A stretch of DNA of 64,000 nucleotides. Origin: Actinomycetales bacterium (GTDB lineage: Bacteria > Actinomycetota > Actinomycetes > Streptosporangiales > Streptosporangiaceae). Under the pieces are notes generated by a model, which did not search any database, had not been told where the DNA came from, and worked only from the letters and a program-made list of their open reading frames with translations. The translations under genes and the position numbers were made by a program. Positions within the stretch are counted from its first letter, which is position 1. Every line of letters begins with the position of its first letter. This document shows, one piece after another, positions 1-64,000 of this stretch. The stretch lies in assembly GCA_044507605.1 (NCBI GenBank), contig JBIQJI010000008.1:26395-90394 (forward strand), written 5' to 3'.

Positions 1-167
1 GGGGCGATGCCGGGCGGGGTCGCGGCTCGGCCTCGGTTCACGGGCGCGGGGTCCATGGGGACCGGGCCGGCGGGGGTTCCGTCCGCCGGCCCGGCATCTC
101 GCCCCGGCCGTCCGGTCGCGGCGGGTCCGGCCTCGCCGGACGGCGCTGTGGGGGTGAGGTACAGGGG

Positions 168-683
168 TCAGTGGGACATGTTCCTGCCGTCGCCCTGTTC
201 CATCATGCCGGAGCCGTCGCCGCCCATGGCGTGGGCTCCCTTGATGATGCCGCCGATCTTCTTCTGGAGGACGGGGAGCAGGCTGTCGGGGGCCACGCCT
301 ATCGCCCACTGGTTGCCCACCAGGACCGAGCCCCAGCCCTGTTCCTCGGCGGCCCAGCTGTCGAGGCTGGCGCTGGTGGGGAAGGTGTTGAGGAAGTAGC
401 GCTGCTTTTTGTCCTTGGCGTCGCAGTAGCCGGAGGTGATGTCCGACGCCTTGGTCTGAATGACCGGCGCACCGCAGCCGATGGCCTTGGCGAGCTGCTT
501 CATGTTCATCACCTTGGCCTGGGGGGCCGCGGCCGACGCGGCCATGCCCGGCACGGCGGCCAGTCCGCTCTGCCCGGCGGCGTCGGCGCCCGGCTGGCCG
601 CAGCCCACGGCGAGCGGGAGCGCGATGAGAGGGGCGGCGAACCGTGCGCGCTTGAGGAAGATGCCGGCGAGGTGATGTCTCAT
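168..683 (-). CDS. Putative secreted lipoprotein, function unknown
   Basis: ATG start. N-terminus MRHHLAGIFLKRARFAAPLIALPLAVGCGQ is a signal peptide with lipobox LAVGC. High GC3. Confidence 0.6.
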   Translation of the reverse strand: MRHHLAGIFLKRARFAAPLIALPLAVGCGQPGADAAGQSGLAAVPGMAASAAAPQAKVMNMKQLAKAIGCGAPVIQTKASDITSGYCDAKDKKQRYFLNTFPTSASLDSWAAEEQGWGSVLVGNQWAIGVAPDSLLPVLQKKIGGIIKGAHAMGGDGSGMMEQGDGRNMSH

Positions 684-737
684 GGGGTGGTTCTCCTCCG
701 CGAGGGCAGACGATGGGGGGGACGGACGCGGTACGGG

Positions 738-1373
738 TCACGGGGCGGGAGGCTGCGGGAGCTGACTGTGATCCACCAGTCCCGTGCTCTCCAGCAGCTT
801 CATGTGCTTGAGCACGAAGGCGTTGCCGACCTCGGCGAACGCGCGGATCTGGTCGTTGCGGGTGCCGGACCTGATCTGGGCGATGGAGGTGAACACCTGG
901 CCGTGGGCGAGCCGCAGCCGGTTGGCGAAGACCCGGTCGAACTGGGCGCCCGCGGGGGCGGCCTCCTCCTCGGCGAGCCAGGCCTGCTGGGCTGGGCTGG
1001 CCTGGCTGGGCAGCACCACGCCGAACTGGCCGGCGAGCGCGCGTACCTGCTCGTCGAGTTTCTGGTGGTCGGCGGCGAGGATGCGGCCGACCTCCTTGAC
1101 CTTCTGGTTGCTGGACTTGGTCTGCGCCATGGTGCCCGACGGGATCTCCCACAGCCCGGCCTGCCGGATCTTGTACAGGAAGAGCCGATCGGCCGTCGTG
1201 AAGGGGCCCGACTGGGTCTGCGCCAGGACCGCGGGGTCGCCGCCGGTGCCCAGGGCCGGCGCCGCCTGCGGCAAGATCACGATGATCGCGACCGTGGCCA
1301 CGACCAGAAAGGCTGCGACCAGCAGTAACTCGACGACCTTGATGCGATTCGTGCCTTCCACGATTACGACCAC
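738..1373 (-). CDS. DUF4142 domain-containing membrane-anchored protein
   Basis: N-terminal TM helix (VVELLLVAAFLVVATVAIIVIL). DUF4142-like pattern ADRLFLYKIRQAGLWEI...VKEVGRILAADHQKLDEQVRALAGQFGVVLP, repeated in the C-terminal half. The GTG start at 1373 is uncertain; an alternative GTG lies at 1361. Confidence 0.7.
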   Translation of the reverse strand: MVVIVEGTNRIKVVELLLVAAFLVVATVAIIVILPQAAPALGTGGDPAVLAQTQSGPFTTADRLFLYKIRQAGLWEIPSGTMAQTKSSNQKVKEVGRILAADHQKLDEQVRALAGQFGVVLPSQASPAQQAWLAEEEAAPAGAQFDRVFANRLRLAHGQVFTSIAQIRSGTRNDQIRAFAEVGNAFVLKHMKLLESTGLVDHSQLPQPPAP

Positions 1374-1506
1374 CTTCGGCTACTCAGACCTTTTCCCGCT
1401 GGGAGGTACGCCGGGATTCGCGGATCGGTTCACCCAAACCGCGAAGAAATATTGCTTCGTACGAAGTGGCTCCTTTTATGCGTATCGGGCGGTCTTTGAT
1501 GGCACT

Positions 1507-2067
1507 ATGTGGGGCGTGCAGCGTTACCGCAGCATTAGCCCCCAGGAGGCGGCCGCCGAAGGCGACCCGGAAGAGCAGCTGATTACTGCGCTCTACCAGG
1601 AGTTTCGCGGCCCCCTGCTGAGAAACGTGCGCAGACTCACCGGCGGCGATCTGCAATGGGCGGAGGACGTCGTCCAGGAGACGGTCTTCCGCGCCTGGCG
1701 CAACGCCGGACGACTCAACCGCGAGCCCGGCCTGCTGTGGGCCTGGCTCATGACCGTGGCCCGGCGCATCGTCATCGACGGCCGGCGGCGGCGCAGCGCA
1801 CGCCCCCCCGAGGTCGAGCCCGACGGCCTGGAGACGGCGTGGGTGCCCGACGCGTCCGACTCGACACTGTCGTCGATCGTGGTCTCCGAGGCGCTCATGA
1901 CCTTGTCGGAGGAGCACCGGGAGGCGCTCCTGCAGACCTACCTACGCGATCGCACCATCAACGAGGCGGCGGCCATACTGGGAGTGCCACCAGGCACCGT
2001 CAAGTCTCGTGTCTACTACGCCCTCCGCGCCCTGCGGGGGGCACTGAAGGAGAGAGGGATGCCCTGA
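1507..2067 (+). CDS. ECF (sigma-70 family) RNA polymerase sigma factor
   Basis: Region 2 (LYQEFRGPLLRNVRRLTGGDLQWAEDVVQETVFRAWR) and region 4 HTH (EHREALLQTYLRDRTINEAAAILGVPPGTVKSRVYYALRALR). ATG at 1507 is in frame with ORF 784..2067, whose upstream part overlaps the divergent gene. Confidence 0.85.
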   Translation: MWGVQRYRSISPQEAAAEGDPEEQLITALYQEFRGPLLRNVRRLTGGDLQWAEDVVQETVFRAWRNAGRLNREPGLLWAWLMTVARRIVIDGRRRRSARPPEVEPDGLETAWVPDASDSTLSSIVVSEALMTLSEEHREALLQTYLRDRTINEAAAILGVPPGTVKSRVYYALRALRGALKERGMP

Positions 2068-2068
2068 C

Positions 2069-2767
2069 ATGTTCACCCCTCCTCGATTCGAACCTCACTT
2101 CGAGGTGGCCTCGTACGCCCTCGGCGTGCTCGACCCCGCCGACAGCGAGGCGTTCGAAAGTCACCTGCTCGAATGCATGGAGTGCCAGGCCGAACTGCTG
2201 GAACTGCACGAGATCCCGGCGGCCCTCGACCTGATCAAGAGCGGCCCCGCGCCCACGCCGGCGCCGCGCCGCACCGGGGAGGCGGCCGTCGCCACGCTCC
2301 TCGACCGGGTGGCGAGACGGCGCCGCAAGCGCACGCGGGGGCTGTGGCTCGCGGCCGCGGCGGCCGTCACGCTGACCGCGCTGACGCCGCTCGCCGTGCG
2401 CGAACTGTGGCCGGCGCAGCCCGGTGGCGGGCAGGTCGCCGCGCAGACCTTCACGGCGTACAGCCCCGACAAGCACGTGCAGGCGATGGTGTCGCTCAGC
2501 CCCAAGGACTGGGGCACGCAGGTGTCGTTCGAGCTGAGCGGGGTGAGCGGGCCGCTGCGGTGCACGCTGGTGGCCGTGTCGCGCTCCGGCGAGACCGAGA
2601 CGGTGATGAGCTGGCAGGTCAAGGAGGGCCAGGGATACGGCGTGCAGAACAAGCCCGAGCCGCTTCGCCTGACCGGCGGCACGTCATTCGACAAGTCGCA
2701 GATCAAACGTTTCGAGTTCCGCACCAGTGATGGTCCGGATCTGCTGGACGTGCCCGCGTCCGGCTGA
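2069..2767 (+). CDS. Anti-sigma factor (zf-HC2 type), single-pass membrane protein
   Basis: Starts 1 nt after the sigma-factor stop. Has the H-x3-C-x2-C motif (ESHLLECMECQAEL) and a central TM helix (GLWLAAAAAVTLTALTPLAV). Confidence 0.75.
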   Translation: MFTPPRFEPHFEVASYALGVLDPADSEAFESHLLECMECQAELLELHEIPAALDLIKSGPAPTPAPRRTGEAAVATLLDRVARRRRKRTRGLWLAAAAAVTLTALTPLAVRELWPAQPGGGQVAAQTFTAYSPDKHVQAMVSLSPKDWGTQVSFELSGVSGPLRCTLVAVSRSGETETVMSWQVKEGQGYGVQNKPEPLRLTGGTSFDKSQIKRFEFRTSDGPDLLDVPASG

Positions 2768-2969
2768 CCGGTAATACCATTCTTCCGCGTTTTCTCCGGC
2801 GACCCGGATAAACGGACACAACGGACACGACGCGCGTCCTGGTCGATGTGCGAGCAACTGCCCGATTTGTGCATTCCAGGCGGTCGCTCGCCCATTTCAG
2901 GCGCTTTTCGCCGTGTTTCCGGCCGTGTCGCCGCACCCGCCGATCGGCCGATCCGAACCGGTGCCGCCC

Positions 2970-3794
2970 TCAGCGCCGCACCTCCGCACGCAGCGAGGCC
3001 CAGAACTCGGCGTCCAGCGCGCCGTCCGCGGCGGCGCCGGGCTCACGGACGGGCCGGGTCCTGAGCCCGGCGATGCGCCGGCCCACCGGAACGACACGCC
3101 GGCCGACCGGGACGACGCGCCTGCCCACCGGGACGACCCTGGTGCCGGCCGCCTTCGGCCGCATCGTCGCCACAAGGCGGACCACGAGTCCCAGACCGAC
3201 GGCGGCGAGACAGGCCGAGTAGCTCAGCCCCACCCACAGGGCGGCCGGACGGCCCGCCGTCAAACCGTGGACCAGGGCGATGGGCCAGCACAGGTAGGCG
3301 GTGCTGTGCATCAGCCGCCAGATCCACGGCCGGACGTCCGCGAACCGCACACGGGCCAGCCCCGTCACCGTGACCGCGAGCCAGATCAACGCCGCGAGCG
3401 TGCCGAGACCGACCGCGACCCGGGTCCCCACGAACGGCACGAACGCACTGATCACCGGCGCCGCACCGGCGACGATCTTGAGCAGGACGTGGATTCCGAG
3501 GAACCCGAGGGCGACGAGAGTGATGATCCGATGGGCCACCTGAAAGACGATGCGGAGCCGAATCGACAGAACCAGCCGGTCGGTGGCGGCGAGCCCCCAC
3601 ATGACCGTGCAGCTCAGGCCGACGAGCGCGAACACGCCCGAATAGAACTCGAGAAAATTCTGCACGGACGCCAGGAGCCCGACGCCTCGCACAGCGACAC
3701 CGACGACCATGGCCGCAGCCGCCAGCCCCCCGCTCAGGAGGAGCGTGGGGACGCTCGACCGTCGCGGGGTCGTTACCACTCGCATTTCCTTCAT
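2970..3794 (-). CDS. Polytopic membrane protein, possibly ferric-reductase-like (b-type haem) transmembrane component
   Basis: About 6 predicted TM helices with paired histidines (FQVAHRIITLVALGFLGIHVLL; LMHSTAYLCWPIALVHGL). The family call is by eye only. Confidence 0.5.
   Translation of the reverse strand: MKEMRVVTTPRRSSVPTLLLSGGLAAAAMVVGVAVRGVGLLASVQNFLEFYSGVFALVGLSCTVMWGLAATDRLVLSIRLRIVFQVAHRIITLVALGFLGIHVLLKIVAGAAPVISAFVPFVGTRVAVGLGTLAALIWLAVTVTGLARVRFADVRPWIWRLMHSTAYLCWPIALVHGLTAGRPAALWVGLSYSACLAAVGLGLVVRLVATMRPKAAGTRVVPVGRRVVPVGRRVVPVGRRIAGLRTRPVREPGAAADGALDAEFWASLRAEVRR
3078..3140. repeat. Tandem 21-bp repeat x3 inside the 3' end of CDS 2970..3794
   Basis: Copies are ccggcccaccggaacgacacg / ccggccgaccgggacgacgcg / cctgcccaccgggacgaccct. 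They encode RVVPVGR x3 on the minus strand. Confidence 0.85.
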
Positions 3795-3969
3795 CCCGTC
3801 CTCGTGAGAGGGGAACCGGCAGTGAGGGTGCCTGTCCGGGGCCTCCGGAACCTGCGCATGAGAACACTAGCGTCACCGCGGACACTCTGGTACCAGAACG
3901 TTATGAAAAGTCGGTGATCTTGCGAAACCCACCTTTCGACCGGTCCGTGCTCGGGGCTCGGTGTGGGCG

Positions 3970-6309
3970 CTATGGCCGTCGCGGCCGGGCGGCGGCCCGT
4001 CGCGTGCCGGTCGTGCGGGCCGTGAGGAGCAGCAGCAGGCCGAGGAAGACCACCACGGCGCCGAGACCGCCGATCAACGCGCCCGCTCTCTGGTCGGCGG
4101 CGAGCGCGGCCGACTCGGCGGGCAGGCCGCCGCCCGCCCTGCCGCCCCACATGAGACCGAGTTCGCGGTACCAGGCGGCCCCGACGAGCGGCCCGTTCGC
4201 CAGGGCGGCGGCGCAGAGCACGTGAACGGACAGGCCGGCGAGGAGCAGCCGGGCCCGGGCCCGGGGGCTCACCCGGACCGGATGCGGGTCGGCCGCGAGC
4301 GCCACCCGGAAGTACAGAAAGCCGGTGCCGAGGAAGACGGCCACGGTCAGCAGATGGGCGGCCTTGCTCCACTGGGCCACGGTGTACCAGCCGGTGAGGT
4401 AGTAGACCGCGAACGGCGCGGCGTAGCAGGCGAACACGACCTCCGGCCGGGCCGCCCACGACGACCTCCCCGCCGCCAGGCCGCGGCCCCACCCCATGCG
4501 GGCGGCGAGCGTCGCGGGGGCCGCGTAGACGAACAGCACGGGTGCCAGAACGGTCACGACGAGCAGTTGCGCCTCACCGGCCGAGAACATCGCCCGCGCG
4601 TACGACCCGACGCCGCCCACCAGCACCGCCGTCAGCACGGCGAGCCCTCCGAACCAGACGAGCGTCCGCTCCCCCGGCCACGTTCGGCCCCGCCGTCGCA
4701 GGGCGCGGACCCCCATCGGGTACGCCACCGCCGCGCACACGAGCAGGGTCAGCACGAGCGTGTCGGGACGCCACTCGGCGAACAGGCGCGACAAGGCCGG
4801 CCCGGGCACGTCGTACCCGAGCCGCAACCCGATCCACGTCGGCTCCGCCTCACCCGGCGGCGGCGCGCTACGGGACAAGGCGACGGCCAGCCCGACGGTC
4901 GCCGCCATCACGACGGCCTCGCCGGTGGCGAGCCGCAGGAACGGGCGCGCGGCGCGGCCGGTCACGAGCGCGGCGATGGTGCGGCGCCGATGCAGCAGGC
5001 CGAACAGGCCGAGCACGGCCAGCGCGACGATCTTGGCGGAAAGCAGCAGGCCGTACCGCGACGTCCACAGCAGGCTCACCGAGTCGAGCCGCGTCCACGC
5101 CTCCACCAGGCCCGACACGGCCGCCGCCGCGAAACAGGCCGACGCGAGCGCGCTGAACCGCGTCACGACCACCGGCAGCTCACCGACCGGGCCCCCGGGC
5201 ATGCCCCGCAGGCAGAGCAGGATGGCGGCCAGGCCGCCCACCCACAGCGACACGGCGACGGCGTGCACGATCATCGCCGACACGGCCGCATCGTGGTCCG
5301 CCGACGACGCCGAATGTCCCGTGTAGACCGGCGGCACCAGCGCGAACACGGCCGCCCCCAGGGCCACCGCGCCGGCCTTCCGCCCCGCGCCGGGTACGGC
5401 TCCCTGTGCCGCCCGGCCGGAGGCCCGCCGGACAAGGCCGGGCGCCTTCCGGGCAAGGCCGGGCACCCGCCGGGCGAGCAGGGCCACGGCCGCCGCGGCC
5501 ACCAGCACGAGGACGTACGCCCGGCACTGCGGGATCGACCAGGCGTACCCCAGCACGCCGGGAGCGGAGCCCAGCCGAGCCGGCGGCACCCCAAGGATGT
5601 CGGCCAGCGTGAGCACCACGGCCAGCAGCGCGGCCACCGCCCAGCCGACGGCCCAGCCCGAGGCCGCCCGCACGCAGCGCACCGCGGCCGAGACCCCGTC
5701 CCGGGCCGAACCCGCAAGCCCGTCTTCGGCCGCTCCCGGGGAGTCATGCCTGCCCGGGGAGTCATACGTGCCCGGGAGGTCGTGCGGGCCTGGGGAGTCA
5801 TGCGGGCCCGGGAGGTCGTGCGTGCGGGCCGGGATCAGCAGCAGGCCGGTGGTCAGGGCGCCGACGGTGAGCATGCCGCAGGTGTCCAGGATCAGGCGGG
5901 TGAGCGGCAGGCCCCACGTGACGAGAGGACCGGCCGCCGGCAGCCCGAGGACGCCTCCCCTGGTGCCGCCGCCGAACCACAGCGCGAGCAACAGGACGCC
6001 GACCGCGCAGCCCGCCGCCAGGAGGTGGTACCGGTACCGCCGGAGCCGCGTCCAGGCCGGGGCCCGGTCGGTCCAGGTCTGCCTCCGGGCCCGGTCGGTC
6101 CAGGTCCGGCTCCTGGCCCGGCCGGGTTCTGTCCGGCTTCGGATCCGGTCGGTCCGGGCTCGGCTCTTGGCCCGGCCGATCCAGGCGCGGCTCCGGATCC
6201 CGTCGATCCAGGTCCGGATCCTGGTTCGACGGCGCTCCGGGGGGACGGCCTCCTCCCGGTCGCCCTGCAGGTCGCCGGGGGTCACCGTGGCCGTTCTTCT
6301 CACCGCCAT
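3970..6309 (-). CDS. Bifunctional copper resistance protein CopD / cytochrome c oxidase assembly factor CtaG-like membrane protein
   Basis: More than 12 TM helices. The N-terminal half is CopD-like and the C-terminal half is caa3-CtaG-like (LTLLVCAAVAYPMGVRALRRRGRTWPGERTLVWFGGL...). ATG at 6309 is in frame with the long ORF 3970..7575. The start is uncertain because the 5' part is repeat-rich. Confidence 0.7.
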   Translation of the reverse strand: MAVRRTATVTPGDLQGDREEAVPPERRRTRIRTWIDGIRSRAWIGRAKSRARTDRIRSRTEPGRARSRTWTDRARRQTWTDRAPAWTRLRRYRYHLLAAGCAVGVLLLALWFGGGTRGGVLGLPAAGPLVTWGLPLTRLILDTCGMLTVGALTTGLLLIPARTHDLPGPHDSPGPHDLPGTYDSPGRHDSPGAAEDGLAGSARDGVSAAVRCVRAASGWAVGWAVAALLAVVLTLADILGVPPARLGSAPGVLGYAWSIPQCRAYVLVLVAAAAVALLARRVPGLARKAPGLVRRASGRAAQGAVPGAGRKAGAVALGAAVFALVPPVYTGHSASSADHDAAVSAMIVHAVAVSLWVGGLAAILLCLRGMPGGPVGELPVVVTRFSALASACFAAAAVSGLVEAWTRLDSVSLLWTSRYGLLLSAKIVALAVLGLFGLLHRRRTIAALVTGRAARPFLRLATGEAVVMAATVGLAVALSRSAPPPGEAEPTWIGLRLGYDVPGPALSRLFAEWRPDTLVLTLLVCAAVAYPMGVRALRRRGRTWPGERTLVWFGGLAVLTAVLVGGVGSYARAMFSAGEAQLLVVTVLAPVLFVYAAPATLAARMGWGRGLAAGRSSWAARPEVVFACYAAPFAVYYLTGWYTVAQWSKAAHLLTVAVFLGTGFLYFRVALAADPHPVRVSPRARARLLLAGLSVHVLCAAALANGPLVGAAWYRELGLMWGGRAGGGLPAESAALAADQRAGALIGGLGAVVVFLGLLLLLTARTTGTRRAAARPRRP
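5735..5824. repeat. Tandem 18-bp repeat x5 within copD/ctaG-like CDS
   Basis: Unit cccgggGAGTCATGCctg and variants. Encodes HD[LS]PG[PTRA] hexapeptides in a predicted loop. Confidence 0.75.
6062..6223. repeat. Tandem 27-bp repeat x6 in the 5' region of copD/ctaG-like CDS
   Basis: Six consecutive 27-bp units (gcccggtcggtccaggtctgcctccgg and variants). In frame, encoding Arg/Thr/Trp-rich nonapeptides (RSRTWTDRA-like). Confidence 0.75.
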
Positions 6310-6605
6310 CCGGGCGGGCCTCCTCTTCGCCCTTGTGGTGCGGGCCGGGCCCGCACCCGCACGTCGTCTCGCCGCCGCTCCCCCGAACGGCCCCGCTTGT
6401 GCTCCTCTGCGGTCGCTTTCCGCCGGCCTCCTCCGCCGGCCCCCTCCGCCGGCCTCCTCCGACGGGGTCCTCCGACGGGGTCCACACCGCCGTGGCCGGG
6501 TGCGGGAGACGGCGACACCGGCCGCAGAGGGTTCCGCGCAACCCTGCCGCGGCCGGCCGGCCGTGGTCCGCTCCCCGCCGGATCGGTCAGGGGACCGGGC
6601 CGGGG

Positions 6606-7781
6606 TCAGTAGCCGTAGCCGTAGCCGCCCGACTTGCCGCTCTTGTGGGCGGACGAGCCGCTGGACCCGCTGGAGCCGCTGGAGCCGGCCGGGCGGATCA
6701 CGCCGAGCAGCCCGTGCTGGACCTTCTGGATGCCGGCGGAGAACCAGATGCTGCCCTCGCCGCCGTTCTCCTTGGTGCCGGGCGCGAGGTCCCACAGGCC
6801 CTCGATCGCGATGGCCCGGCCGTCGGAGCGGCGCAGCGCGCCGAGGTAGCGGCCGTTGTGCGGGTTGTAGGCGTTGATCCAGCCGTCGCCGAAGTTGCCG
6901 ATGAGCAGGGCGCCGGAGTAGGCGCCGAAGTTCTTCGGGGCCAGGGTCACGGCCCAGGGGGCGTTGAGGTGGCCGCGGCTGACCAGGCGGCGCACGAACC
7001 GGCCCGAGGGGGTGAAGGCGCTGATGAAGCCGCGTCCCTTGCCGGGCACGACCTTGCCGGTCTTTTGGTCGCGGAGCGCGAAGACCACGACGACCACGTC
7101 GCCGACGATCTTCACGTTGTACGCGCTGTAGCCCTTGGGCAGGAAGGGGTCGCGGAAGGCATGGTGGCGCAGCTTGACCTTGCGGAAGTCGCCGTCCCAC
7201 ACGTCGACACGGTTGTGCGCGAAGTCGGCGCCGAGCAGGAAGTTGCCCTTGTTGGTCTCCATCAGGGCGAGGCCCTTGTAGTCGGCGTTCCTGGTGAACG
7301 CCGAGATGATCGCGTTGTTCGGATCGACTTCCGCGTTCCAGCCGGTGATCGCGCCGCTCGGGCTGGAGAAGATGAACGTGGCCGGGCCCTTCCCGCCCTT
7401 GCCCTTGATGGTGAAGTCGTCGGAGGTGTTGATGACCTGGCCGGTCGGCGTACCGCCCGGGATCCACACCGTGGTGGGCGTCTTCTTGATCGATCCCTGG
7501 CCGCCGGTGTAGACGGTGGCCGTGCCGGTGCCGGCGTTCGCGACCCAGAGGGTCTTGCCGATCGCGATGCCCCACGGGTTGACGAGCTTGGCGTCGGTGA
7601 GCGGGGCTTTGCCCTTGATGTCCGAGACAAGGGCGATTTCGTCGTACGCCTTGCCGCTCGTCGTGGACGTGCTGTTGGTTGATGTGCTGCTTGACCGCTC
7701 AGCGGCGGCCTGCGCCGGGACAGTACCGGTGATGCCCAGTGCAAGCGCCGCTGCGCAGAGCGTGACGATGCGTGGCCGCAT
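6606..7781 (-). CDS. TIGR03118-family secreted beta-propeller-like protein
   Basis: Signal peptide MRPRIVTLCAAALALGITGTVPAQAAA. Family-typical segment LVSDIKGKAPLTDAKLVNPWGIAIGKTLWVANAGTGTATVY. Low-complexity GSS/GYGY tail. ATG at 7781 was chosen inside ORF 6606..7838. Confidence 0.7.
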   Translation of the reverse strand: MRPRIVTLCAAALALGITGTVPAQAAAERSSSTSTNSTSTTSGKAYDEIALVSDIKGKAPLTDAKLVNPWGIAIGKTLWVANAGTGTATVYTGGQGSIKKTPTTVWIPGGTPTGQVINTSDDFTIKGKGGKGPATFIFSSPSGAITGWNAEVDPNNAIISAFTRNADYKGLALMETNKGNFLLGADFAHNRVDVWDGDFRKVKLRHHAFRDPFLPKGYSAYNVKIVGDVVVVVFALRDQKTGKVVPGKGRGFISAFTPSGRFVRRLVSRGHLNAPWAVTLAPKNFGAYSGALLIGNFGDGWINAYNPHNGRYLGALRRSDGRAIAIEGLWDLAPGTKENGGEGSIWFSAGIQKVQHGLLGVIRPAGSSGSSGSSGSSAHKSGKSGGYGYGY

Positions 7782-7976
7782 CAGGCCTCCAATGTCAGTG
7801 GCATGCGCATCGAGTTCGCACGATTGGGGGTGCCGCATGCGTGTGGTGCGGGGGTGTGTCGCCCCGCGCGAACTCCTACGACGCGAGATACGCCGCCGTC
7901 GCCGGGCCGGTTCAGCGGGACCCGCGGAAAATTTCAGCCTGTTCCCGGGCCGGGTTTCACCCGGCCGGAAAAGGGC

Positions 7977-9017
7977 TCAGCACGCGCCGCTGAGGTAGCG
8001 TTCGGCCAGCTCACAGCCGCCGATGGTGTAGCCGGCGCCGAGTTCGCGGGCGATGTCGGCGACCGGGTGCGTGCCGATCCAGGCGATCAGCAGCAGGCGG
8101 CGGAACAGGACGAACGTCCAGATCTCGGCGGCGTCCTCGTCGGACAGGTGGAGCACCGACCGGTAGCCGCGCAGCCACGAGTCGAGCATGTCGGGCACGC
8201 GCGGGTCGTGCTCGATGAAACTGACGGCGGCGCCGAAGTCGTACATGAACCAGCCGAAGCCGCAGTCGTCGAAGTCGATCACGCTCGTGCCCTGCGGCCC
8301 GTCCACCAGCAGGTTGGCCAGCCGCAGATCGGCGTGGATCAGGCCGTACCTGGCGGGATCGCGGCCGTACCGGGCGAGGCGTTCGCGCAGGGTCTCCTCC
8401 AGCCGCGACAGCACGGCGGCGGCCTCACGATCGACCCCCACGCCGTCACGCCACCGGCCCCAGCGCGCCTCGCGGCCGAACGCCGCCTCGAAGTCCCAGT
8501 GGAACCGGGTGAACCCGGGCGGGCGGCGCCAGGTGCGCGCATGCCGATGCATACGCGCCGTCATGGCCCCCAGCTCCACGAAGTCCTCGACCAGCCGATG
8601 CTCCGGCGGCTGCGTGCCCGGCAGGAACTCGAACATCACGCAGTGTCGCGGCTCCGCCCCGGGGTCGTCGACCCGCACCACCCGCGACCCGTCGGCCGCG
8701 GGCACGATCGCGGGCGTACGCACCCCGGCGTCGCGCCGCAGCGCATCGACCCAGTCCAGCTCGGACCGGATCGCGTCGATCGGATGGTAGCCGAGCCGAT
8801 GCACCCGCAGGATGGTGGTGCCGGCCGCGGAGTCGACCCGGAACGTTGCGTTCTCCGACACGTTGATCAGGGTCACCTCGGCGTCCGGCGGCAGGTCGTA
8901 GCGCCGCAGCGCGCGCCGGGCCACGCCGGTCACCCGGCCGAGCACCCCGTCGCCCGACAGGTCGTGCGGCGTCGCCGCGCCGCCCACCGGGATCGCCTGG
9001 TCCGAAACCATGGTCAC
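7977..9017 (-). CDS. Phosphotransferase enzyme family protein (APH / homoserine-kinase type II-like)
   Basis: Catalytic loop GLIHADLRLANLLV and metal-binding VIDFDDCGFGW, characteristic of the APH/ChoK fold. Start is GTG 9017 or ATG 9011. Confidence 0.8.
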   Translation of the reverse strand: MTMVSDQAIPVGGAATPHDLSGDGVLGRVTGVARRALRRYDLPPDAEVTLINVSENATFRVDSAAGTTILRVHRLGYHPIDAIRSELDWVDALRRDAGVRTPAIVPAADGSRVVRVDDPGAEPRHCVMFEFLPGTQPPEHRLVEDFVELGAMTARMHRHARTWRRPPGFTRFHWDFEAAFGREARWGRWRDGVGVDREAAAVLSRLEETLRERLARYGRDPARYGLIHADLRLANLLVDGPQGTSVIDFDDCGFGWFMYDFGAAVSFIEHDPRVPDMLDSWLRGYRSVLHLSDEDAAEIWTFVLFRRLLLIAWIGTHPVADIARELGAGYTIGGCELAERYLSGAC

Positions 9018-9152
9018 GAATCGTACGGGACACGCCTCGTCCGGGACACGCCGGCGTCCGCCTCGCCCGGGCCGATCGATCTATGACGTAGATGGATACA
9101 CATGACAACCATGTGTTGGACTCATCGGTGTGGCGTGTTGCAGGATCGAGCC

Positions 9153-10085
9153 ATGACCGCGACGACATCGCCGCCTCAGGCGGCGACGCTCAGGGCGCGG
9201 GCGGGGCGCACGGCGCTCACGGCGCTCGCTCCGGCCGTGTGGGGCACCACGTACATCGTCACGACCGAACTGCTCCCCCAAGGCCATCCGATGTTCGCCG
9301 CGCTGGCCCGCTCCCTGCCTTCGGGCCTCGCGGCGCTGCTCCTCGCCCGCGCCCTGCCTCGCGGCTCCTGGTGGTGGAAATCGGCGGTGCTCGGCACCCT
9401 GAACATCGGCCTGTTCTTCCCGCTGCTCTTCGTCGCCGCCGAACGCCTGCCCGGCGGCGTCGCCGCCACGCTGGGCGCGATCCAGCCGATCATCGTGGCC
9501 GTCCTGGTGGTGGCCGTGCTGGGCGAACCGCTCTCCACCTGGCGGGTCGGCTGGGGCGTGGCCGGAGTGGCCGGGGTGGGCATGGTGGTGCTCGGCCCCG
9601 CCGCCGCCCTCGACTCCGCCGGAATCATCGCCGGGCTGGCCGCGTCGTTCTCCATGGCCATGGGCGTCGTGCTCACGAAACGGTGGGGACGCCCCCAAGG
9701 AGTGAGCGACGTGGCCCTCGCCGGGTGGCAGCTCGCGGCCGGCGGACTGGTGCTCCTGGTCCCCACCCTCGCGTTCGAAGGCGTGCCCGCCCACATCGAC
9801 GGTCGCGCCCTGACCGGGTACATCTGGCTCGGGCTGGCCGGCGGCCTCATCGCCTACATCCTCTGGTTCGCGGGCATCCGCCGCCTGCCCGTCACCGCCA
9901 CCTCACTGCTCGGGCTGCTCTCGCCCCTCGTCGCGGCGGCCCTCGGCGCGTTGCTGCTCGGACAGACCCTCACACCGGTGCAGGTGGCCGGCTTCGTGCT
10001 GGCGCTCGCCGCGATGCTGGCCGGCCAGCTCACACCCCCTGCCAGGAAGGCGGTGCCGGGGTCCGCGCCCGTACCCGGCCGGTGA
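9153..10085 (+). CDS. EamA/DMT family transporter
   Basis: Ten hydrophobic helices in two EamA halves (ALAPAVWGTTYIVTTELLP...; GYIWLGLAGGLIAYILWFAGIRRL). ATG at 9153 is in frame with ORF 9102..10085. Confidence 0.8.
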   Translation: MTATTSPPQAATLRARAGRTALTALAPAVWGTTYIVTTELLPQGHPMFAALARSLPSGLAALLLARALPRGSWWWKSAVLGTLNIGLFFPLLFVAAERLPGGVAATLGAIQPIIVAVLVVAVLGEPLSTWRVGWGVAGVAGVGMVVLGPAAALDSAGIIAGLAASFSMAMGVVLTKRWGRPQGVSDVALAGWQLAAGGLVLLVPTLAFEGVPAHIDGRALTGYIWLGLAGGLIAYILWFAGIRRLPVTATSLLGLLSPLVAAALGALLLGQTLTPVQVAGFVLALAAMLAGQLTPPARKAVPGSAPVPGR

Positions 10086-10147
10086 GGCGGCCCGCGCAGC
10101 GGGCGTGCCGCGCCCGCCCGGCGCGCGGCGGCACCACGCGAGAGGCC

Positions 10148-10174
10148 CGGCTCCCCCTCCGAGAGGGAGCCGGC
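10148..10174. terminator. Possible bidirectional hairpin between convergent EamA and ferredoxin genes
   Basis: ccggctccc ... gggagccgg forms a 9-bp stem. There is no T-tract, which is common in high-GC actinomycetes. Confidence 0.35.
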
Positions 10175-10180
10175 GGGACG

Positions 10181-10372
10181 TCACTCGATGGACAAGGCCC
10201 CCGAAGGGCACAGCTGCACCGCTCGGCGGGCCAGATCCTCCTGGTCGGGGCGAGGTTCGGGAGTGAGGACGATGACCGTGCCGTCCTCCTCGCTCTGGTC
10301 GAACATGTCGGAGGCGGTCAGCGCGCACATTCCGGCGCCGATGCATACGTTGGTGTCTGCCTTGATCTTCAT
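10181..10372 (-). CDS. Small ferredoxin (single-cluster, P450-partner type)
   Basis: The 63-aa protein MKIKADTNVCIGAGMCALTASDMFDQSEEDGTVIVL...QLCPSGALSIE has a C-x5-C...CP cluster motif. ATG at 10372. Confidence 0.85.
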   Translation of the reverse strand: MKIKADTNVCIGAGMCALTASDMFDQSEEDGTVIVLTPEPRPDQEDLARRAVQLCPSGALSIE

Positions 10373-10744
10373 AACCCTCTCCTCTACCGGTCCTGCCAGA
10401 CCACCGGCAACCGATGAACGCCCCGGCCCCTCGTGACGGTCCGCATCGGCGTCCCGGCGGGCGCACGGCCGAGCACGGACCCGGGCAACAACGGCGCGCG
10501 TTACGTCCGGTGGCGATGCGAGCCGCTCGGCAGAATCGAACGTGGCCATGCGCCCGATGAAACGCGCCACCGAATCCGGACCATCGGCGATCGTCTGGCC
10601 ATGGCGTCTCCTGCGGGATCGCCTCCTCGCGATGACTCCTTGTGCAACGTGCTGTCTGTCCACTTCCATGGAACACCATTCGGGGTCGATTCCGGTCATC
10701 GTCCCCATGCGGCATCCGGCCAAGGCATGGGGCTTGACGAACGC

Positions 10745-10991
10745 CCGAAGGCCCGCTGCCGACCGAAGGCCCGGCGAACGACGACACCCCACGGGGCCAA
10801 GGCCCGATGAGCGGCCAACGTCCCACGGCCGGCCGAAGACCTGGCGACCGACCCAGGAGCCTGGTGGGTGACCCGAGCCGGCAAGCGATCAAAGACCCCA
10901 CGGAGGCCGGCACCCCACGAGCGGCCGAAGGCCCGGCGGGTGGCGGAGGCCCGCCGTGCGGCCGAAGGTCGGGCAGGTGGTCGAAGGCTCT
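10745..10991. repeat. Degenerate dispersed/tandem motif CCGAAGGCCCG (at least 6 copies) in an apparently non-coding 636-bp gap
   Basis: Copies start at 10745, 10763, 10833 (variant), 10925, 10962 (variant) and 10981 (variant). They are often preceded by CCCCACGRGGCC. Confidence 0.55.
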
Positions 10992-11008
10992 CCGATCGGC
11001 TGGTGGGC

Positions 11009-11914
11009 TCAGCCGGTGCCCGTTGCGGCGGCCTCGATTTCGGCGCGGGTGGGCATGGAGCTGCTGGCTCCCTCGCGCTGCACCGACAGGGCCGCCGCCG
11101 CGGACGCGAAGGCGAGCGCCGCGGCCGGGGGGCGGCCCTCGACGCGGGCCACGGCGAGCGCGCCCACGAAGGTGTCGCCGGCCGCCGTTGTGTCCACCGC
11201 CCGCACCTGGACGGCGGGCACGTGCAGCCGGGCGCCGTCGCGCGAGCCGTAGAGGGCGCCTCGGGAGCCGAGCGTGATGATCGCTTCGGGGACTCGGCCG
11301 AGCAGCGCGTCGAGGGCCTTGCCGGGGTCGGTGTGCCCGGTGATGGCGGCCGCCTCGTGTTCGTTCGGCACGAGCAGGTCCACGGCGTCCAGCAGCTCCG
11401 GCGGCAGCTCGCGGGCCGGGGCCGGGGTGAGGATCACCTGGGTGGGGGCGTCGCGCACGGCCAGCGCGGCCGCGACCACCCCCTCCAGGGGCAGCTCCAG
11501 TTGCAGCAGCAGCGTCGCCGACTCCGACATGACGGCCACGTCGGCGGCCGTGGGGCCCGTCATGGTGCCGTTGGCCCCCGGCACGACCACGATCGAGTTG
11601 CCGCCCTCGTCGTCGACCCGGATGTGCGCGATTCCCGACGGGCCGGGCTCGACCCGCAGGCGTTCCACGGCAACGCCGGCCGAGGTCAGCGTGTCGCGCA
11701 GCCGTGGTCCGAACGCGTCGTCGCCGACCGCCCCCAGGAACGTCACCCGGCCTCCGGCACGAGCGGCGGCGATCGCCTGGTTCGCTCCCTTTCCGCCCGG
11801 AATGACGCGAAAATCCCGACCGGTGACGGTCTCTCCCCGTTCGGGAGCCACCGCCACGTACGCCACCAGGTCCATGTTCGCGCTGCCGAACACCGAGATC
11901 ACACGGTCCGTCAT
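11009..11914 (-). CDS. rbsK: Ribokinase
   Basis: PfkB signatures VFGSANMDLV, IPGGKGANQAIAAARAG and the C-terminal DTTAAGDTFVGAL anion-hole motif. ATG at 11914. Confidence 0.85.
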   Translation of the reverse strand: MTDRVISVFGSANMDLVAYVAVAPERGETVTGRDFRVIPGGKGANQAIAAARAGGRVTFLGAVGDDAFGPRLRDTLTSAGVAVERLRVEPGPSGIAHIRVDDEGGNSIVVVPGANGTMTGPTAADVAVMSESATLLLQLELPLEGVVAAALAVRDAPTQVILTPAPARELPPELLDAVDLLVPNEHEAAAITGHTDPGKALDALLGRVPEAIITLGSRGALYGSRDGARLHVPAVQVRAVDTTAAGDTFVGALAVARVEGRPPAAALAFASAAAALSVQREGASSSMPTRAEIEAAATGTG

Positions 11915-12119
11915 CCGACCTCCATCCCAACCTGCCCGCCCTCGGGGCCGCACCCGGCGCCCTCCCGGCCGGCATGGCCATGAAGCGCCCGACCGGGAAC
12001 GCCCGTCCAGATGTCCCATCCTCGATGCCCCGGCCCCAAGCGCCGAACGTCGAGGCGACGCGTTCCCCGTGGCGGGGCGGGTGGTGCGTGGGCTCGGTCC
12101 TGGTCGAGAGGGCCGGGCA

Positions 12120-13499
12120 TCAGGCTGCTCCCGCCACTTTCAGGGTGCGGTCCGTCAGCTCGGTGAAGCCGATGCCGTCGAAGCCGGGCAGGCTGCTCGA
12201 CAGGGGGCCCGGCAGGACCCACTGCGGGGGGATGCGGGAGGCGCCGAGCAGGGCGCCCATGATCGAGCCGACGGTCGCGCCGGCCGAGTCGGCGTCCCAG
12301 CCGGCCGTGACCGCGCCGGCGATCGCGGCGGTGAAGTCGCCCCGCGCGTGGGTCAGCGCGGCCGCGATGAGGGCCGCGTTGTTGATCGTGTGCACCCAGT
12401 GCAGGGTGCCGTGCCGCTCGTACAGGCGGTCGACGACCCGCTCGAAGTCCGGCTCGCGGGCCGCGTCGGCCACCGCCTGCCGTACGGCTCGGGCGAGCCG
12501 CGACCCGGGCGGCACCACGGCCAGCCCGGCGGCCACGACCTCCTCCGCCGACGACGCCACCAGCGCCGTGGCGCACATCGCGGCCACGAACATCGCGCCG
12601 TAGACGCCGTTGGCGGTGTGGCTGAGGCGGGCGTCGCGGTGCGCGAGCTCCGCCGCAGTCGCCGGGTCGCCGGGGGCGGCCCAGCCGTAGGCGTCGGCGC
12701 GGATCAGCGCGCCGATCCACTCCCGGAACGGGTTGCGGTACGTCGCCGTCTCCGGCGGCTCCAGCCCCATCAGCAGGTTGCGGTACGCCACCCGCTCGGC
12801 CGTGAACACCCGCCCGCCGGGCAGCTCGTCCAGCCAGGCCCGGGCGACGTCCTCGGTGCCGAAGTCCCGGCCGTGGCGTTCCAGGATCGACAGCGCGAGC
12901 ATGGCGAAGTTGAGGTCGTCGTCTTCGGGCACGGCGCCGATGTTCTCGGCGAGCGAGTTGGCGGCGCTGCGCCGGTTCCACGGCCACCTGCGGGCCACGT
13001 CGGCCGGCAGCCCGGCGGCCGTGAACCAGCCGCGCACCGGCCGGTTGCCGGTGGCCTCGGCGATCTCCCGGATGCCCTCCCGGGGGATCTTCTCCACCGG
13101 CTTGCCCAGCACGCACCCGGCCACCCGCCCCACCCAGGCCCCACGCACCCGGTCGGCGAGCCCGGTGTCGCCGGCGGGTGAGGCGGCGGTCGTCGGTGAG
13201 GTCGGGTGAGCGGGCCAGTCGGGGCAGGCGGTGATGATGGCGGGGAGGTCGGTGGGTTCGGGGAGGGGGGAGGGGAGGGCCGCCAGTTCGTCGAGGGTCT
13301 GTTCGGCCAGGCGGCGGAGACCGGGCGGGGCGGGGGTGGGTGATGCGCCGGCGCGGGGTGGGGCGCCGTGGCCGCCTGCCGCGTGCCAGCGGGCGGCGAT
13401 GGCGCGGGCGTCTCGGCCGTCTTCGGCGGCCTGGCGTAGCTCGTGGCCGACCAGGTCCTCGGGCTGCACCCAGGTGAGCCGGAGCAGGTGGGCGTCCAC
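12120..13499 (-). CDS. ADP-ribosylglycohydrolase family protein (paralog 1, with about 110-aa N-terminal extension)
   Basis: ARH motifs RVRGAWVGRVAGCVLGKPVE, DDDLNF and C-terminal GWDADSAGATVGSIMGAL. The GTG start at 13499 overlaps the upstream TAG by 1 nt (TAGTG). Confidence 0.8.
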   Translation of the reverse strand: MDAHLLRLTWVQPEDLVGHELRQAAEDGRDARAIAARWHAAGGHGAPPRAGASPTPAPPGLRRLAEQTLDELAALPSPLPEPTDLPAIITACPDWPAHPTSPTTAASPAGDTGLADRVRGAWVGRVAGCVLGKPVEKIPREGIREIAEATGNRPVRGWFTAAGLPADVARRWPWNRRSAANSLAENIGAVPEDDDLNFAMLALSILERHGRDFGTEDVARAWLDELPGGRVFTAERVAYRNLLMGLEPPETATYRNPFREWIGALIRADAYGWAAPGDPATAAELAHRDARLSHTANGVYGAMFVAAMCATALVASSAEEVVAAGLAVVPPGSRLARAVRQAVADAAREPDFERVVDRLYERHGTLHWVHTINNAALIAAALTHARGDFTAAIAGAVTAGWDADSAGATVGSIMGALLGASRIPPQWVLPGPLSSSLPGFDGIGFTELTDRTLKVAGAA

Positions 13500-14644
13500 T
13501 ATGCGCCGTCCTCGGTGAGGCGGGCGAACGCGGTCTCGTGGGCGCGGCGGCGGGCCAGGTCGCGGGCGTGGACGTCGCGGGCGACGCGGGCGATGGCCAG
13601 GCCGGGGGCGATCAGGTCCATGCGGCTGGCCGCGGCGATGTCGGTGAGCCAGTCGGCGGGTACGGCGGCGAGGCCGCCGAGGGCGCCGGCGATGGCTCCG
13701 CCCATGCCGGCGATGGAGTCGGCGTCGCGGCCGTAGTTGACTCCGCCGAGCACGGTGTCGCGGTAGTCGCCTTTGGCGATGAGCAGGAACGCGAGGGCCA
13801 TCGGCAGTTCTTCGATGCTGTGCAGCCGGCTCGGCCGGCGGGCGCCGAGGCCCTGGTCGCGGTAGGTGTCGGCGACGGTGTCGTAGGGAGCCATGGCGGC
13901 GCGCAGCGGCGGCGCCGCTTCGGACCAGTGGCCGATGTCGCGGGCCACGGTGCAGACGGCGTCGATGGCGGCGCGGGTGCCGTCGTGGGCGAGCCGCAGG
14001 CAGGTGGCGACGACGGAGTCGGCGGTGGCTCCGGGCCGCATGGCCTCGGCGACGGCGGCGGCCATCACTCCGGCGGCTTCGCGCCCGTAGCTGGACTGGT
14101 GGGCGCCGGCGACGTCGATCGCTTCGGCGTAGGCGCCGTCGGGGTCGGCGGCGTTGACGACGCCGACAGGGGCCATGTACATGGCGGCGCCGCAGTTGAC
14201 GATGTTGCCGACTCCGGCTTCGCGCGGGTCCACGTGCCCGTAGTGCAGTCGCAGCACGAGCCATTTTTCGGCGAGGAACACCCGGTGGAGCGGCAGCGCC
14301 TCGGTCTCCAGTTCCGGGATCCACCGCTTTTCGTCCATCATCTCCGGCACGAGATGGTCGGCGACGGCGTAGGCGTCCAGGTGGCCGCCGACCCGCTCGT
14401 ACACGCGGATCAGTGCGTGCGTCATCATCGTGTCGTCGGTCACGTGCCCGTCGCCCTTGTGGTACGGTGCGATGGGCCGCGCGTCGCGCCAGTTCTCGTG
14501 GTACGGCGGCACGATGCCTTCGACGGGCCCGCCGTAGCGCCGCCGGATCTGTTCCGGCGTCCACCCTTCGGTCGCGCCGCCGAGCGCGTCGCCGACGGCG
14601 ACGCCGGCGATGCATCCGGTGGCCCGGTCCTCAAGCGGCGTCAT
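13499..14644 (-). CDS. ADP-ribosylglycohydrolase family protein (paralog 2)
   Basis: GCIAGVAVGDALGGATEG, HVTDDTMMT and YGRDADSIAGMGGAIAGAL. ATG at 14644 overlaps the upstream gene end. Confidence 0.85.
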   Translation of the reverse strand: MTPLEDRATGCIAGVAVGDALGGATEGWTPEQIRRRYGGPVEGIVPPYHENWRDARPIAPYHKGDGHVTDDTMMTHALIRVYERVGGHLDAYAVADHLVPEMMDEKRWIPELETEALPLHRVFLAEKWLVLRLHYGHVDPREAGVGNIVNCGAAMYMAPVGVVNAADPDGAYAEAIDVAGAHQSSYGREAAGVMAAAVAEAMRPGATADSVVATCLRLAHDGTRAAIDAVCTVARDIGHWSEAAPPLRAAMAPYDTVADTYRDQGLGARRPSRLHSIEELPMALAFLLIAKGDYRDTVLGGVNYGRDADSIAGMGGAIAGALGGLAAVPADWLTDIAAASRMDLIAPGLAIARVARDVHARDLARRRAHETAFARLTEDGA

Positions 14645-15647
14645 GGCGGTCTCCCCTTGCCAGTCCCCGAGCGATGTCAAGTAGATCCTTTCCCCTCATG
14701 TCCGGCAGGGCGCACCCGGACAGGCTGCGCACCGCCGTGCACCATTGGTCGGGCAGCGCCGCGTACCCGGTGGCCGCCCCGGTGAGGGCGCCGGTGAGCG
14801 CGGGGGCCGAGTCGGCCAGCGACGCCAGGCAGGCGGCGGCGGGTACGGCCGCCGCCAGTGCGCCGCCCGACACGTCGGCGAGGGCCAGCGCCACCGGCAC
14901 CGTCTCCGCCGCCGACACGCCGTAGCTGTACACGTGGTCGAGCAGTGCCGCGTCGAGGGCGGGCACGGCCGCGAAGGGGTCGCCCGCCGCGCGGGCTGCC
15001 GTCAGCGCCGTGCGCGCGGCGTGGCCGATGGCGGTGTCGCCGGGCAGCTCGGCCATGGCGGCGGCCACGGCCGTGGCCATCGGCGCGCCGCCGACGAGCG
15101 CGTCGACGGCCGCGGCGATGGCCGCGGCGCCGAGCACGCCGTCCTCGTCGTTGGTGACGTGGGCGTCGGGGCGCGGGTCGGCGCCCGCCGCCCCGAACGC
15201 CACGGCCCGTACGGCCGCGGCGTCGTCGAAGAAGTGCGGGTTGTCGTGCCCGCTCACGGGCGGCCGTTTGCCCGCCGCCAGGTTGTCGAGCGCGGTGCGG
15301 ACCGAGATCCTGGCCCGCAGCGTGTCGCGCCGGGCGGCCAGCCGCCCGAACGCCTCGGCCCGGTCGTCGTGGAGGGTCAGCGCCGTCCAGGCGAGCCATT
15401 CGGCGTCGTCCGACGGCCCGACGGCCAGCGGCTCCACGGGCTGGTTCAGCGCGAACGGCACCGGCAGTGTCGTGACGGCGTGGTCTTCGGCGAACGTGTC
15501 GAGTTCCCGGGCCAGCCGTCTGCTCCAGGGCGCCAGCAGCGCGGCCCGATGCCGTGCGGCGGGCCAGCCGGCGGCGTCGCCGATGGCCAGCCCGATGAAC
15601 GCCCCTTCGATGCGGTCCGTGCGGTCCGTGCGGTCCCCCGAGGTCAT
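14631..15647 (-). CDS. ADP-ribosylglycohydrolase family protein (paralog 3, divergent)
   Basis: IEGAFIGLAIGDAAGWP and SDDAEW. The C-terminal metal motif is degenerate (SLADSAPALTGALTGA). The 5' end contains a 9-bp repeat encoding DRTDRTDR. Confidence 0.75.
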   Translation of the reverse strand: MTSGDRTDRTDRIEGAFIGLAIGDAAGWPAARHRAALLAPWSRRLARELDTFAEDHAVTTLPVPFALNQPVEPLAVGPSDDAEWLAWTALTLHDDRAEAFGRLAARRDTLRARISVRTALDNLAAGKRPPVSGHDNPHFFDDAAAVRAVAFGAAGADPRPDAHVTNDEDGVLGAAAIAAAVDALVGGAPMATAVAAAMAELPGDTAIGHAARTALTAARAAGDPFAAVPALDAALLDHVYSYGVSAAETVPVALALADVSGGALAAAVPAAACLASLADSAPALTGALTGAATGYAALPDQWCTAVRSLSGCALPDMRGKDLLDIARGLARGDRHDAA

Positions 15648-15651
15648 CGCG

Positions 15652-16647
15652 TCAGTTCCCTTCCGTCGCGGCGGCGAGCTCGTCGGCCACGTCGAGGATG
15701 TGGCGGCCGGCGGTACCGGGGAGGCAGCGGCCGGTCACCGGGCCGATGCGGGCGGCCCAGCGGGAGGGCACGGCCGGTTCGCCGGCCCCGGCGCCGGCGA
15801 GGGCGCCGGCGATCGCGGCCGTGGTGTCGGCGTCGCGGCCCAGGTTGGCGGCGGTGATCACGGATTCGGCCACGTCGCCGCCCGCCACCAGGTACGCCGC
15901 GAACGCCAGGCCCACGGCCTCGGGGGCCAGGTCGGTCCAGGGGTAGTGGTGGGCGACCAGCGCGGCGTGCAGGTCGCCGGCCAGGGACCGCGCGCCGGGC
16001 GCCGGGTGCGGGGGCAGGCCGCGGTGGCGGGCGGCGATGGCGATGGCCGTGGAGAGGTTGCGGGCGGTCCAGGAGTCGGCGGGGACCGCCCGCAGGCCGG
16101 CTTCCGCCACCTCGGCGGGGGTGGCGCCCGTCATGGCGACGGCGACGGCCGCCGCCACGGCCACGCCGCCGTGGATGCCCTCGCCGGTGTGGCTGACGGC
16201 GCCGTCGGCGGCGACGAGGCGGGCCGCCTCGCCGGGGTCGCCGGTGGCCGCGATGCCGTACGGGGCGGCGCGCATGGCCAGGCCGTCGGACCAGCCGTGC
16301 GGGTGGGCGCGGCCGGTGAGCGGGGGGTGCAGGCCGCGCCGCAGGGCCCGCACGGTGCCGAGTTCGGAGAACCCGGCGCCGCGCATGGGCCCGTGGGCGC
16401 GGGCCACGATCTGTTCCCGCCAGGCGGCCTCGGCCCGCTCGGCGGTCAGGTGGCGGCCGTGCCGGATCAGCAGGGACGCGGCGAAGATGGTGTACTCCGT
16501 GTCGTCCGTGCCGCCGCCTTCGATCTCGGTGAGCCGGCCCCAGCGCCGGGCGATCTGCTCGGGCGTGAGGTTCTCGGCCGGCCGGCCGAGGGCGTCGCCG
16601 GCGGCGAGGCCCAGCAGGCAGCCCCGTGCCCGCGACCGCCGGGGCAC
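15652..16647 (-). CDS. ADP-ribosylglycohydrolase family protein (paralog 4)
   Basis: RGCLLGLAAGDALGRP, GGTDDTEYT and LGRDADTTAAIAGALAGA. Start uncertain. GTG 16647 lies just before the conserved N-terminus. An alternative TTG at 16788 overlaps the upstream stop (TTGA). Confidence 0.75.
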   Translation of the reverse strand: MPRRSRARGCLLGLAAGDALGRPAENLTPEQIARRWGRLTEIEGGGTDDTEYTIFAASLLIRHGRHLTAERAEAAWREQIVARAHGPMRGAGFSELGTVRALRRGLHPPLTGRAHPHGWSDGLAMRAAPYGIAATGDPGEAARLVAADGAVSHTGEGIHGGVAVAAAVAVAMTGATPAEVAEAGLRAVPADSWTARNLSTAIAIAARHRGLPPHPAPGARSLAGDLHAALVAHHYPWTDLAPEAVGLAFAAYLVAGGDVAESVITAANLGRDADTTAAIAGALAGAGAGEPAVPSRWAARIGPVTGRCLPGTAGRHILDVADELAAATEGN

Positions 16648-16784
16648 GGCCGCACGGTCCCCCGCCTCGCTCCTCGCCCCGGCCACGGGCGTGGCCCCGG
16701 GCTCGGCGCGGGCGGCGTCGCGGACCGCCCGCCCGGCCCTCGGGGCGGGCCGGGGGCCGGGCCGGTCGGTCGGGTGGTGCGGGG

Positions 16785-18101
16785 TCAATGGGTGTACCGC
16801 TCCAGGACCTCGTTGCCCTCGTCGACGAGCTTCTTGGCGGTCTCGTCGAGGGTGGCCTTGTTCGCGAAGTACTCCTGGAGGGCCGGGGTGGCCACCTTGC
16901 TCTTCCACTCGTCGAATCCGTCGATCTTCAGGTACGGCGCGACGACGAGGTTCTGGGCCGAGGCGGTGGCGACGTTCCAGCCGTTCTCGTCGGTGGTGAG
17001 CGCCGGGTCCTGGGCGGCCGCGCGGCTGGTGGGCAGCAGCCAGTCGCCCTTGGCGAGCTTGGCCTGGTTGGGGCCGTTGAGGAACCAGGAGACGAACTTG
17101 ACCGCTTCGTCCGGGTGCTCGCTGTCGGCGGCGACGGACAGGGTCTGCGAGGTGGCGCCCTGGTTGGCGGTGATGCCCTTGAGCGGCGGGATGGTGACCC
17201 AGTCGAAGCCGTCGGGGGCCTGCTCGGCGACCTGCTGGCGCAGGTAGACGCCGGCGGGCAGCAGGGCGTACTTGCCGGCGAAGAAGCCGGGCAGCGGGTC
17301 GGCGGTGCCCATGCCGAGGGCGGACGTGTCGGCCGTCTTGTCCTTGTACAGCTGGTCGTGGATGCGCTGGAGCACTTCACGCTCCTCCGGCCCGACCTTG
17401 ACGGTGGTCGTGCCGCCGGTGGTCTGGAAGAACGTGCCGTTGAAGTTCAGGGCCAGGTTGAGCACCCGGTTGACGGGCGACTTCAGCGCCCAGGCGACGC
17501 CGTGGGTGTCGCCTTTGGTGAGCTTCTTGCAGATCTGCTGGAATTCGTCCCAGGTCCACGGGTCGTCCGGGGTGGGGACGGCCACGCCGGCCTTGTCGAG
17601 CAGCTTCTTGTTGCCGATGATGACCTGCGACTCCTGCAGGAACGGCACGCCGTACACGCCCTGCCCGCCCTTGCCGTCGTCGAAGGTGACGGTGTCCCAG
17701 GCGGCCTGCGGGATGTCGTCCTTGAGCGCGGCGGGCAGCCTGGCGCTCAGGTCGAGCAGGTAGCCGCGGCCGGCGAAGCCGGCCAGCGCCGGGGAGTCGT
17801 CGTGGATGATGTCGGGCGGGTCGCCGCCCTCGAACGACGTGACGAGCTGGTCGTTGACGTTGTCCCAGCTGCCTTGGACGTACTCCACCTGGATCGCCGG
17901 GTTGGCCTTGTTCCATTCGGCCACCAGCTCCTTGTTGGCGGCGATGGACTCCTTCTGCCAGGCGAGGCTGAGGAACTTGAGGTGGACCGTCTCGCCCTTC
18001 GCCGCGGATCCGCCGCCACCGCCGTCGTCGCCAGAGCCGCAGCCGGCGGTCAGCGCGAGGATCGCGGCGGCCGCGACCGCCAGCGCCCTTCTCACACCCA
18101 T
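16785..18101 (-). CDS. Sugar ABC transporter substrate-binding lipoprotein (family 1 SBP)
   Basis: Signal plus lipobox MGVRRALAVAAAAILALTAGCGS. Typical SBP_bac_1 sequence throughout. ATG 18101 is preceded by GGGAGA. Confidence 0.85.
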   Translation of the reverse strand: MGVRRALAVAAAAILALTAGCGSGDDGGGGGSAAKGETVHLKFLSLAWQKESIAANKELVAEWNKANPAIQVEYVQGSWDNVNDQLVTSFEGGDPPDIIHDDSPALAGFAGRGYLLDLSARLPAALKDDIPQAAWDTVTFDDGKGGQGVYGVPFLQESQVIIGNKKLLDKAGVAVPTPDDPWTWDEFQQICKKLTKGDTHGVAWALKSPVNRVLNLALNFNGTFFQTTGGTTTVKVGPEEREVLQRIHDQLYKDKTADTSALGMGTADPLPGFFAGKYALLPAGVYLRQQVAEQAPDGFDWVTIPPLKGITANQGATSQTLSVAADSEHPDEAVKFVSWFLNGPNQAKLAKGDWLLPTSRAAAQDPALTTDENGWNVATASAQNLVVAPYLKIDGFDEWKSKVATPALQEYFANKATLDETAKKLVDEGNEVLERYTH

Positions 18102-18122
18102 CAGACTTTCTCCCATCGGGAC

Positions 18123-18995
18123 CTACCCCTTGACGGCCCCGGCCATCAGGCCGGATCGCAGCCGTCGCTGGATGATTGCGAAGAAGACGAGGCTCGGGAT
18201 CGTCGCCATGAGCGAGGCCGCGGCGAGCGGTCCGAGCCGTGCGACGCCCTCGGGGCCGGTGAACTTCACCAGCGTCAGCGGCAGCGTCGCCACCTCCGGC
18301 TCCTTGAGGACGACCAGCGCGAACAGGAACTCGTTCCAGGACGAGATGAACGCGAACAGCAGCGTGGCCACCACCCCGGGCGCGAGCAGCGGCGCCACGA
18401 TCCTGGTGAGCGCCAGCAGCCGGCCGGCGCCGTCGACGGCCGCGGCCTCCTCCAGCTGCGCCGGGATCGCGCGGACGTACCCCTGGAGCATCCACAGCGC
18501 GAACGGCAGGACGAACGTGACGTGCACCAGGGTGAGCCCGGGCAGCGTGTTCACGAGGTCCAGGTTCTTCAGCACCATGAACAGCGGAATGATGATCAGG
18601 ATGAACGGGAACACCTGGCTCACCAGCACCCAGCCGATCGCCAGGCGGCTCAGCAGGCCGCGGTAGCGGGCCAGGGCGTACGACGCGGGCAGCGCCAGCA
18701 CGACGGTCAGCACCGACGTGGCGAGGGCGACGGCGAGGCTGCGCAGCGCGCTGCCGAGCAGGTCCTGCTCGGCGAACGCGTCGGCGAAGTTGGCGAGGGT
18801 GGGGTGCCGCGGGATCCACGTGGGGTCGAGGTTCGCCATCTCCTGCGGCGTCTTCAGCGCCGTCGACAGCAGCCACAGCAGCGGGAACGCCAGGAAGACC
18901 AGGTAGCCCAGCAGGGCGAGGTACTGCAGGGGCCGGGCCCCGCGCCCGCGCGGCCCGGTGCGCGCGCCCGCCTCGGCGCTCGTTTCGCGGCGCAT
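18123..18995 (-). CDS. Carbohydrate ABC transporter permease (MalG-like)
   Basis: Six TM helices. EAA loop region IPAQLEEAAAVDGAGRLLALTRIVAPLLAPG. Confidence 0.9.
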   Translation of the reverse strand: MRRETSAEAGARTGPRGRGARPLQYLALLGYLVFLAFPLLWLLSTALKTPQEMANLDPTWIPRHPTLANFADAFAEQDLLGSALRSLAVALATSVLTVVLALPASYALARYRGLLSRLAIGWVLVSQVFPFILIIIPLFMVLKNLDLVNTLPGLTLVHVTFVLPFALWMLQGYVRAIPAQLEEAAAVDGAGRLLALTRIVAPLLAPGVVATLLFAFISSWNEFLFALVVLKEPEVATLPLTLVKFTGPEGVARLGPLAAASLMATIPSLVFFAIIQRRLRSGLMAGAVKG

Positions 18996-18996
18996 G

Positions 18997-19932
18997 TCAG
19001 CTCGCCTCCCTGAACTGGTGCCACAGGTAGACGCCGAGCACGGCCAGCACGATGATCACGATGGCGACGCCGAGCATCGAGGCGTAGCCGAAGAAGCCGT
19101 ACCGGAACGCCTCCTCGTAGGCGAACAGCATCGGCAGCCGGGTGCGCCCGCCGGGGCCGCCCTGGGTGAGCACGTACACCAGGCCGAACTGGTTGATGTT
19201 CCACACGAAGTCGAGCGAGGTGATGGCCGCGATGACGGGACGCAGTTGCGGCAGGGTGATGTGCCAGAAGCGCCGCCAGGCGCGGGCGCCGTCGACCTCG
19301 CCGGCCTCGTACAGCTCCTTGGGGACGTTCTGCAGCCCGGCGAGCAGCACGACGGTGGTCTGCGGCATGCCGATCCACACGCCCACGACGATCACCGCCG
19401 GGAGCGCGAGGCCGATGTCGTTGAGCCAGTCGATGTCCTGGTGCAGCAGGCCGATGTCGCGCAGCGTGGCGTTGAGGATGCCGGCGTTGGGGTGATAGAC
19501 CAGGCGCCACATCAGCCCGATGACGACCGGCGGCATCGCCCACGGCACCACCGCCAGCACCCGCGCGAAGCCGCGGAACCGCAGGTCCTGGTCGAGCAGC
19601 AGGGCCAGGCCGAGCGAGGCGCAGAACTGCAGGAACGTGACCGAGACCGCCCAGATCATGCCGATGCGGAACGATGACCAGAAGTCGCCGTCGGACATGA
19701 GGTCGAAGAAGTTGGCGAGGCCGACGAACGACGTCTCGGCGTTGCGGCCGGAGCGGGCGTCGGTGAAGGCCAGGTAGACGCCGTAGAGCAGCGGGCCGAG
19801 GCTGAACAGCGCCACCGGCACCAGCGCAGGCAGCATCAGCAGCAGCATTTCGCGCCGCCGCCTGGCCGCCACACGGCGGATCCGTGCCCTGGCGTCCGCC
19901 GGTCCGGTCGCGCGGGAGGCCGTCATGGTCAT
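18997..19932 (-). CDS. Carbohydrate ABC transporter permease (MalF-like)
   Basis: EAA loop VPKELYEAGEVDGARAWRRFWHITLPQLRP. ATG 19932 overlaps the LacI stop (ATGA). Confidence 0.9.
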   Translation of the reverse strand: MTMTASRATGPADARARIRRVAARRRREMLLLMLPALVPVALFSLGPLLYGVYLAFTDARSGRNAETSFVGLANFFDLMSDGDFWSSFRIGMIWAVSVTFLQFCASLGLALLLDQDLRFRGFARVLAVVPWAMPPVVIGLMWRLVYHPNAGILNATLRDIGLLHQDIDWLNDIGLALPAVIVVGVWIGMPQTTVVLLAGLQNVPKELYEAGEVDGARAWRRFWHITLPQLRPVIAAITSLDFVWNINQFGLVYVLTQGGPGGRTRLPMLFAYEEAFRYGFFGYASMLGVAIVIIVLAVLGVYLWHQFREAS

Positions 19933-20945
19933 GCGGGCGCCTCCGTCCCGGCCGTCGAGCCGCGCACCACCAGCCGGGGCGCGACCGTCACCACCCTCGC
20001 CGCGCGGTCGCCGTCGGCGAGCCGGTCGAGCAGCAGCTCCGCCGCCGCCCGGCCACGCTCGGCCGAGCCGAGCGACACGCTGGTCAGCGCCGGCCACGTC
20101 ACGGTGGCGAGGTCGGTGTCGTCCATGCCGACCACGGCCACGTCCTCCGGCACCCGCCTGCCCTGCTCGCGCAGCACGTCGAGCGCGCCGAGCGCGATCA
20201 GGTCGTTGGCGCACATCAGCGCGTCCAGGTCACCGGCCCGGGCGAGCAGCCGACGCGCCGCCGCGGCCCCCTCGGCGCGGTAGAAGTCCCCCACCTCGGT
20301 CAGCGTCTCGTCGTACGGCAGCCCGAGCGCGACCAGCGCGTCGGCATAGGCCGCGCCGCGGGCCGAGCCGGGCACGGTGTCGAGCGGCCCGTTGAGGAGC
20401 CCGATGCGCCTGCGGCCCAGTGCGTACAGGTGCTTGACGGCGAGCCGCACGCCCGTGCGCGAGTCGGTCCTGACGTTGTCGGCGCCGGTGCCGTCGGGCA
20501 GCGAGCCGATGATCACGACGGGCGCCCGTGCCGCCCTGATCGCCTTCAGGTGCTCGGTGGTCACCCGCAGCGGGGACATGATCAGTCCGTCGACGTACCG
20601 CTCCCCCAGCGCCCGCAGCACGTCGAGCTCGTCGGCGGCGTCGGCGTCGGTCGAGTGCAGCACGAGCCGGTACCCCGCGGCCTTGAGCACGCGCTGGATC
20701 TCGCGCACCATCGCCAGGTACGTCGGGTTGCCGATGTCGGCCATCGCGAACGCGACCTGGTTGGTGCGCCGCGACTTCAGCGACCTGGCCACGGAGTTGG
20801 GCACGTAGCCCAGCTCCTCGGCCGCCGCGAGCACCCGGCGCACCGTCTCCTGCCTGGTCGGCAGGCCGTTGAGCACACGCGACACCGAGGCGATGGACAC
20901 ACCTGCGCGGTGCGCGATCGTGGTGATCGTCGGCTCGCGGCTCAA
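19929..20945 (-). CDS. LacI family transcriptional regulator
   Basis: N-terminal HTH PTITTIAHRAGVSIASVSRVLNG followed by a periplasmic-binding-fold effector domain. TTG 20945 is preceded by GGAGGA at about 6-nt spacing. ORF 19929..21053 extends further upstream but runs over the operator sites. Confidence 0.85.
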   Translation of the reverse strand: MSREPTITTIAHRAGVSIASVSRVLNGLPTRQETVRRVLAAAEELGYVPNSVARSLKSRRTNQVAFAMADIGNPTYLAMVREIQRVLKAAGYRLVLHSTDADAADELDVLRALGERYVDGLIMSPLRVTTEHLKAIRAARAPVVIIGSLPDGTGADNVRTDSRTGVRLAVKHLYALGRRRIGLLNGPLDTVPGSARGAAYADALVALGLPYDETLTEVGDFYRAEGAAAARRLLARAGDLDALMCANDLIALGALDVLREQGRRVPEDVAVVGMDDTDLATVTWPALTSVSLGSAERGRAAAELLLDRLADGDRAARVVTVAPRLVVRGSTAGTEAPA

Positions 20946-20972
20946 GGGCGCTCCTCCCTGGTTCAGCCTACG

Positions 20973-20984
20973 GTAAACGTTTAC
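20973..20984. promoter_or_regulatory. LacI-type operator, perfect 12-bp palindrome GTAAACGTTTAC (site 1)
   Basis: Perfect palindrome with the central CG typical of LacI/GalR operators, 28 bp upstream of the LacI start. Confidence 0.65.
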
Positions 20985-21004
20985 AGTGCCCCCCGCAGCG
21001 ACCT

Positions 21005-21016
21005 GTAAACGTTTAC
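21005..21016. promoter_or_regulatory. LacI-type operator, identical palindrome GTAAACGTTTAC (site 2)
   Basis: Second identical copy 32 bp from site 1. Flanks extend it to TGTAAACGTTTAC. Confidence 0.65.
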
Positions 21017-21273
21017 GGGATGGGGAGCACCATGAAACCGCCCAGGGACACACCCCGTCAAGTCACGATCACGTAAAGGCGCGCCTCCGGGTGCGGGGGC
21101 GGCCCCGGAGCGGCCCGGCCCGGCCGCGCAGCGCACTAATTGACATCTCCGCTAATATCAGCCCAAATCCCCATACAGACGGGTCGTAATTGACGATTGA
21201 TCAAGTAACTGCATACCAGGCTGCAACCTCTCTGAGATATATTTTCCCACCAGATAACGGAAGGGTGGGGCGG

Positions 21274-22161
21274 ATGTGGGGATTGCGCATCCTCGGGCTC
21301 ACGCTGCTCGTCCACTGTGTCATCGGAGGCATCGGATCGATGCTGTTCCCCGGCCCGCCCGCGTATGCGTCGGCGACCCCTGATCCCACGCCCGAAGACC
21401 TCACCGCGTCCGCCCGTCACGCACGCTGCCTGGACCAGGAGAAACGCGACGACCTCGCCCGTGCGGCCGTCATGCAGAAAGTCGCACCGCGTCTGATCGG
21501 CACCGACAAACTGAGCCGTGGTAAGGGATATATTACGTTGGAGCAATGGCTCGCCACCGACGAACGGACATTCGACCGGCTGTGCTCCGCGCTGCTCGGC
21601 CTTGACGACAAAACCAAAGACGATTCCGGCGACGGGACCTGGTCGACGCTGCTCCAGACGATCGCGGCGGTGGTGTTCGGCTCCGCGGGCACGCTGTTCG
21701 TGTCGTCGTGGCAGGGGCGTAAGGCGCTGGGCAAGGAGCTGCGGACCGCCTCGAATCACTTCCACCACGCCTTCTCCGTCTATCTGCGCGGCTGGGAAAC
21801 CACCGGATTCACCGATGCCGACGCGCTGGCCGACGCTCGCTCGCAGCTGCGGAACAAGCTGGGCGACGTCCAGGATGCCAAGCCGCACTGGCGGCGGCCC
21901 CGCCAGCTCCTGGAGCTCCTCGACGCCCCCGCCCTCGAGGAAGGCGACAACGCCCTGTGGACGGAGCAGACGCAGGACGAGCGCCATCGGCACGCGACCG
22001 AGATGAGGGATCGGCTGGAGATGTTCCGGCGGGACGTGGACAAGCTGGGCATCGCGCTCCAGCATCCCCGGCCGCTGAGTTTCCGTCGCTCCGCCGCGAG
22101 CTACCAGGCCGCGCTTCGGGACGGCCTCCTCAAGGCCGCGCCGACGGACCCCGCCGCCTGA
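21274..22161 (+). CDS. Hypothetical signal-anchored / two-TM membrane protein (cassette gene 1)
   Basis: ATG 21274 is preceded by GGAAGGG. Signal-like MWGLRILGLTLLVHCVIGGIGSMLFPGPPAYASA and a second TM WSTLLQTIAAVVFGSAGTLFVSSW, followed by a charged helical tail. The stop lies 1 nt before the next start. The ORF track begins at TTG 21190. Confidence 0.6.
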   Translation: MWGLRILGLTLLVHCVIGGIGSMLFPGPPAYASATPDPTPEDLTASARHARCLDQEKRDDLARAAVMQKVAPRLIGTDKLSRGKGYITLEQWLATDERTFDRLCSALLGLDDKTKDDSGDGTWSTLLQTIAAVVFGSAGTLFVSSWQGRKALGKELRTASNHFHHAFSVYLRGWETTGFTDADALADARSQLRNKLGDVQDAKPHWRRPRQLLELLDAPALEEGDNALWTEQTQDERHRHATEMRDRLEMFRRDVDKLGIALQHPRPLSFRRSAASYQAALRDGLLKAAPTDPAA

Positions 22162-22162
22162 C

Positions 22163-23296
22163 ATGTCGAACCCCCCGACTCCCAGCCTGCTCCCCGGCCC
22201 GCAGCCGGGCGCGGCGACCCACCGCAACCCGTACCTGCCTCCCGGGCAGGAGGAGGCGACGGCGAACGACCACGTCGCGATGCTGCGGCCGTGGCGCAAC
22301 CGGCTGCACCACGACTTCTACGTCGTCCTGGCGGCCGTCGCGGAGAGCCACGAGAGGTTCCGCGGCAGGTTCAGGGATCCGAACGTCGTGCTGGAGCAGG
22401 GGCAGCTCATCACGGTGACCGGTGCCCGGGGCACGGGAAAGAGCGCCTTGCTCCACCGGTTCGCGGGGCTGCTGGCCTACTCCAGCCCGAAATACTCGCG
22501 AGGCGATCCGGCGGACGTGTCCGGCGGGCTCCCCGGCCGGCTGGACGGCCAGATGCCGCTGATAGCGGACCTGAGCGAGGCCCACGCCCTGAACGTTGTC
22601 CCGCAGGACGCGACGCCGCTGGACGAAGGGCGGACGAAGGAGCAGAACATCTACGAAGCCGTGATCGCCGACCTCAAGAGCCAGCGCAAGCTCACCGAGG
22701 CCGAGGCCGACCGGCTGCGGACGGACGCCATCATCATCGACCAGCGGTGCCGGGCGGACGTGCCCCGTGGCTACGAGAAGCTGGCGGACGCCCTGGAGGA
22801 CAAGAACGCCGTCCTCGTGGTGCTGCTGCCGCCCATCGACAAGGTCGGCGAGTTGAACTTCTACCTGCGCATGGCCAGGAAGCGCCTGGTCTTCATGGCC
22901 GAAAGCGTCGCGCTGGCCGACCGTGCCGACCTGGCGAGCATGGTCAAGGGCATGCATTACTCCGCGTTCACCCATCTGCGCACCGGGATGCTGACGGCCG
23001 CGGACATCAGGCGGTTCATCGCCGCCCGGCAGAACCGCGCGGCTCAGGACGGCCGCCCGTGGGTGACGGTCACCGACGAGGTGATCGAGCAACTGTGCGT
23101 GCGCTTCGCCGGCCAGACGGTGGAGCAGCTCCGCGGCGCCCTCTGCGAGCTGTGCCACGTGGCGATCACGGGCTCGGGCGTCGTCGACATCGCGCTGTAC
23201 AGGGAGTACTCGCGCCAGGAGTTCTTCCTGGCCAGCGCGATGCGCAGGGTCCGGCGCGACGGCGGGCGCAAAGGCCCGAAGGGCACGAAGGGGTAG
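22163..23296 (+). CDS. Hypothetical P-loop NTPase (cassette gene 2)
   Basis: Walker A GARGTGKS (22421-22444). Walker-B-like AVLVVLLPPID. No further family is recognisable. Confidence 0.7.
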   Translation: MSNPPTPSLLPGPQPGAATHRNPYLPPGQEEATANDHVAMLRPWRNRLHHDFYVVLAAVAESHERFRGRFRDPNVVLEQGQLITVTGARGTGKSALLHRFAGLLAYSSPKYSRGDPADVSGGLPGRLDGQMPLIADLSEAHALNVVPQDATPLDEGRTKEQNIYEAVIADLKSQRKLTEAEADRLRTDAIIIDQRCRADVPRGYEKLADALEDKNAVLVVLLPPIDKVGELNFYLRMARKRLVFMAESVALADRADLASMVKGMHYSAFTHLRTGMLTAADIRRFIAARQNRAAQDGRPWVTVTDEVIEQLCVRFAGQTVEQLRGALCELCHVAITGSGVVDIALYREYSRQEFFLASAMRRVRRDGGRKGPKGTKG

Positions 23297-23308
23297 AGAG
23301 GCGACCGT

Positions 23309-25567
23309 ATGCCGCGCATGCAGAATCCGTTTCCGGTGACACCCGCCCTGCGTCTGTCCCCTTTCCAGCTGACCACCCCGCCCGGCGCGGACTTCACGGT
23401 CGTGACGTCCGCGACCGAGGACGCCCGCGACTATGTGGAGAGCTACCTCGACGAGGCGGACCGATGGGAGGCCGAACGCGCGGCCGGGGCCGAGCCGCCG
23501 CCGCTGTCGGGCAGGGTGCTCGGGGTGTCCGGCGACTACGGGTCCGGGAAGACGCACCAGCTCATCGACATCGCGCGGCTCGTCCACGAGTCCGGTGCCC
23601 GGGAGCACGGCGCGAAGGTCCGGCTGCTCCTGCTGGACGCGCCTCGCGGCGGCATCGCTGCGGCCTACCGCGACCAGCTCATCGGCCAGTTCGACCCGGA
23701 CGCCATCGTCGAGCTGCTCAAGGACTACCACGGCGACACGGTCGCGGAGGGGGTGGAGAACGTACCGTTCCCGCCCGGCAGCGAAGCGGAGGACGGCAAG
23801 CGGGCCATCGCCCGCGGCCTGCGGCAGGGCGAGCTCGACCCCGAGGGCGTCACCCAGGCGTACCTGCTGTCGGCAAGCGACATCGAGGCGCGGCTGGCCA
23901 CACGGCTCAGGGGCGTCGCCGAACACTGGGAGTTCGCCAAGGCGCTCACGCTGATGCTCGACCCACCGTCGCGGGACGCCGCCTGGCGCTGGTTCCGCGG
24001 TGACGCCCCGGGGAAGGAGCTGCGCGACAACGGGATCACGGCGTCGATCGCCACCGAATCGATGGCCTACGACGCGCTCGCCGTCCTCGCGTTCCTGCAC
24101 GGGCGCCGGGGCCAACGCATCGTCTTCATCGTCGACGAGTTCGAGAAGCTGCTGGAGGACACGGAAGTCGGACGGCTCGCCTCGCTCCAGGCGTTCGAAC
24201 GGCTCGCAGGCGTCTTCATCGACGCCGGCTGCCTGCTCGTCTTCTCCGCGTCGAAACAGGCCATCGGCCGGCTGTCCGGCGGCCTGCGGGAGCGCACGTA
24301 TCACGTCTCGCTGGCGCCGCTCGACCGCGCGGAGACCGAGCGGCTGATCGAGGGGCACCTGTCCGGGCTGGTGTCGCGCGGGGACGAGGTCTTTCCCGAG
24401 CCCACGGTGACATGTGTCGGCGACCTCGGCGAGGGCAACCCCCGCCGCGTCATCTCGCTGTGCCGGGGCGGGTTCCGGCTGGCCGCCGCCAGGCCGGGGG
24501 GTGACGCGGAGGTGACGGTGACCGAGGACAACGTCCGCGCCTTCGCCCACCAGGAGTACGAGCGGTTCTCCCTGCCCGAGGCCGTGAGCGCCGCGCGCGA
24601 CATCCTGCAGGCCGACGGCTGGCCGCTGCCGGCCGACGACCACCTAGGGTCGCGCCCGCCGGTGGACTTCTGGGTCGACGCCGACGACGCAGTCATCGCG
24701 GTCATCGTGACCGACTCGCTGCTGAGCAGGCAGGACGCCGAAACGCTCTTCGGGCGCGTGAGCGACGCCGAGCTGCGCGCCTCACCACAGCCGTGTCAGA
24801 CCATCATCGTGGTCAACGGGCACGTCTCGCGGTCCGCTCGGGACGCCGTGGTCCAGCGCATCGGGCGCAACCCGGTGATCCATCAGGGCACGGGGTTCGG
24901 CAACGACTTCCGCGCGGCGCTCCTCGACGCCCACCGGCGGCTGCACAACCAGGCCCGGCGCGACGACCTCGCCAAAATCCGCATCACGGTGGAGCAGATC
25001 CTCCGGCAGCAGGAACGGACGCAGCACGCGATCGACAGGCTGCGACGGCGGAGCGGCGCGCGGACCGCCGCGGAGGGGGCCGACGCCGGACCCGGCCCGT
25101 CCCAGGCCGGGTCGGCGCTGCCGGGGCACGTCGACGACGACGCCGTGGCAGGGCTGCCCCGCGAGGTCCTCGACGAGTTCCGGCGCGCTCGGGACGAGAT
25201 CCCGGTCGACCGCGACATCGAGCACCCGTTCGACCACCTGTTCCGGCAGCCCGGCGACGGCGAGCGGACCGCTTCGCCCCGCCGGGCCATGCGCCGGGAC
25301 CGGTTCGAGGACATCGGCGTCATCTGGACGACTGAGCAGCTGGTGCTCGCGTTCCGCGACGCCGTCGCGCGCTGGTACGCGGCCGGGCCGCAGGACGGCA
25401 CCGGGAGAGGCGACGCCGAGCGGGAGGAGGAGCTGCGCCACATCTGCCGGATGTACGAGTCGGCCGCCGAGGACGTGCTGCCGCTTCTGTTCAGGAGGCA
25501 TGCCTACACCGGCACCGGCCCGCTGGAGCAACTGGGTTCGCGCGTGCGTGAGCTGCTGTTACGGTGA
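23309..25567 (+). CDS. Hypothetical AAA+/ORC-like P-loop NTPase with extra C-terminal domains (cassette gene 3)
   Basis: Walker [10 protein letters not shown] (23531-23557). Walker [13 protein letters not shown] (24116-24151). Sensor-1-like CLLVFSAS. Lid motif [16 protein letters not shown]. About 300 further residues of unknown fold. Confidence 0.75.
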
Positions 25568-26908
25568 CCTGCGGTCGAGGGCACAGCCGGGCTCGGCAGC
25601 GTCCTCAGCAGTGTTCTCGCAGGTGTCCTCGCAGGTGTCCTCGGCGATGGGTGCGCCGGTGGTCCCGGCGATGGGCTCGGCGATGGGCCCGCCTGCGGGT
25701 TCGGCGATGGGCTCGCCGGTGGGTTCGCCGAAGACGTAGCGGCCCCGGGGCCGGCCGGCGATGCGCTCGAGAATGTCCAGGCGGTCGTCCCACAGTGCGT
25801 TGGTCACGATGTGCAGCACGTTGACGGTCAGGATGGCCGGCGCGACGATGGCGACGGCGTCGGGGAAGCTCGGCTCCAGCGCCAGCGCCAGCAGGATCGC
25901 GGTGATGCCGTTCTGCTGCCCCAGCGCCAGGTAGACGCGGTCGGTGCGGGTCATGCGCCGGGCGATCAGCCACCCCACCACGATCTGCGCGCCGAAGGCG
26001 GCGGCGCCGAGCGCCAGGCCGGGAACGATCTGGACGCCGCCGAGCAGCAGCACACCGAGCGCGAACGTGGCGAGGGCGAACGCCACCGAGATGGCGCGGT
26101 CGAGGACGACCGGCTCGTCGAGCCGGAGGAACAGCCCGATCAGCGCGATGCCGAGCAGCAGGAACTGCCACGAGGCCACGCCCACCAGCAGCGCCACCAC
26201 GGCGATCGAGCCGGCGCGGACCCATGGCCGCGCCTGCAGCGGCGCCTGCGCGGGCCGGCGGCTCGCCCAGCGCCGCACGACCAGCAGGCCGAGCCACACG
26301 ACCAGCACGAAACCGAGGTTGCGGCCGATGTTCACGAGGTAGGAGCCGATCCCGGTGTCGCCGAGGACGGCCGCCGCCACGCCTCCCGCTCCGCCCGGTG
26401 TCGCGGCGAGCGCCCACGCCGAAAGGTAGACGGTGAGCAGCGCCGTGATGGGGTCGTCGAACGACGCCCACGCCAGCAGCAGCCCTTTACCGCGTTCGGA
26501 CATCCGGGAGCGGCCGAGCAGGGCGGACACCGAGAGCGGGTCGATCTGCGCGACGGCGATGCCCAGGACGAGGGCCGTGGGGTCGCGGAACAGGGCGTAC
26601 ATCACGCCGGCGATGAGCGCGGTCTTGAGCAGCACGCCGAGCGTGACCGCCAGCACCACCGTGCCCAGGTCACGGTAGACGGCGCGGGGGATGCCCGAGG
26701 CGCTGCCGTAGAGGCCTAGGGCGAGCAGGGTCGTGATGGCCTGCAGGTAGATCGGGCTGTCCGCCACCTCGCCCATGCCGGCGACACGCGCGACCGCGTA
26801 GCCGAGGACGGCGATGCCCACGGTGGCCGTGAGCCGCCGCGCGGCGGGCCCCGTGATGATCGTGCGCAGCGTGGGCACGTCGGCACCTCCGCCCGCCCCG
26901 TCCGTCAC
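25559..26908 (-). CDS. Cation:proton antiporter (Na+/H+ exchanger family)
   Basis: About 11-12 TM helices. Contains [18 protein letters not shown] (the DD motif region of the CPA family). Acidic repetitive C-terminal tail. Confidence 0.8.
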
Positions 26909-27048
26909 CCGACTCGGCGATCGGCCGAGGCTGCGAAAGGGCGGTTCCTCATCAGTTTTCCGATTATGGATAGTTTACCGGCAGAGCTCGGCTCGTTACA
27001 GGTGAACCGATCTTATGAAACCGGAAACCTCATCGGTACGCTGAATGT

Positions 27049-28107
27049 TTACGCGGTCCACGCTCGGCCGTTCTCGCCGGCGGTGAATATTTCGCGGGCG
27101 CCGGTCAGCAGGTGCCGGAAACGCAGATCGGCGCGCCTGACCGCGTGTTGATGAAGAGTCACCCCCAGTGCCAGGCCGGGAAGCGATGGCAGCACATGCA
27201 CATAAATAGCGCCTTGCTGCACATCAAGGACCAGCGACTCGATGGTTTCACAGGCCATCGCGTGTAACGCGTGCGCGACCTGGGCGAGCCCTTTGGGCAA
27301 CGACCGGCCGAGCCGGCAATAATGGTCGCGCTGCGTCTGGTACGCCTGTGCGTCGGTCAGCCAGCCGCCGAACGGCTCCCCGAACCACGGCTGCTCGGCC
27401 AGCTCCGCATCGGCGAGGACATCGGCCGAGTACAGCAGCCGCGGCCCCTGGAAAAAGGCGACGTAATGCAGGTCCTCGACGTTCAGCGCCGCCTCGCACA
27501 AGGCCGCCATGCGGTCCCGGGCGTCGCCGGCGAGCCCGTCCGCGTGCACGGTCACGTGGGCGGTCCTCGTCACCGGTGGCGGGAGGGGGTCCCCCCAGCC
27601 GCCGGGATACTCCTCGTCCAGGCGGTAGTGGCGGCGGATGTCGGTGACCGCGTAGCAGGCCTGCTTGTCCATTTCGTCGACCATCTCGCGGACGGCGGGC
27701 CCGGCCGCGGCGGAGCCGCCCCGCCTGAGCGCGGTCAGGTACTCGTCGGGGCGCACCCTGCCGCAGTGGACGCCCTCGGCGCCGGTCGTCACCACGGTGC
27801 GCATCAGCTCTCCACTGCGCAGCTCCGCCAGGTCCCGGTCGAACATCTCGGCCTGGATGACGAGCTGGCGCAACGCCGCCTCACACTCGTGCGGCGCGGG
27901 CAGTTCTCCGGACGACGGCGGCCGGAGGAAAAACTCGCGGAACCCGTTGTAGAAGTAGCCGGTGAGATCCGCCACCCCGCTGTCGATCAGCCGCTCCCGG
28001 CAGATCCCCTGGTGTGAGGTGTAATCGCGATAGGCCACGATCTCCTGGTGATCCTCCCAGCCCTCGCCGCCGGGGTCGCTGATCGGCACCGTGCCGATGT
28101 CGGGCAT
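27049..28107 (-). CDS. Hypothetical cytoplasmic protein, co-directional partner of the STAND gene
   Basis: High-GC3 ORF 64 nt downstream of the 28172 stop. No motif is recognised. The C-terminal segment IESLVLDVQQGAIYVHVLPSLPGLALGVTL is faintly Roadblock/LC7-like. Confidence 0.65.
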   Translation of the reverse strand: MPDIGTVPISDPGGEGWEDHQEIVAYRDYTSHQGICRERLIDSGVADLTGYFYNGFREFFLRPPSSGELPAPHECEAALRQLVIQAEMFDRDLAELRSGELMRTVVTTGAEGVHCGRVRPDEYLTALRRGGSAAAGPAVREMVDEMDKQACYAVTDIRRHYRLDEEYPGGWGDPLPPPVTRTAHVTVHADGLAGDARDRMAALCEAALNVEDLHYVAFFQGPRLLYSADVLADAELAEQPWFGEPFGGWLTDAQAYQTQRDHYCRLGRSLPKGLAQVAHALHAMACETIESLVLDVQQGAIYVHVLPSLPGLALGVTLHQHAVRRADLRFRHLLTGAREIFTAGENGRAWTA

Positions 28108-28171
28108 CGCTCCGCTCCATTCCGCCTGCCGGGGCCGTGCCGTGCGTCCTCGCAGGGACGATCGATGGGGG

Positions 28172-31100
28172 TCAGTATCCGGGCACCTCGATCTCGATGT
28201 CGCGCCGAACGGGCTTGGCCTCGGCGCCGCCGGGCGTGCCGTGGCGTGGGCGCGCCTGCGGCGGCTTCGAGTCGAGCTGCGACAGGGTGTCCCGCAGGTT
28301 CTCGCGCGCGATGCGCAGATCGCGCGGATCGCGGATCTCGGCGGCGCCGAACAGCCACTGCAGTCGTTCGCAGGCGACCTGCTCCAGGTCGCGCGCGGCC
28401 CGCGGGCCGTTCACGAGCAGCTCGGTGTTGGCGTGGTTGACGGTGGCGGTGAGCGTGACGGGATGCCACTCGCCGAGCCGCTCGGCCAGCCCGCGCCGGC
28501 TCTCCTCGCCGTGCCGCAGCGCGTCGTACCGCCGGCCCTCCTTGCGCAGGTAGACCGCGAGGTTCGCCTGGCACATGAAGGTGAACGCGTGGTCGCCGAG
28601 GATGGCGCGGAACCGTTCGAGGCAGTGGCTCGCGTGCTCGACGGCCCCGGAGTAGTCGTCCTGCGCGTGCAGGTCGGCGGCCACGCTGGCGAGGCAGCGC
28701 AGCGTGAGGATGTCGTCGTCGCCGAGCAGGCGGCGATACTGCTCCAGCACCTCGGCATTACGGCTCCGCGACTCCGCCACCTTGCCGAGCCCGCGCTCGG
28801 TGACCGCGAGGCCGTACTCGATGCGCAACCGGTCGAGGCTGCGCGTGCCGAAGGGTTCCTTCTCCCGCCGCACCAGCCGGGCGAGAGCGCGTCTCAGCCA
28901 CAGGTGCGCCTCTTCGTACTCGCCGAGGCAGCGCAGGGTGCCGGCCATGTTGACGACGGTCCACCAGGCGTCGTCGTCGTCTTCGCCGGCCACCTGCCGA
29001 GTGCGTTCGAACCGCTCCCGCGCCTGCTTCAGGGCCGCGGTGTAGTCGCCGTTGAGGTGCATCGAGGCGGCGAGGTTGTTGAGCGCCCGGCCCGTCATGC
29101 GGTGGTCGGCCCCCAGGGCCTCGCGCAGGTTCTTGACGGCCCGGTCGTCCCAGCCGAACGCCTCCTGGAAGGCGCCGCGGGCCCGCAGCACGATGGCGTA
29201 GCGCGACATCGTGGCCCACAGCTGCGGGTGCCGGTCGTGCAGGATGCGCCGGTGCCAGTGCCACGCCGTGCGGATGTGGGTGAGCGCCTGGTCGTACGCG
29301 CCGAGTTTGCGGCAGGCCTCGGCGAGCTCCATGAGCAGGTCGACCTTGACCAGCAGCCTGCGCGCGAGGGCGTCATCGGGCTGCTCCGGCCGCCTGAGCA
29401 GCGCGTCGGCGTCGGGCTCCCAGCTCCGCGCGCACGAGTCACCGATCTGCCGGGCCCGCTCCCAGGCGGTCTTGTCGGCCACCTCGACAAGGCGGCGGAC
29501 CTGGTCGACGATCCATCGACGGACCGCCGGGTCGGTGCTCGCCCCGGCGTAGTCCGCGTCGATGTGCACGCTGCTCTCCATGACGTCCTGGTCCCATACC
29601 GCAGCCTGCTCCGACCCCGCCGGGGGGCGTGTCTGGGCCGGGCGGTGCGCCGCGAGCACGCGGTAGATCGCGGTCCGCTCCGTCTCGGCCTGCTCGGCGG
29701 TCATGTCGGCCCGGACGAACTCCGCGATGACACGATGCATCTTCAGCCGCCCGCCGCGAGCGAAGGAGACGGCGGCCAGGCCGAACCGGTCGATGGCCCA
29801 CAGCACGGCGTCGACCAGCACCGGGTAGTGGAAACCGACGCCGTGATCGGCGAGCTCGTCGCACATCGCCCGGGAGTTCAACCGGTCGACCTCGACGCCG
29901 TCGGGCGACAGGAACGAGCACATGCGCAGCACCCGCCGACCCGCTTCGCCGCCGGGGCCGGCGAGCAGCCGCTCCATCGCCAGCCGCACCGTCGCCTGGT
30001 ACACCGGCACCTGGTGCACCGGCGGATGGACCGGGGCGGCCCGCCCCGCGGGCTGACGCCTTCTCACGGAGCCGGCCTCTTGCCGGAATCTGGTCACGAA
30101 TTCGTCGACCGTCTTCCCCGCCTGGGCGGCCAGCAGCTCGTTGTCCTCGCGCAGCCCGCTCAGCCGGTCGAGCACCCACCCCGCGGCGAGCTCGATGGCG
30201 AGCGGATAGCCCTCCACCGTGCCGGCCAGCAGCTCGGCGGCGGAGTCGGGGATGAGCTCCCGGGGAAACGTGATGCCGAGGTGCGGCCAGGTCTGCTGCT
30301 TGTACCGGATCAGCTCCAGGCTCTCGGCCGTGGTCAGCGGCCTGACCTCGATGTGACGAGCGCGCTCGCTGGGCTCGACCTCGCGGGCGGTGATCACGAC
30401 GTCACCGGTGCCCTCACGGGGGATCAGGCCGTCGAGCGCGCGCAGATCCTCGACGTTGTCGTAGACCAGCAGCCAGCGCATCTCGCCGTCGTGTTTCAGC
30501 CTGTCGAGCACGGTGTCGACGAGGTCGGTGCCCCTGGGCAGCTCCAGCCGCGCGGCGAGCCCGCCGAGCCCGGCACGGACGGTCTGCTCCGTCTCGGCCG
30601 CCACCCACCACACCACGTCGTACGCGCCGGCGTAGCGGTGGGCGTATTCGAGGGCGATCTGGCTCTTGCCGACTCCCGCCACGCCGCGCAGGGTGGCCCA
30701 GCGGACCGAGCCGCCATCGCCGGTCAAAAAGTCGCGCAGCTCCTGGATCACCGCGTCGCGGCCGACGAACGACGGGTTGCTGCCCGGCAGCCGCTCGATG
30801 TCGGGTGGCCGGGGGAACCTGCGTCTGCCGGTGGGCGGGAAGTCGCCGGACCGCCCGGGCGATGGCGGCCCGCCGATGCGCAGCCCTTGGTACAGCCGGT
30901 TGCGGGCGTCGCCTTCGGGCAGGTCGGTCAGGTCGAGCTCGTCCAGGCCGTCGGGCGGATCGGGGAAGCCGGCGCGGTCGACCCGCACGGCCAGCACCTT
31001 CGCACGCTGGATCAGGTCGGCGAGCCGCCGTTTCAGCCGCCGGTCGAGCCCGGGCGGGGAGACGAGCAGGACGGCGGTGTGCGGGTCGTTCGCCACCCAG

Positions 31101-32134
31101 GCGAATCCGGCGACGGCGATCTCCTCGACCTGTACGCCGGCGCGCCCGACCTGTTCGGCGATCCACTCGGCCCAGGCCTCGTAGCGGGGGGTGTGGACCA
31201 CGAGCACGCGGTCGATCGCGGAGACCCGGCCGTCGGTGAGCACCTCGACGAGCCGCTCGCACGCCTCTCGGACACCGCCCGGCCCCCCCGTCGGCTCCTG
31301 GAGCACCGCGGGGACGTCGGAGAAGGAGGACGCCTCGTAGGGCATCTGAGGGAGGCCGGGGGCATCGCCGGAGGCGCCGGCCGGCCCGGCGATGGGGCCG
31401 AACCGGCGCAGGGCCAGGTCGCGCGGCTCGTCGACGTTCGGGACGGACCCGTCGACCCGCATGGCCAGCGGGACGACGCGCGGCGGGTGCGGGCCGGCGG
31501 CGCGGATGTCGGCGGCGAACCCGGCGGGCTCGTCGACGTAGTCGCGGGTCAGCGAGAAACAGACGACCGCCTGGTCGCCGAGCCCCGCGATCCAGGCCGT
31601 CACATCGTCCGACCAGCCCACCGGCGCATCGATAAGTACGTAGTCATATCCGGACGTTTGCAAATATGACCGAAATGTCGTTATCCATCCCGAATCAACG
31701 GCCAAGCGCAGCGATTCGGACGAGGATCGGGACGCCGAGCCGTAGGTCAGCAGATCGATGGCGCCACGGTCGGTCACGTCGGTGAGATTGAGCCGGATCG
31801 GGTCGGACCGGAGTTCGAGCGCCGCGGGATCGCGATCGTTGCGCTCGATCAGGTCGGACAGCCCGCGGCCGCGAGGATCGGGCTCGTCGGGCAGATAGCG
31901 CCGCAGATAGCGATGGAAGTCGCGGGACCGTGGCTCGCAATCGACGACCAGGACCCGCATGCCCGCCCTGGCCAAAATGACCGCCGCGTTGGCGACGGTG
32001 GTCGTGCGGCCGACGCCGCCCCGGGCCGAACAGAAAATCAGGACCCGGCCAGGACCGCTGGAATCGGCTCCCATCGTCGCTCCCATCGCGTCATCGCGCA
32101 CCCGCGCCGGTCGAGGTGGGCGGAAATGCCGCAA
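28172..32134 (-). CDS. FxsT-like STAND protein: ParA/MinD-like (KGGVGR-variant) domain + TIR-like domain + NB-ARC NTPase + TPR array
   Basis: - aa 28-230: ParA-like (VLIFCSARGGVGRTTTVANAAVILARAGMRVLVVDCEP ... DYVLIDAP).
- aa about 307-390: TIR-like (VLVVHTPRYEAWAEWIAEQVGRAGVQVEE...AVLLVSPP).
- aa about 455-660: NB-ARC (FVGRDAVIQELRDFL...LRGVAGVGKSQIALEYAHRYAGAYDVVWWVAAE...WLLVYDNVED...GYPLAIELAAG).
- aa about 940-1250: TPR (LNNLAASMHLNGDYTAALKQ...).
- The first codon at 32134 is TTG. ATG alternatives lie at 32086 and 32074. Confidence 0.85.
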   Translation of the reverse strand: MRHFRPPRPARVRDDAMGATMGADSSGPGRVLIFCSARGGVGRTTTVANAAVILARAGMRVLVVDCEPRSRDFHRYLRRYLPDEPDPRGRGLSDLIERNDRDPAALELRSDPIRLNLTDVTDRGAIDLLTYGSASRSSSESLRLAVDSGWITTFRSYLQTSGYDYVLIDAPVGWSDDVTAWIAGLGDQAVVCFSLTRDYVDEPAGFAADIRAAGPHPPRVVPLAMRVDGSVPNVDEPRDLALRRFGPIAGPAGASGDAPGLPQMPYEASSFSDVPAVLQEPTGGPGGVREACERLVEVLTDGRVSAIDRVLVVHTPRYEAWAEWIAEQVGRAGVQVEEIAVAGFAWVANDPHTAVLLVSPPGLDRRLKRRLADLIQRAKVLAVRVDRAGFPDPPDGLDELDLTDLPEGDARNRLYQGLRIGGPPSPGRSGDFPPTGRRRFPRPPDIERLPGSNPSFVGRDAVIQELRDFLTGDGGSVRWATLRGVAGVGKSQIALEYAHRYAGAYDVVWWVAAETEQTVRAGLGGLAARLELPRGTDLVDTVLDRLKHDGEMRWLLVYDNVEDLRALDGLIPREGTGDVVITAREVEPSERARHIEVRPLTTAESLELIRYKQQTWPHLGITFPRELIPDSAAELLAGTVEGYPLAIELAAGWVLDRLSGLREDNELLAAQAGKTVDEFVTRFRQEAGSVRRRQPAGRAAPVHPPVHQVPVYQATVRLAMERLLAGPGGEAGRRVLRMCSFLSPDGVEVDRLNSRAMCDELADHGVGFHYPVLVDAVLWAIDRFGLAAVSFARGGRLKMHRVIAEFVRADMTAEQAETERTAIYRVLAAHRPAQTRPPAGSEQAAVWDQDVMESSVHIDADYAGASTDPAVRRWIVDQVRRLVEVADKTAWERARQIGDSCARSWEPDADALLRRPEQPDDALARRLLVKVDLLMELAEACRKLGAYDQALTHIRTAWHWHRRILHDRHPQLWATMSRYAIVLRARGAFQEAFGWDDRAVKNLREALGADHRMTGRALNNLAASMHLNGDYTAALKQARERFERTRQVAGEDDDDAWWTVVNMAGTLRCLGEYEEAHLWLRRALARLVRREKEPFGTRSLDRLRIEYGLAVTERGLGKVAESRSRNAEVLEQYRRLLGDDDILTLRCLASVAADLHAQDDYSGAVEHASHCLERFRAILGDHAFTFMCQANLAVYLRKEGRRYDALRHGEESRRGLAERLGEWHPVTLTATVNHANTELLVNGPRAARDLEQVACERLQWLFGAAEIRDPRDLRIARENLRDTLSQLDSKPPQARPRHGTPGGAEAKPVRRDIEIEVPGY

Positions 32135-32259
32135 TCACCTGACGTCACGGGCCGCGGGCCTGGTGAGCCCCGGCTGAAACGCAAGCGACCCGAGGCCCTC
32201 CTCCGGGTAGGACCCGTTCTCAGAGTAGGAGGGCCGCCCGGGGCGGTCAACGAATGTTT

Positions 32260-32442
32260 TCATTTATCTTGGGGCGGCTGACTCGACTGCACCAGTGGTG
32301 CCGCCGAACCACATTCCAGGTCGTGCAGGATCCGGTCGAGCGCGCCGTTCAGCGCCCGTTTCGACAGTCCGGCGGTTCCGTACAGCCCGATACCCGCGAC
32401 ATCGACTATGTCGGACTCTAGATCGTATCTAGGGGAACCCAT
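32260..32442 (-). CDS. Candidate 60-aa FxSxx-COOH-like precursor peptide (variant C-terminus)
   Basis: ATG start, directly upstream of and co-directional with the FxsT-like gene. The leader-like pattern SDIVDVAGIGL...LSKRALNGALDRIL resembles my recollection of FxsA leaders. The C-terminus is ...PLVQSSQPPQDK, with VQSSQ where FxSxx would be and 5 extra residues. GC3 is lower than in neighbouring genes, with rare codons AGA, CTA and ATA. Confidence 0.45.
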   Translation of the reverse strand: MGSPRYDLESDIVDVAGIGLYGTAGLSKRALNGALDRILHDLECGSAAPLVQSSQPPQDK

Positions 32443-32610
32443 ACCGATGACCTGCCTTTTCCCCGACGTGAAACTCCCGCCGAAAGCATGCGCATCCGGC
32501 TAATGCATGCCATGCGGCATTAACCTATCATCGATCGCGGACCTATCACCATTGCACCGCTCCCCCGGTCACCCGCCGTTCCTCCCTGCCAGAGAAAGGG
32601 GTGGCACTAT

Positions 32611-34014
32611 ATGCCGCATTTGGGAAGGCGCGGCGAGAACGAACCCGGGCGCGCTCGGCCCGGCCCTCCCCCACCCCGCCACGGCCTTCGCCAGCAGGTG
32701 TTCGACGACCTCGCCCGGGGCGGCGGCGGAGCCGAGGCGGCGCGGCTGCTCGCCACCGCCGAGTTCAGCAAGCATCTGCTGCTGCTCCGGCTCGTCGTCG
32801 CCGAGGCGGAGACGGTCCGGCACCCGCAGGCGGCGGAGACCGCCGACGCCTACGACACGCTGGCCGCGCTGCAACGGCTGGCGCCGGGCCCGGTCGAGGC
32901 GGTGATCCGCTACCCGGCGGTGGGCGTCTGGGCGTACCGGACCATCCAGGCGCTGCGCGGCCCGCGACCCCTCGACGCGCGTCCCGCCCGGCTCACCGCG
33001 ATCGCCGCCAGCGCGGCGATCAGCGGCCGGACGTCGGCCACGCTGCGGGTGCACGCCGACGGTCCCGTCGTCGCCCTGCCCGGCGTCGGGCTGGCCGTGC
33101 TGCCGGGGTCCGCGACCGGCGGGACGGTCGCGCTGCGCACCGGACCCGACGGCGCCCTGCTGTCCTCGGGCGGCGCACGCGTCCACCTGCCCGACGAGCC
33201 GGACACCGACGGCGAAGGCTGGTCGGGCACGCGCGTCCTGTCGCTGCCGCACGACGGACGGCCCGATCCGCTGCGGCTCGCCGTCGACGACCTCGACCCG
33301 TACCGGTTCCCCAGCGAGCTCGTCCACGGGCGGCTGTCGGCGGAGCAGTCCCGCCGCTTCACCGGGGCGGTCGCCGCCGGATGGGAGCTGCTGGCCAGGC
33401 ACCACGCGGAGGTGACCGCCGAGGTGCCGGCCGTCATCACCACGCTCACCCCGCTCACGGCACCGCGCGGAGCCATCGTCAGCGCGTCGTCGGGAGCGGC
33501 GTTCGGCTGCGTCGCCCTCTCCGAGCCGCCCGACGACCGCGCCGCCGCCGTCACGTTCGCGCACGAGCTGCGGCACGCCAAGCTGTCGGCCCTGATGGAC
33601 CTGTTCCCGCTGGTCCGGGCGGCGCCGCACGAGCTGTTCTACGCGCCCTGGCGCGAGGACCCGCGGCCGCTGTCCGGCCTGCTCCACGGCGCGTACGCCT
33701 TCGCCGGGGTCGCCGCCTTCTGGGGCCGGCAGCGGCACATCGAGACCAGCGGGCGGGCGGTGCTGGAGGCCAACGTCCGGTTCGCCCGATGGCGCGACGC
33801 CGCGCTGGGGGTGGCGCGGTTCCTGGCCGGGTCCGATCGGCTGACCGATGCCGGGCGGCGCTTCGCCACCGGCCTGCTGGCGGAACTGGAGGAATGGCAC
33901 CGCGCGGACGTGCCCGCCGAGGCCGCCGCCCGGGCCCGCGACGAGGCGGCCCGGCACCTGGCCCGCTGGACGAGCCGGCACGGGCCGCCGCCGAACGCGC
34001 CGTACCCCGGCTGA
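32611..34014 (+). CDS. HExxH-motif domain protein (aKG-HExxH peptide beta-hydroxylase / FxsC-like family)
   Basis: HELRH at 33562-33576 within FAHELRHAKLSAL. N-terminal LLATAEFSKHLLLLRLVV and overall length fit the stand-alone HEXXH-domain family seen in FxSxx loci. Divergent from the peptide gene. Confidence 0.7.
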   Translation: MPHLGRRGENEPGRARPGPPPPRHGLRQQVFDDLARGGGGAEAARLLATAEFSKHLLLLRLVVAEAETVRHPQAAETADAYDTLAALQRLAPGPVEAVIRYPAVGVWAYRTIQALRGPRPLDARPARLTAIAASAAISGRTSATLRVHADGPVVALPGVGLAVLPGSATGGTVALRTGPDGALLSSGGARVHLPDEPDTDGEGWSGTRVLSLPHDGRPDPLRLAVDDLDPYRFPSELVHGRLSAEQSRRFTGAVAAGWELLARHHAEVTAEVPAVITTLTPLTAPRGAIVSASSGAAFGCVALSEPPDDRAAAVTFAHELRHAKLSALMDLFPLVRAAPHELFYAPWREDPRPLSGLLHGAYAFAGVAAFWGRQRHIETSGRAVLEANVRFARWRDAALGVARFLAGSDRLTDAGRRFATGLLAELEEWHRADVPAEAAARARDEAARHLARWTSRHGPPPNAPYPG

Positions 34015-34049
34015 CCCCGTCGGCCCGCGCGGCGGCGGCCCGGGGCGGC

Positions 34050-34670
34050 TCAGGAGACGGGGCCGGTCGAGTTCACCTGGGCGGCGCGGTGCACGACGTG
34101 GTCGACCATGCCGTACTCCTTGGCCTCCTCGGCGGTGAACCAGCGGTCGCGGTCCCAGTCCCGCTCGACCTGCTCGCGGCTCTGGCCCGTGTGGTGGGCG
34201 ATGCGCTCGGCCGTGGTGCGCTTGACGTACGTCATCTGCTCGGCCTGGATCTTGATGTCGCTGGCGGTGCCGCCGAGGCCGCCGGAGGGCTGGTGCATCA
34301 TGATGCGGGCGTGGCGCAGGGCGTAGCGGCGGCCGGGGGTGCCGGCGCACAGCAGCACCTGGGCCATCGAAGCGGCCAGGCCGATGGTCACGGTGCTGAT
34401 CGGGTTGGGCAGGAACTGCATGACGTCGTACATCGCCATGCCTGCGGTCACCGACCCGCCGGGCGAGTTGATGTAGAGGAAGATGTCGCGCCGGTCGTCC
34501 TCGGCCGACAGCAGCAGGAGCTGGCCGCACACGCGGTTGGCGATCTCGTCGTCGATCTCGCTGCCGATGAAGATGATGCGCTCGCTCAGCAGCCGCTCGT
34601 AGACGGACTCCTGGGGCCTGCGGCCGATCTCGGTGACGCGGCTGTGCGGGGTGAACGGGCTGGGTTCCAC
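34050..34670 (-). CDS. clpP: ATP-dependent Clp protease proteolytic subunit (solitary paralog)
   Basis: YERLLSERIIFIGSEIDD, YINSPGGSVTAGMAMYD, catalytic Ser in GLAASMA, His in IMMHQP, and Asp in DRDRWFTAEEAKEYGMVD. Confidence 0.9.
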   Translation of the reverse strand: MEPSPFTPHSRVTEIGRRPQESVYERLLSERIIFIGSEIDDEIANRVCGQLLLLSAEDDRRDIFLYINSPGGSVTAGMAMYDVMQFLPNPISTVTIGLAASMAQVLLCAGTPGRRYALRHARIMMHQPSGGLGGTASDIKIQAEQMTYVKRTTAERIAHHTGQSREQVERDWDRDRWFTAEEAKEYGMVDHVVHRAAQVNSTGPVS

Positions 34671-34685
34671 GGGCCCTCCTGACGT

Positions 34686-34718
34686 ACGTTCTGTACATAA
34701 TCGCTAGAACGTACAGAA
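34686..34718. promoter_or_regulatory. Interleaved inverted repeats overlapping a -10-like CATAAT upstream of the antitoxin gene
   Basis: ACGTTCT (34686-92) pairs with AGAACGT (34706-12). TTCTGTAC (34689-96) pairs with GTACAGAA (34711-18). CATAAT lies at 34696-34701, 33 nt before ATG 34734. Confidence 0.45.
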
Positions 34719-34733
34719 TGCTAGCATGGTCGC

Positions 34734-35033
34734 ATGACACGTGAGATCCCGGTGACGCAGGCACGCGCCGAGCTGGCCGAACTGGTCAACCGCGTGGCCT
34801 ACAGCGGGGAGCGGGTCGTGCTCACCCGCCATGGCCGGCCGCTCGCCGCGCTCGTGTCCTCCGACGACCTCGAACTGCTGGAGGCGCTGGCCGAGCAGCG
34901 CATCGCCGTGACCTCCATCGGCCCCGGCGAGCAGGGCGGCCCGCCCGCCCGCGACGACGCCCCGCTGCGCATCGTCGCCGAGCACCGCCCGAGCGGCTTC
35001 GAGCGCCCCGGCGGCTTCGGCATCGGCACCTGA
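34734..35033 (+). CDS. Type II toxin-antitoxin system Phd/YefM family antitoxin (no cognate toxin adjacent)
   Basis: MTREIPVTQARAELAELVNRVAYSGERVVLTRHGRPLAALVSSDDLELLE is the canonical Phd/YefM N-terminal domain. Confidence 0.8.
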   Translation: MTREIPVTQARAELAELVNRVAYSGERVVLTRHGRPLAALVSSDDLELLEALAEQRIAVTSIGPGEQGGPPARDDAPLRIVAEHRPSGFERPGGFGIGT

Positions 35034-35228
35034 CTCCGCCGCCCCGCGGCCGCTCTGCCCACCACGCCGGGTCCGCGCTCGCGGGCACGGGTGTGCGCTC
35101 CACCTCGGCCGACGCCATGACGCCGCCGGTCAGCCTGCGTCGCCGGGCCGTCGGAGTCCGCGCCGGGGCGACCGATAGCGTGGCGCTGATCCGATCCGCC
35201 TGTCGACCGCCTGTGGAAAGGGAACGCG

Positions 35229-36203
35229 ATGGAGTACGTACGGCTGGGTTCGACCGGCCTGAAGGTGTCCCGGATCTGCCTCGGCATGATGAGCTTCGGC
35301 GACCCGGCGCGGGGCGCCGCCTGGGTGCTCGACGAGGAGCGCAGCGAGCCCATCGTGCGCAAGGCGGCCGAGGCCGGGATCAACTTCTACGACACCGCCG
35401 ATGTGTACACCACGGGCGGCAGCGAAGAGGTGACCGGCCGGCTGCTCCGGAAGATCTTCCCGCGCCGGGAGGACTACGTGCTCGCCACCAAGGTGCGGCT
35501 CCCGATGGGCGGCGGCCCCAACGACGCGGGGCTGTCGCGCAAGCACATCATGGACGGCATCGACGCCTCGCTGCGCCGCCTCGGCACCGACTACGTCGAC
35601 CTCTACCAGATCCACCGCTGGGACGACGAGACGCCGATCGAGGAGACGATGCGGGCGCTGCACGACGTGGTCCGGGCCGGCAAGGCCCGCTACATCGGCG
35701 CCTCCACCATGTACGCCTGGCAGTTCGCCAAGGCGCAGCACGTGGCCGAGCTGAACGGCTGGACCACGTTCGTCTCCATGCAGAACCACTACAACCTGGT
35801 CTACCGCGAGGAGGAGCGCGAGATGATCCCGCTCTGCCTCGACCAGGGTGTGGGCATCATCCCGTGGAGCCCGCTCGCGCGCGGCATCCTCGCCCGCGCC
35901 GGCGCGCCCGAGGCGACCACCCGCTCCGGCTCCGACCCGCGCATCGAGGTCCTGTACGGCAGCGCCGGCGAGATCCGGCCGATCCTCGACAGGCTCGCCG
36001 CGACGGCCCGCGACCGCGGCGTGCCCCCGGCCCAGGTGGCGCTCGCCTGGCTGCTGCGCCAGCGGGGCGTCACCGCGCCCATCGTCGGCGCGACCAAGGA
36101 CCGCCACATCGAGGACGCCATCGCCGCCATCACCCTGGACCTCGGCGACGACGAGCTCGCCTACCTCGCCGAGCCCTACCGGCCCCGCCCGGTGATCCAC
36201 TAG
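35229..36203 (+). CDS. Aldo/keto reductase
   Basis: [49 protein letters not shown] and WSPLARGIL. Confidence 0.9.
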
Positions 36204-36318
36204 ACCCGCCGAGCCGTGCCGTCCGTACGGGCCCGGCCCGGTCCGCCGTTTCCCCGGCCCGGCACCGGCGTGACCGTCGGGGCGGGCATCGGGCCGGGCG
36301 CCGAGCTGGGATGATCGG

Positions 36319-37866
36319 GTGATGTTCGATCCCCCCGCCGATCCCCCCGCCGATCCCGCCCCAGCCCCAGACTCGGCCGATGGGCCCTCGCGCCGCGGGC
36401 TGCTGCGCTACGCCCTGGCCGCCGGTGCGGCCGCCGGGGTCGCGGGGCTGCCGGCGGCCTCGGCGGCGCGCGGCGACGCGCCGCGCCTCCCGCTGACGCG
36501 GCCCCGGGTGGCCACGCTCGGCGACTCGATCATCCAGTTCGCGGAGTACGCCGCGCCGGGGCCGCCGGCGCGGCTCGCGCGGCGGGCTCGGGGCGCGATG
36601 ACGTGGGTCAAGACGCTGTTCCCGGCGTTCGACGACGACACCTGGCACGACCCGGGCGACGCCCGGCACCACCGGTACCTGCGCGGCTCCAACAACGGCG
36701 TGGCCGGCGACCACACCACCTATCTCGGCCCCGACAACCCGGGCACGCTGCGCCGCTGGGCCGAGGAGGTGGCGCCCACGCGGCCCGATGTGGTGCTGCT
36801 GTCGGTCGGCACCAACGACATCAACTCCTTCCGCCCGGCCGGCGAGCTGGAGGCCGACCTGGCCACGCACATCGACCATATCGCCCGCGACGGCCGGGCG
36901 CTCGTGCTGACCACGATCCGGCCCCGCGCGGGCACCGGCGAGTTCGGGTGGCGCGCCCCCGATCCGCGCGGCGACCGCCGCTACGCGGTGCGCGAGTCGG
37001 TGAACGACTGGATCCGGTCACGGGCCGCCCCCGGCCTGCAGATCGCCGACGTCAACGAGCACCTGGAGGACCCGGCGGCGCGGGGCGGCGCCGGCGGCGA
37101 CTGGCTGCCCGATCTGCTGCCGCCCGACGGCGTCCACCCGGGCCCGCGCGCGGCGTGGGCGGAGGCGCAGACCCTGCTGCCGATCATGCGCTGGCTGATC
37201 GCCGACGGCAACGTGTACGGCGCCGACCACGAACGCCCCGGCAACCTGCTGCCGAACGGCGGCTTCGCCGGCCGCTCCGGCGAGGTGGGCCCGGGGGTGC
37301 GGGGACACGTCGCCACCGGCTGGTCGATCGTCCGCACGTCGGGCGACGCCCGGCTCACCGCCTACCCGACGGTCGAGCACGGCGCCGGCACGCAGGTGCT
37401 GGAGATCACCCCCGGGCGGCGCGACACCACGTTCGTGCTGCGCACCGCGCCCGAGCGGCTGCCGCTGCGCGGCGTGGGCGAGCGGGCGTGGCTGCGGTTC
37501 CACCTGTGCCAGGAGGTCTCCGCGTACGCCGGCTGGCAGGCGTACGGGCCGCGGCTGTTCCTGTCGCGGCGGCGCGGCCGGGGCTGGACGATGAAGGCGG
37601 GGGCGCTGGAGACCGGGCCCGGCGAGCTGCTGCCGGCGGCGGCGTGGCGGGGCTGGCCGGCGACCCACCCGGTGCGCCGCGCGCCGGGCGACGACCTGGC
37701 CTGGTGCTCGGTGCTGATCAAGGTGGCGGGCGGGGTGCCGGGGCTGCCCGTGCTGAGGTTCTCGCGCGCGCAGCTGCGCCAGGTGCCCGATCCCCGCCTC
37801 GCCTGGCACGCGGCCCCGCGTCGCCGCCGCGGGTCCGGGCCGGGCACCGGGCCGCGCGGATCCTGA
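36319..37866 (+). CDS. Secreted SGNH/GDSL hydrolase family protein with C-terminal beta-sandwich-like domain
   Basis: Tat-like signal SRRGLLRYALAAGAAAGVAG. Block I ATLGDSII, block III LLSVGTNDI and block V PDGVHP. Start is GTG 36319 or ATG 36322. Confidence 0.75.
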   Translation: MMFDPPADPPADPAPAPDSADGPSRRGLLRYALAAGAAAGVAGLPAASAARGDAPRLPLTRPRVATLGDSIIQFAEYAAPGPPARLARRARGAMTWVKTLFPAFDDDTWHDPGDARHHRYLRGSNNGVAGDHTTYLGPDNPGTLRRWAEEVAPTRPDVVLLSVGTNDINSFRPAGELEADLATHIDHIARDGRALVLTTIRPRAGTGEFGWRAPDPRGDRRYAVRESVNDWIRSRAAPGLQIADVNEHLEDPAARGGAGGDWLPDLLPPDGVHPGPRAAWAEAQTLLPIMRWLIADGNVYGADHERPGNLLPNGGFAGRSGEVGPGVRGHVATGWSIVRTSGDARLTAYPTVEHGAGTQVLEITPGRRDTTFVLRTAPERLPLRGVGERAWLRFHLCQEVSAYAGWQAYGPRLFLSRRRGRGWTMKAGALETGPGELLPAAAWRGWPATHPVRRAPGDDLAWCSVLIKVAGGVPGLPVLRFSRAQLRQVPDPRLAWHAAPRRRRGSGPGTGPRGS

Positions 37867-38127
37867 CGCCGGCGCGGGCTGGCCGCTTTGGGACACGCGA
37901 ACGGGACAGATCACCAGGTTACGGCCGGATCGGCGTGCCGGGCGGGCGAGCGGGGCGCCGCCGCGACGATGTTCGCCCTTGATTGCCGCCGGGTTCGGGT
38001 TAGGTTGGCGCTAGGTTACCGAGGGGCATGCGACGATCGCCGGGCGGAGACGGAGCCGTCTTCCGCCCGTCCGGCACGCTCGCGCGCGCCCGAGACATCG
38101 GCAGCGACATCGGTGGAGGTCACACAC

Positions 38128-38424
38128 ATGGACGAAGACCTGACCAGCGTCCCGTGGCGCAAGGCCAGGCGCAGCGGCGACGGTGCCAACTGCATCGAGG
38201 TCAGCATCGTCGACCGCGCGGAAGCCGCGAAGGACCCCAACTCCCCGGAGGCCATCGCCCTCGCCGACGGAGCGGCCCACAAGGCCGACTACGACCGCCT
38301 GTACGTCGTGCGCGACTCCAAGGACCCCGATGGCCCGCGGCTTTACTTCACCCCCGCCGAATGGGAGGCGTTCCGCCTCGGCGTGCTCGACGGCGAGTTC
38401 GACGACCTCGCCGAGGCGGAGTAG
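38128..38424 (+). CDS. DUF397 domain-containing protein
   Basis: WRKARRSGDGANCIEV and VVRDSKDPDGPRLYFTPAEWEAFRLGV. ATG 38128 is preceded by GGAGG. Confidence 0.8.
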   Translation: MDEDLTSVPWRKARRSGDGANCIEVSIVDRAEAAKDPNSPEAIALADGAAHKADYDRLYVVRDSKDPDGPRLYFTPAEWEAFRLGVLDGEFDDLAEAE

Positions 38425-38467
38425 GCGGCCACCGCGGTCGCGGTGCGGCGATGCGGCGGGCGGCGCG

Positions 38468-40615
38468 CTACCGATGCCCGGCCGCATCGGCCGGCCGGCC
38501 CGGTGCCCCACCGGGCGGCGGGGTGGGCACGGCCTGGCGCGCGGCGGGCTGCAGGTGCGGCGGCAGCGCCTGCTCGGCCCAGATGGTCTTGCCGTGGGCG
38601 GTCTGCCGGGTGCCCCAGCGTTCGGCGAGCTGGGCCACCAGCAGCAGGCCCCGCCCGCCCTCGTCGTAGGCGTGGGCCCGGCGCAGGTGCGGCGCGGTGC
38701 TGCCGGTGTCGGAGACCTCGCAGATGAGCACGCGGTCGTAGATCAGCCGTAGCTCGACGGGCCCGTCGGTGTAGCGGATCGCATTGGTGACCAGCTCGCT
38801 CACCAGCAGCTCCGTGATGCCGGCGACCTCGCCGAGGCCCCATTCGCCCAGCCGCGTCAGCGTCTGGCGCCGGGCCTGCGCGACCATGGCCGGGTCGCCC
38901 GGCACGTGCCAGGTGGCGACGCGGCTGTGGTCGAAGGCGTGAGTGCGGGCGATCAGCAGCGCCACGTCGTCGGTGGGCCGTTCGGGCAGCAGCGCCCGCA
39001 GCAGCCGGTCGCAGACGGTCTCCAGCGAATCGGCCGGCTCCGAGAGACTGCGGCGCAGCCGCTCCAGGCCGACATCGATGTCGTGCCAGCGCGACTCGAT
39101 CAGGCCGTCGGTGTAGAGCACGAGGACGCTGCCCTCGGTCAGGTCGAACTGCGCCGACTCGAACGGCAGCCCGCCGAGCCCGAGCGGCGGGCCGGCCGGC
39201 AGGTCGAGGAAGTCGGCCTTGCCGTCAGGGGTGACGATGGCGGGCAGCGGATGCCCGGCGCGGGCGATGGAGCAGGTGCGCGAGATGGGGTCGTAGACCG
39301 CGTACATGCAGGTGGCGCCGATGTCGCCCGAGCCGTCGCCATCGTCGTCGGCCTCGGCCGACAGCCGGGTCACCAGGTCGTCGAGGCGGGTGAGCAGCTC
39401 GTCGGGCGGCAGGTCGAGGTCGGCCAGGGTGCGCACGGCGGTGCGCAGCCGGCCCATCGTCGCCGAGGCGCGCAGGCCGTGCCCCACCACGTCGCCGACC
39501 ACCAAGGCGACCCGGGCGCCGCTGATCGGGATGACGTCGAACCAGTCGCCGCCGGCGCCGTAGTGGCTCTCGGCCGGCAGGTAGCGGCTGGCGAACGTCA
39601 TGGCGACGTGCTCGGGCAGCCGCTGCGGCAGCAGGCTGCGCTGCAGGGCGAGCGCGGTGACCCGCTCGCGGGTGTAGCGGCGGGCGTTGTCGACGCACAG
39701 CGCCGCCCGCGCGGTGAGCTCTTCGGCGAGCAGCACGTCGTCCTGCTCGAACGGCTCGGGGCGGGCCCAGCGGAACAGGACCACCACGCCGAGGGTGATG
39801 CCGCGGGCGATCATCGGCACCGAGATGACGGAGTGGAAGCCGAACTCGAGGAACGTGGCCGCCCGCCTGGGGTCTTCGTCGCTCCAGCCCAGGAACCCCG
39901 GGTCGTCGCGGTTGAGGAGCAGGGGCCGGCCGACGGACAGGCAGCGGGTGGTGGGCGTGTGCTCGGCGTAGACGCCCGTCTCGCCGATGCCGATGACGGC
40001 CTCCGGCACCCCGGCGGCCACCGAGCCCTGGGCGACGCGGCGCATCGCCACCGGGCCGATGATGGGGCCCTCCTCCGGCTCCTCGCCGTTGAGCAGCGGC
40101 TCCAGCAGGTCGACGGTGGCGAAGTCGGCGAAGGCCGGCACCACCATGTCGACCAGCTCGCGCACGGTGCGCCCGATGTCGAGGGTGGTGCCGACCTGGG
40201 TGCCGGCCTCCTTCAGCATCGACAGCCGCTGCCGCGCGCGCATCTGTTCGGTGATGTCGAGCACCCCGATGGCCACCGCGTGGGTGTGGCCGTCATCGTC
40301 CTTCAGGGGCGACAGGTGCAGCGACCAGGCCCGCTCCCCGGGCACGTGCGGCACCTGACGGTACGTCTGCAGGTGCTCGGGCTCGCCGGTGTCGAGGACA
40401 CGGCGCATGTGCCGCTCAAGGGAGCGGAACCGCGGCCCCAGCGTCTCGGTCAGGCGCCGCCCGCGCAACTGGTCCTCGGTCACTCCGAACATCGCGCACA
40501 GGCGGTCGTTGACGGCGAGGCAGCGCAGCTCCTCGTCGTGTATCGCGAGCGCGAAGGGCAAGGACCTGAAGCCCCACTCCAGCAGCGGCCTGTCCGCCCG
40601 TCGGTCGATGCTCAT
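38468..40615 (-). CDS. PAS-GAF-PP2C (SpoIIE) phosphatase fused to an RsbW-like HATPase_c anti-sigma kinase domain
   Basis: - PAS: ALAIHDEELRCLAVNDRLCAMFG.
- GAF segment.
- PP2C: GGDWFDVIP...VVGDVVGHG...LVLYTDGLIE.
- C-terminal ELLVSELVTNAIRYT...DEGGRGLLLV. Confidence 0.85.
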   Translation of the reverse strand: MSIDRRADRPLLEWGFRSLPFALAIHDEELRCLAVNDRLCAMFGVTEDQLRGRRLTETLGPRFRSLERHMRRVLDTGEPEHLQTYRQVPHVPGERAWSLHLSPLKDDDGHTHAVAIGVLDITEQMRARQRLSMLKEAGTQVGTTLDIGRTVRELVDMVVPAFADFATVDLLEPLLNGEEPEEGPIIGPVAMRRVAQGSVAAGVPEAVIGIGETGVYAEHTPTTRCLSVGRPLLLNRDDPGFLGWSDEDPRRAATFLEFGFHSVISVPMIARGITLGVVVLFRWARPEPFEQDDVLLAEELTARAALCVDNARRYTRERVTALALQRSLLPQRLPEHVAMTFASRYLPAESHYGAGGDWFDVIPISGARVALVVGDVVGHGLRASATMGRLRTAVRTLADLDLPPDELLTRLDDLVTRLSAEADDDGDGSGDIGATCMYAVYDPISRTCSIARAGHPLPAIVTPDGKADFLDLPAGPPLGLGGLPFESAQFDLTEGSVLVLYTDGLIESRWHDIDVGLERLRRSLSEPADSLETVCDRLLRALLPERPTDDVALLIARTHAFDHSRVATWHVPGDPAMVAQARRQTLTRLGEWGLGEVAGITELLVSELVTNAIRYTDGPVELRLIYDRVLICEVSDTGSTAPHLRRAHAYDEGGRGLLLVAQLAERWGTRQTAHGKTIWAEQALPPHLQPAARQAVPTPPPGGAPGRPADAAGHR

Positions 40616-40767
40616 GTCACCCCGGCAGGGCTCCCCTTCCCATCGGCTCATCCACCGGCTCATCCCGCATCATCGCAGGTCAGACCACATTAACTCGCCC
40701 TAAGCCATCTGCCCACAGCGGGAAGGCAAAACCCCGGTCGTTACCCCCGGCTCGTTACCCTGGGCTC

Positions 40768-42465
40768 ATGGCTCGTGCCAATGACTCGGTCGCGGCCGCG
40801 CTGGAGGAGTACGCCGACCTGTTCGCGCTCAGCGGCGGCGACGCGTTCCGGGTGCGCAGCTACCAGAAGGCCGCCAAGGCGATCTCCGGGTTTCCCGACG
40901 ACATCTCGGGCATCGACGTGCGCGCGGTGCCGGGCGTCGGCGAGGCCATCGCGAAGAAGGTCGAGGAGTTCCTGGAGCGGGGCAGCTTCCGGCAGCTCGA
41001 CGACCTGCGGGCGAGGGTGCCCGAAGGGGTGCGGCAGCTCACCCGCATCTCCAGCCTGGGCCCCAAGAAGGCCTACTTCCTGTTCCAGGAGCTCGGCATC
41101 GACTCGCCGGCCGCGCTCGCCGAGGCCATCAGGGCCGGGCGCCTCGCCGGGCTGCGCGGGTTCGGCCCGAAGACCGAGGAGAACCTGCTCAAGGGCATCG
41201 AGCAGCTGCAGCGGTCGGGCGCCCGGGTGCATCTGGGGGTCGCCACGGCTCTCGCCGAGACCGTGCTCGCCTCGCTCGCCCCGCTCGCCGGCAGGGTGGC
41301 GTACGCCGGGTCGCTGCGCCGCGCCAAGGACACCATCGGCGACATCGACGTCCTGGCCACCGCGGCCGATCCGGCGAAGCTGATGGCGGAGTTCCGGCGG
41401 CAGCCGTACGTGCTGGAGGTCATCGCGAGCGGCGAGCGCAAGACGTCGGTGCTGGCCGCGCCGGGCGTCCAGGTCGACCTGCGGGTGGTGCCGCCGGAGT
41501 CGTGGGGCGCGGCGATGCAGTACTTCACGGGGTCCAAGGAGCACAATGTGCGGCTCCGGGAGATCTGCGTGAAGCGGGGCTGGAAGCTGTCGGAGTACGG
41601 CCTGTTCGAGGGCGACCGGGTGATCGCGGCGGAGACCGAGGAGGAGATCTACGCCGCGCTCGGCATGGCCTGGGTGCCGCCGCCGCTGCGCGAGGCGGCC
41701 GGGGAGATCGAGGCGGCGCTGCGCGGCGAGTTGCCCGATCTGGTGACTCTCGCCGACGTCAAGGGCGATTTGCACACCCACACGAACCTCACCGACGGGG
41801 TCGCCGACCTGGAGGCGATGGTGGCCGAGGCGGTCCGGCGCGGCTACGCCTACTACGCCGTGACCGATCACGCGCCGAACCTGTTCATGCAGCGGATGAC
41901 CCTGGAGAAGGCGCTCGCGCAGCGGGAGCGGCTCGCCCGGCTGCAGGAGCGCCATCCGGGCATCCGGCTGCTGCACGGCACCGAGCTGAACATCGCGCCC
42001 GACGGCACGGTCGACTGGGACCGGGACGGGCTGGCCGGCTTCGACGTGTGCGTGGCGTCGGTGCACTCGCACTTCGCCCAGTCGCGCGCCGAGATGACCC
42101 GCAGGTTCATCGCGGCCTGCGAGAACCCCGGCGTGCACATCATCGGCCATCCCACGACCCGCAAGATCGGCAAGCGCCCGCAGGTGGACGCCGACTGGGA
42201 CGAGATCTTCCGCGTGGCCGCCCGCACCGGCACCGCGCTGGAGATCGACGCCTACCCCGACCGGGCCGACCTGCCGTCCGACCTGGTGCGCCGCGCCCGC
42301 CACCACGGCGTGAAGTTCGCCATCGACAGCGACTCGCACGCGGTGCCGCATCTGGGCAACCTGCGGTTCGGGGTGGGCCTCGCGCAGCGGGGGTGGCTCA
42401 CCACCGACGACGTGATCACGACCTGGCCGCTGGACCGGCTGCTGGCGTTCCTCGGGCGGGCCTAG
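40768..42465 (+). CDS. polX: DNA polymerase/3'-5' exonuclease PolX (Pol beta-like + PHP domain)
   Basis: HhH GVGEAIAKKVEEFL. Nucleotidyltransferase GSLRRAKDTIGDIDVL. PHP DLHTHTNLTDG...VTDH...HPT...IDSDSH. Confidence 0.9.
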   Translation: MARANDSVAAALEEYADLFALSGGDAFRVRSYQKAAKAISGFPDDISGIDVRAVPGVGEAIAKKVEEFLERGSFRQLDDLRARVPEGVRQLTRISSLGPKKAYFLFQELGIDSPAALAEAIRAGRLAGLRGFGPKTEENLLKGIEQLQRSGARVHLGVATALAETVLASLAPLAGRVAYAGSLRRAKDTIGDIDVLATAADPAKLMAEFRRQPYVLEVIASGERKTSVLAAPGVQVDLRVVPPESWGAAMQYFTGSKEHNVRLREICVKRGWKLSEYGLFEGDRVIAAETEEEIYAALGMAWVPPPLREAAGEIEAALRGELPDLVTLADVKGDLHTHTNLTDGVADLEAMVAEAVRRGYAYYAVTDHAPNLFMQRMTLEKALAQRERLARLQERHPGIRLLHGTELNIAPDGTVDWDRDGLAGFDVCVASVHSHFAQSRAEMTRRFIAACENPGVHIIGHPTTRKIGKRPQVDADWDEIFRVAARTGTALEIDAYPDRADLPSDLVRRARHHGVKFAIDSDSHAVPHLGNLRFGVGLAQRGWLTTDDVITTWPLDRLLAFLGRA

Positions 42466-42618
42466 TCACGAACGCCCGGGACATATCCTGAGAATTCGGT
42501 CGGGGACGGTTCTGACCAGCGAATATAGGGGAGACACCACGGCGAAACCTCCTGGCAACGGGAGACAGCGAAGATTGCCCTAGTTCGCGTGCCCGGCACG
42601 CCGTACGGAGGCTTCACG

Positions 42619-44223
42619 ATGCGTCAGCTCAGCGCGCTCGACACGCAGTTCCTGCGGGTCGAGACCACCACGACGGCCGCCCATCTCGCCGGGGTCGCGA
42701 TCCTCGACCCGGCGCCCGGCGGAGCCGTCACACGCGACTGCCTGCTGGCGCTGCTGCGGGACCGGCTGCACCTCGCGCCGCCGCTGCGCATGCGGCTCGC
42801 CGACGTGCCGTTCGGCCTCGACCATCCGTACTGGATCGAGGACCCCGACCTCGATCTGGAGCGGCACGTGCACGAGGTGACCCTGCCCGCGCCGGGCGGC
42901 GAACGGCAGCTCACCGAGACGGTCGCCCGGCTGCACGGCCGCAGGCTGGACCGCCGCCGGCCGCTGTGGGAGATGCACCTGATCCACGGCCTGTCCGGGG
43001 GACGCAGCGCCCTCTACACCAAGGTCCACCACTGCGCCGTCGACGGCGTGTCGGGCGCCGAGATCCTCGCCGCGCTGCTCGACCTCAGCCCCGACACGGG
43101 GCCCCGGACGAGCGCGCAGGCCGGCGGGCCCGCCGATGACCCCGCCCGGGAGCCGTCCGGCGGGACACGGGCCGGGGCCGCCCGCGCGCCCGACCCGCTG
43201 CGCATGCTCGCCGGTGCCGTCACCCGGTCGGTCACCCATCCGGCGCGGGCCGCCAGGTCGCTGGCACGGGCCGCCGGCGAGCTCGACACCATGCCCCTCA
43301 CCTCCACCCTGCCGGGCGCCCGCACCCTGGCCCGCACCGCGCGCACGCTCACCCGGTTCGTCACCGGCGACTCCGGCCAGGAGGCCCCGGCGCTGCCGCC
43401 CGCGCCCGTGCCGCGCACCTCGCTGAACGGCCGCATCAGCGCCGACCGGGTCTTCTCGTACGGCTCGCTGCCGCTCGACGACGTCAAGCGGGTCGCCAAG
43501 ACCTTCGGCATCAGCGTGAACGACGTGGTCATGACGCTGTGCTCGGCGGCGCTGCGCGCCTGGCTGCGGGAGCGCGACGCGCTGCCCGACCGGCCGCTGG
43601 TGGCGGCCGTGCCGGTGGCGGTGCGCTCGTCGACCGGCACCCGCACGGTCGGCAACCAGATCTCCGCGATGATCACGCCGCTGGCGACCCATCTCGACAG
43701 CCCCAGGGAGCGGCTGGCCACGATGGAGCGGACCATGCGGACGGCCAAGCGCCGCTTCGCCGTGGCCCCGGCGACCTGGCTGCGCGAACTGTCGGCGCTG
43801 GTGCCGAGCCCGCTCGCCGGGGTCGCCACGGCGGGGCTGTCCCGGCTGGCCGCGAGCGCGTTCCCGCCGGTCAACCTGATCATCTCGAACGTGCCCGGCC
43901 CGCAGTTCCCGCTCTACCTGTGCGGGGCCAGGGTGCGGGCGTACTACCCGCTGTCGGTGCTGACCGACATCACCGGCGGCATCAACATCACCTGCTTCTC
44001 CTACGACGCCGCGCTCGGCTTCGGCGTGGTCGCCTGCCCGCGCCGCGCCCCCGGCTCCGAGCGGCTGATCGGTCACCTGCACGACGCCATGGCCGAACTG
44101 ATCGCCCTCGCCGAGACCGACTACCCCGAGGGCGGCCCCGAGGCGGACGGCCTCGGCGACGGCCCCGGAACCGGCCCGGGCGGCTCCGCCGCGGCGGCCG
44201 GGCCCGCGACCCCGGCGTCCTAG
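42619..44223 (+). CDS. WS/DGAT family wax ester synthase / diacylglycerol acyltransferase
   Basis: Active-site motif HHCAVDGVSG. The N-terminus LSALDTQFLRVE is typical. ATG 42619 is preceded by GGAGG. Confidence 0.85.
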   Translation: MRQLSALDTQFLRVETTTTAAHLAGVAILDPAPGGAVTRDCLLALLRDRLHLAPPLRMRLADVPFGLDHPYWIEDPDLDLERHVHEVTLPAPGGERQLTETVARLHGRRLDRRRPLWEMHLIHGLSGGRSALYTKVHHCAVDGVSGAEILAALLDLSPDTGPRTSAQAGGPADDPAREPSGGTRAGAARAPDPLRMLAGAVTRSVTHPARAARSLARAAGELDTMPLTSTLPGARTLARTARTLTRFVTGDSGQEAPALPPAPVPRTSLNGRISADRVFSYGSLPLDDVKRVAKTFGISVNDVVMTLCSAALRAWLRERDALPDRPLVAAVPVAVRSSTGTRTVGNQISAMITPLATHLDSPRERLATMERTMRTAKRRFAVAPATWLRELSALVPSPLAGVATAGLSRLAASAFPPVNLIISNVPGPQFPLYLCGARVRAYYPLSVLTDITGGINITCFSYDAALGFGVVACPRRAPGSERLIGHLHDAMAELIALAETDYPEGGPEADGLGDGPGTGPGGSAAAAGPATPAS

Positions 44224-44277
44224 CCGGGCACGGAAACCGGCCGGAAGGGACGGGCACAAGAGAGGGGCACAAGAGAC

Positions 44278-44300
44278 GGGCCCCGCCGGAGGCGGGGCCC
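44278..44300. terminator. Hairpin between convergent WS/DGAT and actP genes
   Basis: GGGCCCCGCC gga GGCGGGGCCC forms a 10-bp perfect stem. Confidence 0.5.
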
Positions 44301-44436
44301 GGTCACTTGGTGCATGTGGTGGGGCCCGGCCGCAGGGGACTGCGGCTCCCCGCGGCCGGGCCGGTCCGTGGTGGACCCGGCTCAGCGCCGGATCCAGGTC
44401 TCGTGGCGGGGCCGGAGCCCGCGCCGGGACGCCGGG

Positions 44437-46077
44437 TCAGTCGAGGACGGGCTTCTTCGCGGCCGCCCCCTTCGCGACGGCCTTCTCGGCGCCCGCGCCG
44501 GTGAGGGAGCGGACCTCGATCTCGGCGAACTTGGCGGTGTTGCGCTCCTTGCTGAGCACGGTGCCGAGGTAGCCGCAGAGGAAGCCGACCGGGATCGACA
44601 CGATGCCGGGGTTGGCCAGCGGGAACCACGAGAAGTCGACGTTCGTGAACAGCGAGGTCTCCGAGCCCGAACCCACCGGCGAGAACAGCACCAGCACCAC
44701 GGCCGACACCAGGCCGCCGTAGATCGCCGAAACCGCTCCGGCGGTGTTGAACCGCTTCCAGAACAGGCTGTAGAGGATCGCCGGCAGGTTGCCCGACGCG
44801 GCGACCGCGAACGCCAGCGCGACCAGGAACGCCACGTTGAGCTTCTGCGCGTAGATGCTGAGCACGATCGCGATGGCGCCGATGACGAACGCCGAGAGGC
44901 GCGCCACGCGCATCTCCTGGCGCTCGGTGACCTTGCCCTTCTTGAACACGTGGGCGTACAGGTCGTGGGCGTACGACGAGGACGACGCCAGGGTCAGGCC
45001 CGACACCACGGCGAGGATCGTCGCGAACGCCACGGCCGTGATCATCGCCAGCAGAATCGTGCCGCCCACGTCGCCGAACAGCTCCGCTCCGATCGCCTCG
45101 GCCAGCTGGGGTGCCGCGGTATTGCCCGCGCTGTTGGCCGCCTTGATCTTGTCGCTGCCGACGAGCGCCGCGGCGCCGAAGCCCAGCGCCAGGGTGAGGA
45201 GGTAGAAGGTGCCAATGATGCCGATGCCCCAGATGACCGACTTCCTGGCTTCCTTGGCGTTGGGGACCGTGTAGAAGCGAATGAGGATGTGCGGCAGACC
45301 GGCCGTGCCGAGGACCAGCGCGAGGCCCAGGCTGATCAGGTCGAGCTTGCCGGTGAGGCCGGAGGCGTCGGTGGCGTACTTGCCGCCGGGGCCGAGGAAC
45401 GCGTCACCCTTGCCGCTCTGCTGGGCGGCGTCGCCGAGCAGCGACGACAGGTTGAAGCCGTACTTGCCGAGCACCAGCACCGTCACCAGTGCCGCGCCGA
45501 GCATGATCAGGACGGCCTTGACGATCTGCACCCAGGTGGTGCCCTTCATGCCGCCGAGCACGACGTAAACGATCATCAGGACGCCGACGACCACGATGGT
45601 GCCGGCCTTGGCCGCCTCGCCCTCGATGCCGAACAGCAGGCCCACGAGCGCGCCGGCGCCGACCATCTGGGCGAGCAGGTAGAAGATCGACACGACGATG
45701 GTGGAGACACCGGCCGCCGTGCGCACCGGCCGCGGGCTCATCCGGAACGCCAGCACGTCGGCCATGGTGTACTTGCCGGAGTTGCGCATCAGCTCCGCGA
45801 CGAGCAGCAGCGCCACCAGCCACGCGACGAGGAAGCCGATGGAGTACAGGAAGCCGTCGTAGCCCGACAGCGCGATGATGCCGGCGATGCCGAGGAACGA
45901 CGCCGCCGACATGTAGTCGCCGCTGATGGCCATGCCGTTCTGCGCGCCGCTGAACGACCGGCCGCCGGCGTAGTAGTCGGTGGCGGTCCTGGTGTTCTTG
46001 CTCGCCCAGAACGTGATCCCGAGAGTGGCGGCGACGAACGCCAGGAACAGGATGATCCCCAGGGTCTCGTGGCTCAT
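44437..46077 (-). CDS. actP: Cation/acetate symporter (solute:sodium symporter family)
   Basis: DYYAGGRSFSGAQNGMAISGDYMSAASFLGIAG and 13-14 TM helices. Preceded by a DUF485 gene with ATGA overlap, the classic yjcH-actP arrangement. Confidence 0.85.
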   Translation of the reverse strand: MSHETLGIILFLAFVAATLGITFWASKNTRTATDYYAGGRSFSGAQNGMAISGDYMSAASFLGIAGIIALSGYDGFLYSIGFLVAWLVALLLVAELMRNSGKYTMADVLAFRMSPRPVRTAAGVSTIVVSIFYLLAQMVGAGALVGLLFGIEGEAAKAGTIVVVGVLMIVYVVLGGMKGTTWVQIVKAVLIMLGAALVTVLVLGKYGFNLSSLLGDAAQQSGKGDAFLGPGGKYATDASGLTGKLDLISLGLALVLGTAGLPHILIRFYTVPNAKEARKSVIWGIGIIGTFYLLTLALGFGAAALVGSDKIKAANSAGNTAAPQLAEAIGAELFGDVGGTILLAMITAVAFATILAVVSGLTLASSSSYAHDLYAHVFKKGKVTERQEMRVARLSAFVIGAIAIVLSIYAQKLNVAFLVALAFAVAASGNLPAILYSLFWKRFNTAGAVSAIYGGLVSAVVLVLFSPVGSGSETSLFTNVDFSWFPLANPGIVSIPVGFLCGYLGTVLSKERNTAKFAEIEVRSLTGAGAEKAVAKGAAAKKPVLD

Positions 46078-46403
46078 TGCGTACCTCCCTCGGCCTCGTT
46101 ACGCAGCTTGCGCGCAAGGGGGTCCAGCTTCCGATTGGCGTGCCTGGCATAGGCCCACGCGATCAGGAACGTCGAAATGAACTGCAACAGACCGAAGATC
46201 AGTGCGACGTTGATGTTGCCGAAGAGCTTGGTGTTCATGAAGCCACGGGCCCACCCGGACAGCACTACGTAGAGCAGGTACCAGGCAAGGAACGCCGCGG
46301 TCATCGGGAACGCCCAGTTTCGGAACCTTCTACGCAACTCCTGGAAATCGGAACTATTTTGGAGGCGTTCGTAAACTGATGTCTCGTCTTGCTGAGTGGC
46401 CAC
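46074..46403 (-). CDS. DUF485 domain membrane protein (YjcH-like)
   Basis: SSDFQELRRRFRNWAFPMTAAFLAWYLLYVVL followed by a second TM. GTG 46403 is preceded by GGAGG. Confidence 0.8.
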   Translation of the reverse strand: MATQQDETSVYERLQNSSDFQELRRRFRNWAFPMTAAFLAWYLLYVVLSGWARGFMNTKLFGNINVALIFGLLQFISTFLIAWAYARHANRKLDPLARKLRNEAEGGTQ

Positions 46404-46685
46404 GGCACCTCCAGCGCCTGTGATCCGGACAGATGTGACCTGGGTCACGGCTAAACGTAGGGGGGCGGGGACCGAATTTCGAGCACGAAGCAGGTGTGAG
46501 TCGCCCAGCCGCATCATGGCAGCGCCGGACCGGTACGGACTGCGGTGAAAGGTGGCAAATCTGCGGCGAACGGCCGTAACGCGGCCGTATGACCCGGAAC
46601 CACTGCCATCCCACCGCCCACGCCCGCCACAGCCCGGCGCCCGCCGCTCCCCCGCCCGGCGACGCCCGGCACCGCCGCAGGGGCG

Positions 46686-48431
46686 TCAGGTCGAGCGCGG
46701 CCGCCAGTCGCCGCGGTTGACGTTCAGGGTCTCGGGCGTGTGCAGCCGCACCATCGTGCGGGCCACCCCCGCGGGCACCCGGCTCGGCGTGAGCAGCGAC
46801 ACCACGATCATGACGGCGAACGCGATCGGCACCGTCCACGCCGCCGGCTGGGCGAGCAGCGCCCCGGCCCAGCCCGAGTACGGCCCCCCGATGATCGTGG
46901 CCGCCACCGCCAGGCCGGCCAGCCCGCCGCCCGTCACCAGCCCGCTCAGGGCCCCGGTCGTGGTCAGCCGCCGCCACCAGATGCCGAGCACCAGCAGCGG
47001 GCAGAACGACGACGCGGCCACCGCGAACGCCAGCCCCACCACGTCGGCCACCGGCAGCGTCCGCGAGGCGGTGGCGAGGGCCAGCGGCACCACCACCGCC
47101 AGCCCCGTGGCGATGCGGAACGACCGCACGCCCCCGCGCAGGATGTCCTGCCCGATCACCCCCGCCACCGACACGGTCAGCCCCGACGACGTCGACAGGA
47201 ACGCCGCGAACGCCCCCGCCGTCACCAGCGCCCCCAGCAGCTCCCCCACCACGCCCGGCACCAGCCGGCCCGGTAAGGTCAGCACCACCGCGTCGGTGCG
47301 GCCGGTCATCAGCAGCTCCGGCGTGTACAGCCGGCCCAGCGCACCGTAGATCGCCGGCAGCAGGTAGAACGCGCCGAGCAGCGACAGCACCACCAGGGTC
47401 GTGCGGCGGGCCGTGCGGCCGTCGGGGTTGGTGTAGAACCGCACCAGCACGTGCGGCAGCCCCATCGTGCCGAGGAACGTCGCCAGGACCAGCGAGTACG
47501 TCGCGTACAGCGGGTGCTCCCTGCTCTGCAGCGGCAGCACCCAGTCGTGCGCGTTGAGCACCGGGAGGTTCTCCGCCTCGGGCACGCGCGCCCCCTTCGG
47601 GAACGTGAGCGTGCTGTCGTGCCTGATCGTGTGCCGGCCCTGCGCGAGGGCCAGCGGCTCGGCCGCGCCGTCCGCCCCCACCGACCGGCCGTCGACCTCG
47701 CCCGACGCGGTCACCCGCACCGGCTCCGCGACCTTGATCACGATATCGTTGGCGACCTGGACGTCCGTCCGCTCGGGGAACGCCGGCGGCCCGCCCGTAG
47801 CGGGCGACGGGGCTCCGTCGGTGTGCCAGGCGAACAGCACGAAGATCACCGGCAGGGCCAGTGCGGTCAGCTTCAGCCAGTACTGGAACGCCTGCACGAA
47901 CGTGATCGAGCGCATGCCGCCCGACAGCACGTTGACCGCGACGACCAGCGCCACCAGCAGACCGCCCGCCCACACCGGCGCGCCCGTGACGGTGCGCAGC
48001 ACCAGCCCCGAGCTCTGGAACTGCGGCATCAGATACAGCCAGCCGATCAGCACCACCAGCACGCTCGCCGTGCGCCGCACCGGCATCGACTCCAGGCGCG
48101 CCTCCGCGAAGTCGGGCAGGGTGTACGCCCCCGACCGCCGCAACGGCGCCGACACCAGCACCAGCAGCACCAGGTAGCCGCCGGTCCAGCCCACCGGCAG
48201 CCACAGCATGTCGGCGCCGTAGGCGAGGATCAGCCCTGCGATGCCGAGGAACGACGCGCCGGAGAGGTACTCCCCGCCGATCGCCGAAGCGTTCCACACC
48301 GGCGACACGGTGCGCGAGGCCACGTAGAAGTCGGACGTGGTGCGCGACAGCCTGATGCCGAAGGCGCCGACCAGCACCGTCGCCACCATGACGATCAGCA
48401 CGGCGACCAGGCCGTAGGCCGGCATCACCAT
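46686..48431 (-). CDS. Second solute:sodium symporter (ActP-like paralog)
   Basis: SDFYVASRTVSPVWNASAIGGEYLSGASFLGIAGLIL. Polytopic. Has an inserted soluble loop of about 100 aa relative to the first copy. Confidence 0.8.
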   Translation of the reverse strand: MVMPAYGLVAVLIVMVATVLVGAFGIRLSRTTSDFYVASRTVSPVWNASAIGGEYLSGASFLGIAGLILAYGADMLWLPVGWTGGYLVLLVLVSAPLRRSGAYTLPDFAEARLESMPVRRTASVLVVLIGWLYLMPQFQSSGLVLRTVTGAPVWAGGLLVALVVAVNVLSGGMRSITFVQAFQYWLKLTALALPVIFVLFAWHTDGAPSPATGGPPAFPERTDVQVANDIVIKVAEPVRVTASGEVDGRSVGADGAAEPLALAQGRHTIRHDSTLTFPKGARVPEAENLPVLNAHDWVLPLQSREHPLYATYSLVLATFLGTMGLPHVLVRFYTNPDGRTARRTTLVVLSLLGAFYLLPAIYGALGRLYTPELLMTGRTDAVVLTLPGRLVPGVVGELLGALVTAGAFAAFLSTSSGLTVSVAGVIGQDILRGGVRSFRIATGLAVVVPLALATASRTLPVADVVGLAFAVAASSFCPLLVLGIWWRRLTTTGALSGLVTGGGLAGLAVAATIIGGPYSGWAGALLAQPAAWTVPIAFAVMIVVSLLTPSRVPAGVARTMVRLHTPETLNVNRGDWRPRST

Positions 48432-48447
48432 GGGCTCGCCGCCCCTG

Positions 48448-48861
48448 TCACGATCGGTCGACGAGCTCGGCGAAGTCGCGCTCGTTGCGCTCGGCGTGCC
48501 GCACGTAGAGCCAGCCGCCGCCCACCAGCGCCGGGTAGATCAGTCCGCCGAGCACCAGCCACGGCAGCGGCAGCCCCAGCAGCGTCACCTCCGGCAGCTC
48601 GGGCACCAGCTCGAACAGCAGCGGCAGCCCGGCCACCACGCAGCCCAGCAACGAGCACACGAACAGCGCGAGGCGGAACTGGGTGCGCACCAGCGACCGC
48701 ATGTACACCTCGCCGAGCCGGGTCTGCTCGTCGATCTCGCGGGTCAGGGGGTAGCGCGGACGCCGCGCCGCGATGGTGCGCGGGCTGGTGACGACCCGTC
48801 TGCGCGGCCCCGACACGCGTGGGAGCAGCCCGGAGACCTTCGGCGCCCCGTCGGCGCTCAC
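48448..48861 (-). CDS. DUF485-like two-TM membrane protein (paired with second symporter)
   Basis: Two TM helices (FRLALFVCSLLGCVVAGLPLLF; LPLPWLVLGGLIYPALVGGGWLY). The GTG start overlaps the LytTR stop (GTGA). Confidence 0.55.
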   Translation of the reverse strand: MSADGAPKVSGLLPRVSGPRRRVVTSPRTIAARRPRYPLTREIDEQTRLGEVYMRSLVRTQFRLALFVCSLLGCVVAGLPLLFELVPELPEVTLLGLPLPWLVLGGLIYPALVGGGWLYVRHAERNERDFAELVDRS

Positions 48862-49682
48862 CGCTCGCCCTCGCGCACGTGTGCTCCCATCGCAGGCCCT
48901 CCCGCGCCGCCCCGCCTGGCCCGCCGCACGAGCAGGTCGCGCAGCTCGCGGGTGTGGCGGCGGCTGACCGGTATCTCGGTGTCACCGATGCGGACAGTAC
49001 AGCGCCCCGACTCGATGCGCAGCTCATCGATGTGCTTGAGGGCCACCAGATGACTGCGGTGCACCCGCACGAAGCCCGCGGCCGCCCACCTCTCCTCCAG
49101 CACGGCCAGCGGAATGCGGACCAGGTGGCTGCCCGACACCGTGTGCAGGCGGGCGTAGTCGCCCTGCGCCTCCACGAACCGCACGTCGCTGCTGGCCACG
49201 AACCTCGTCACGCCGCCCAGCTCCACGGGGATCGTCTCCGTGCCGTCGGGCGAGGCGCCGCGCCCGAGGTCCGGGCCGGCACCGGCCGCCTCGGGCGACG
49301 CCGCGCAGACGCGGCGGATCGCCTCGGCGAGGCGGTCGGGGCGCACCGGCTTGAGCAGGTAGTCCTCGGCCTTGATCTCGAAGGCGTCGACCGCGTGTTC
49401 TTCGTACGCCGTGACGAACACCACCTTGGGCGGCCGGGCGAACTGGGCGAGCAGCCGGCCGAGCACCACGCCGTCGAGGCCGCGCATGCGGATGTCGAGG
49501 AACACCGCCTCGATGGGCCGCCCGCCGGCCATCGCCCGGTCGAGCAGGCGCAGCGCCGACGCGCCGTCACTGGCGGTCGCGACCTCCTCGATGCGTTTGT
49601 CGGCCCGCAGCAGGTACGCCAGATCCTCCAGCGCGGGCAGTTCATCGTCCACCGCCAGCACGCGCAGGCCGCTCACGATCAC
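48858..49682 (-). CDS. LytR/AlgR family response regulator (REC + LytTR DNA-binding domain)
   Basis: REC: VLAVDDELPALEDL...VFLDIRM...DYLLKP. LytTR: VRFVEAQGDYARLHT...FVRVHRSHLVALKHI. Confidence 0.85.
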   Translation of the reverse strand: MIVSGLRVLAVDDELPALEDLAYLLRADKRIEEVATASDGASALRLLDRAMAGGRPIEAVFLDIRMRGLDGVVLGRLLAQFARPPKVVFVTAYEEHAVDAFEIKAEDYLLKPVRPDRLAEAIRRVCAASPEAAGAGPDLGRGASPDGTETIPVELGGVTRFVASSDVRFVEAQGDYARLHTVSGSHLVRIPLAVLEERWAAAGFVRVHRSHLVALKHIDELRIESGRCTVRIGDTEIPVSRRHTRELRDLLVRRARRGGAGGPAMGAHVREGER

Positions 49683-49817
49683 TCCTTGATGCTGTCATGC
49701 GCGAATGCCATGAGGGTGATAAATCAGGCATGCGATGTCAACGGATGGGCAGGGTCTGCACCCCGAATCGCAACCAGTCCCACGCTCAACGCGACGAGTC
49801 CGCCCGATTGCTAAATG

Positions 49818-50630
49818 TCAGATAACGTCACAATCGTCCTGATTGTCAAGAAGGCGCAGGTCGGTGGGCACCAGCGTGGTGCTCGCCATCAGCTCGTGGA
49901 TCAGGTTGTGGTTCAGCAGATTGCCGACCGGCTCGCCCACCTCGTCGCGGGTGAGCCCTGCCACCCCGCCACGCGACAGCCGCGCGCGCACCGACGTCAC
50001 CATGTGCTCGACCCGCTTGGCCGTCCAGCCCTCCCCCGGCCGCAGCTCGCCCAGCAGCTCGGCCGCCTGCCGCCACGCCAGCGGCTGCGGATACGCCTCG
50101 TGCAGCAGGTACCTGCGGCCGAGCGCGACCAGCGCCAGCCGCTCGTCCGGGTCCAGCCGCCACGTCCTCGGCGGCCGCGTGGCGTCGTCGTGCCTGGACA
50201 CCGGCACCCGGCCCCGGGGGCCCGTGACGTACAGCTCCAGCAGGTGCTCACGGCCGTACGAGCCGCGCAGGAACAGCGGAGTGTAGCCCTCGGGCAGCGG
50301 CACGGGATCCTCGCCCTGGAACAGCAGCCGGCCGCCGCCCAGCCGCACCGGCAGGCGGCCCACGGTGCGCACCCACCACAGGTCGTCGTGCCGCTCCAGC
50401 AGGCCGTGGTGGCGGCTGACCGCGTGATCGTCGCCGCCCACGCAGACCTGCACGTCGCGCCGCCTGCGCCCGAAGGTGATCGTGTGCCCCTCTCGCGGCG
50501 GCGCCGCGACCCCGCCGCCCAGCGCCAGAGCGTAGAGCACGCCGGGCGCCGCGCCGGGCACCCCCCGCGCGAGGCTGGCATGCCCCGCCGGAAGCCGCCG
50601 GCCGTCCTCCGCGTATCCGCCCTGGCCCAT
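49818..50630 (-). CDS. FHA domain-containing protein with uncharacterised C-terminal helical domain
   Basis: FHA core ITFGRRRRDVQVCVGGDDHAVSRHHGLLERHDDLWWVRTVG. ATG 50630 is preceded by GGGAGG at 5 nt. ORF 49818..50750 extends into a repeat. Confidence 0.7.
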   Translation of the reverse strand: MGQGGYAEDGRRLPAGHASLARGVPGAAPGVLYALALGGGVAAPPREGHTITFGRRRRDVQVCVGGDDHAVSRHHGLLERHDDLWWVRTVGRLPVRLGGGRLLFQGEDPVPLPEGYTPLFLRGSYGREHLLELYVTGPRGRVPVSRHDDATRPPRTWRLDPDERLALVALGRRYLLHEAYPQPLAWRQAAELLGELRPGEGWTAKRVEHMVTSVRARLSRGGVAGLTRDEVGEPVGNLLNHNLIHELMASTTLVPTDLRLLDNQDDCDVI

Positions 50631-50722
50631 GCCGCCTCCCTCGCCTCCGCGCCGTACCGGCCGCCCCGCCGACGCCTCGCCGCCCGGCTCCCCTCCGATC
50701 GAACCCCGCCGGACCACGGGCC

Positions 50723-50767
50723 GTCGAGCCCTGTCATCGAGCCCCGTCATCGAGCCCTGTCATCGAA
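50723..50767. repeat. Tandem 14-bp repeat (about 3 copies) gtcatcgagccc[ct]
   Basis: gtcgagccct gtcatcgagcccc gtcatcgagccct gtcatcga. Intergenic, between the LytS stop and the FHA start. Confidence 0.75.
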
Positions 50768-50924
50768 CGCGGGCCCTGGCGGCCGGGCGGCCGGAGCCGG
50801 GCCGGCGCACCGCAGGGCCGGCAAGCCACGGGACCGCGCGACCACAAGGGGCCGCCGTGTTTCGAGCATGCCACCCCCGAGCCGGGACCCCTCCCCGAGC
50901 GGCCCGGCGCGTGCCGGTCGGCCG

Positions 50925-52118
50925 TCAGCGGGCCGATACGCCCGGGTGGTACTTGGGCAGCCGGATGTTCACCTTGGTGCCGGCGCCCTCGTCGGTCTCC
51001 ACGACCAGGCCGTACTCGTCGCCGTAGACCTGACGCAGCCGCTCGTCGACGTTCGCGAGGCCCACGCCGGTGCCCGAGCGCTCGACGGCGTCGCCGGCCA
51101 GGATGCGGCGCAGCCGGTCGGGGTCCATGCCGATGCCGTCGTCCTCGACGCTGATCCGGCACTCCGCCCCGGCGTCCTCGGCGACGATGGTGATGCGGCC
51201 GACGCCGTCCTTGCCCTCCAGACCGTGCCGCACGGCGTTCTCGACCAGCGGCTGCAGGCACAGGAACGGCACCGCCACCGGCAGCACCTCGGGGGCGATG
51301 CGGAGCGTGACCTGCAGCTGGTCGCCGAACCGGGCCCGCTCCAAGATGAGGTACCGGTCGATGGAGCGCAGCTCCTCGGCGAGCGTGGTGAAGTCGCCGT
51401 GCCGCCGGAACGAGTAGCGGGTGAAGTCGGCGAACTCGATGAGCAGCTCGCGGGCCCGCTCGGGGTCGGTGCGCACGAACGACGCGATGGTGGTCAGCGA
51501 GTTGTAGATGAAGTGCGGCGATATCTGCGCCCGCAGCGCCCGCACCTCGGCCTCCATCAGCAGCGTGCGGGACCGGTCGAGCTCGGCGAGCTCCAGCTGG
51601 GAGTCGACCCAGCGGGCCACCTCCTGCGTCGCCCGCACCAGCCCGGCCGAGGCGTGGTCGCCGTACGCCGCGAGCGAGCCTACCACCCGGTCGTCGGTGG
51701 TCAGCGGCACCACCACCGCGTGCCTGATCGGGCACTCCGGCAGCTCGCACGAGACGACCTCGGGGCCCAGCACCTGGGTCCGGCCGTCCTTCAGCGTGGC
51801 GGCCGCGTGCTCGAACGCGTCGCCGGCGTGGTGGTCGCCCACCCCGTCGTAGACCAGCAGGTCGTCGCCGTCGGTGATCGCGATCGCCGGGGAGCCGAGG
51901 AGCTCGCGCAGGTGACGCGACGCCTTGAGCGCACCGGCGGCGGTAAGGCCGGCGCGCAGCGGCGGCGCGGCCAGCGAGGCGGTGTGCAGGGTCTCGAACG
52001 TGGCGCGCTCGGCCCGGCTGCTGCCAAGGTCGCGGCGACCGCGCAACACCCGCCACAGCACCACCGAGGGCACGCCTACCAGGGCGAGGACGACCAATAT
52101 GGCCGGTACGGGCTCCAC
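50925..52118 (-). CDS. LytS-type sensor histidine kinase (cytoplasmic GAF-like + His_kinase + HATPase_c)
   Basis: H-box LRAQISPHFIYNSLTTI. N-box LQPLVENAVRHG. G-boxes VEDDGIGM and GTGVGLANV. Confidence 0.85.
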   Translation of the reverse strand: MEPVPAILVVLALVGVPSVVLWRVLRGRRDLGSSRAERATFETLHTASLAAPPLRAGLTAAGALKASRHLRELLGSPAIAITDGDDLLVYDGVGDHHAGDAFEHAAATLKDGRTQVLGPEVVSCELPECPIRHAVVVPLTTDDRVVGSLAAYGDHASAGLVRATQEVARWVDSQLELAELDRSRTLLMEAEVRALRAQISPHFIYNSLTTIASFVRTDPERARELLIEFADFTRYSFRRHGDFTTLAEELRSIDRYLILERARFGDQLQVTLRIAPEVLPVAVPFLCLQPLVENAVRHGLEGKDGVGRITIVAEDAGAECRISVEDDGIGMDPDRLRRILAGDAVERSGTGVGLANVDERLRQVYGDEYGLVVETDEGAGTKVNIRLPKYHPGVSAR

Positions 52119-52129
52119 GCGCCCGCAGC

Positions 52130-52570
52130 CTACCCCCGCGCGGGGACCACCGCGGCACGGATCCGCGCGGCGTACGCCTCGGCCTCGTCGGCGTCGGCGT
52201 ACTTCGTGCGGGGCCAGAAGAAGCCGCGCAGGCCGTCCTTGCGGTTGCGCGGCACCACGTGCACGTGCAGATGGGGCACGCTCTGGCTGATCCGGTTGTT
52301 CATCGCCACGAACGTGCCGGCCGCGCCGAGGCCGGCTTCGACGGCGGCGGCCATCGTCTGGACCCGGGCGAAGAACGGGCCCACCAGGCCGGCCGGCAGA
52401 TCGGTCAGGGTCTCCACGTGGCGGCGCGGCACCATCAGCACGTGACCTTTGAACACCGGCCGGGCGTCGAGGAAGCCGACGGCCGTGTCGTCGCTCCAGA
52501 CGACGTGGGCGGCGCCGTCACCCGCGGCCACCTCGCAGAACGGGCACCTTGAGCGTGCGGGATCCGTCAT
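52130..52570 (-). CDS. HIT family protein
   Basis: CPFCE N-terminus and histidine triad SVPHLHVHVVPR. Confidence 0.85.
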   Translation of the reverse strand: MTDPARSRCPFCEVAAGDGAAHVVWSDDTAVGFLDARPVFKGHVLMVPRRHVETLTDLPAGLVGPFFARVQTMAAAVEAGLGAAGTFVAMNNRISQSVPHLHVHVVPRNRKDGLRGFFWPRTKYADADEAEAYAARIRAAVVPARG

Positions 52571-53081
52571 CCGCCGACCCTACCCGTTCCCCGCGCCGTC
52601 CCCGCCGCGGTCCCCACCGCCGGGCCGGGCGCCCGGCGGGGCGCGGGGCCGGGTGACGGGCCGGACGGGCGCCGCCGGGCGTGCTCCCGCCCCGCATCAG
52701 CCTGCGCAGGATCAGCAGGAGCACGATCTTGGCGGCCACCGCCACCGGGCCGGGCCGCTCGCCGGAGGGGTCCGTCCGGTCTCGGGCCGTCTCCCGCCGG
52801 TCCGTCCGCCGCCCTTTCTGCCCGGCCTGCCGCCCGGCCTCGCCGCCCGGGGGGGACGCCGGCCGCTCCGGCGGCGTGGGGACGCCCGAACCGTGGGGCG
52901 GGGCCGCCGCGTGGTCGCGCAGCAGGTCGCCCGTGAGGCGCTGGGGGGCCTGGTTGAGGGAGTCACCCGGATCGAGCAGGGGGACGGTCATCGACTGGCG
53001 ATGCACCCCGACCTCACCCGCCGTGATCTGACCGGTGACGGCGGGCTCCTCTGGCGTGCCCGGGGGTTCGCTGTCGGTCAT
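52518..53081 (-). CDS. Hypothetical Pro/Arg-rich protein with one TM helix
   Basis: ATG start. GC3 is consistently high over about the first 130 codons. TM helix VAVAAKIVLLLILRRLM. The last 53 nt overlap the HIT gene start. Confidence 0.35.
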   Translation of the reverse strand: MTDSEPPGTPEEPAVTGQITAGEVGVHRQSMTVPLLDPGDSLNQAPQRLTGDLLRDHAAAPPHGSGVPTPPERPASPPGGEAGRQAGQKGRRTDRRETARDRTDPSGERPGPVAVAAKIVLLLILRRLMRGGSTPGGARPARHPAPRPAGRPARRWGPRRGRRGERVGSADDGSRTLKVPVLRGGRG

Positions 53082-53328
53082 GCCGCGCCGCTACCCGGAC
53101 ATGGGGTGATTAATCCCGTCCACGCCTCGCGTGCCGGTGACAAACCAAGCGCTGGCTTGGTTTGACTGTCGCGTATTGAAACTTTCAATCACGTTCCGTG
53201 ATCACACCCGGGACATGTCCCCGAAAACTCCAGGCTGACGACATATCCCGCAGGACCGGCCGGCGCCCGGAAACGAAAGGGAGGCGCGGTTCGTTGACAT
53301 CGGATCGCGGGTGCCCGCTAATCCTGTG

Positions 53329-53342
53329 TGGGAGCGCTCCCA
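53329..53342. promoter_or_regulatory. CelR/CebR operator, perfect palindrome TGGGAGCGCTCCCA
   Basis: Exact match to the 14-bp cellulase-regulon operator described for Thermobifida CelR and Streptomyces CebR. It lies 124 bp upstream of the GH48 start. Confidence 0.8.
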
Positions 53343-53465
53343 AGCACAAATCGCCTCATGTACACAACTCTCTTCCCGCACAGCCGCAAGGCGGGCCAGG
53401 GTCGACCCCGCCGCCTTTAGCCGTGCCCGGGAAACCCCCCGTCCCTTCTCCTGGAGGACCTTGGC

Positions 53466-55931
53466 ATGCGAATACGATGGCACATGACGGGAGCGCTCCC
53501 ACCGGGGCCTTCCAGTGACGACAGGGCGAGACACAGGCGGGCCCGCCGCCGGGTCGCGCTGGTCGCCGCGGCCGGACTGTTCACCGGGCTGGCGGCGGTG
53601 TTCACGCCGACCGCCGCCCAGGCCGCCGTCGCCTGTGACGTGGACTACACGCACAACGACTGGAACAACGGCTTCACCGCCCAGGTGACGATCAAGAACA
53701 ACGGCGACCCGTGGTCGAACTGGACGCTGAAGTTCAACTTCCCGGGCGACCAGCGGATCACCCAGGGCTGGAGCGCCAACTGGTCGCAGAACGGCAACGC
53801 CGTCACCGCCACCAACATGCCCTGGAACGGCAACGTGGGCACCGGCGGGTCGACGCAGATCGGCTTCAACGCCAGCTACAGCGGCGTCAACACCGAGCCG
53901 GTGGCGTTCTCGGTCAACGGGGTCGCCTGTAACGGTGTCGTCCCGACGCAAACGCCCACCATCACGCCCACCGTCACCCCGACGGTGACCCCCACCGTGA
54001 CCCCCACGGTCACCCCCACGGTGACGCCGACGGTCACCCCCACGAGCGACAACGAGTACGTCCAGGACTTCCTGACGCTCTACAACAAGATCCACGACCC
54101 GGCGAACGGGTACTTCTCGCCGCAGGGCATCCCCTACCACTCGGTCGAGACGCTGATGGTCGAGGCGCCCGACTACGGGCACGAGACCACGTCCGAGGCG
54201 TTCAGCTACTGGCTGTGGCTGGAGGCGGTCTACGGCCAGGTGACCGGCGACTGGTCCAAGTTCAACGACGCCTGGGCGACGATGGAGCAGTACATCATCC
54301 CGTCGCACGCGGACCAGCCGACCAACTCGTTCTACGACCCGAGCAAGCCGGCCACCTACGCCGGTGAGTGGAACGACATCTCCGACTACCCGAGCCAGCT
54401 GGACAGCGGCGTGTCGGTCGGCCAGGACCCGATCGCCAACGAGCTGAAGTCCGCCTACGGCACCGACGACATCTACGGCATGCACTGGCTGCTCGACGTG
54501 GACAACCGGTACGGCTACGGGCGTTGCGGCGACGGCACCACCAAGCCGTCGTACATCAACACCTACCAGCGTGGCCCGGAGGAGTCGGTCTTCGAGACCA
54601 TCCCGCAGCCGTCGTGCGACAACTTCGCGTTCGGCGGCCCGAACGGCTACCTGGACCTGTTCACCGGTGACAGCGGCTACGCCAGGCAGTGGAAGTACAC
54701 CGACGCCCCCGACGCCGACGCGCGGGCCGTCCAGGCCGCCTACTGGGCGCTGACCTGGGCCAAGGCGCAGGGCAAGGAGTCGCAGATCTCCTCGACGGTC
54801 GCCAAGGCCGCGAAGATGGGCGACTACCTGCGGTACGCCATGTACGACAAGTACTTCAAGGCCCAGGGCTGCACCAGCACGTCCTGCCCCGCCGGCAGCG
54901 GCAAGAACAGCTCGGCCTACCTGCTGTCCTGGTACTACGCCTGGGGCGGCGCGCTCGACACCTCGGCCGGCTGGGCCTGGCGCATCGGCGCGAGCCACAA
55001 CCACTCGGGCTACCAGAACCCGCTGGCGGCCTGGGCGCTGTCGAACGTGTCGGAGCTGAGGCCCAGGGGCTCGACCGCGGTCACCGACTGGAGCACCAGC
55101 CTCGAGCGGCAGATCCAGTTCTACCAGTGGCTGCAGTCGGACGAGGGCGCGATCGCCGGTGGCGCGACCAACAGCTGGGAGGGCCACTACGCCTCCCCGC
55201 CGTCGGACCTGCCGCAGTTCTACGGCATGACCTACGACTGGCAGCCGGTGTACCACGACCCGCCGTCCAACCAGTGGTTCGGCTTCCAGGCGTGGAGCAT
55301 GGAGCGGGTGGCCGAGTACTACTACGCCACCGGCAACTCGGACGCCAAGGCGCTGCTGGACAAGTGGGTCGACTGGGCGCTCGATAACACCACGATCAAC
55401 GCCGACGGCACCTACTCGTTCCCGTCGACGCTGCACTGGAGCGGCGCCCCGGCCGGCGACTACAACGGCGGCACCGTCCCGCCGAACCCGGGCCTGCACG
55501 TCACGGTCGTCGACTCCACGAACGACGTGGGCGTCGCCGGCGCGTACGCCAAGGTCCTGATGTACTACGCCGCCAAGTCCGGTGACACGCAGGCGCGCGA
55601 CACCGCCAAGGCGCTGCTCGACGGCATCATGGACAACTACCAGGACGCCAAGGGCGTCTCGGTGGAGGAGCCCAAGCCGGACTACGACCGGCTCGACGAC
55701 CCGATCTACGTCCCGTCGGGCTGGAGCGGCACGATGCCGAACGGCGACCCGATCAACTCCGACTCCACCTTCATCTCCATCCGGTCTTGGTACAAGACCG
55801 ACCAGGACTGGTCGAAGGTGCAGGACTACCTCGACGGCACCGGGCCGGTGCCGACGTTCCACTACCACCGGTTCTGGGCGCAGGCCGATGTCGCCATCGC
55901 GCTCGCCGAGTACGGCCGGCTGTTCCCCTGA
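53466..55931 (+). CDS. Secreted GH48 cellobiohydrolase with N-terminal CBM2 and PT linker
   Basis: - Signal peptide.
- CBM2: [25 protein letters not shown]...VACN.
- (PTVT)n linker.
- GH48 core: [39 protein letters not shown]...
- ATG 53466 is preceded by GGAGGA. Confidence 0.9.
53941..54047. repeat. Pro-Thr linker coding repeat (12-bp PTVT units) in GH48 gene
   Basis: ccc acc gtc acc / ccg acg gtg acc units repeated about 7 times. Confidence 0.85.
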
Positions 55932-55963
55932 TGGGCGCCCTCCGGGGCTCCTGACAGCCGTGC

Positions 55964-55998
55964 GGGGCGCGTCGGCGCCTGACCCGCCGACGCGCCCC
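55964..55998 (+). terminator. Perfect 14-bp-stem hairpin downstream of GH48
   Basis: GGGGCGCGTCGGCG cctgacc CGCCGACGCGCCCC. Confidence 0.6.
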
Positions 55999-56014
55999 TG
56001 ATCCGAAGAAAAGA

Positions 56015-56055
56015 GGCGGGGCGTGGTGATGCCTGAACCATCACCACGCCCCGCC
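56015..56055 (+). terminator. Second perfect hairpin (17-bp stem) downstream of GH48
   Basis: GGCGGGGCGTGGTGATG cctgaac CATCACCACGCCCCGCC. Confidence 0.6.
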
Positions 56056-56101
56056 CGCACATCAGCCCCATCGCGGGTGAACCACCTGACCACTTGTCTG
56101 A

Positions 56102-58513
<2,412 letters not shown>

Positions 58514-58585
58514 CCCTGGGCTGCGGCCCCGCACAGCCCTCTCAGGGCGGCCGGACACCTCCCCCTTCATCCGGCCGGTAAGACC

Positions 58586-58628
58586 GTGTGCGCCTCTCCC
58601 GGACCCGACCTCCGGGGGAGGCGCACAC
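58586..58628. terminator. Bidirectional hairpin between convergent GH9 and M6 protease genes
   Basis: GTGTGCGCCTCTCCCGGA cccgacc TCCGGGGGAGGCGCACAC forms an 18-bp stem with one mismatch. Confidence 0.55.
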
Positions 58629-58804
58629 GCATGCTCGGGTGCCATCGCCGCCGGCGCCCGCAGGCTCGGGGGAACGCCGGAGCGGTCCGGGCGCGCACCA
58701 TCGCAGGAGCGGGCAGACGCGCGCAGGGCCGCCCCCGGAGGATGCCGGGGACGGCCCTGTCGAGGCGATGTCCCGGGCCGCGCGTGCGCGGCCGGGCGGG
58801 CCCG

Positions 58805-61675
58805 CTAAGGCGTGGCGGTCTTGGCGGGCGGGGTCACCCGGACGATGACCCCCAGGTTGCCGGGCAGCGGCGCCAGCAGCCGGATCTTGACCCCGAGTTG
58901 CTTGCCCACGTCGCCGGGGTTGCCGGTGCCGAGGGTGAACCCGTTGATCGTCTGGCCGTACAGGTCCGTCGCCGGGCTGCCGTCGGGGTTGACGATGCGC
59001 ACCGAGTAGGGCTGGTCGTCCTTGGACGGCATGGTCACCGAGGCGTCGCGCTGCCGGTAGTACAGGCCGTCGTCACGGACCTCCAGACCGGGGTACCAGG
59101 TCTTGGCGTCGGTGAAGCTCCGCACCGGCGGCTGCGGCCGGAACGAGGTGCAGTACTCGCTGAACGGCTCGTCCTGCGCCTCCAGGCACTCCTTGAACCG
59201 GTACGTCGGGCGGAAGCCGAACGCCGCGTTGGAGGCCTGCGGCCGCGACGGGATGTTCTTCAGCACCGACGGGTCCTTGTCCGCGGCCGTGCCGGTGCGC
59301 CGCAGCGGCTCGTAGTGCGAGTCGACCAGCAGCAGCTGCCCCTTGCTGCCGAGCGACGGCCCCGCCCACAGGTTGGCCGAGGCGTTGTTGGCGGCGTAGG
59401 AGGCGTCGCGGAGCCAGATCAGCAGACCCGGCGCGTTGTACGGGACCTTCTCCACCTTCCACACGCCGTCGTGCAGGTAGGTGCTGTCGTAGGTGTACTG
59501 CAGGCCCTTGTCGAAGCCGTCCAGGTTGCGCCACTCGGCCAGGTAGTACTGGGCGCTCTGCACCACGCCGCCGTGCCGCGTCCAGCCGGCGCCGGTGGTG
59601 TCGGCGAAGGTGCCGGTCGTGGCGGTCCAGCCGTTGTCGCCGGACTCGACGTCGTCGCTCCACACGGTGGCGCCACCGCTGGTGAGGGCGAAGTCGTCGG
59701 AGAACCAGCCGCGCTCCTGGAAGGCCTCGTCGGTGGCGTACCGCAGCCGGATCTGCACGGTCTTCCCGGCGTACGGCGCCAGGTCGACGTAGTCGTGCCG
59801 CCAGCCGCCGGTGCTGCCGGTCAGGCCGTACTTCTTGCCGCCGAAGTCGCTCATGCGGCCGTTCGGGTCGGCGTAGCCGTCGTCGGTCGACACGAGCGTG
59901 CCGTCCTCGGCGTACACCTTCTGCTCGGCCCAGGTGGCGCCGCCGTCGGTGGACACCTCGACGAAGCCGAAGTCCCAGTCGGACTCGATGATGTAGTTGT
60001 CCCACAGCCAGAACTTCGCGTCGGTGCCGCCGGCCGGCACGTCGACGGTGCGGGTCAGCCGCGAGTCGGCCCAGCCCTGGTCGTTGCCCGACCACCACAT
60101 CTCGCCGCCGCTGTGCGGGGTCGCCATGACCACGCGCTTGTCGGGCAGGTTGACCCGAACTCCGTCCGCGGTGTGCTTCGGCGTGCGCGACGACTGGCCG
60201 ACGATGACGTCCTGGGTGCGGTCGCCTGGGTTGATCACCTTGGGGTCGGCCCAGCCGAGCACCCACTTGTCCCACAGCCCCATCTCGACGGGCATGGACT
60301 GGAAGATGGGCCCGGAGTGGGAGCCGGTGGACATCAGGTCCCAGAACTCCACGTCGGTGTCGCCGCCGTTGGTGGAGTCGTACAGGTCGGGCAGGCCGAG
60401 GTCGTGGCCGTACTCGTGCGCGAACACGCCGACCCCGGCGTTCTCGGGCTGCACGATGTAGTTGGAGATCTTCACGCTGGTGCCGGGCACGGTGTAGCCG
60501 CCGGGGATGGTGCTGGAGTGCGCCCAGATCGCGAACGAGCCCTGGGCGCCGCCGCCGCCGGACTTGTCCTCGCCCGCGTGGATCAGCACCAGGTGGTCGA
60601 TCACGCCGTCGGGCTCATCGTAGTTGCCGTCGCCGTCGGCGTCGGCGACGTCCTCCTTGTCGTAGTCGGCCCAGGGGAAGTCCGGGTTCTGCTGGGCCAG
60701 CACGTTGACGGCGTCGATGCCGAGTTGCGCGGGACCGCGCGGGTTGTCCGGGTGGCCGGCCATGTCCTGCGGGTACGTGCCGCACTTGCCGGCGCCGTAC
60801 CAGGCCTCCGAGTGCGGCACCTTGAGCCAGCCGATGGCCTCACCGGTCACGGTGTAGGCGCCCTTCGACATCTCCTCGTAGATGTTCTTCAGTGTGCTGC
60901 CGGAGATGTCGATGCCCTTGCGGTGGTCGCGGGGGTCCCGCAGGTCCATGCGCACCCGGGTGGTGATGCCCCGGGTGGAGTAGAGCATCTTGTTGAAGTG
61001 CTCGGTGCTGAAGTCCGGCACCCACATCGAGTTGTTGTCCTTGCCGCCCCCTGCCGCCAGCGCCGGGTCGGGGATGGTGTTGTGCAACGGACCGTTGATC
61101 ACGGTGCCGGGCGGCTCCGTCACGCAGTCGTCGACGTCGTTGATGGTCTTGGGGTGACTGAAGCCGGAAAAGTCGTCGTTTGCGGTGTCATTGAACTCAA
61201 CGAGCAAAGTGAGGAGTTTGGCCTCCTTTGCGACTTTTGTCTTTTTGAAGATGAAATCGAAGGGGTTCTGGCCGGTGCGAATCGCCTCGCGCTCATTGTG
61301 GATCAGCCTGCGCGCTGCCACCGGGTTGCCCTCGGAGAACTTGTGGTCGATCTCCTCCGCCGTCGTCGGACGGGCCGACCGCAGGCTCGGCCCCGGCAGC
61401 TTCTCGCCGCCGTCCGTGGTGTCGTCCTGCACTTTGGGCGGGGCGTAGTTGATGTAGGTGTCATGAAGTGACGGCCGATAGTGGGCCGGGGTGTCATCGG
61501 CCGCTCCGGGAGCGGCGAACGCGGCCTGGGCCGTCAGTCCTAACGCGGTGAGAGCGACCGCGGGAACAATGGCGGTGAGGCGACGCCGCGTGCCACCCGC
61601 GGCTCGACCTCCGACTCTGCTCGACAACAGGAGTCCCTTTCCCGCCCGGGTTCGCCGGGCGAACGTCCGGGGCAC
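58805..61675 (-). CDS. Secreted immune inhibitor A (InhA)-like M6 family metalloprotease
   Basis: Signal peptide LTAIVPAVALTALGLTAQAAFAAPG. Zinc site FAHEYGHDLGLPDLYD. Large C-terminal beta-rich domains. GTG 61675; the start is uncertain. Confidence 0.85.
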   Translation of the reverse strand: MPRTFARRTRAGKGLLLSSRVGGRAAGGTRRRLTAIVPAVALTALGLTAQAAFAAPGAADDTPAHYRPSLHDTYINYAPPKVQDDTTDGGEKLPGPSLRSARPTTAEEIDHKFSEGNPVAARRLIHNEREAIRTGQNPFDFIFKKTKVAKEAKLLTLLVEFNDTANDDFSGFSHPKTINDVDDCVTEPPGTVINGPLHNTIPDPALAAGGGKDNNSMWVPDFSTEHFNKMLYSTRGITTRVRMDLRDPRDHRKGIDISGSTLKNIYEEMSKGAYTVTGEAIGWLKVPHSEAWYGAGKCGTYPQDMAGHPDNPRGPAQLGIDAVNVLAQQNPDFPWADYDKEDVADADGDGNYDEPDGVIDHLVLIHAGEDKSGGGGAQGSFAIWAHSSTIPGGYTVPGTSVKISNYIVQPENAGVGVFAHEYGHDLGLPDLYDSTNGGDTDVEFWDLMSTGSHSGPIFQSMPVEMGLWDKWVLGWADPKVINPGDRTQDVIVGQSSRTPKHTADGVRVNLPDKRVVMATPHSGGEMWWSGNDQGWADSRLTRTVDVPAGGTDAKFWLWDNYIIESDWDFGFVEVSTDGGATWAEQKVYAEDGTLVSTDDGYADPNGRMSDFGGKKYGLTGSTGGWRHDYVDLAPYAGKTVQIRLRYATDEAFQERGWFSDDFALTSGGATVWSDDVESGDNGWTATTGTFADTTGAGWTRHGGVVQSAQYYLAEWRNLDGFDKGLQYTYDSTYLHDGVWKVEKVPYNAPGLLIWLRDASYAANNASANLWAGPSLGSKGQLLLVDSHYEPLRRTGTAADKDPSVLKNIPSRPQASNAAFGFRPTYRFKECLEAQDEPFSEYCTSFRPQPPVRSFTDAKTWYPGLEVRDDGLYYRQRDASVTMPSKDDQPYSVRIVNPDGSPATDLYGQTINGFTLGTGNPGDVGKQLGVKIRLLAPLPGNLGVIVRVTPPAKTATP

Positions 61676-61787
61676 GTGGGTCGACGCGCCGAATAAGGCC
61701 GGACGTTAGAGCAGAGCATAAAGAAATAGTAAAATAGCCAGCGGATGATATTAAACCGTGATCTTTTCCGGCGAATGACGGGGCCGG

Positions 61788-63491
61788 TCAGACCGGCGGC
61801 AGCGGCTGCCTCCTGGGCCCCGCGGGCTCCTGGCCGGACAGGGTGGGGGCGCCGTAGTGCAGGTCGAACGCCGGGCGTTCGCTGCGGATCACCGGGATCA
61901 TGGTGAAATTATGCCGCGGCGGCGGGCAGGACGTCGCCCACTCCAGCGAGTTCCCATAGCCCCACGGGTCGTCCACCATGACCCGCACGCCCTTGCGCGC
62001 CGAACGCCACACGTTCCACAGGAACGGCAGCGTGGACAGCCCGAGCAGGAACGCCCCCACCGAGGAGACTTCGTTCAGGGTGGTGAAGCCGGAGGCCGTC
62101 GAGTAGTCGGCGTACCGGCGGGGCATGCCGGCGACACCCAGCCAGTGCTGCACCAGGAACGTGGTGTGGAACCCGATGAACAGGGTCCAGAAGTGCAGCT
62201 TGCCCAGCCGGTCGTCGAGCATCCTGCCGGTGAACTTGGGCCACCAGAAATAGAACCCGGCGAACATCGCGAACACCACCGTGCCGAACACCACGTAGTG
62301 GAAGTGCCCCACCACGAAGTAGGTGTCGGTGACGTGGAAGTCCAGTGGCGGCGAGGCCAGGATGACGCCGGTGAGACCGCCGAACAGGAACGTCACCAGG
62401 AAACCGACCGCGAAGAGCATCGGCGACTCGAACGACAGATGGCCGCGCCACATGGTGCCGACCCAGTTGAAGAACTTCACCCCCGTGGGCACCGCGATGA
62501 GGAAGCTCATCAGGGAGAAGAACGGCAGCAGCACCTGGCCGGTGCCGAACATGTGGTGCGCCCACACCGTCATCGACAGCCCGGCGATCGCGATGGTGGC
62601 GCCGACCAGGCCGACGTACCCGAAGACCGGCTTGCGGGAGAAGACCGGGATCACCTCGGTGATGATGCCGAAGAACGGCAGCGCGATGATGTACACCTCG
62701 GGGTGGCCGAAGAACCAGAACAGGTGCTGCCACAGCATCGCCCCGCCGGAGGCCGCGTCGAAGACGCGCGAGCCGAGCTTGCGGTCGATCTCGCCCACGA
62801 GCAGCGCCGCCGCCAGCGGCGGGAAGGCCATGATCACCAGGACGCTGGTGAGCAGCACGTTCCAGGTGAAGATCGGCAGGCGGAACATCGTCATGCCGGG
62901 CGCCCGCATGCCGATGATCGTGCTGATGAAGTTGACCGCGCCGAGGATCGTGCCGAGCCCCGACAGCACCAGGCCCATGAACCACAGGTCGGCGCCCAGC
63001 TCCGGGGAGAAGTGGGCGTTGTTGAGCGGCGCGTAGGCGAACCAGCCGAAGGCCGCCGCGCCGCCCGAGGTCGTGAACCCCGCCATCACGATGATGCCGC
63101 CGAACAGGAACAGCCAGTAGCTGACCGCGTTCAGCCGGGGGAACGCCACGTCGGGCGCGCCGATCTGCAGCGGCATCACCTCGTTGGCGAACCCGGCGAA
63201 CAGCGGCGTCGCGAACATCAGCAGCATGATCGTGCCGTGCATCGTGAACAGCTCGTTGTACTGCTCGCGGTCCACGACCTGCATCCCCGGCTCGAGCAGC
63301 TCGGCCCGGATGAGCATGGCCATGATTCCGGCGAGCAGGAAGAACACGAACGAGGTGATCAGGTAGAGGTGCCCGATCACCTTGTGGTCGGTGGTGGTGA
63401 GCCAGGCCGTGATGCGCTCGCCTTTTCGAAAGCCGGTGGGCACCAGCGCCGGTTCCGGCCGGCCTTGGGGCGGCTGTTCGACGGTGGTCAA
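61788..63491 (-). CDS. ctaD: Cytochrome c oxidase subunit I
   Basis: [37 protein letters not shown] and WAHHMF. TTG 63491 is preceded by GGAGGGGG at 7-nt spacing. ORF 61788..63692 extends further upstream. Confidence 0.9.
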
Positions 63492-63729
63492 CGGCGTGCC
63501 CCCTCCGTGGTAGCGGGTAGAGCCTGCCCGCGCTTTTCCCCGGCTCCCGGGTGACAAACCGGAGACGCCACAACCGCGCAGGTAGTTGAACATTTGACAG
63601 AAAGTTGTCAAATCGGTCTCAATCCGCCCGGGAGAAGTGCGACCGCCCGCGTCACTCAGACCACACTGGTAGCGTCTAGCCCCATAAATCACCTTTTAGG
63701 GGTAGTCGGGGCAGGCTGGGGGGTCAGAC

Positions 63730-64000
63730 GTGGTACAGGCGCTCGCGGACGACGATCCACGCAGCCTGGGCGCCTATCGGCTGCTCGGGCGGCTGGGCGC
63801 GGGCGGGCAGGGCGTCGTCTACCTCGGCCATGGGCCGGCGGGCGAGCAGGTGGCGATCAAGCTGCTGCATCCGGGGGTCGCGGCCGAGCCGCTGGCGCGG
63901 GAACGATTCCTGCGCGAGGTCACCGTCGCCCAGCGGGTCGCCCGGTTCTGCACGGCGCCCGTGCTGCACGCCGACCTGGCCGGCAGCCGGCCGTACGTCG
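63730..64000 (+). CDS. Serine/threonine protein kinase, 5' fragment (runs off window end)
   Basis: My own translation from GTG 63730 gives VVQALADDDPRSLGAYRLLGRLGAGGQGVVYLGHGPAGEQVAIKLL..., with a Gly-rich loop and the VAIK lysine. It is absent from the ORF track because no stop lies in the window. An in-frame stop at 63703 bounds the 5' end. Confidence 0.7.
   Translation, partial: MVQALADDDPRSLGAYRLLGRLGAGGQGVVYLGHGPAGEQVAIKLLHPGVAAEPLARERFLREVTVAQRVARFCTAPVLHADLAGSRPYV

What the first reader, a model, noticed from the sequence alone, without database searches (positions are those of the whole stretch)
27049..34014. FxSxx-type locus without its radical SAM maturase: leader-like peptide, HExxH protein, giant STAND protein and an orphan partner
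**What the sequence shows.** Four genes sit around a low-GC divergent promoter region (32443-32610):
- a 60-aa peptide gene (32260-32442, minus strand);
- immediately downstream, a 1320-aa ParA-like/TIR-like/NB-ARC/TPR protein (28172-32134);
- a 352-aa orphan protein (27049-28107);
- divergently, an HExxH protein (32611-34014).

**From family knowledge (recollection).** The FxSxx-COOH systems of Actinobacteria combine four parts:
- a small FxSxx-terminated precursor;
- a radical SAM/SPASM cyclophane-forming maturase (FxsB);
- an HExxH (aKG-dependent hydroxylase) protein;
- an NB-ARC/TPR protein (FxsT).

This locus has no radical SAM/SPASM ORF. The flanking genes are a cation antiporter and ClpP. 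The aromatic residue of the C-terminal motif is also missing from the peptide.

**Inference.** This is a coherent reduced or rewired variant whose chemistry and biological role are not described. It could be a hydroxylated peptide signal sensed by a STAND/TIR protein, or a conflict system. The role of FxsT-type proteins is, to my knowledge, unknown.
Basis: partly seen in the sequence, partly recalled or inferred. Interest (0 to 1): 0.85.

Follow-up and report, generated by a model that had tools for sequence, protein, structure and literature searches.

The report
FxSxx peptide system that lost its maturase
This is a real but derived copy of a known actinobacterial peptide-plus-STAND-ATPase gene module that has lost its radical SAM cyclase and the aromatic residue that enzyme needs; it is a rare natural variant of a described system, not a new kind.

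Summary
The four ORFs exist as described, and no radical SAM gene lies anywhere in the 64-kb window.

**Family membership**
- The large protein is a bona fide FxsT (NF040586, 556 bits; cutoff 300).
- The divergent gene carries an aKG-HExxH beta-hydroxylase domain (TIGR04267, 164 bits; cutoff 40).
- The 60-aa peptide fails the curated FxsA models. An HMM built only from precursors of related loci still finds it as the single hit among 854 window ORFs (E = 6e-8).

**Comparison with 80 related loci**
- FxsB sits beside the HExxH gene in 78 of 79 assessable loci.
- About ten "type B" loci share the window's gene order. The closest relatives outside the window's lineage all have FxsB and an aromatic core (HHQSS, GFQS).
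- The window has no FxsB and reads LVQSS, so the loss is secondary. A metagenomic relative shares it, ruling out an assembly artefact.

**Corrections to the finding**
- The "orphan" is not an orphan. It belongs to a family of about 200 clusters and is a tandem Roadblock/LC7 (MglB-like) protein.
- The module is larger than reported: it also includes a polytopic membrane protein and two P-loop NTPases.
- Kaur et al. 2020 already described these "peptide-processing systems", including rSAM-less types and the AP-ATPase with an inactive MinD/ParA domain.

Verdict: a new variant of a known kind, of moderate interest.

The parts
22163..23296 (+). p377: P-loop NTPase (GTGKS), the first of two tandem NTPase genes on the left edge of the module
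   Evidence: Weak AAA_16/ABC_tran hits. Homologues lie upstream of c6 in L020, L062 and L082, where the flank is long enough to see them. Membership of the module is inferred from synteny.
23309..25567 (+). c6: 752-aa P-loop NTPase (GSGKT Walker A, DEFE Walker B) with sub-threshold NACHT and ivWA similarity
   Evidence: Cluster c6 is present in the type B loci, in L088/L089 and in the P0007 contig. It also occurs in two type A loci.
25559..26908 (-). c14: polytopic membrane protein, last gene of the peptide-FxsT operon; a candidate exporter or membrane effector
   Evidence: Multiple hydrophobic spans. It is 48-54% identical to orthologues in five type B loci. No Pfam, NCBIfam, PADLOC or PDB match.
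   Evidence: 201 representative clusters match at E <= 1e-3. AlphaFold2 model with 38 sequences: pLDDT 88, pTM 0.88. Foldseek against PDB: MglB, Roadblock and Ragulator at probability 1.0, target TM about 0.7 per half. It lies immediately downstream of the long FxsT in all type B loci.
28172..32074 (-). Long-form FxsT: STAND protein with MinD/ParA-like, TIR-like, NB-ARC and TPR regions
   Evidence: NF040586 FxSxx_TPR: 556.5 bits, cutoff 300. Colinear over 1300 aa with the L088 orthologue at 35% identity.
31544..32047 (-). MinD/ParA-like domain with a variant Walker A (GGVGRT, Lys replaced by Arg), probably inactive
   Evidence: AAA_31: 38.8 bits, cutoff 27. NF047398 KGGVGR-variant model: 50.5 bits, below its cutoff of 90. 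Motif read. Kaur et al. predict this domain to be inactive (PMC7159879).
30890..31210 (-). TIR-like segment (WAEW motif)
   Evidence: TIR_2: 18.8 bits, E = 0.002, covering profile positions 1-118 of 122, below the cutoff of 28. Six of eight orthologous segments hit TIR_2, best E = 2.9e-7. No invariant acidic residue.
30176..30751 (-). NB-ARC (AP-ATPase) module with intact Walker A (GVGKS) and Walker B (LLVYDNV)
   Evidence: PF00931: 27.2 bits, cutoff 23.5. Motifs read.
28253..29344 (-). TPR array, the presumed ligand-sensing region
   Evidence: TPR_12 at 1e-31 and TPR_10 at 1e-21.
32260..32442 (-). Precursor peptide: FxsA-like leader, non-aromatic core APLVQSSQPPQDK
   Evidence: An HMM built from 7 type B precursors hits only this ORF among 854 (28 bits, E = 6e-8). 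It is aligned with other precursors. It fails TIGR04268 and PF27839. It is 85% identical to P0004, and all 9 differences fall in residues 1-36 (P = 0.006).
32443..32610 (.). Low-GC divergent intergenic region. FxsB lies between the precursor and HExxH genes in related loci. It contains the only two TGATAGGT copies in the window (32523-32530 and 32541-32548).
   Evidence: No sigma-70-like promoter was found. The octamer is not conserved in the other loci.
32611..34014 (+). Stand-alone aKG-HExxH-type peptide hydroxylase (HELRH at 33562-33576)
   Evidence: TIGR04267: 163.8 bits, cutoff 40. Full-length match to PDB 22nu_A (E = 5e-29) and to ChlH 8s5f. It deviates at 6 of 85 columns that are at least 90% conserved; FxsB-linked homologues show a median of 4 and a range of 0-16.

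Best explanation
**What it is (shown)**
- The locus is a "type B" member of the actinobacterial FxSxx-COOH / "standalone peptide-processing" systems.
- In related genomes this module is built as follows:
  - an operon of precursor peptide, long FxsT (inactive MinD/ParA-like, TIR-like, NB-ARC, TPR), tandem Roadblock protein and, usually, a polytopic membrane protein;
  - a divergent FxsB (rSAM/SPASM cyclophane synthase) and aKG-HExxH hydroxylase pair;
  - two P-loop NTPase genes on the far side.
- In the window's lineage FxsB has been cleanly deleted. The precursor has lost the aromatic residue that FxsB cross-links (H/F/Y-x-S has become V-Q-S). All other genes remain intact.

**How it probably works (inferred)**
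- The remaining system probably still functions.
- The HExxH enzyme would oxidise the linear core, by beta-hydroxylation of Gln, Ser or Asp, or possibly by oxidative C-terminal trimming.
- The peptide would serve as the cognate ligand or signal for the TPR sensor of the FxsT STAND ATPase.
- The Roadblock protein would act as an NTPase-regulating partner. The membrane protein would act as exporter or effector.
- This would make the system resemble the naturally rSAM-less RxD and acidic peptide-processing systems.
For: **Identity**
- FxsT scores 556 bits and the HExxH domain 164 bits, both above the curated cutoffs.
- The leader is homologous to type B precursors: a unique hit at E = 6e-8. The same HMM recovers canonical FxsA peptides ending in GFTSSI or GFQSAL.

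**Secondary loss of FxsB**
- FxsB (TIGR04269: 471 bits, cutoff 370) is adjacent to the HExxH gene in 78 of 79 assessable loci.
- The nearest HExxH homologues outside the window's lineage (P0007 at 51%, P0010 at 48%) lie in loci with the window's gene order plus FxsB and an FxSxx-model peptide.
- The window contains no FxsB.
- The same FxsB-less order occurs in a relative at 78-90% identity and in independent assemblies.

**Core change**
- Related cores read HHQSS, GFQS, GFQN, AFQA and FNDY. The window reads LVQSS.

**Retention of function**
- The HExxH protein keeps the family's conserved residues: 6 deviations in 85 conserved columns, within the range for FxsB-linked enzymes.
- The NB-ARC P-loop is intact.
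- The last 24 residues of the peptide are identical in the relative, while the leader differs at 9 sites (P = 0.006).

**Precedents**
- HExxH enzymes not fused to an rSAM domain have been characterised: PflC/PosC hydroxylate Gln runs and trim the C-terminus (PMC12636437).
- rSAM-less HExxH/peptide/AP-ATPase systems are described (PMC7159879, section 24). L071 is an example found here.
- The c12 fold is Roadblock/MglB.
Against: - There is no expression or chemical evidence.
- The peptide fails both curated FxsA models even at E <= 10, while six control precursors pass.
- The peptide's GC3 is low: 0.66, against 0.87-0.95 for its neighbours.
- The FxsB-less state is seen in only two lineages. No DNA of the relative could be fetched, so dN/dS could not be computed.
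- For the one fused Fxs-like enzyme studied (ChlBH), hydroxylation depended on a pre-installed cyclophane (PMC12636437). The HExxH enzyme here might therefore be idle on a linear peptide.
- The rest of the genome could not be searched for a trans-acting FxsB.
- The output of FxsT is unclear:
  - the MinD/ParA domain has Lys replaced by Arg in its P-loop;
  - the TIR-like segment has no invariant acidic residue;
  - no PADLOC defence model matches.
Confidence: 0.62

Rival explanations
1. Decaying remnant. Loss of FxsB disabled the peptide arm. The peptide and HExxH genes are drifting towards loss, and FxsT with its partners works, if at all, independently of them.
For: - The FxsB-less state is very rare: 1 of 79 assessable loci, plus this lineage.
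- The peptide falls below both curated FxsA models.
- The peptide's GC3 is 0.66.
- ChlH-type hydroxylation needed a cyclophane (PMC12636437).
- The opposite partial decay exists: L085 has FxsB plus an HExxH stub covering only residues 24-60.
Against: - All ORFs are intact in two lineages that have diverged to 78-90% protein identity.
- The HExxH protein shows no excess loss of conserved residues.
- The peptide core is perfectly conserved while the leader varies (P = 0.006).
- The aromatic position changed together with the loss of the enzyme, which looks like adaptation rather than random decay.
Confidence: 0.22
2. FxsB is encoded elsewhere in the genome and acts in trans, so the pathway is complete and the locus is merely split.
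For: - Several genomes carry two or more Fxs loci: Microtetraspora (L013, L039), Actinomadura pelletieri (L063, L064) and Nonomuraea ceibae (L078, L083).
- Only 64 kb of the source genome could be examined.
Against: - The core has no Phe, Tyr or Trp for a cyclophane. The only His lies in the leader-like RILHDLE stretch.
- FxsB is adjacent to its HExxH partner in 78 of 79 assessable loci.
- The peptide no longer matches the FxsA models.
Confidence: 0.08
3. The 60-aa product is not an enzyme substrate. It is an unmodified small protein that binds FxsT directly as adaptor or inhibitor, and the HExxH protein acts on another target.
For: - The peptide gene is co-directional with FxsT and immediately upstream of it in every type B locus.
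- Nothing in the sequence proves that the peptide is modified.
Against: - The leader is homologous to precursors that co-occur with FxsB and HExxH genes in the related loci and pass the curated FxsA model.
- The HExxH gene keeps its divergent position next to the peptide gene in both FxsB-less lineages.
Confidence: 0.08

Closest known systems
FxSxx-COOH system (NCBIfam TIGR04268 FxsA, TIGR04269 FxsB, TIGR04267 aKG-HExxH, NF040586 FxsT)
   Same: FxsT and the HExxH domain score above the curated cutoffs. The leader peptide is homologous. The gene order is identical to that of the type B Fxs loci.
   Different: There is no FxsB. The peptide is below the FxsA cutoff. It has no aromatic residue in the core, and its C-terminus extends past the motif.
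Standalone actinobacterial peptide-processing systems of Kaur, Burroughs, Iyer and Aravind 2020 (PMC7159879, section 24)
   Same: The core is an HExxH "MPTase" plus a small, fast-evolving peptide, coupled to an AP-ATPase/TPR protein that carries an extra inactive MinD/ParA-like domain. That paper proposed the peptide to be a toxin or signal.
   Different: The paper links the FxSxx type to an rSAM/SPASM gene, which is lost here. Its rSAM-less RxD and acidic types are fused to vWA ternary systems, unlike this locus. The Roadblock and membrane partners are not mentioned in its main text.
aKG-HExxH RiPP enzymes PflC/PosC and BpmH (PMC12636437)
   Same: They belong to the same enzyme family (IPR026337/TIGR04267) and were characterised without a fused rSAM domain. 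PflC/PosC beta-hydroxylate Gln residues, and the window's core is Gln-rich (QSSQPPQ).
   Different: They come from Pseudomonas and biphenomycin clusters with MNIO and other partners and no STAND protein. The window has no ARMD-type cleavage motif. Sequence relatedness to them was not measured here.
ChlBH/ChlH fused rSAM-HExxH enzyme (PDB 8s5f) and PDB 22nu
   Same: The HExxH catalytic region is homologous: 8s5f at E = 2e-8 and 22nu_A at E = 5e-29 over the full length.
   Different: ChlH acts after cyclophane formation by its fused rSAM domain. The window enzyme has no rSAM partner.
MglB / Roadblock-LC7 / Ragulator NTPase regulators
   Same: Each half of c12 adopts the Roadblock fold (Foldseek probability 1.0, target TM about 0.7). 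As a tandem it mimics the Roadblock dimer that binds small NTPases.
   Different: No sequence-level Pfam match. The partner NTPase is unknown. It has not previously been tied to Fxs systems, as far as the papers searched show.

Membership tests
FxSxx-COOH system (Fxs) | FxsT: NB-ARC/TPR protein matching NF040586 above its cutoff | tested here: met
   556.5 bits against a cutoff of 300, covering residues 450-1294.
FxSxx-COOH system (Fxs) | HExxH protein carrying the TIGR04267 aKG-HExxH beta-hydroxylase domain | tested here: met
   163.8 bits against a cutoff of 40. The HELRH motif and 79 of 85 conserved columns are retained.
FxSxx-COOH system (Fxs) | FxsB radical SAM/SPASM cyclophane synthase (TIGR04269) in the locus | tested here: not met
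   No hit in 64 kb (best 27 bits). It is present in 78 of 79 assessable related loci.
FxSxx-COOH system (Fxs) | Precursor matching the FxsA models (TIGR04268, cutoff 28; Pfam PF27839) | tested here: not met
   No hit at E <= 10 for the window peptide or its relative. Six control precursors score 33-49 bits. No Pfam hit. A sub-family HMM does detect leader homology (28 bits, E = 6e-8).
FxSxx-COOH system (Fxs) | Aromatic residue in a three-residue motif (F/Y/H-x-S) near the C-terminus | tested here: not met
   The core reads APLVQSSQPPQDK, where relatives have an aromatic residue.
Standalone peptide-processing system (Kaur et al. 2020) | HExxH "MPTase" plus a small variable peptide, with a linked AP-ATPase/TPR protein that carries an inactive MinD/ParA-like domain | tested here: met
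   AAA_31 at 38.8 bits (cutoff 27), with Walker A GGVGRT. NB-ARC and TPR hits. Description in PMC7159879, section 24.
TIR-domain STAND effectors | TIR domain above the Pfam threshold with a catalytic Glu | tested here: inconclusive
   The window segment scores 18.8 bits against a cutoff of 28. Six of eight orthologous segments hit TIR_2, best E = 2.9e-7. No invariant acidic residue. The single-sequence AF2 model is unusable (pLDDT 45).
Roadblock/LC7 (MglB-like) proteins | alpha-beta-beta-alpha-beta-beta-beta-alpha fold similar to MglB or Ragulator subunits | tested here: met
   Model with pLDDT 88 and the pattern repeated twice. Foldseek probability 1.0 to 3t12_B, 9jue, 1j3w and 3kye. No sequence-model hit.
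Known anti-phage defence systems (PADLOC 2.0) | Significant match of any module protein to a defence-system model | tested here: not met
   Only a 36-residue P-loop match for FxsT (PDC-M28B) and marginal mad8 hits.

The most novel reading that the evidence does not exclude
The lineage is a natural "cyclophane knockout" that stayed functional. If so, the HExxH enzyme has switched to a linear, non-aromatic core, doing hydroxylation only or a PflC-like oxidative C-terminal trimming. The peptide-FxsT(STAND)-Roadblock-membrane protein axis would then work without the cross-link. That would identify the peptide/HExxH/STAND trio, not the triceptide ring, as the functional heart of Fxs systems. It would also offer a minimal system for finding what FxsT senses.
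Probability: 0.3. Interest if true: 0.6.

Novelty: new variant of a known kind. Interest (0 to 1): 0.45.

Why it matters
Fxs/triceptide clusters are widespread in filamentous actinobacteria, yet their biological role and the ligand of the FxsT STAND ATPase are unknown.

**What this locus offers**
- A lineage that discarded the cyclophane synthase but kept the precursor, the hydroxylase, FxsT and their partners is a ready-made natural experiment. It separates ring formation from the presumed signalling or conflict function.
- It is a simple test case for aKG-HExxH activity on a linear peptide.

**What the survey adds**
- The long-FxsT ("type B") module is larger than described. It includes a tandem Roadblock/MglB-like protein and a conserved membrane protein.
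- Many canonical loci place a ThsA-like SIR2 gene directly after FxsA. This strengthens the conflict-system reading.

None of this overturns current understanding. It refines a system already described by comparative genomics.

Tried and rejected
- **DNA of the relative.** Two metagenome scans were run for the 85-90% relative, to compute dN/dS.
  - The first found nothing.
  - The second returned only an unrelated FxsB + HExxH-stub locus, L085.
  - The look-up of encoding contigs listed the relative's genes but gave no DNA.
- **Source organism.** The listing of cluster members returned no names.
- **FxsT N-terminus structure.** The single-sequence model had pLDDT 45 and was not used.
- **Profile searches against PDB.** The c12, TIR-like and c14 profiles gave nothing by sequence.
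- **PADLOC.** No meaningful hits.
- **Expression signals.** The promoter/terminator scan found no sigma-70-like promoter in the divergent region. The only terminator-like matches lie inside the HExxH and FxsT ORFs. The RNA fold of the peptide-FxsT spacer is not significant (z = -0.9).
- **TGATAGGT repeat.** It is not conserved in the related loci.
- **Neighbourhoods of the nearest c12 homologues.** P0125 and P0126 were uninformative.
- **Literature.** The search for FxsT/FxsA terms returned unrelated papers. The Morishita 2024 paper is not held.
- **Rejected: assembly artefact.** Independent assemblies agree.
- **Rejected: FxsB remnant in the intergenic region.** There is no tblastn signal there, and only 168-255 bp are available.
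Full report
**1. Observation**

The four ORFs are present at the stated coordinates:
- a 60-aa peptide at 32260-32442 (-);
- a 1320-aa ORF at 28172-32134 (-), whose start is probably Met21 at 32074, as gene callers chose in independent assemblies;
- a 352-aa ORF at 27049-28107 (-);
- a 467-aa HExxH protein at 32611-34014 (+).

GC falls to 0.61 across the divergent region. GC3 frame analysis supports all the large ORFs as coding, with GC3 of 0.87-0.95. The peptide has GC3 of 0.66.

**2. Family tests**

- The large protein matches NF040586 (FxSxx-COOH system TPR protein) at 556.5 bits against a cutoff of 300.
- The divergent protein matches TIGR04267 (aKG-HExxH-type peptide beta-hydroxylase) at 163.8 bits against a cutoff of 40.
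- The divergent protein is also a full-length homologue of PDB 22nu_A (E = 5e-29) and matches ChlH 8s5f.
- The peptide and the 352-aa protein hit nothing in NCBIfam or Pfam.

**3. Comparative survey**

The HExxH protein has hundreds of stand-alone homologues of 420-450 aa at 40-50% identity, mostly in Streptosporangiales. An alignment of 19 of them was used to scan one genome per species, giving 80 loci with 10-kb flanks.

Results from tblastn and all-against-all clustering:
- Almost every locus has an FxsT gene next to the HExxH gene.
- A CxxxCxxC protein of about 415 aa lies beside the HExxH gene in 78 of the 79 loci where the region can be assessed. In most of them it lies directly upstream on the same strand.
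- That protein is FxsB (TIGR04269: 471 and 461 bits, cutoff 370).
- The window contains no FxsB anywhere in its 64 kb. With 53 FxsB queries the best hit was 27 bits.

**4. Two architectures**

Type A is the majority. It has a short FxsT (NB-ARC/TPR only) convergent with the HExxH gene. A canonical FxsA lies beyond it, often followed by a SIR2 gene.

Type B shares the window's order. It was found in L013, L017, L020, L029, L038, L062, L063, L065 and L082. It was also found in L088/L089 and the P0007 contig through the look-up of encoding contigs. The order is:
- a P-loop NTPase pair (p377, c6) on one strand;
- divergently, FxsB then HExxH.

The genes beyond the HExxH gene differ from locus to locus, so the conserved block is the functional unit. 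The window has every element of this block except FxsB.

**5. The peptide**

- An HMM built from seven type B precursors, without the window's, scores the 60-aa ORF at 28 bits (E = 6e-8). It is the only significant hit among all 854 six-frame ORFs of the window; the next best has E = 1.1.
- The same HMM recovers the canonical FxsA peptides of type A loci, which end in GFTSSI, GFQSAL and similar.
- The window peptide and its metagenomic relative get no hit from TIGR04268 even at E <= 10. Two type A and four type B precursors pass at 33-49 bits against a cutoff of 28.
- Pfam PF27839 marks the precursors of L088 and of the P0007 contig, but not the window's.
- In the alignment, related cores carry an aromatic residue before x-S/N/E: GFQS, GFQN, AFQA, YQS, HDS, and NDY. 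L088 has HHQSS. The window reads LVQSS followed by QPPQDK.
- The cross-linkable residue has therefore gone together with the enzyme that uses it.

**6. Loss is secondary and not an artefact**

- The closest HExxH homologues outside the window's lineage (51% and 48% identity) lie in complete type B loci with FxsB.
- A relative from a JGI metagenome has HExxH 90%, peptide 85% and c12 78% identical to the window. Its HExxH gene is directly divergent from the peptide, followed by FxsT, c12 and a c14-like gene. It has no rSAM.
- Two separate read-set assemblies reproduce the window's junction.

**7. Is the remainder still under selection?**

- The window HExxH protein departs from the consensus at 6 of 85 columns that are at least 90% conserved among FxsB-linked homologues. 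Those homologues themselves show a median of 4 and a range of 0-16.
- HELRH and the YAPWREDPRP block are intact.
- The NB-ARC Walker A and B motifs are intact.
- Between the two FxsB-less lineages, all nine peptide differences lie in residues 1-36, and the last 24 residues are identical (hypergeometric P = 0.006).
- dN/dS could not be computed, because the relative's DNA was not retrievable.

**8. The partners**

*c12.* It is not an orphan. An exhaustive HMMER search finds 201 representative clusters at E <= 1e-3. An AlphaFold2 model built with 38 family members (pLDDT 88, pTM 0.88) shows the alpha-beta-beta-alpha-beta-beta-beta-alpha pattern twice. Foldseek matches each half to MglB, archaeal Roadblock, Ragulator subunits and a Streptomyces Roadblock/LC7 protein at probability 1.0. 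Roadblock dimers are classic regulators of small NTPases. c12 is therefore a plausible regulator of one of the module's NTPase domains; this is an inference.

*FxsT N-terminus.* It contains a MinD/ParA-like domain (AAA_31: 38.8 bits, cutoff 27) whose Walker A is GGVGRT. It also contains a TIR-like segment. That segment is sub-threshold in the window (18.8 bits) but is recognised in 6 of 8 orthologous segments (best E = 2.9e-7). No acidic residue is invariant in it.

*c14.* It is a polytopic membrane protein without any family match.

*p377 and c6.* They are P-loop NTPases with only faint AAA_16, NACHT and ivWA similarity.

*PADLOC.* It recognises none of these proteins.

**9. What is already known**

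- Kaur, Burroughs, Iyer and Aravind (eLife 2020; PMC7159879, section 24) described "peptide-processing systems":
  - The core is a zincin-like HExxH protein plus a small, fast-diverging peptide. It is always coupled to an AP-ATPase/TPR protein.
  - They distinguished FxSxx, RxD, acidic and FtsH-associated peptide types. An rSAM/SPASM gene accompanies the FxSxx type.
  - They noted standalone actinobacterial versions whose AP-ATPase carries an inactive MinD/ParA-like domain.
  - They proposed that the peptide is a toxin or a signal.
- L071 in the present survey is such an rSAM-less case. It combines a VMAP-MoxR-vWA~AP-ATPase ternary system, a leader-like peptide and an HExxH gene.
- The HExxH family is now known to be aKG/Fe(II) hydroxylases. 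ChlH acts on a pre-formed cyclophane.
- BpmH and PflC/PosC were characterised without a fused rSAM domain. PflC/PosC hydroxylate Gln runs and oxidatively remove a C-terminal tetrapeptide (PMC12636437).

**10. Verdict**

- It is a secondary-loss variant of a described system. It is neither an undescribed four-gene system nor one with an orphan partner.
- The most likely state is a still-functional system in which the peptide is at most hydroxylated and works with the STAND protein. A decaying remnant is the main rival.
- Interest is moderate.
  - The locus offers a natural dissection of the role of the cyclophane.
  - The survey adds the Roadblock and membrane partners to the type B module.
  - The survey also shows ThsA-like SIR2 genes after FxsA in type A loci.

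Noticed in passing
L005 14045-15336; also L008-L011, L015, L021, L024, L026, L035, L036, L043, L046, L049, L051, L057, L058, L061, L070, L081, L084: In many canonical (type A) Fxs loci, the FxsA precursor gene is followed directly by a SIR2_2-domain gene. That gene matches the Thoeris ThsA SIR2 models (PF13289 at 7e-28; PADLOC ThsA at 1e-17). This links Fxs peptides to an NAD-depleting type of effector.
   Followed up: partly
L085 8769-11575 (metagenome contig Ga0210390_10002452): This is the opposite partial loss. An intact FxsB is followed by only a stub of the HExxH gene (residues 24-60) and then FxsT.
   Followed up: partly
L071 8488-18532 (Umezawaea endophytica): This HExxH locus has no rSAM. 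It holds a Gig2-like oxygenase (PF07350, 3e-136) and a leader-like small ORF at 9808-10017. The HExxH protein is 585 aa. A 1523-aa AP-ATPase/TPR protein with a long N-terminal extension follows, then a MoxR-like AAA+ gene and a further 490-aa gene. This resembles the rSAM-less VMAP ternary type of Kaur et al.
   Followed up: partly
window 32135-32263 (-): Gene callers placed a 42-aa ORF in the peptide-FxsT spacer in two assemblies, overlapping the peptide's stop codon (ATGA). It is not called in the metagenomic relative and is probably spurious. The spacer of about 185 bp has a similar length in the relative.
   Followed up: partly
window 32523-32548: The only two copies of TGATAGGT in the 64-kb window lie 18 bp apart in the divergent promoter region. 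About 0.24 copies are expected by chance. A GCATGgCATGC palindrome lies just downstream on the minus strand. This may be an operator, but it is not conserved in the related loci.
   Followed up: partly
window 34050-35033: A ClpP paralogue (206 aa) sits divergently next to a Phd/YefM antitoxin gene, immediately right of the HExxH gene. In the metagenomic relative, an HTH_31/MLTR_LBD regulator and an MFS transporter are inserted between the HExxH gene and this pair.
   Followed up: no
window 32611-32697: The first 29 codons of the annotated HExxH ORF are absent from the 90%-identical relative, which starts at the aligned Val30. Other homologues also align only from residue 22-24 onwards. The true start may be the GTG at 32698, which would widen the intergenic region to about 255 bp.
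   Followed up: partly
L030 3841-4110: Another leader-HMM hit (E = 0.0013) has a core without any aromatic residue (…DPLLGGSPKGPSGSGPPPEPR). The contig starts inside the HExxH gene, so the presence of FxsB cannot be assessed.
   Followed up: no

Follow-up and report, generated by a model that had tools for sequence, protein, structure and literature searches.

The question raised by this locus is what a protein that joins ParA-like, TIR-like, NB-ARC and TPR modules in one chain does for its host. A preliminary description had presented it as an Avs-like immune sensor. The gene product, from the 64-kb stretch of DNA analysed here as a whole (the window), very probably belongs instead, as a divergent member, to an actinobacterial family, the FxSxx-COOH system tetratricopeptide repeat proteins, judging by its sequence. 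These are STAND (NB-ARC / AP-ATPase) signalling NTPases found together with a small ribosomal peptide and the enzymes that modify it. The best overall explanation, which is moderately probable, is that the protein is the STAND member of an FxSxx-COOH system, that is, a signalling NTPase of a peptide locus.

Gene and Domain Architecture

The minus strand of 28172..32134 forms an ORF of 1320 codons with a TTG start. The true start is probably ATG 32074, which has GGGAG 5 nt upstream and yields a 1300-aa product identical to the NCBI gene product, while the version from ATG 32086 has no such match. The frame has a GC3 of 0.91 and spans 3.9 kb without a frameshift. A plus-strand reading of 28172..32134 as the gene was rejected, and the opposite-strand ORF of 1192 aa (28091..31669) is a shadow ORF that failed the GC3 filter; the preliminary description gave no strand for 28172-32134. 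Residue numbers used here run from the Met at 32086 and equal those of that description minus 16. All of the motifs it quoted are found in the translation, including VLIFCSARGGVGRTT (aa 15-29), MRVLVVDCEP (43-52), DYVLIDAP (148-155), VLVVHTPRYEAWAEW (294-308), GVAGVGKSQ (468-476), LLVYDNVED (539-547) and GYPLAIELAAG (626-636). The four modules are likewise borne out as parts of one chain, the TIR-like module with qualification, and are followed by a conserved C-terminal tail:

28172..32074, minus strand: STAND protein gene, 1300 aa from ATG 32074 (maximal ORF from TTG 32134)
31217..32047, minus strand: MinD/ParA-fold domain (aa 14-290) with variant P-loop RGGVGRT; Pfam AAA_31 and CbiA
30872..31216, minus strand: TIR-derived domain of flavodoxin-like fold, shortened (aa 291-405), bearing an invariant WAxW motif
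29687..30769, minus strand: NB-ARC / AP-ATPase with winged-helix region (aa 440-800)
28253..29395, minus strand: TPR array (TPR_10/TPR_12; aa ~898-1278) of eight ~42-aa repeats, with a capping helix
28175..28207, minus strand: conserved tail RRDIEIEVPGY, anchored at the C-terminus

The NB-ARC is canonical and intact, with Walker A (GVAGVGKS), Walker B (LLVYDN), GxP (GYPLAIE) and MHR (MHD-like) motifs and with PF00931 scoring above its cut-off (27.1 vs 23.5 bits); AAA_16 scores 33.5 bits and DUF7779 is weak. The TPR array matches Pfam TPR_12 (107 bits) and TPR_10 (74 bits), and its eight repeats, which start near aa 912, 956, 998, 1040, 1086, 1128, 1170 and 1211, agree with the earlier count of at least eight hairpins. 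The tail conforms to a family-wide motif, R x D I D h [ED] h P x x-COOH. Pro occupies position -3 in 39 of 80 full-length representatives, among which Arg is at -11 in 36 and Asp/Glu at -5 in all 39; the background rate of the motif is 0.26% of random internal 12-mers.

Family Membership and Prevalence

The NCBIfam model NF040586, "FxSxx-COOH system tetratricopeptide repeat protein", matches aa 434-1278 with 556.6 bits (cut-off 300). NCBI gives the same name to the relatives, dozens of which carry precomputed CbiA/AAA_31, TIR_2, NB-ARC and TPR_12 annotations. When the N-terminal 430 aa served as query in an exhaustive phmmer search, representative clusters numbered 2091 at E <= 1e-3, of which 512 reached E <= 1e-10; 80 of the best 150 matches are at least 1150 aa long. 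The ParA, TIR, NB-ARC and TPR architecture is common in Actinomycetota, and the nearest homologue of the window protein is only 37-41% identical. Of the NF040586 relatives, examples are [Actinomadura] parvosata subsp. kistnae (P0156), Nonomuraea sp. NN258 (P0155) and Microbispora hainanensis (P0162). The window protein shares with them the NB-ARC, DUF7779 and TPR_10/12 core, the N-terminal CbiA/AAA_31 and TIR-type segment, the C-terminal tail and the gene neighborhood. By contrast, it is only 36-38% identical to them over full length; the subclade it falls in is marked by a shortened ParA-like domain and by a TIR that is truncated and under the Pfam threshold; and neither a radical-SAM gene nor a true FxSxx-COOH peptide occurs in its locus.

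This type of protein has been described previously. Kaur et al. 2020 (Kaur, Burroughs, Iyer & Aravind, eLife 9:e52696; PMC7159879) report peptide-processing systems coupled to a TIR-AP-ATPase-TPR protein (section 24) and also a standalone AP-ATPase-TPR form, in which the MinD/ParA-like domain is inactive.

The ParA-like and TIR-like Modules

The N-terminal module is ParA-like, as had been proposed: Pfam AAA_31 and CbiA exceed their cut-offs, and its AlphaFold model (pLDDT 85.5) finds MinD, FlhG and Soj as best PDB matches by Foldseek (target TM-scores 0.72-0.77). It shares the fold of MinD/Soj/ParA/BcsQ, the SIMIBI-class deviant Walker A ATPases (Foldseek E ~1e-9), and in an alignment to Soj the P-loop, Walker A' and Walker B are recognizable. 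Unlike in MinD/Soj/ParA, the signature Lys and the Lys of GK[ST] are both Arg (SARGGVGRTT), the domain is part of a 1300-aa STAND protein, and a MinE or ParB-type partner is not found nearby. The Asp residues of Walker A' (D49) and Walker B (D153) are retained. By column counts, 49 of 60 family members have Arg in place of the P-loop Lys, and G26, T/S28, D49 and D153 are nearly invariant. That the variant P-loop and the Mg-binding aspartates hardly vary argues against a module that is simply dead, and nucleotide binding may persist. BcsRQ is also among the Foldseek matches; in Escherichia coli BcsQ, the P-loop is likewise degenerate (RGGVGTT type), and the protein nevertheless binds ATP and dimerizes.

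While a ParA-like module in front of TIR and STAND domains had been considered unusual, it is common, has its own NCBIfam model (NF047398, KGGVGR; 50.5 bits here, below the cut-off of 90) and is described by Kaur et al. 2020. The KGGVGR module is elsewhere fused to NACHT, SLATT and CHAT proteins, and the N-terminal slot of the same family is alternatively filled by SARP DNA-binding domains or a caspase domain, the pattern to be expected if a STAND core carries exchangeable output or adaptor modules.

The TIR assignment stands at the level of homology. On the TIR-like segment alone, TIR_2 scores 18.4 bits, below the Pfam cut-off of 28, and the model of the segment is a flavodoxin-like fold whose PDB matches are generic, with the SARM1 TIR only at rank 47. 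In an alignment of the segment with 49 relatives, however, TIR_2 is matched by 38 of the 50 sequences (best 1.2e-27), and profile-profile comparison relates its subclade to the rest of the family with 99.5% probability; these two comparisons establish that the segment is homologous to TIR. Helices alpha-B and alpha-D are absent. The catalytic Glu of NADase TIRs, whose presence had been left to be checked, is replaced by Leu355; the column is hydrophobic in most family members, and a few shorter members retain the Glu. Residues on which catalysis is known to depend are missing from both the ParA-like and the TIR-like module.

Gene Neighborhood

The association with a peptide-modification locus was missed by the preliminary description. 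The STAND gene is one of eight in a conserved set, which further includes:

32611..34014, plus strand: aKG-HExxH-type peptide beta-hydroxylase, divergent (TIGR04267, 163.8 bits vs cut-off 40)
32260..32442, minus strand: 60-aa ORF at the FxsA precursor position, directly upstream of the STAND gene, with a leader resembling FxsA leaders
27049..28107, minus strand: conserved 352-aa soluble protein, directly downstream of STAND in the same orientation
25559..26908, minus strand: conserved polytopic membrane protein of 449 aa, in which hydropathy shows at least 8 hydrophobic segments
21190..25567, plus strand: three conserved opposite-strand genes, with syntenic homologues in relatives L001 and L002 (27-33% identity), namely
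21190..22161, plus strand: 323-aa protein with 2 TM segments
22163..23296, plus strand: 377-aa P-loop NTPase
23309..25567, plus strand: 752-aa protein, P-loop and ivWA signals both weak

All eight have BLASTP matches in L001 and L002. The membrane protein is the best conserved of the cluster (52-54% identity to its syntenic genes there) and has no family match; the hydroxylase, with an intact HELRH motif, is 45% identical to the same-position gene in both; and the 352-aa protein is 37-39% identical to its syntenic genes, with no match in Pfam, NCBIfam, PADLOC or PDB. Pfam gives only weak hints for the three opposite-strand genes. In five relatives, an HExxH gene and a radical-SAM gene lie divergent to genes for an FxSxx-COOH peptide, the STAND protein and a protein of ~350 aa. 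The full flank was recovered for four of these (the P0154 contig ends early), all of which share the neighborhood: in L001-L003 a ~400-aa gene is present together with all three opposite-strand genes, and L006 lacks the ~400-aa gene.

The 60-aa ORF resembles the PF27839-annotated peptides of L001 and L002 (BLASTP E = 1e-6 and 3e-5), and two Logan assemblies include it among their called genes; it has no Pfam or NCBIfam match in local libraries. This lack of HMM support, its GC3 of only 0.67 and the lack of a close orthologue count against the peptide-locus explanation. Its C-terminus (PLVQSSQPPQDK) has neither an aromatic residue nor an FxSxx ending. The window locus has lost the cyclophane-forming radical-SAM enzyme, and the peptide the aromatic residue that the enzyme would need.

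The partners of the AP-ATPase-TPR effectors in Actinobacteria are an HExxH protein and a small, fast-diverging peptide (Kaur et al. 2020, PMC7159879), the same as in the window locus. The HExxH protein is termed a metallopeptidase in that study, whereas NCBIfam and later biochemistry (PMC12636437) identify an aKG-dependent beta-hydroxylase. In favor of the peptide-locus explanation, aKG-HExxH enzymes of the stand-alone kind, acting with no radical-SAM partner, hydroxylate Gln, Asn and Asp of peptides (PMC12636437). Of the peptide types that Kaur et al. distinguish (FxSxx, RxD, acidic and FtsH-associated), the window peptide (…VQSSQPPQDK) fits none cleanly.

Alternative Roles

An Avs-like anti-phage sensor, in which the TPRs would see a phage protein, the NB-ARC oligomerize, the TIR deplete NAD+ or make a signalling nucleotide, and the ParA-like module tether the complex to nucleoid or membrane, is highly unlikely. 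The layout of N-terminal output modules, central STAND NTPase and C-terminal repeats is common to Avs, bacterial NLR-like proteins and TIR-STAND NADases; the family is placed among "biological conflict systems" (Kaur et al. 2020, PMC7159879); the SLATT, CHAT, NACHT and TIR associations of the KGGVGR module are typical of such systems; and the Glu survives in those few shorter members. The TIR fold is shortened, however, and has lost its Glu here and in most of the family. PADLOC, run on the STAND protein and its neighbors, matched no Avs or other defence model beyond 36 P-loop residues of STAND and at most a weak P-loop-level hit in the neighbors, and the conserved partners are peptide-modification rather than defence genes. 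The earlier immune-sensor reading is not supported. A SARP/AfsR-like pathway-specific regulator, whose ParA/Soj-like module would bind DNA non-specifically and control the divergent operons, is unlikely. The NB-ARC-TPR core is shared with such regulators, some NF040586-related members carry an N-terminal SARP (PF03704 and PF00486) in place of ParA/TIR, Soj/ParA come closest in sequence of all solved structures, the STAND gene lies at a divergent promoter region adjoining the peptide gene, and a CRP-like regulator occurs in one relative's locus. The window protein, by contrast, has ParA-like and TIR-like modules where BTAD or Trans_reg_C would be, and a DNA-binding motif was not found in it. 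Moreover, with neither Walker A lysine retained, it is doubtful that the module undergoes the ATP-dependent dimerization that ParA requires for DNA binding, and SLATT (membrane-effector) and CHAT (protease) proteins, which have no obvious need of DNA binding, carry the module as well.

A decaying remnant, with the maturase lost, the peptide and perhaps STAND non-functional and the degenerate ParA/TIR motifs reflecting relaxed selection, is quite improbable. A radical-SAM gene is absent from the whole window and present in five of the five closest relatives, and the peptide has neither the aromatic residue nor the FxSxx ending. The loss of the radical-SAM gene could mark a decaying locus rather than a working variant, a point against the peptide-locus explanation, and the distance to the nearest homologue also speaks for decay. 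Against decay, all eight genes are intact ORFs, with high GC3 in the large ones and the STAND frame unbroken, the HExxH motif is preserved, and the Arg P-loop and Glu loss are conserved family-wide rather than local. Related systems with peptide types that lack a radical-SAM enzyme are also described (Kaur et al. 2020, PMC7159879).

Proposed Mechanism and Implications

The protein does combine four modules, but its family is large and already named, and the architecture was described earlier. An experimental study of any member was not found in the literature searched; thus, ligand, output and biological role are all inferred. For the peptide-locus signalling NTPase, a tentative mechanism can be proposed. 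The TPR array would sense a ligand, the most economical candidate being the locus's own (hydroxylated) peptide or peptide C-terminus. Ligand binding would release the NB-ARC for nucleotide exchange and oligomerization, which would cluster the N-terminal modules. Because canonical catalytic residues are absent, the ParA-like and TIR-like modules are probably assembly, dimerization or tethering modules, rather than an ATPase or NADase, and would relay the signal to the partner proteins of the locus.

Gene boundaries and family membership

The STAND protein is encoded by a 1320-codon ORF in which every motif cited in the preliminary description is found in the translation, confirming the four-module ORF (ParA-like, TIR-like, NB-ARC and TPR) as real:

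28172..32134, minus strand, maximal ORF of the STAND protein
28172..32074, minus strand, STAND gene from its most likely start

The third-position GC content of the ORF (GC3 = 0.91) is as usual for genes in this window of 67-78% GC. A plus-strand reading of 28172..32134 is rejected as a gene, and a long opposite-strand ORF is rejected as it fails the third-position GC test. The start is most likely ATG 32074, which yields a protein of 1300 aa; this version is the exact NCBI gene product, whereas the version from ATG 32086 has no such match. The sequence GGGAG lies 5 nt upstream of ATG 32074. Residue numbers used here count from the Met at 32086 and are 16 lower than those of the preliminary description.

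The protein belongs to NCBIfam NF040586, the "FxSxx-COOH system tetratricopeptide repeat protein" family: it scores 556.6 bits where the cut-off is 300 (E = 1.2e-166), and aa 434-1278 cover positions 2-789 of the 830 in the profile. A profile search of a 5.8-billion-protein collection returned relatives under this NCBI name from several genera, among them Streptomyces, Nonomuraea, Actinomadura, Sphaerisporangium, Microbispora, Micromonospora and Actinoplanes. Precomputed CbiA/AAA_31, TIR_2, NB-ARC and TPR domains are present in dozens of these relatives, and the closest share only 36-38% identity with the STAND protein. The window contributes a new and divergent member to a family that is already known and named. 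A search of GTDB species genomes with the single STAND protein found no relative, and the N-terminal 430 aa, used in a word-index search, gave two weak matches only. An exhaustive phmmer search with the same 430 aa returned 2091 representative clusters at E <= 1e-3, of which 512 pass E <= 1e-10, and a length of at least 1150 aa was seen in 80 of the best 150 representatives. When the query, the two word-index matches and the 150 representatives were scanned by simple motif matching, a WAxW motif followed by an NB-ARC P-loop was noted in 73 of the 153 sequences. With so many ParA-fused members, the fusion is common in the family, not unusual as had been supposed. The N-terminal position can instead carry SARP or caspase domains.

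Literature searches on KGGVGR, FxsB and TIR/NB-ARC/TPR in Streptomyces returned no report on this protein family. In the peptide-processing systems reported by Kaur et al. 2020 (PMC7159879), an HExxH protein and a small FxSxx-COOH-type peptide are coupled to a TIR-AP-ATPase-TPR protein, and peptides of the FxSxx type are accompanied by a radical-SAM enzyme.

The ParA-like module

The MinD/ParA fold proposed for the N-terminus is well founded. Pfam AAA_31 (34.2 bits) and CbiA (33.2 bits) both score above cut-off and align mainly to aa 14-58. An AlphaFold2 model of aa 1-440, built from 63 aligned sequences, has a pLDDT of 85.5 and a pTM of 0.85, and its top 13 Foldseek matches in the PDB are MinD, FlhG, Soj, ParA, McdA and one DPOR (BchL) chain (E = 2e-9 to 7e-8; target TM-scores 0.70-0.77).

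The P-loop of this module is atypical. MinD/ParA proteins of the SIMIBI class use a deviant Walker A (KGGxGK[ST]) with two lysines; by contrast, the STAND protein has neither (RGGVGRT, within SARGGVGRTT), and alignment to Soj (KGGVGKTT) places Arg at both lysine positions. The state is typical of the homologs: among 60 aligned sequences, 49 carry Arg in the GK[ST] lysine column, 7 carry Gln, 2 carry Ser and 1 keeps Lys. The residues G26 and T/S28, the Walker A' Asp (D49) and the Walker B Asp (D153) are near-invariant. The substitution of Arg for the P-loop Lys (GR[ST]) is shared, as GVGRT, with NF047398, the NCBIfam model of the "KGGVGR-motif variant AAA ATPase". The match to this model is 50.5 bits, under the cut-off of 90 (aa 14-181 cover positions 3-176 of the 190 in the profile), and phmmer (E = 1e-20 to 1e-43 against family members) identifies the STAND protein as a divergent relative. 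Judged from these conserved residues, the ParA-like module may retain nucleotide binding. Since the Arg P-loop and the Mg-binding aspartates (D49 and D153) are strongly conserved, the second nucleotide switch suggested in the preliminary description may exist.

In conflict-type proteins, the KGGVGR module is a mobile unit at the N-terminus. Outside the window it occurs as a tandem pair, alone, or fused to NACHT, to SLATT 2-TM effector domains or to CHAT, TIR and TPR domains, these arrangements being seen in the representatives P0027, P0028, P0035, P0040, P0045 and P0146.

The TIR-derived module

The TIR-like assignment stands as homology, though the segment itself scores below the Pfam cut-off. 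When the whole protein is searched, TIR_2 (PF13676) reaches 24.8 bits against a cut-off of 28, and the best stretch is aa 131-213 (approximately 31448..31696, minus strand). This stretch is a false lead, falling within the ParA-like domain and off the true TIR-derived segment, and could mislead automated domain calls. The segment of aa 288-427 searched alone scores 18.4 bits (cut-off 28), aligned to positions 1-118 of 122. It aligns with the equivalent segment of 49 homologs, in which the WAxW motif is invariant. With the query counted, 50 segments are aligned, and 38 of them match TIR_2 (best 1.2e-27). In hhalign, the query subclade matches the other 55 segments of the family with a probability of 99.5% (E = 1.6e-22). 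Pfam DUF4350 is also matched by 8 of the 50 segments (best E = 1.6e-8).

The fold is shortened. The model of the segment (pLDDT 85.7) is a beta-alpha-beta-beta-alpha-beta-beta-alpha sandwich without helices alpha-B and alpha-D. Its best PDB matches are generic SIS, flavodoxin and receiver domains (E = 6e-5 to 5e-3), with the SARM1 TIR at rank 47, and a search of PDB sequences with the alignment profile gave noise only. The catalytic Glu of NADase TIRs, present in the shorter relatives P0041, P0065 and P0141, is replaced by Leu355 in the STAND protein. Across 63 sequences this column is mostly hydrophobic (L20, V15, A6, I5 and F5). Given the TIR_2 homology, the shortened fold and Leu355, the module is TIR-derived and not a canonical NADase.

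NB-ARC, TPR array and C-terminal tail

The NB-ARC and TPR modules are as first described. PF00931 passes its cut-off of 23.5 bits with 27.1, AAA_16 reaches 33.5 bits and DUF7779 gives a weak match. The NB-ARC motifs are readable as Walker A (GVAGVGKS), Walker B (LLVYDN), GxP (GYPLAIE) and an MHD-like MHR. The array, thought to have at least 8 hairpins, has eight repeats of approximately 42 aa by count, with Pfam matches to TPR_12 (107 bits) and TPR_10 (74 bits). The protein ends in a tail that is strongly conserved in the family:

28175..28207, minus strand, conserved tail RRDIEIEVPGY, the last 11 residues of the STAND protein

The family motif is anchored at the C-terminus and reads R(-11) x D I D h [ED](-5) h P(-3) x x-COOH. 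Pro is found at -3 in 39 of the 80 full-length representatives; among these, Arg occupies -11 in 36 of 39 and Asp/Glu occupies -5 in all 39. The motif frequency in random internal 12-mers is 0.26%. There is a parallel in the FxSxx-COOH peptides, whose key residues also lie at -5 and -3.

The peptide-modification locus

Five relatives share a gene order in which an HExxH-like gene and a radical-SAM gene diverge from an FxSxx-COOH peptide gene (PF27839), the STAND gene and a gene of approximately 350 aa. A gene of approximately 400 aa comes next in three of the relatives' loci (L001-L003). In the relatives' loci, the other strand carries two to four genes (the P0154 contig ends early). One locus includes a CRP-type regulator, as noted by Kaur et al. 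(PMC7159879). Canonical members from Microbispora and Streptomyces nigra adjoin fused radical-SAM/HExxH genes, and the S. nigra locus has a small unannotated ORF ending in GFQSSI. In BLASTP comparisons to positional counterparts in the relatives' loci L001 and L002, all eight window genes are matched:

Genes of the window locus and their identity to positional counterparts
28172..32074, minus strand, STAND protein, 37%
32260..32442, minus strand, 60-aa ORF with the FxsA-type leader kept (…DIVDVAGIGL…ALDRILHDL…), 31% (E = 1e-6)
32611..34014, divergent neighbor, aKG-HExxH-type peptide beta-hydroxylase (TIGR04267 163.8 bits, cut-off 40; HELRH intact), 45%
27049..28107, minus strand, 352-aa protein, 38%
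25559..26908, minus strand, 449-aa protein, 52-54%
21190..25567, plus strand, three co-conserved genes: a 323-aa protein with two TM segments (27%), a 377-aa P-loop NTPase (27%) and a 752-aa protein (31-33%)

The most conserved gene of the cluster encodes the 449-aa protein, whose tail is rich in Pro, Thr and Glu and whose sequence contains at least 8 hydrophobic segments. This protein has no match in Pfam, NCBIfam, PADLOC or the PDB, and could be an exporter or membrane effector. The accessory proteins have no Pfam, NCBIfam or PDB match except weak P-loop hints, and PDB sequence searches with the 752-, 352- and 449-aa proteins were empty. The 752-aa protein gives weak NACHT/KAP-type P-loop and weak ivWA signals. 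In their order, the 323-, 377- and 752-aa genes resemble the "ternary systems" of three genes in Kaur et al., but no MoxR or vWA model is significant for them. Just beyond the HExxH gene are a ClpP-family protease subunit (34050..34670, minus strand) and a Phd/YefM-type antitoxin (34734..35033, plus strand).

A precursor-like ORF in a locus missing the radical-SAM gene

The 60-aa ORF occupies the conserved precursor position and resembles peptides annotated by PF27839 (BLASTP E = 1e-6). It has no NCBIfam or Pfam match, the Pfam set used being apparently one that lacks PF27839, which annotates the relatives' peptides. The peptides of relatives end in …FWVGFQDGP, …FASQYQDSL or …FFVQHQSSAAQWE, and the ORF ends in …PLVQSSQPPQDK (final residues VQSSQPPQDK), with Ser where relatives show Phe, Tyr or His and no aromatic among its last 20 residues. 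A radical-SAM gene is present in all five closest relatives. The coding frames of the 64-kb window contain no CxxxCxxC, and the radical-SAM enzymes of three relatives, used as tblastn queries, found nothing below E = 0.2. Cyclophane formation requires an aromatic ring; thus, the two losses may be linked, and the sequence looks like a co-loss of the radical-SAM gene and its target residue. The HExxH motif of the hydroxylase is intact in this locus, and stand-alone aKG-HExxH enzymes hydroxylate Gln, Asn or Asp in peptides (PMC12636437).

Other elements were considered around the 60-aa ORF. A 42-aa ORF (32135..32263, minus strand) overlaps its stop codon (ATGA) and is a gene-finder call in two Logan assemblies; as a second-precursor candidate it is rejected and is probably spurious, since the intergenic regions of relatives hold nothing comparable. 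A GC-rich hairpin after the 60-aa ORF is no better than shuffled sequence (z = -1.25), and the divergent region yielded no promoter consensus. An AT-rich perfect palindrome in this region (CTAGAT-ACG-ATCTAG, 32418..32432), which overlaps codons 4-8 of the 60-aa ORF, stands out in a genome of 72% GC; it could be an operator or have arisen by chance.

Possible functions of the STAND protein

The original observation is thus confirmed and its interpretation only in part. An Avs-like immune sensor with NADase activity, as first proposed, is disfavored by the missing catalytic Glu, the truncated TIR fold and the peptide-modification context, and defense HMM matches are lacking as well: the sole PADLOC match of the STAND protein is PDC-M28B, limited to the P-loop (aa 15-50), and the sole match among its neighbors is that of the 377-aa P-loop protein to mad8, which is weak (E = 4.6e-4) and at P-loop level. 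A regulator of the peptide cluster is possible judging from the SARP-bearing relatives in the family, but no DNA-binding motif was detected in the STAND protein. It is also possible that the locus is decaying, as the loss of the radical-SAM gene would suggest; however, all ORFs are intact, and the seemingly "degenerate" ParA-like and TIR motifs are conserved states across the family.

By analogy with general STAND behavior, added here to the observed anatomy and conserved neighborhood, the TPR array would sense a ligand, the NB-ARC would exchange nucleotide and oligomerize, and the N-terminal ParA-like and TIR-like modules would be brought together. Since the canonical catalytic residues are missing from both of these modules, they would be expected to act in assembly, dimerization or tethering and to signal to partners. 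The SARP and caspase domains at the same position and the fusions of KGGVGR to NACHT, SLATT and CHAT plus TIR fit exchangeable output or adaptor modules.

A more specific proposal, and an improbable one, is that the STAND protein is an intracellular receptor for the peptide of its own locus, with its own tail as an autoinhibitory pseudo-ligand and the Arg P-loop as a second switch. The TPR array would bind the peptide by its free C-terminus, as with FxSxx-COOH, and the conserved tail would fill the TPR site until displaced by the mature peptide. Displacement would lead to NB-ARC oligomerization and clustering of the ParA-like module, with the conserved Arg P-loop serving as a second, non-hydrolyzing nucleotide switch. 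If true, bacteria would have here an NLR-type receptor that detects a RiPP signal of their own making.

The architecture is common, NCBI-named and already described in 2020 (PMC7159879), and this copy, as a divergent member, adds little new alone. Experiments may be guided by the conserved Arg P-loop with its intact Mg-binding aspartates, by the loss of the TIR Glu across most of the family and by the conserved, C-terminus-anchored tail. The tail, the selected Arg P-loop and the window locus, a natural variant with neither the radical-SAM gene nor the aromatic residue, are three leads. The variant can thus be compared with relatives that keep both, on the question of what the STAND protein senses, in a large family that links a STAND/NLR-type switch to ribosomal peptide modification.

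What the first reader, a model, noticed from the sequence alone, without database searches (positions are those of the whole stretch)
32260..32442. Candidate precursor peptide with FxsA-like leader but VQSSQ+PPQDK tail instead of FxSxx-COOH
- The ORF MGSPRYDLESDIVDVAGIGLYGTAGLSKRALNGALDRILHDLECGSAAPLVQSSQPPQDK starts with ATG and sits 125 nt upstream of the FxsT-like gene on the same strand.
- Its N-terminal two thirds fit the acidic/Leu-rich leader pattern I recall for FxSxx-COOH precursors (D-h-h-D-h-x-G-h-x-L ... S-x-L-x-x-A-L-x-R-I-L).
- The position expected to be F-x-S-x-x-COOH reads V-Q-S-S-Q and is followed by five more residues.
- Loss of the aromatic residue needed for a cyclophane crosslink agrees with the absence of the radical SAM gene.
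- Codon usage is atypical for this genome. AGA, CTA, ATA, AAA and GAT codons are present and GC3 is clearly lower than in neighbouring genes.
Basis: partly seen in the sequence, partly recalled or inferred. Interest (0 to 1): 0.7.

Follow-up and report, generated by a model that had tools for sequence, protein, structure and literature searches.

The report
FxsA-type precursor peptide without its crosslink
This small gene is a real but very rare relative of the FxSxx-COOH peptide precursors of actinomycetes: its cluster has lost the crosslinking enzyme and the peptide has lost the aromatic residues that enzyme needs, while the rest of the system is kept intact. It is an instructive variant of a known system, not a new kind.

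Summary
The 60-codon ORF exists as described, on the minus strand (32442→32260). Its leader is homologous to FxsA (FxSxx-COOH) precursors: a profile built only from context-defined relatives ranks it first of 949 window ORFs (24 bits, E 1.4e-6; 0 of 20,000 shuffles reach this score). It fails the curated TIGR04268 model.

The gene sits where fxsA sits in one sub-type of fxs cluster, here called type 2:
- upstream of a long FxsT STAND protein with an N-terminal MinD/ParA-like domain;
- divergent from an aKG-HExxH peptide hydroxylase;
- with a conserved ~350-aa fifth gene downstream of FxsT.

FxsB, the radical-SAM cyclophane synthase, precedes the hydroxylase in 78 of 80 related loci. It is absent from all 64 kb of the window.

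The nearest precursors read P-F-[F/C]-V-x-Ω-Q-S-S. This one reads A-P-L-V-Q-S-S, so the x-Ω dipeptide is deleted and the Phe residues are gone.

The only other copy known (85% identical) has all 9 substitutions in the leader and none in the last 24 residues. The hydroxylase and the STAND protein look intact. The trio therefore appears to be maintained, not decaying.

Low GC3 is real but is a trait of the whole family.

Kaur et al. 2020 already described rSAM-less peptide/HExxH/STAND systems with other tails. This is a new variant of a known kind, of moderate interest.

The parts
32260..32442 (-). Precursor-peptide gene (60 codons plus TGA): an FxsA-family homologue with a non-canonical tail
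   Evidence: - Translation.
- Only significant FxsA-profile hit in the window.
- 85% identical homologue P0002 in the same gene context.
32311..32442 (-). Leader region (about residues 1-44): DLESDIVDVAGIGL...ALNGALDRIL, matching the family consensus LxSDLVDLsGIdL...LPDSaLa.ALRRI
   Evidence: - HMM alignments cover only this part (profile positions 9-55).
- Alignments A3 and A5.
- All 9 substitutions against P0002 lie in residues 4-36.
32263..32334 (-). Conserved tail (residues 37-60): RILHDLECGSAAPLVQSSQPPQDK. It has no F/W/Y and keeps V-Q-S-S of the V-x-Ω-Q-S-S motif, with x-Ω deleted
   Evidence: - 24 of 24 residues identical in P0002.
- Fisher test, leader 9/36 against tail 0/24 substitutions, p=0.008.
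- Alignment A5 shows V51, Q52 and S53 invariant, with a two-column gap at x-Ω.
32451..32458 (-). Shine-Dalgarno-like AAGGCAGG, 8 nt upstream of the ATG
   Evidence: Read directly from the sequence. That it functions as a ribosome-binding site is inference only.
32194..32235 (-). GC-rich stem-loop (GGCCCUCCU...AGGAGGGCC) between the peptide gene and FxsT; a possible attenuator
   Evidence: - Folds: (-30.8 kcal/mol for the local 60 nt).
- There is no U-tract.
- It is not conserved in other type-2 loci.
- The overall z-score is only -1.7.
- Weak evidence.
28172..32134 (-). FxsT STAND protein: N-terminal MinD/ParA-like domain with degenerate Walker A (SARGGVGRTT), then NB-ARC (GVGKS), then TPR. 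The probable start is the ATG at 32086
   Evidence: - NF040586 556.5 bits (cutoff 300), KGGVGR-variant AAA, NB-ARC, TPR_12 and TPR_10.
- Sequence.
- Its nearest relatives are the type-2 FxsT proteins.
32611..34014 (+). aKG-HExxH-type peptide beta-hydroxylase (FxsC-like), transcribed divergently from the peptide gene
   Evidence: - TIGR04267 163.8 bits (cutoff 40).
- All 42 invariant family columns are kept, including H318-E319-x-x-H322.
- PDB matches 22nu_A (E 4.7e-29) and ChlH 8s5f.
- It is not an outlier in divergence.
27049..28107 (-). Conserved ~350-aa protein of unknown function downstream of FxsT, the fifth gene of type-2 clusters
   Evidence: - 41% identity over 106 aa (E 4e-17) to the gene in the same position in L084.
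- Same position in the loci of P0005 and P0008.
- No Pfam, NCBIfam or PADLOC hit.

Best explanation
**What it is**
- The ORF is a genuine precursor-peptide gene of the FxsA (FxSxx-COOH) family.
- It belongs to the 'standalone' sub-type of fxs / peptide-processing cluster, called type 2 here. The normal layout is fxsA and a long FxsT (MinD/ParA-like + NB-ARC + TPR) plus a ~350-aa gene on one strand, with FxsB and an aKG-HExxH hydroxylase on the other.

**What happened in this lineage**
- The FxsB three-residue-cyclophane synthase gene was lost cleanly.
- The peptide lost every aromatic residue of its core: the x-Ω dipeptide before Q-S-S was deleted and PFF became APL.
- Leader, polar tail, hydroxylase, STAND protein and fifth gene were all retained. 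They appear to be under purifying selection.

**Proposed mechanism (inferred, not shown)**
1. The conserved leader docks the peptide on the HExxH enzyme.
2. The enzyme uses Fe(II) and 2-oxoglutarate to beta-hydroxylate one or more residues of the linear tail. Candidates are Gln52, Gln55, Gln58, Asp59, or His40/Asp41.
3. There may also be oxidative C-terminal trimming.
4. The modified peptide then serves as a signal or ligand, or as a toxin, coupled to the TPR-STAND protein, as Kaur et al. proposed for this class of system.
For: **Homology of the leader**
- Context-defined type-2 profile: 24.0 bits, E 1.4e-6, first of 949 window ORFs.
- Type-1 profile: 15.8 bits, E 5e-4.
- 0 of 20,000 shuffles reach either score.

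**Position and context**
- FxsT is closest to the type-2 FxsT proteins only: 391-602 bits full length, against <=228 bits for type 1.
- The closest hydroxylases, P0005, P0006 and P0008, all sit in complete type-2 clusters with rSAM and an FxSxx peptide.
- The fifth gene is conserved.
- In an NJ tree the hydroxylase nests within the type-2 clade.

**Loss of FxsB**
- No FxsB anywhere in the 64 kb.
- None in the gene list of the 85%-identical relative's contig.
- 78 of 80 related loci have FxsB.

**Loss of the aromatic residues**
- Alignments A3 and A5.
- 70 of 71 relatives keep F/W/Y in the tail.
- FxsB-family MscB links Phe-C4 to Ser-Cβ (PMC11002830).

**Maintenance rather than decay**
- Tail identical at 24 of 24 residues, against 9 changes in 36 leader residues (p=0.008).
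- The leader changes fall at family-variable positions.
- The hydroxylase keeps all invariant residues and has ordinary divergence.
- FxsT is full length with an intact NB-ARC P-loop.

**Feasibility without a cyclophane**
- Related trios of FxsA-leader peptide, aKG-HExxH and FxsT without rSAM recur in Streptomyces, Umezawaea and metagenomes.
- Kaur et al. 2020 report rSAM only with FxSxx-type tails.
- The stand-alone HExxH enzymes PflC and PosC hydroxylate Gln in linear peptides and cleave a C-terminal tetrapeptide (PMC12636437).
Against: - The peptide fails the curated TIGR04268 model (no hit at E<=10). It also lacks the precomputed PF27839 hit that 52 of 55 relatives carry.
- A profile of the 21 most dissimilar family members gives no signal.
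- Only two sequences of this variant exist among 1.84 billion representatives.
- Conservation therefore rests on one comparison, at protein level only. No DNA was available for dN/dS.
- The one characterised rSAM-associated HExxH enzyme (ChlH) needs a pre-installed cyclophane (PMC12636437). Activity on a linear Fxs peptide is therefore an assumption.
- Bootstrap support for nesting within type 2 is weak (34-43%).
- Expression, translation, modification and the role of the STAND protein are all untested.
- FxsB could exist elsewhere in the genome, which could not be searched.
Confidence: 0.6

Rival explanations
1. Decaying relic. After FxsB was lost the cluster became useless, and the peptide gene, though homologous to fxsA, is drifting towards pseudogene status. 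The unusual tail and poor codon usage would be symptoms of relaxed selection.
For: - rSAM is absent.
- The core motif is disrupted.
- The curated models fail.
- GC3 is only 0.67.
- The variant is extremely rare.
- ChlH-type hydroxylation depends on a cyclophane.
Against: - The tail is 100% conserved over 24 residues in a lineage whose leader has diverged by 25% and whose hydroxylase has diverged by 10%.
- The loss predates the split of the two lineages, yet the peptide and hydroxylase genes are complete in both, and FxsT is full length in the window. Its gene runs off the relative's contig after 609 residues.
- Low GC3 is shared by canonical fxsA genes.
- The hydroxylase keeps all invariant residues and shows no accelerated divergence.
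- Stable rSAM-less trios exist elsewhere.
Confidence: 0.2
2. The peptide is still crosslinked, by an FxsB-type or other radical-SAM enzyme encoded elsewhere in the genome. His40 (H-D-L) could be the aromatic partner, since His-containing triceptide motifs are known.
For: - Genomes often carry several fxs clusters, for example two back to back in L003, L006, L007, L008, L012 and L049.
- His-Cβ cyclophanes exist (HaaB, YhhB, ScaB; PMC11002830).
- His40 and Asp41 are conserved in both copies.
- Only 64 kb of the genome could be examined.
Against: - In 78 of 80 loci FxsB is encoded immediately next to the hydroxylase.
- The residues aligned with the crosslink motif of the nearest relatives are precisely the ones that were lost.
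- H-D-L lies in the part aligned to the leader/linker (R-I-x-R-E-L), where relatives have no conserved aromatic residue.
Confidence: 0.08
3. Chance ORF in a divergent promoter region. It is not translated, and the resemblance to FxsA leaders is fortuitous.
For: - The ORF is short, with atypical third-position composition.
- There is no hit in the curated libraries.
- No promoter-like site was found.
Against: - Profile E-values of 1.4e-6 and 5e-4, with no shuffle reaching the observed scores.
- The position and strand are identical to fxsA in all type-2 loci.
- An 85% homologue keeps the reading frame and length in an independent metagenome.
- GC1 and GC2 (0.70 and 0.47) follow the coding pattern.
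- An SD-like sequence lies 8 nt upstream.
Confidence: 0.04

Closest known systems
FxSxx-COOH system (Haft & Basu 2011): NCBIfam TIGR04268 precursor, TIGR04269 FxsB, TIGR04267 HExxH, NF040586 FxsT. The cyclophane chemistry was shown for the FxsB-family enzyme MscB (Nguyen et al., Nat Chem 2020, as cited in PMC11002830)
   Same: - Homologous leader.
- Same hydroxylase family (163.8 bits).
- Same FxsT family (556.5 bits).
- Same gene order and orientation as the type-2 sub-type.
- The tail keeps the V...Q-S-S residues of the motif.
   Different: - No FxsB gene.
- No aromatic residue in the core, because x-Ω is deleted.
- The peptide fails TIGR04268.
- The product cannot be a cyclophane (triceptide) made by a cluster-encoded enzyme.
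'Peptide-processing systems' of Kaur, Burroughs, Iyer & Aravind 2020 (eLife, PMC7159879), in particular the standalone actinobacterial form with an AP-ATPase carrying an inactive MinD/ParA-like domain
   Same: - HExxH protein, small rapidly diverging protein with a better-conserved C-terminal peptide, and AP-ATPase/TPR.
- The MinD/ParA-like domain has both Walker-A lysines replaced (SARGGVGRTT).
- rSAM is present only when the tail is FxSxx, which is consistent with its absence here.
   Different: - The tail (…APLVQSSQPPQDK) fits none of their four types (FxSxx, RxD, acidic, FtsH-associated).
- It derives from the FxSxx type by loss and does not belong to the RxD or acidic lineages.
- They took the HExxH protein for a peptidase. 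It is now known to be an aKG-dependent hydroxylase.
rSAM-less trios found here in Streptomyces, Umezawaea and a metagenome (L087, L088, L069, L086): an FxsA-leader peptide, a 585-643-aa aKG-HExxH enzyme, and a convergent FxsT with a SAV_2336 N-terminal domain. Two of the four (P0161 in L086, P0163 in L088) have RxD-type tails
   Same: - FxsA-type leader.
- HExxH hydroxylase and FxsT without any radical-SAM gene.
- Polar, non-FxSxx tails.
   Different: - Different gene order: the peptide is co-directional with and directly upstream of the hydroxylase.
- Longer hydroxylase.
- Different FxsT N-terminus: SAV_2336 type, not MinD/ParA-like.
- The hydroxylases form a separate deep branch, so the window's rSAM-less state arose independently.
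Stand-alone aKG-HExxH RiPP enzymes PflC and PosC (Ouyang et al. 2025, PMC12636437), and ChlH/ChlBH (Morishita et al., Nat Chem 2024)
   Same: - Same enzyme superfamily.
- PflC and PosC act on linear, leader-bearing peptides rich in Gln, without a radical-SAM partner.
   Different: - Distant sequences: ChlH matches only over the HExxH core, E 2e-8.
- Different precursor families.
- ChlH requires a pre-formed cyclophane.
- No ARMD-like cleavage motif is present here.

Membership tests
FxSxx-COOH cyclophane-containing RiPP peptide (TIGR04268 / PF27839) | Scores at or above the curated HMM cutoff (TIGR04268, 28 bits) | tested here: not met
   - No hit at E<=10 for the window peptide or for P0002.
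- Relatives score 38.9-41.2 bits.
- The precomputed PF27839 hit is absent for P0001 and P0002 and present in 52 of 55 relatives.
- PF27839 is not in the local Pfam copy.
FxSxx-COOH cyclophane-containing RiPP peptide (TIGR04268 / PF27839) | Homologous acidic/Leu-rich leader (…L-x-S-D-L-V-D-L-s-G-I-d-L…A-L-R-R-I…) | tested here: met
   - Own profiles: 24.0 bits, E 1.4e-6 (type-2, context-defined); 15.8 bits, E 5e-4 (type 1).
- 0 of 20,000 shuffles reach these scores.
- Alignments.
FxSxx-COOH cyclophane-containing RiPP peptide (TIGR04268 / PF27839) | Aromatic Ω-x-S motif near the C-terminus (F/Y/H-x-S) | tested here: not met
   - The x-Ω columns are gapped and Q-S-S is retained.
- There is no F/W/Y in the last 39 residues.
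FxSxx-COOH cyclophane-containing RiPP peptide (TIGR04268 / PF27839) | Encoded next to an FxsB radical SAM/SPASM maturase (TIGR04269) | tested here: not met
   - No FxsB in 64 kb.
- 78 of 80 related loci have it.
FxSxx-COOH cyclophane-containing RiPP peptide (TIGR04268 / PF27839) | Encoded next to an HExxH protein and an FxsT TPR protein | tested here: met
   TIGR04267 163.8 bits (cutoff 40) and NF040586 556.5 bits (cutoff 300).
FxSxx-COOH cyclophane-containing RiPP peptide (TIGR04268 / PF27839) | The mature product contains a three-residue cyclophane | not testable with these tools
   This needs MS/NMR of the native or heterologously produced peptide. It is predicted to be absent.
Standalone peptide-processing system (Kaur et al. 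2020) | HExxH protein, plus a small diverging protein whose C-terminal peptide is the better-conserved part | tested here: met
   -.
- Tail 24 of 24 identical, against 27 of 36 in the leader.
- This rests on only two sequences.
Standalone peptide-processing system (Kaur et al. 2020) | [quoted passage not shown] | tested here: met
   - KGGVGR-variant AAA (50.5 bits), NB-ARC and TPR.
- The Walker A reads SARGGVGRTT.
- That the domain is inactive is inferred from the sequence.
Standalone peptide-processing system (Kaur et al. 2020) | The tail belongs to one of the four described types (FxSxx, RxD, acidic, FtsH-associated) | tested here: not met
   The tail …APLVQSSQPPQDK has no FxSxx motif, no C-terminal RxD, and no run of four or more acidic residues.
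aKG-HExxH-type peptide beta-hydroxylase (TIGR04267), for the neighbouring gene | HMM above cutoff, HExxH motif and family-invariant residues present | tested here: met
   - 163.8 bits against a cutoff of 40.
- H318-E319-x-x-H322 and 39 further invariant columns are kept.
- PDB 22nu_A, E 4.7e-29.
aKG-HExxH-type peptide beta-hydroxylase (TIGR04267), for the neighbouring gene | Fe(II)/2-oxoglutarate-dependent hydroxylation of this peptide | not testable with these tools
   This needs in vitro or in vivo reconstitution.

The most novel reading that the evidence does not exclude
The cluster is a working minimal Fxs system and a natural knock-out of the cyclophane step. In this reading the hydroxylase has been retargeted to a linear, aromatic-free tail (Q-S-S-Q-P-P-Q-D-K), producing a fifth, undescribed tail type of hydroxylated peptide. 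The MinD/ParA-like NB-ARC-TPR STAND protein senses or deploys that peptide. If so, the conserved functional core of all Fxs / peptide-processing systems would be the leader-peptide/HExxH/STAND trio, with the cyclophane as a dispensable decoration.
Probability: 0.35. Interest if true: 0.5.

Novelty: new variant of a known kind. Interest (0 to 1): 0.38.

Why it matters
- The biological role of the widespread actinobacterial FxSxx-COOH systems is unknown. That covers the substrate of their HExxH hydroxylase and the job of the FxsT STAND protein.
- This cluster shows which parts are kept when the cyclophane synthase is lost. The leader, a polar tail, the hydroxylase, the STAND protein and a fifth gene all persist. 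Every aromatic residue of the core disappears together with FxsB.
- That is clean comparative support for two ideas:
  - the aromatic residues are there for FxsB;
  - the peptide/hydroxylase/STAND trio can be a unit of function on its own.
- It also offers a simple substrate/enzyme pair for asking what an Fxs-type HExxH enzyme does to a linear peptide.
- The value is limited. Only two sequences of the variant are known, and rSAM-less relatives with other tails have been in the literature since 2020.

Tried and rejected
- **Curated models.** NCBIfam and Pfam scans of the peptide found nothing. PF27839 proved to be absent from the local Pfam copy, so that test was uninformative here.
- **DNA of the 85% homologue, wanted for dN/dS.**
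  - The look-up of encoding contigs returned no DNA.
  - A metagenome scan with its neighbouring hydroxylase P0004 found no relative.
  - A degenerate DNA pattern for APLVQSSQPPQ found nothing.
- **Exhaustive profile search** of 1.84 billion representatives with the two-sequence alignment. It found only the peptide's own cluster and two long proteins with multiple short matched stretches (presumably spurious), and no intermediates.
- **Circularity control on my FxsA profile.**
  - A first control used the 21 members least similar to the query. It gave no signal, but it is biased against the query.
  - I replaced it with context-defined and type-1-only profiles.
- **FxsB remnants.** A permissive tblastn around 32100-33000 and across the window gave only noise.
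- **Defence-system reading.** PADLOC gives only a P-loop match for FxsT.
- **Attenuator reading of the hairpin at 32194-32235.** It is the strongest of nine loci but is not conserved, and the z-score is only -1.7. I kept it as a side note.
- **Promoter scan.** It found nothing.
- **Organism name.** It could not be recovered.
- **Logan contigs L001 and L002.** They are the same strain (99.97% identical) and add no independent evidence.
- **L090's second small ORF.** I considered it as a possible analogue and rejected it, because it is a DVIDGI repeat.
- **Accelerated evolution of the hydroxylase.** Not seen.
Full report
**1. The observation**

The ORF at 32260-32442 lies on the minus strand. 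This ATG is the first possible start after the upstream in-frame stop. An AAGGCAGG lies 8 nt upstream.

The window is 71.8% G+C. The ORF has GC1/GC2/GC3 of 0.70/0.47/0.67, while the flanking genes have GC3 of 0.92-0.94. Twenty of its 60 codons end in A or T, against 5.1% in eleven neighbouring genes (p ~1e-11). The rare codons AGA, CTA, ATA, AAA and GAT are all there.

The gap to the downstream gene is 125 nt if that gene starts at its first possible codon (TTG 32134). Homologues align only from residue ~26-31, so ATG 32086 is the more likely start.

**2. The neighbours**

| Coordinates | Gene | Evidence |
|---|---|---|
| 28172-32134 (-) | FxsT, 1,320 aa | NF040586, 556.5 bits against cutoff 300 |
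| 32611-34014 (+) | aKG-HExxH peptide beta-hydroxylase | TIGR04267, 163.8 bits against cutoff 40 |
| 27049-28107 (-) | ~350-aa protein, function unknown | homologous to the gene in the same position in L084 |

- FxsT carries an N-terminal MinD/ParA-like 'KGGVGR-variant' ATPase domain. Its Walker A reads SARGGVGRTT, with both lysines replaced. An NB-ARC domain (GVGKS) and TPR repeats follow.
- The hydroxylase is transcribed divergently, 168 bp from the peptide start. It keeps H318-E319-x-x-H322 and every other invariant column of a 29-sequence family alignment. It matches PDB 22nu_A (E 4.7e-29) and ChlH 8s5f.
- No FxsB or other credible radical-SAM gene exists anywhere in the 64 kb.

**3. Is the ORF an fxsA?**

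The curated models say no. TIGR04268 gives no hit even at E<=10, while relatives score 39-41 bits. The precomputed PF27839 annotation is missing for this peptide and its one close homologue, but present in 52 of 55 relatives.

Homology is nevertheless clear. I fetched 80 genomic loci around hydroxylase homologues and found 71 FxsA-like small ORFs in them. Profile results against all 949 six-frame ORFs of the window:

| Profile | Sequences | Rank of the ORF in the window | Score | E-value | Shuffles reaching it |
|---|---|---|---|---|---|
| All FxsA-like ORFs | 71 | only significant hit | 20.4 bits | 1.8e-5 | 0 of 20,000 |
| Type 2, defined by genomic context only | 7 | first | 24.0 bits | 1.4e-6 | 0 of 20,000 |
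| Type 1 only | 62 | first | 15.8 bits | 5e-4 | 0 of 20,000 |
| 47 members with a non-significant phmmer match to the peptide | 47 | first | 8.2 bits | 0.11 | 11 of 20,000 |
| 21 least similar members | 21 | not among the top five | 1.1 bits | not significant | 1,865 of 20,000 |

- The seed for the first profile had been picked by similarity to the peptide, so I repeated the test with the other sets.
- The context-defined set consists of the small ORF between a long FxsT and FxsB.
- The last row is a control that is biased against the query.
- All alignments cover the leader only.

**4. Which kind of fxs cluster?**

Two main layouts appear among the 80 loci.
- **Type 1 (common):** FxsB and HExxH, then a convergent ~840-aa FxsT, then fxsA.
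- **Type 2 (L011, L015, L027, L036, L060, L063, L080):** a long ~1,200-aa FxsT with the MinD/ParA-like N-terminus and fxsA on one strand, with FxsB and HExxH divergent on the other.

The window belongs with type 2.
- Its FxsT matches only type-2 FxsT proteins over their full length: 391-602 bits with L011 best, against <=228 bits for type 1.
- The three closest hydroxylases outside its own species group are P0005 (51%), P0006 (50%) and P0008 (48%). All sit in complete type-2 clusters with a radical-SAM gene, an FxSxx-COOH peptide, and in two cases (P0005, P0008) a ~340-350-aa gene after FxsT.
- The window has that fifth gene too (41% identity over 106 aa, E 4e-17).
- An NJ tree places the window enzyme and its 90% relative inside the type-2 clade, although bootstrap support is only 34-43%.

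The window is therefore a type-2 cluster minus FxsB. The 168-bp divergent intergenic region holds no FxsB remnant.

**5. What happened to the core?**

The nearest precursors end as follows:
- L089: …EEPFFVQHQSSSGGTE
- L084: …GEPFCVHHQSSATAIE
- P0141: …EEPFFVEFQSSAPG
- L011: …SLSVQYQSAAASF…

The window reads …SAAPLVQSSQPPQDK.

MAFFT makes V51, Q52 and S53 invariant. It places a two-column gap in the window peptide exactly at x-Ω, where Ω is His, Phe or Tyr. The upstream PFF or PFC has become APL. Val51 is thus the conserved Val of V-x-Ω-Q-S-S, not a substitute for Phe.

The result is a tail with no Phe, Tyr or Trp. In loci that have FxsB, 70 of 71 precursors have at least one in the last 25 residues. 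The exception is L028, a MAG contig truncated where FxsB would lie. FxsB-family MscB joins Phe-C4 to Ser-Cβ (PMC11002830), so the residues that were lost are the enzyme's aromatic partners. Extensions beyond the FxSxx position are ordinary in type 2 and occur in type 1.

**6. Relic or working gene?**

Only one other copy of the variant exists in 5.8 billion clustered proteins and in an exhaustive HMMER scan of 1.84 billion representatives. It is P0002, from a JGI metagenome contig whose gene list shows:
- the same hydroxylase (90% identical);
- the peptide;
- a downstream large gene of at least 609 residues that runs off the contig (no domain annotation on record);
- ClpP and Phd;
- no radical-SAM gene.

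The loss therefore predates the split of the two lineages.

The two peptides differ at nine positions, all within residues 4-36. The last 24 residues are identical (Fisher p=0.008). Several of the changes move P0002 towards the family consensus (T16, P27, V30). The hydroxylase is not unusually divergent: its mean identity to the family is 0.452, within a range of 0.414-0.517. Low GC3 is not a sign of decay either. fxsA genes have a median GC3 of 0.80 against 0.93 for the neighbouring hydroxylase, and canonical fxsA genes in L003, L006, L007 and L080 are at 0.61-0.64.

These points favour maintenance by selection. They rest on a single protein-level comparison, because I could not obtain DNA for dN/dS.

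**7. Can such a trio work without a cyclophane?**

Yes, judging from relatives. Searching with a type-2 FxsA alignment brought up peptides with FxsA leaders and non-FxSxx tails. Their loci, L086, L087 and L088 plus L069, share one layout:
- the peptide;
- then a 585-643-aa aKG-HExxH enzyme (136-174 bits);
- then a convergent FxsT (850-912 bits where the full gene is available, in L087, L088 and L069) with a SAV_2336-type N-terminus;
- no radical-SAM gene.

Their hydroxylases form a separate deep branch, so the window's loss is independent.

This class is already in the literature. Kaur, Burroughs, Iyer and Aravind (eLife 2020, PMC7159879) described 'peptide-processing systems':
- They consist of a HExxH protein (then taken for a peptidase), a small diverging FxSxx-COOH-like protein and an AP-ATPase/TPR.
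- There are four tail types: FxSxx, RxD, acidic and FtsH-associated.
- The radical-SAM/SPASM gene is present only with the FxSxx type.
- There is a standalone actinobacterial form whose AP-ATPase has an inactive MinD/ParA-like domain.

That last form is my type 2. The …ERID and …SRFD tails I found are their RxD type. The window's tail fits none of the four.

**8. Mechanism**

*Shown*
- Homology of the leader.
- Architecture of the cluster.
- Absence of FxsB from the window.
- Loss of the aromatic residues.
- Conservation of the tail.
- Intact catalytic motif in the hydroxylase.

*Inferred*
- The leader docks the peptide on the HExxH enzyme.
- The enzyme hydroxylates the linear tail.
- The product is a signal, ligand or toxin coupled to the STAND protein, which is the proposal of Kaur et al.

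*Precedents for action on linear peptides*
- PflC and PosC beta-hydroxylate runs of Gln and oxidatively remove a C-terminal tetrapeptide (PMC12636437). The tail here has three Gln residues and an Asp.

*Caveat*
- ChlH, the one characterised rSAM-linked member, needs a pre-formed cyclophane.

**9. Verdict**

This is a genuine FxsA-family precursor gene in a type-2 fxs cluster that has secondarily lost its cyclophane synthase and its aromatic core residues. It is not a member of the curated TIGR04268 equivalog. It is a new tail variant of a known kind of system. It is rare, tidy and useful as a natural experiment, but not categorically new.

Noticed in passing
L003-L082 (fxsA ORFs listed): fxsA genes as a class have markedly lower GC3 than their neighbours: median 0.80 against 0.93 for the adjacent hydroxylase, and several are at 0.61-0.64 in 70% G+C genomes. 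The enrichment of rare codons in the precursor gene may be a regulatory feature of the family.
   Followed up: partly
L087:8001-15069, L088:8001-14182, L069:7808-14359, L086:131-5067: A recurrent rSAM-less module: an FxsA-leader peptide with a non-FxSxx tail, a 585-643-aa aKG-HExxH enzyme, and a convergent FxsT with a SAV_2336 N-terminal domain (the L086 STAND gene is cut by the contig end and was not scanned). In L087 and L088 it is flanked by Trypco1/2, EAD2, VMAP and AAA_5 genes (conflict-system domains of Kaur et al. 2020). No member seems to have been characterised biochemically.
   Followed up: partly
L069:7808-8017 (+): An unannotated small ORF directly upstream of the Umezawaea hydroxylase: MSTVLDTGVADLTELPLAELRSTSESRVLDSVERLVIRIEHTHQVVMENSQKKVG (from Met15 of the 69-aa ORF). 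It has a weak FxsA-leader match (10.7 bits with my profile; TIGR04268 15.9 bits) and an …ENSQKKVG tail, which resembles the window's …QSSQPPQDK in being polar and rich in Ser and Gln.
   Followed up: partly
L003, L006, L007, L008, L012, L049 (about 500-12500): Two complete fxs clusters lie back to back in several Streptosporangium genomes. Each has its own fxsA, FxsT and HExxH gene. In four of the six loci (L003, L006, L012, L049) a second, sometimes only fragmentary, FxsB match is also present.
   Followed up: no
window 32135-32263 (-): A 42-codon ORF whose ATG overlaps the peptide's stop codon (ATGA) was called as a gene in the Logan assemblies. It spans the GC-rich hairpin, and no gene was called at that position in the 85% relative's contig. 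It is probably spurious.
   Followed up: partly
window 31447-31695 (-) (FxsT residues 147-229): A sub-threshold TIR_2 match (24.8 bits against a cutoff of 28) within or next to the MinD/ParA-like region of FxsT. Kaur et al. mention N-terminal TIR domains on the AP-ATPases of FxSxx-type systems.
   Followed up: no
window 21190-25567 (+): Three co-directional genes of 323, 405 and 752 aa have only faint AAA_16, NACHT and ivWA signals, all below the Pfam cutoffs. They may form a second, uncharacterised NTPase system beside the fxs cluster.
   Followed up: no
window 34050-35033: A ClpP paralogue (34050-34670, -) and a Phd/YefM antitoxin (34734-35033, +) flank the hydroxylase. The same pair is present on the 85% relative's contig, where an MFS transporter and an HTH regulator are inserted between them and the hydroxylase.
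   Followed up: no
L028:3907-4110 (+): The only other FxsA-like ORF with no aromatic residue in its tail (…ADPADPLLGGSPKGPSGSGPPPEPR). It is in an Actinomadura MAG contig that ends where FxsB would be. It could be a second loss, or a frameshift in the assembly.
   Followed up: no
L090:4076-4258 (-): A 60-aa ORF between fxsA and FxsT ends in a DVIDVIDGIDVIDGIEVIG repeat. It is unrelated to FxsA and probably reflects a tandem DNA repeat in the intergenic region.
   Followed up: no
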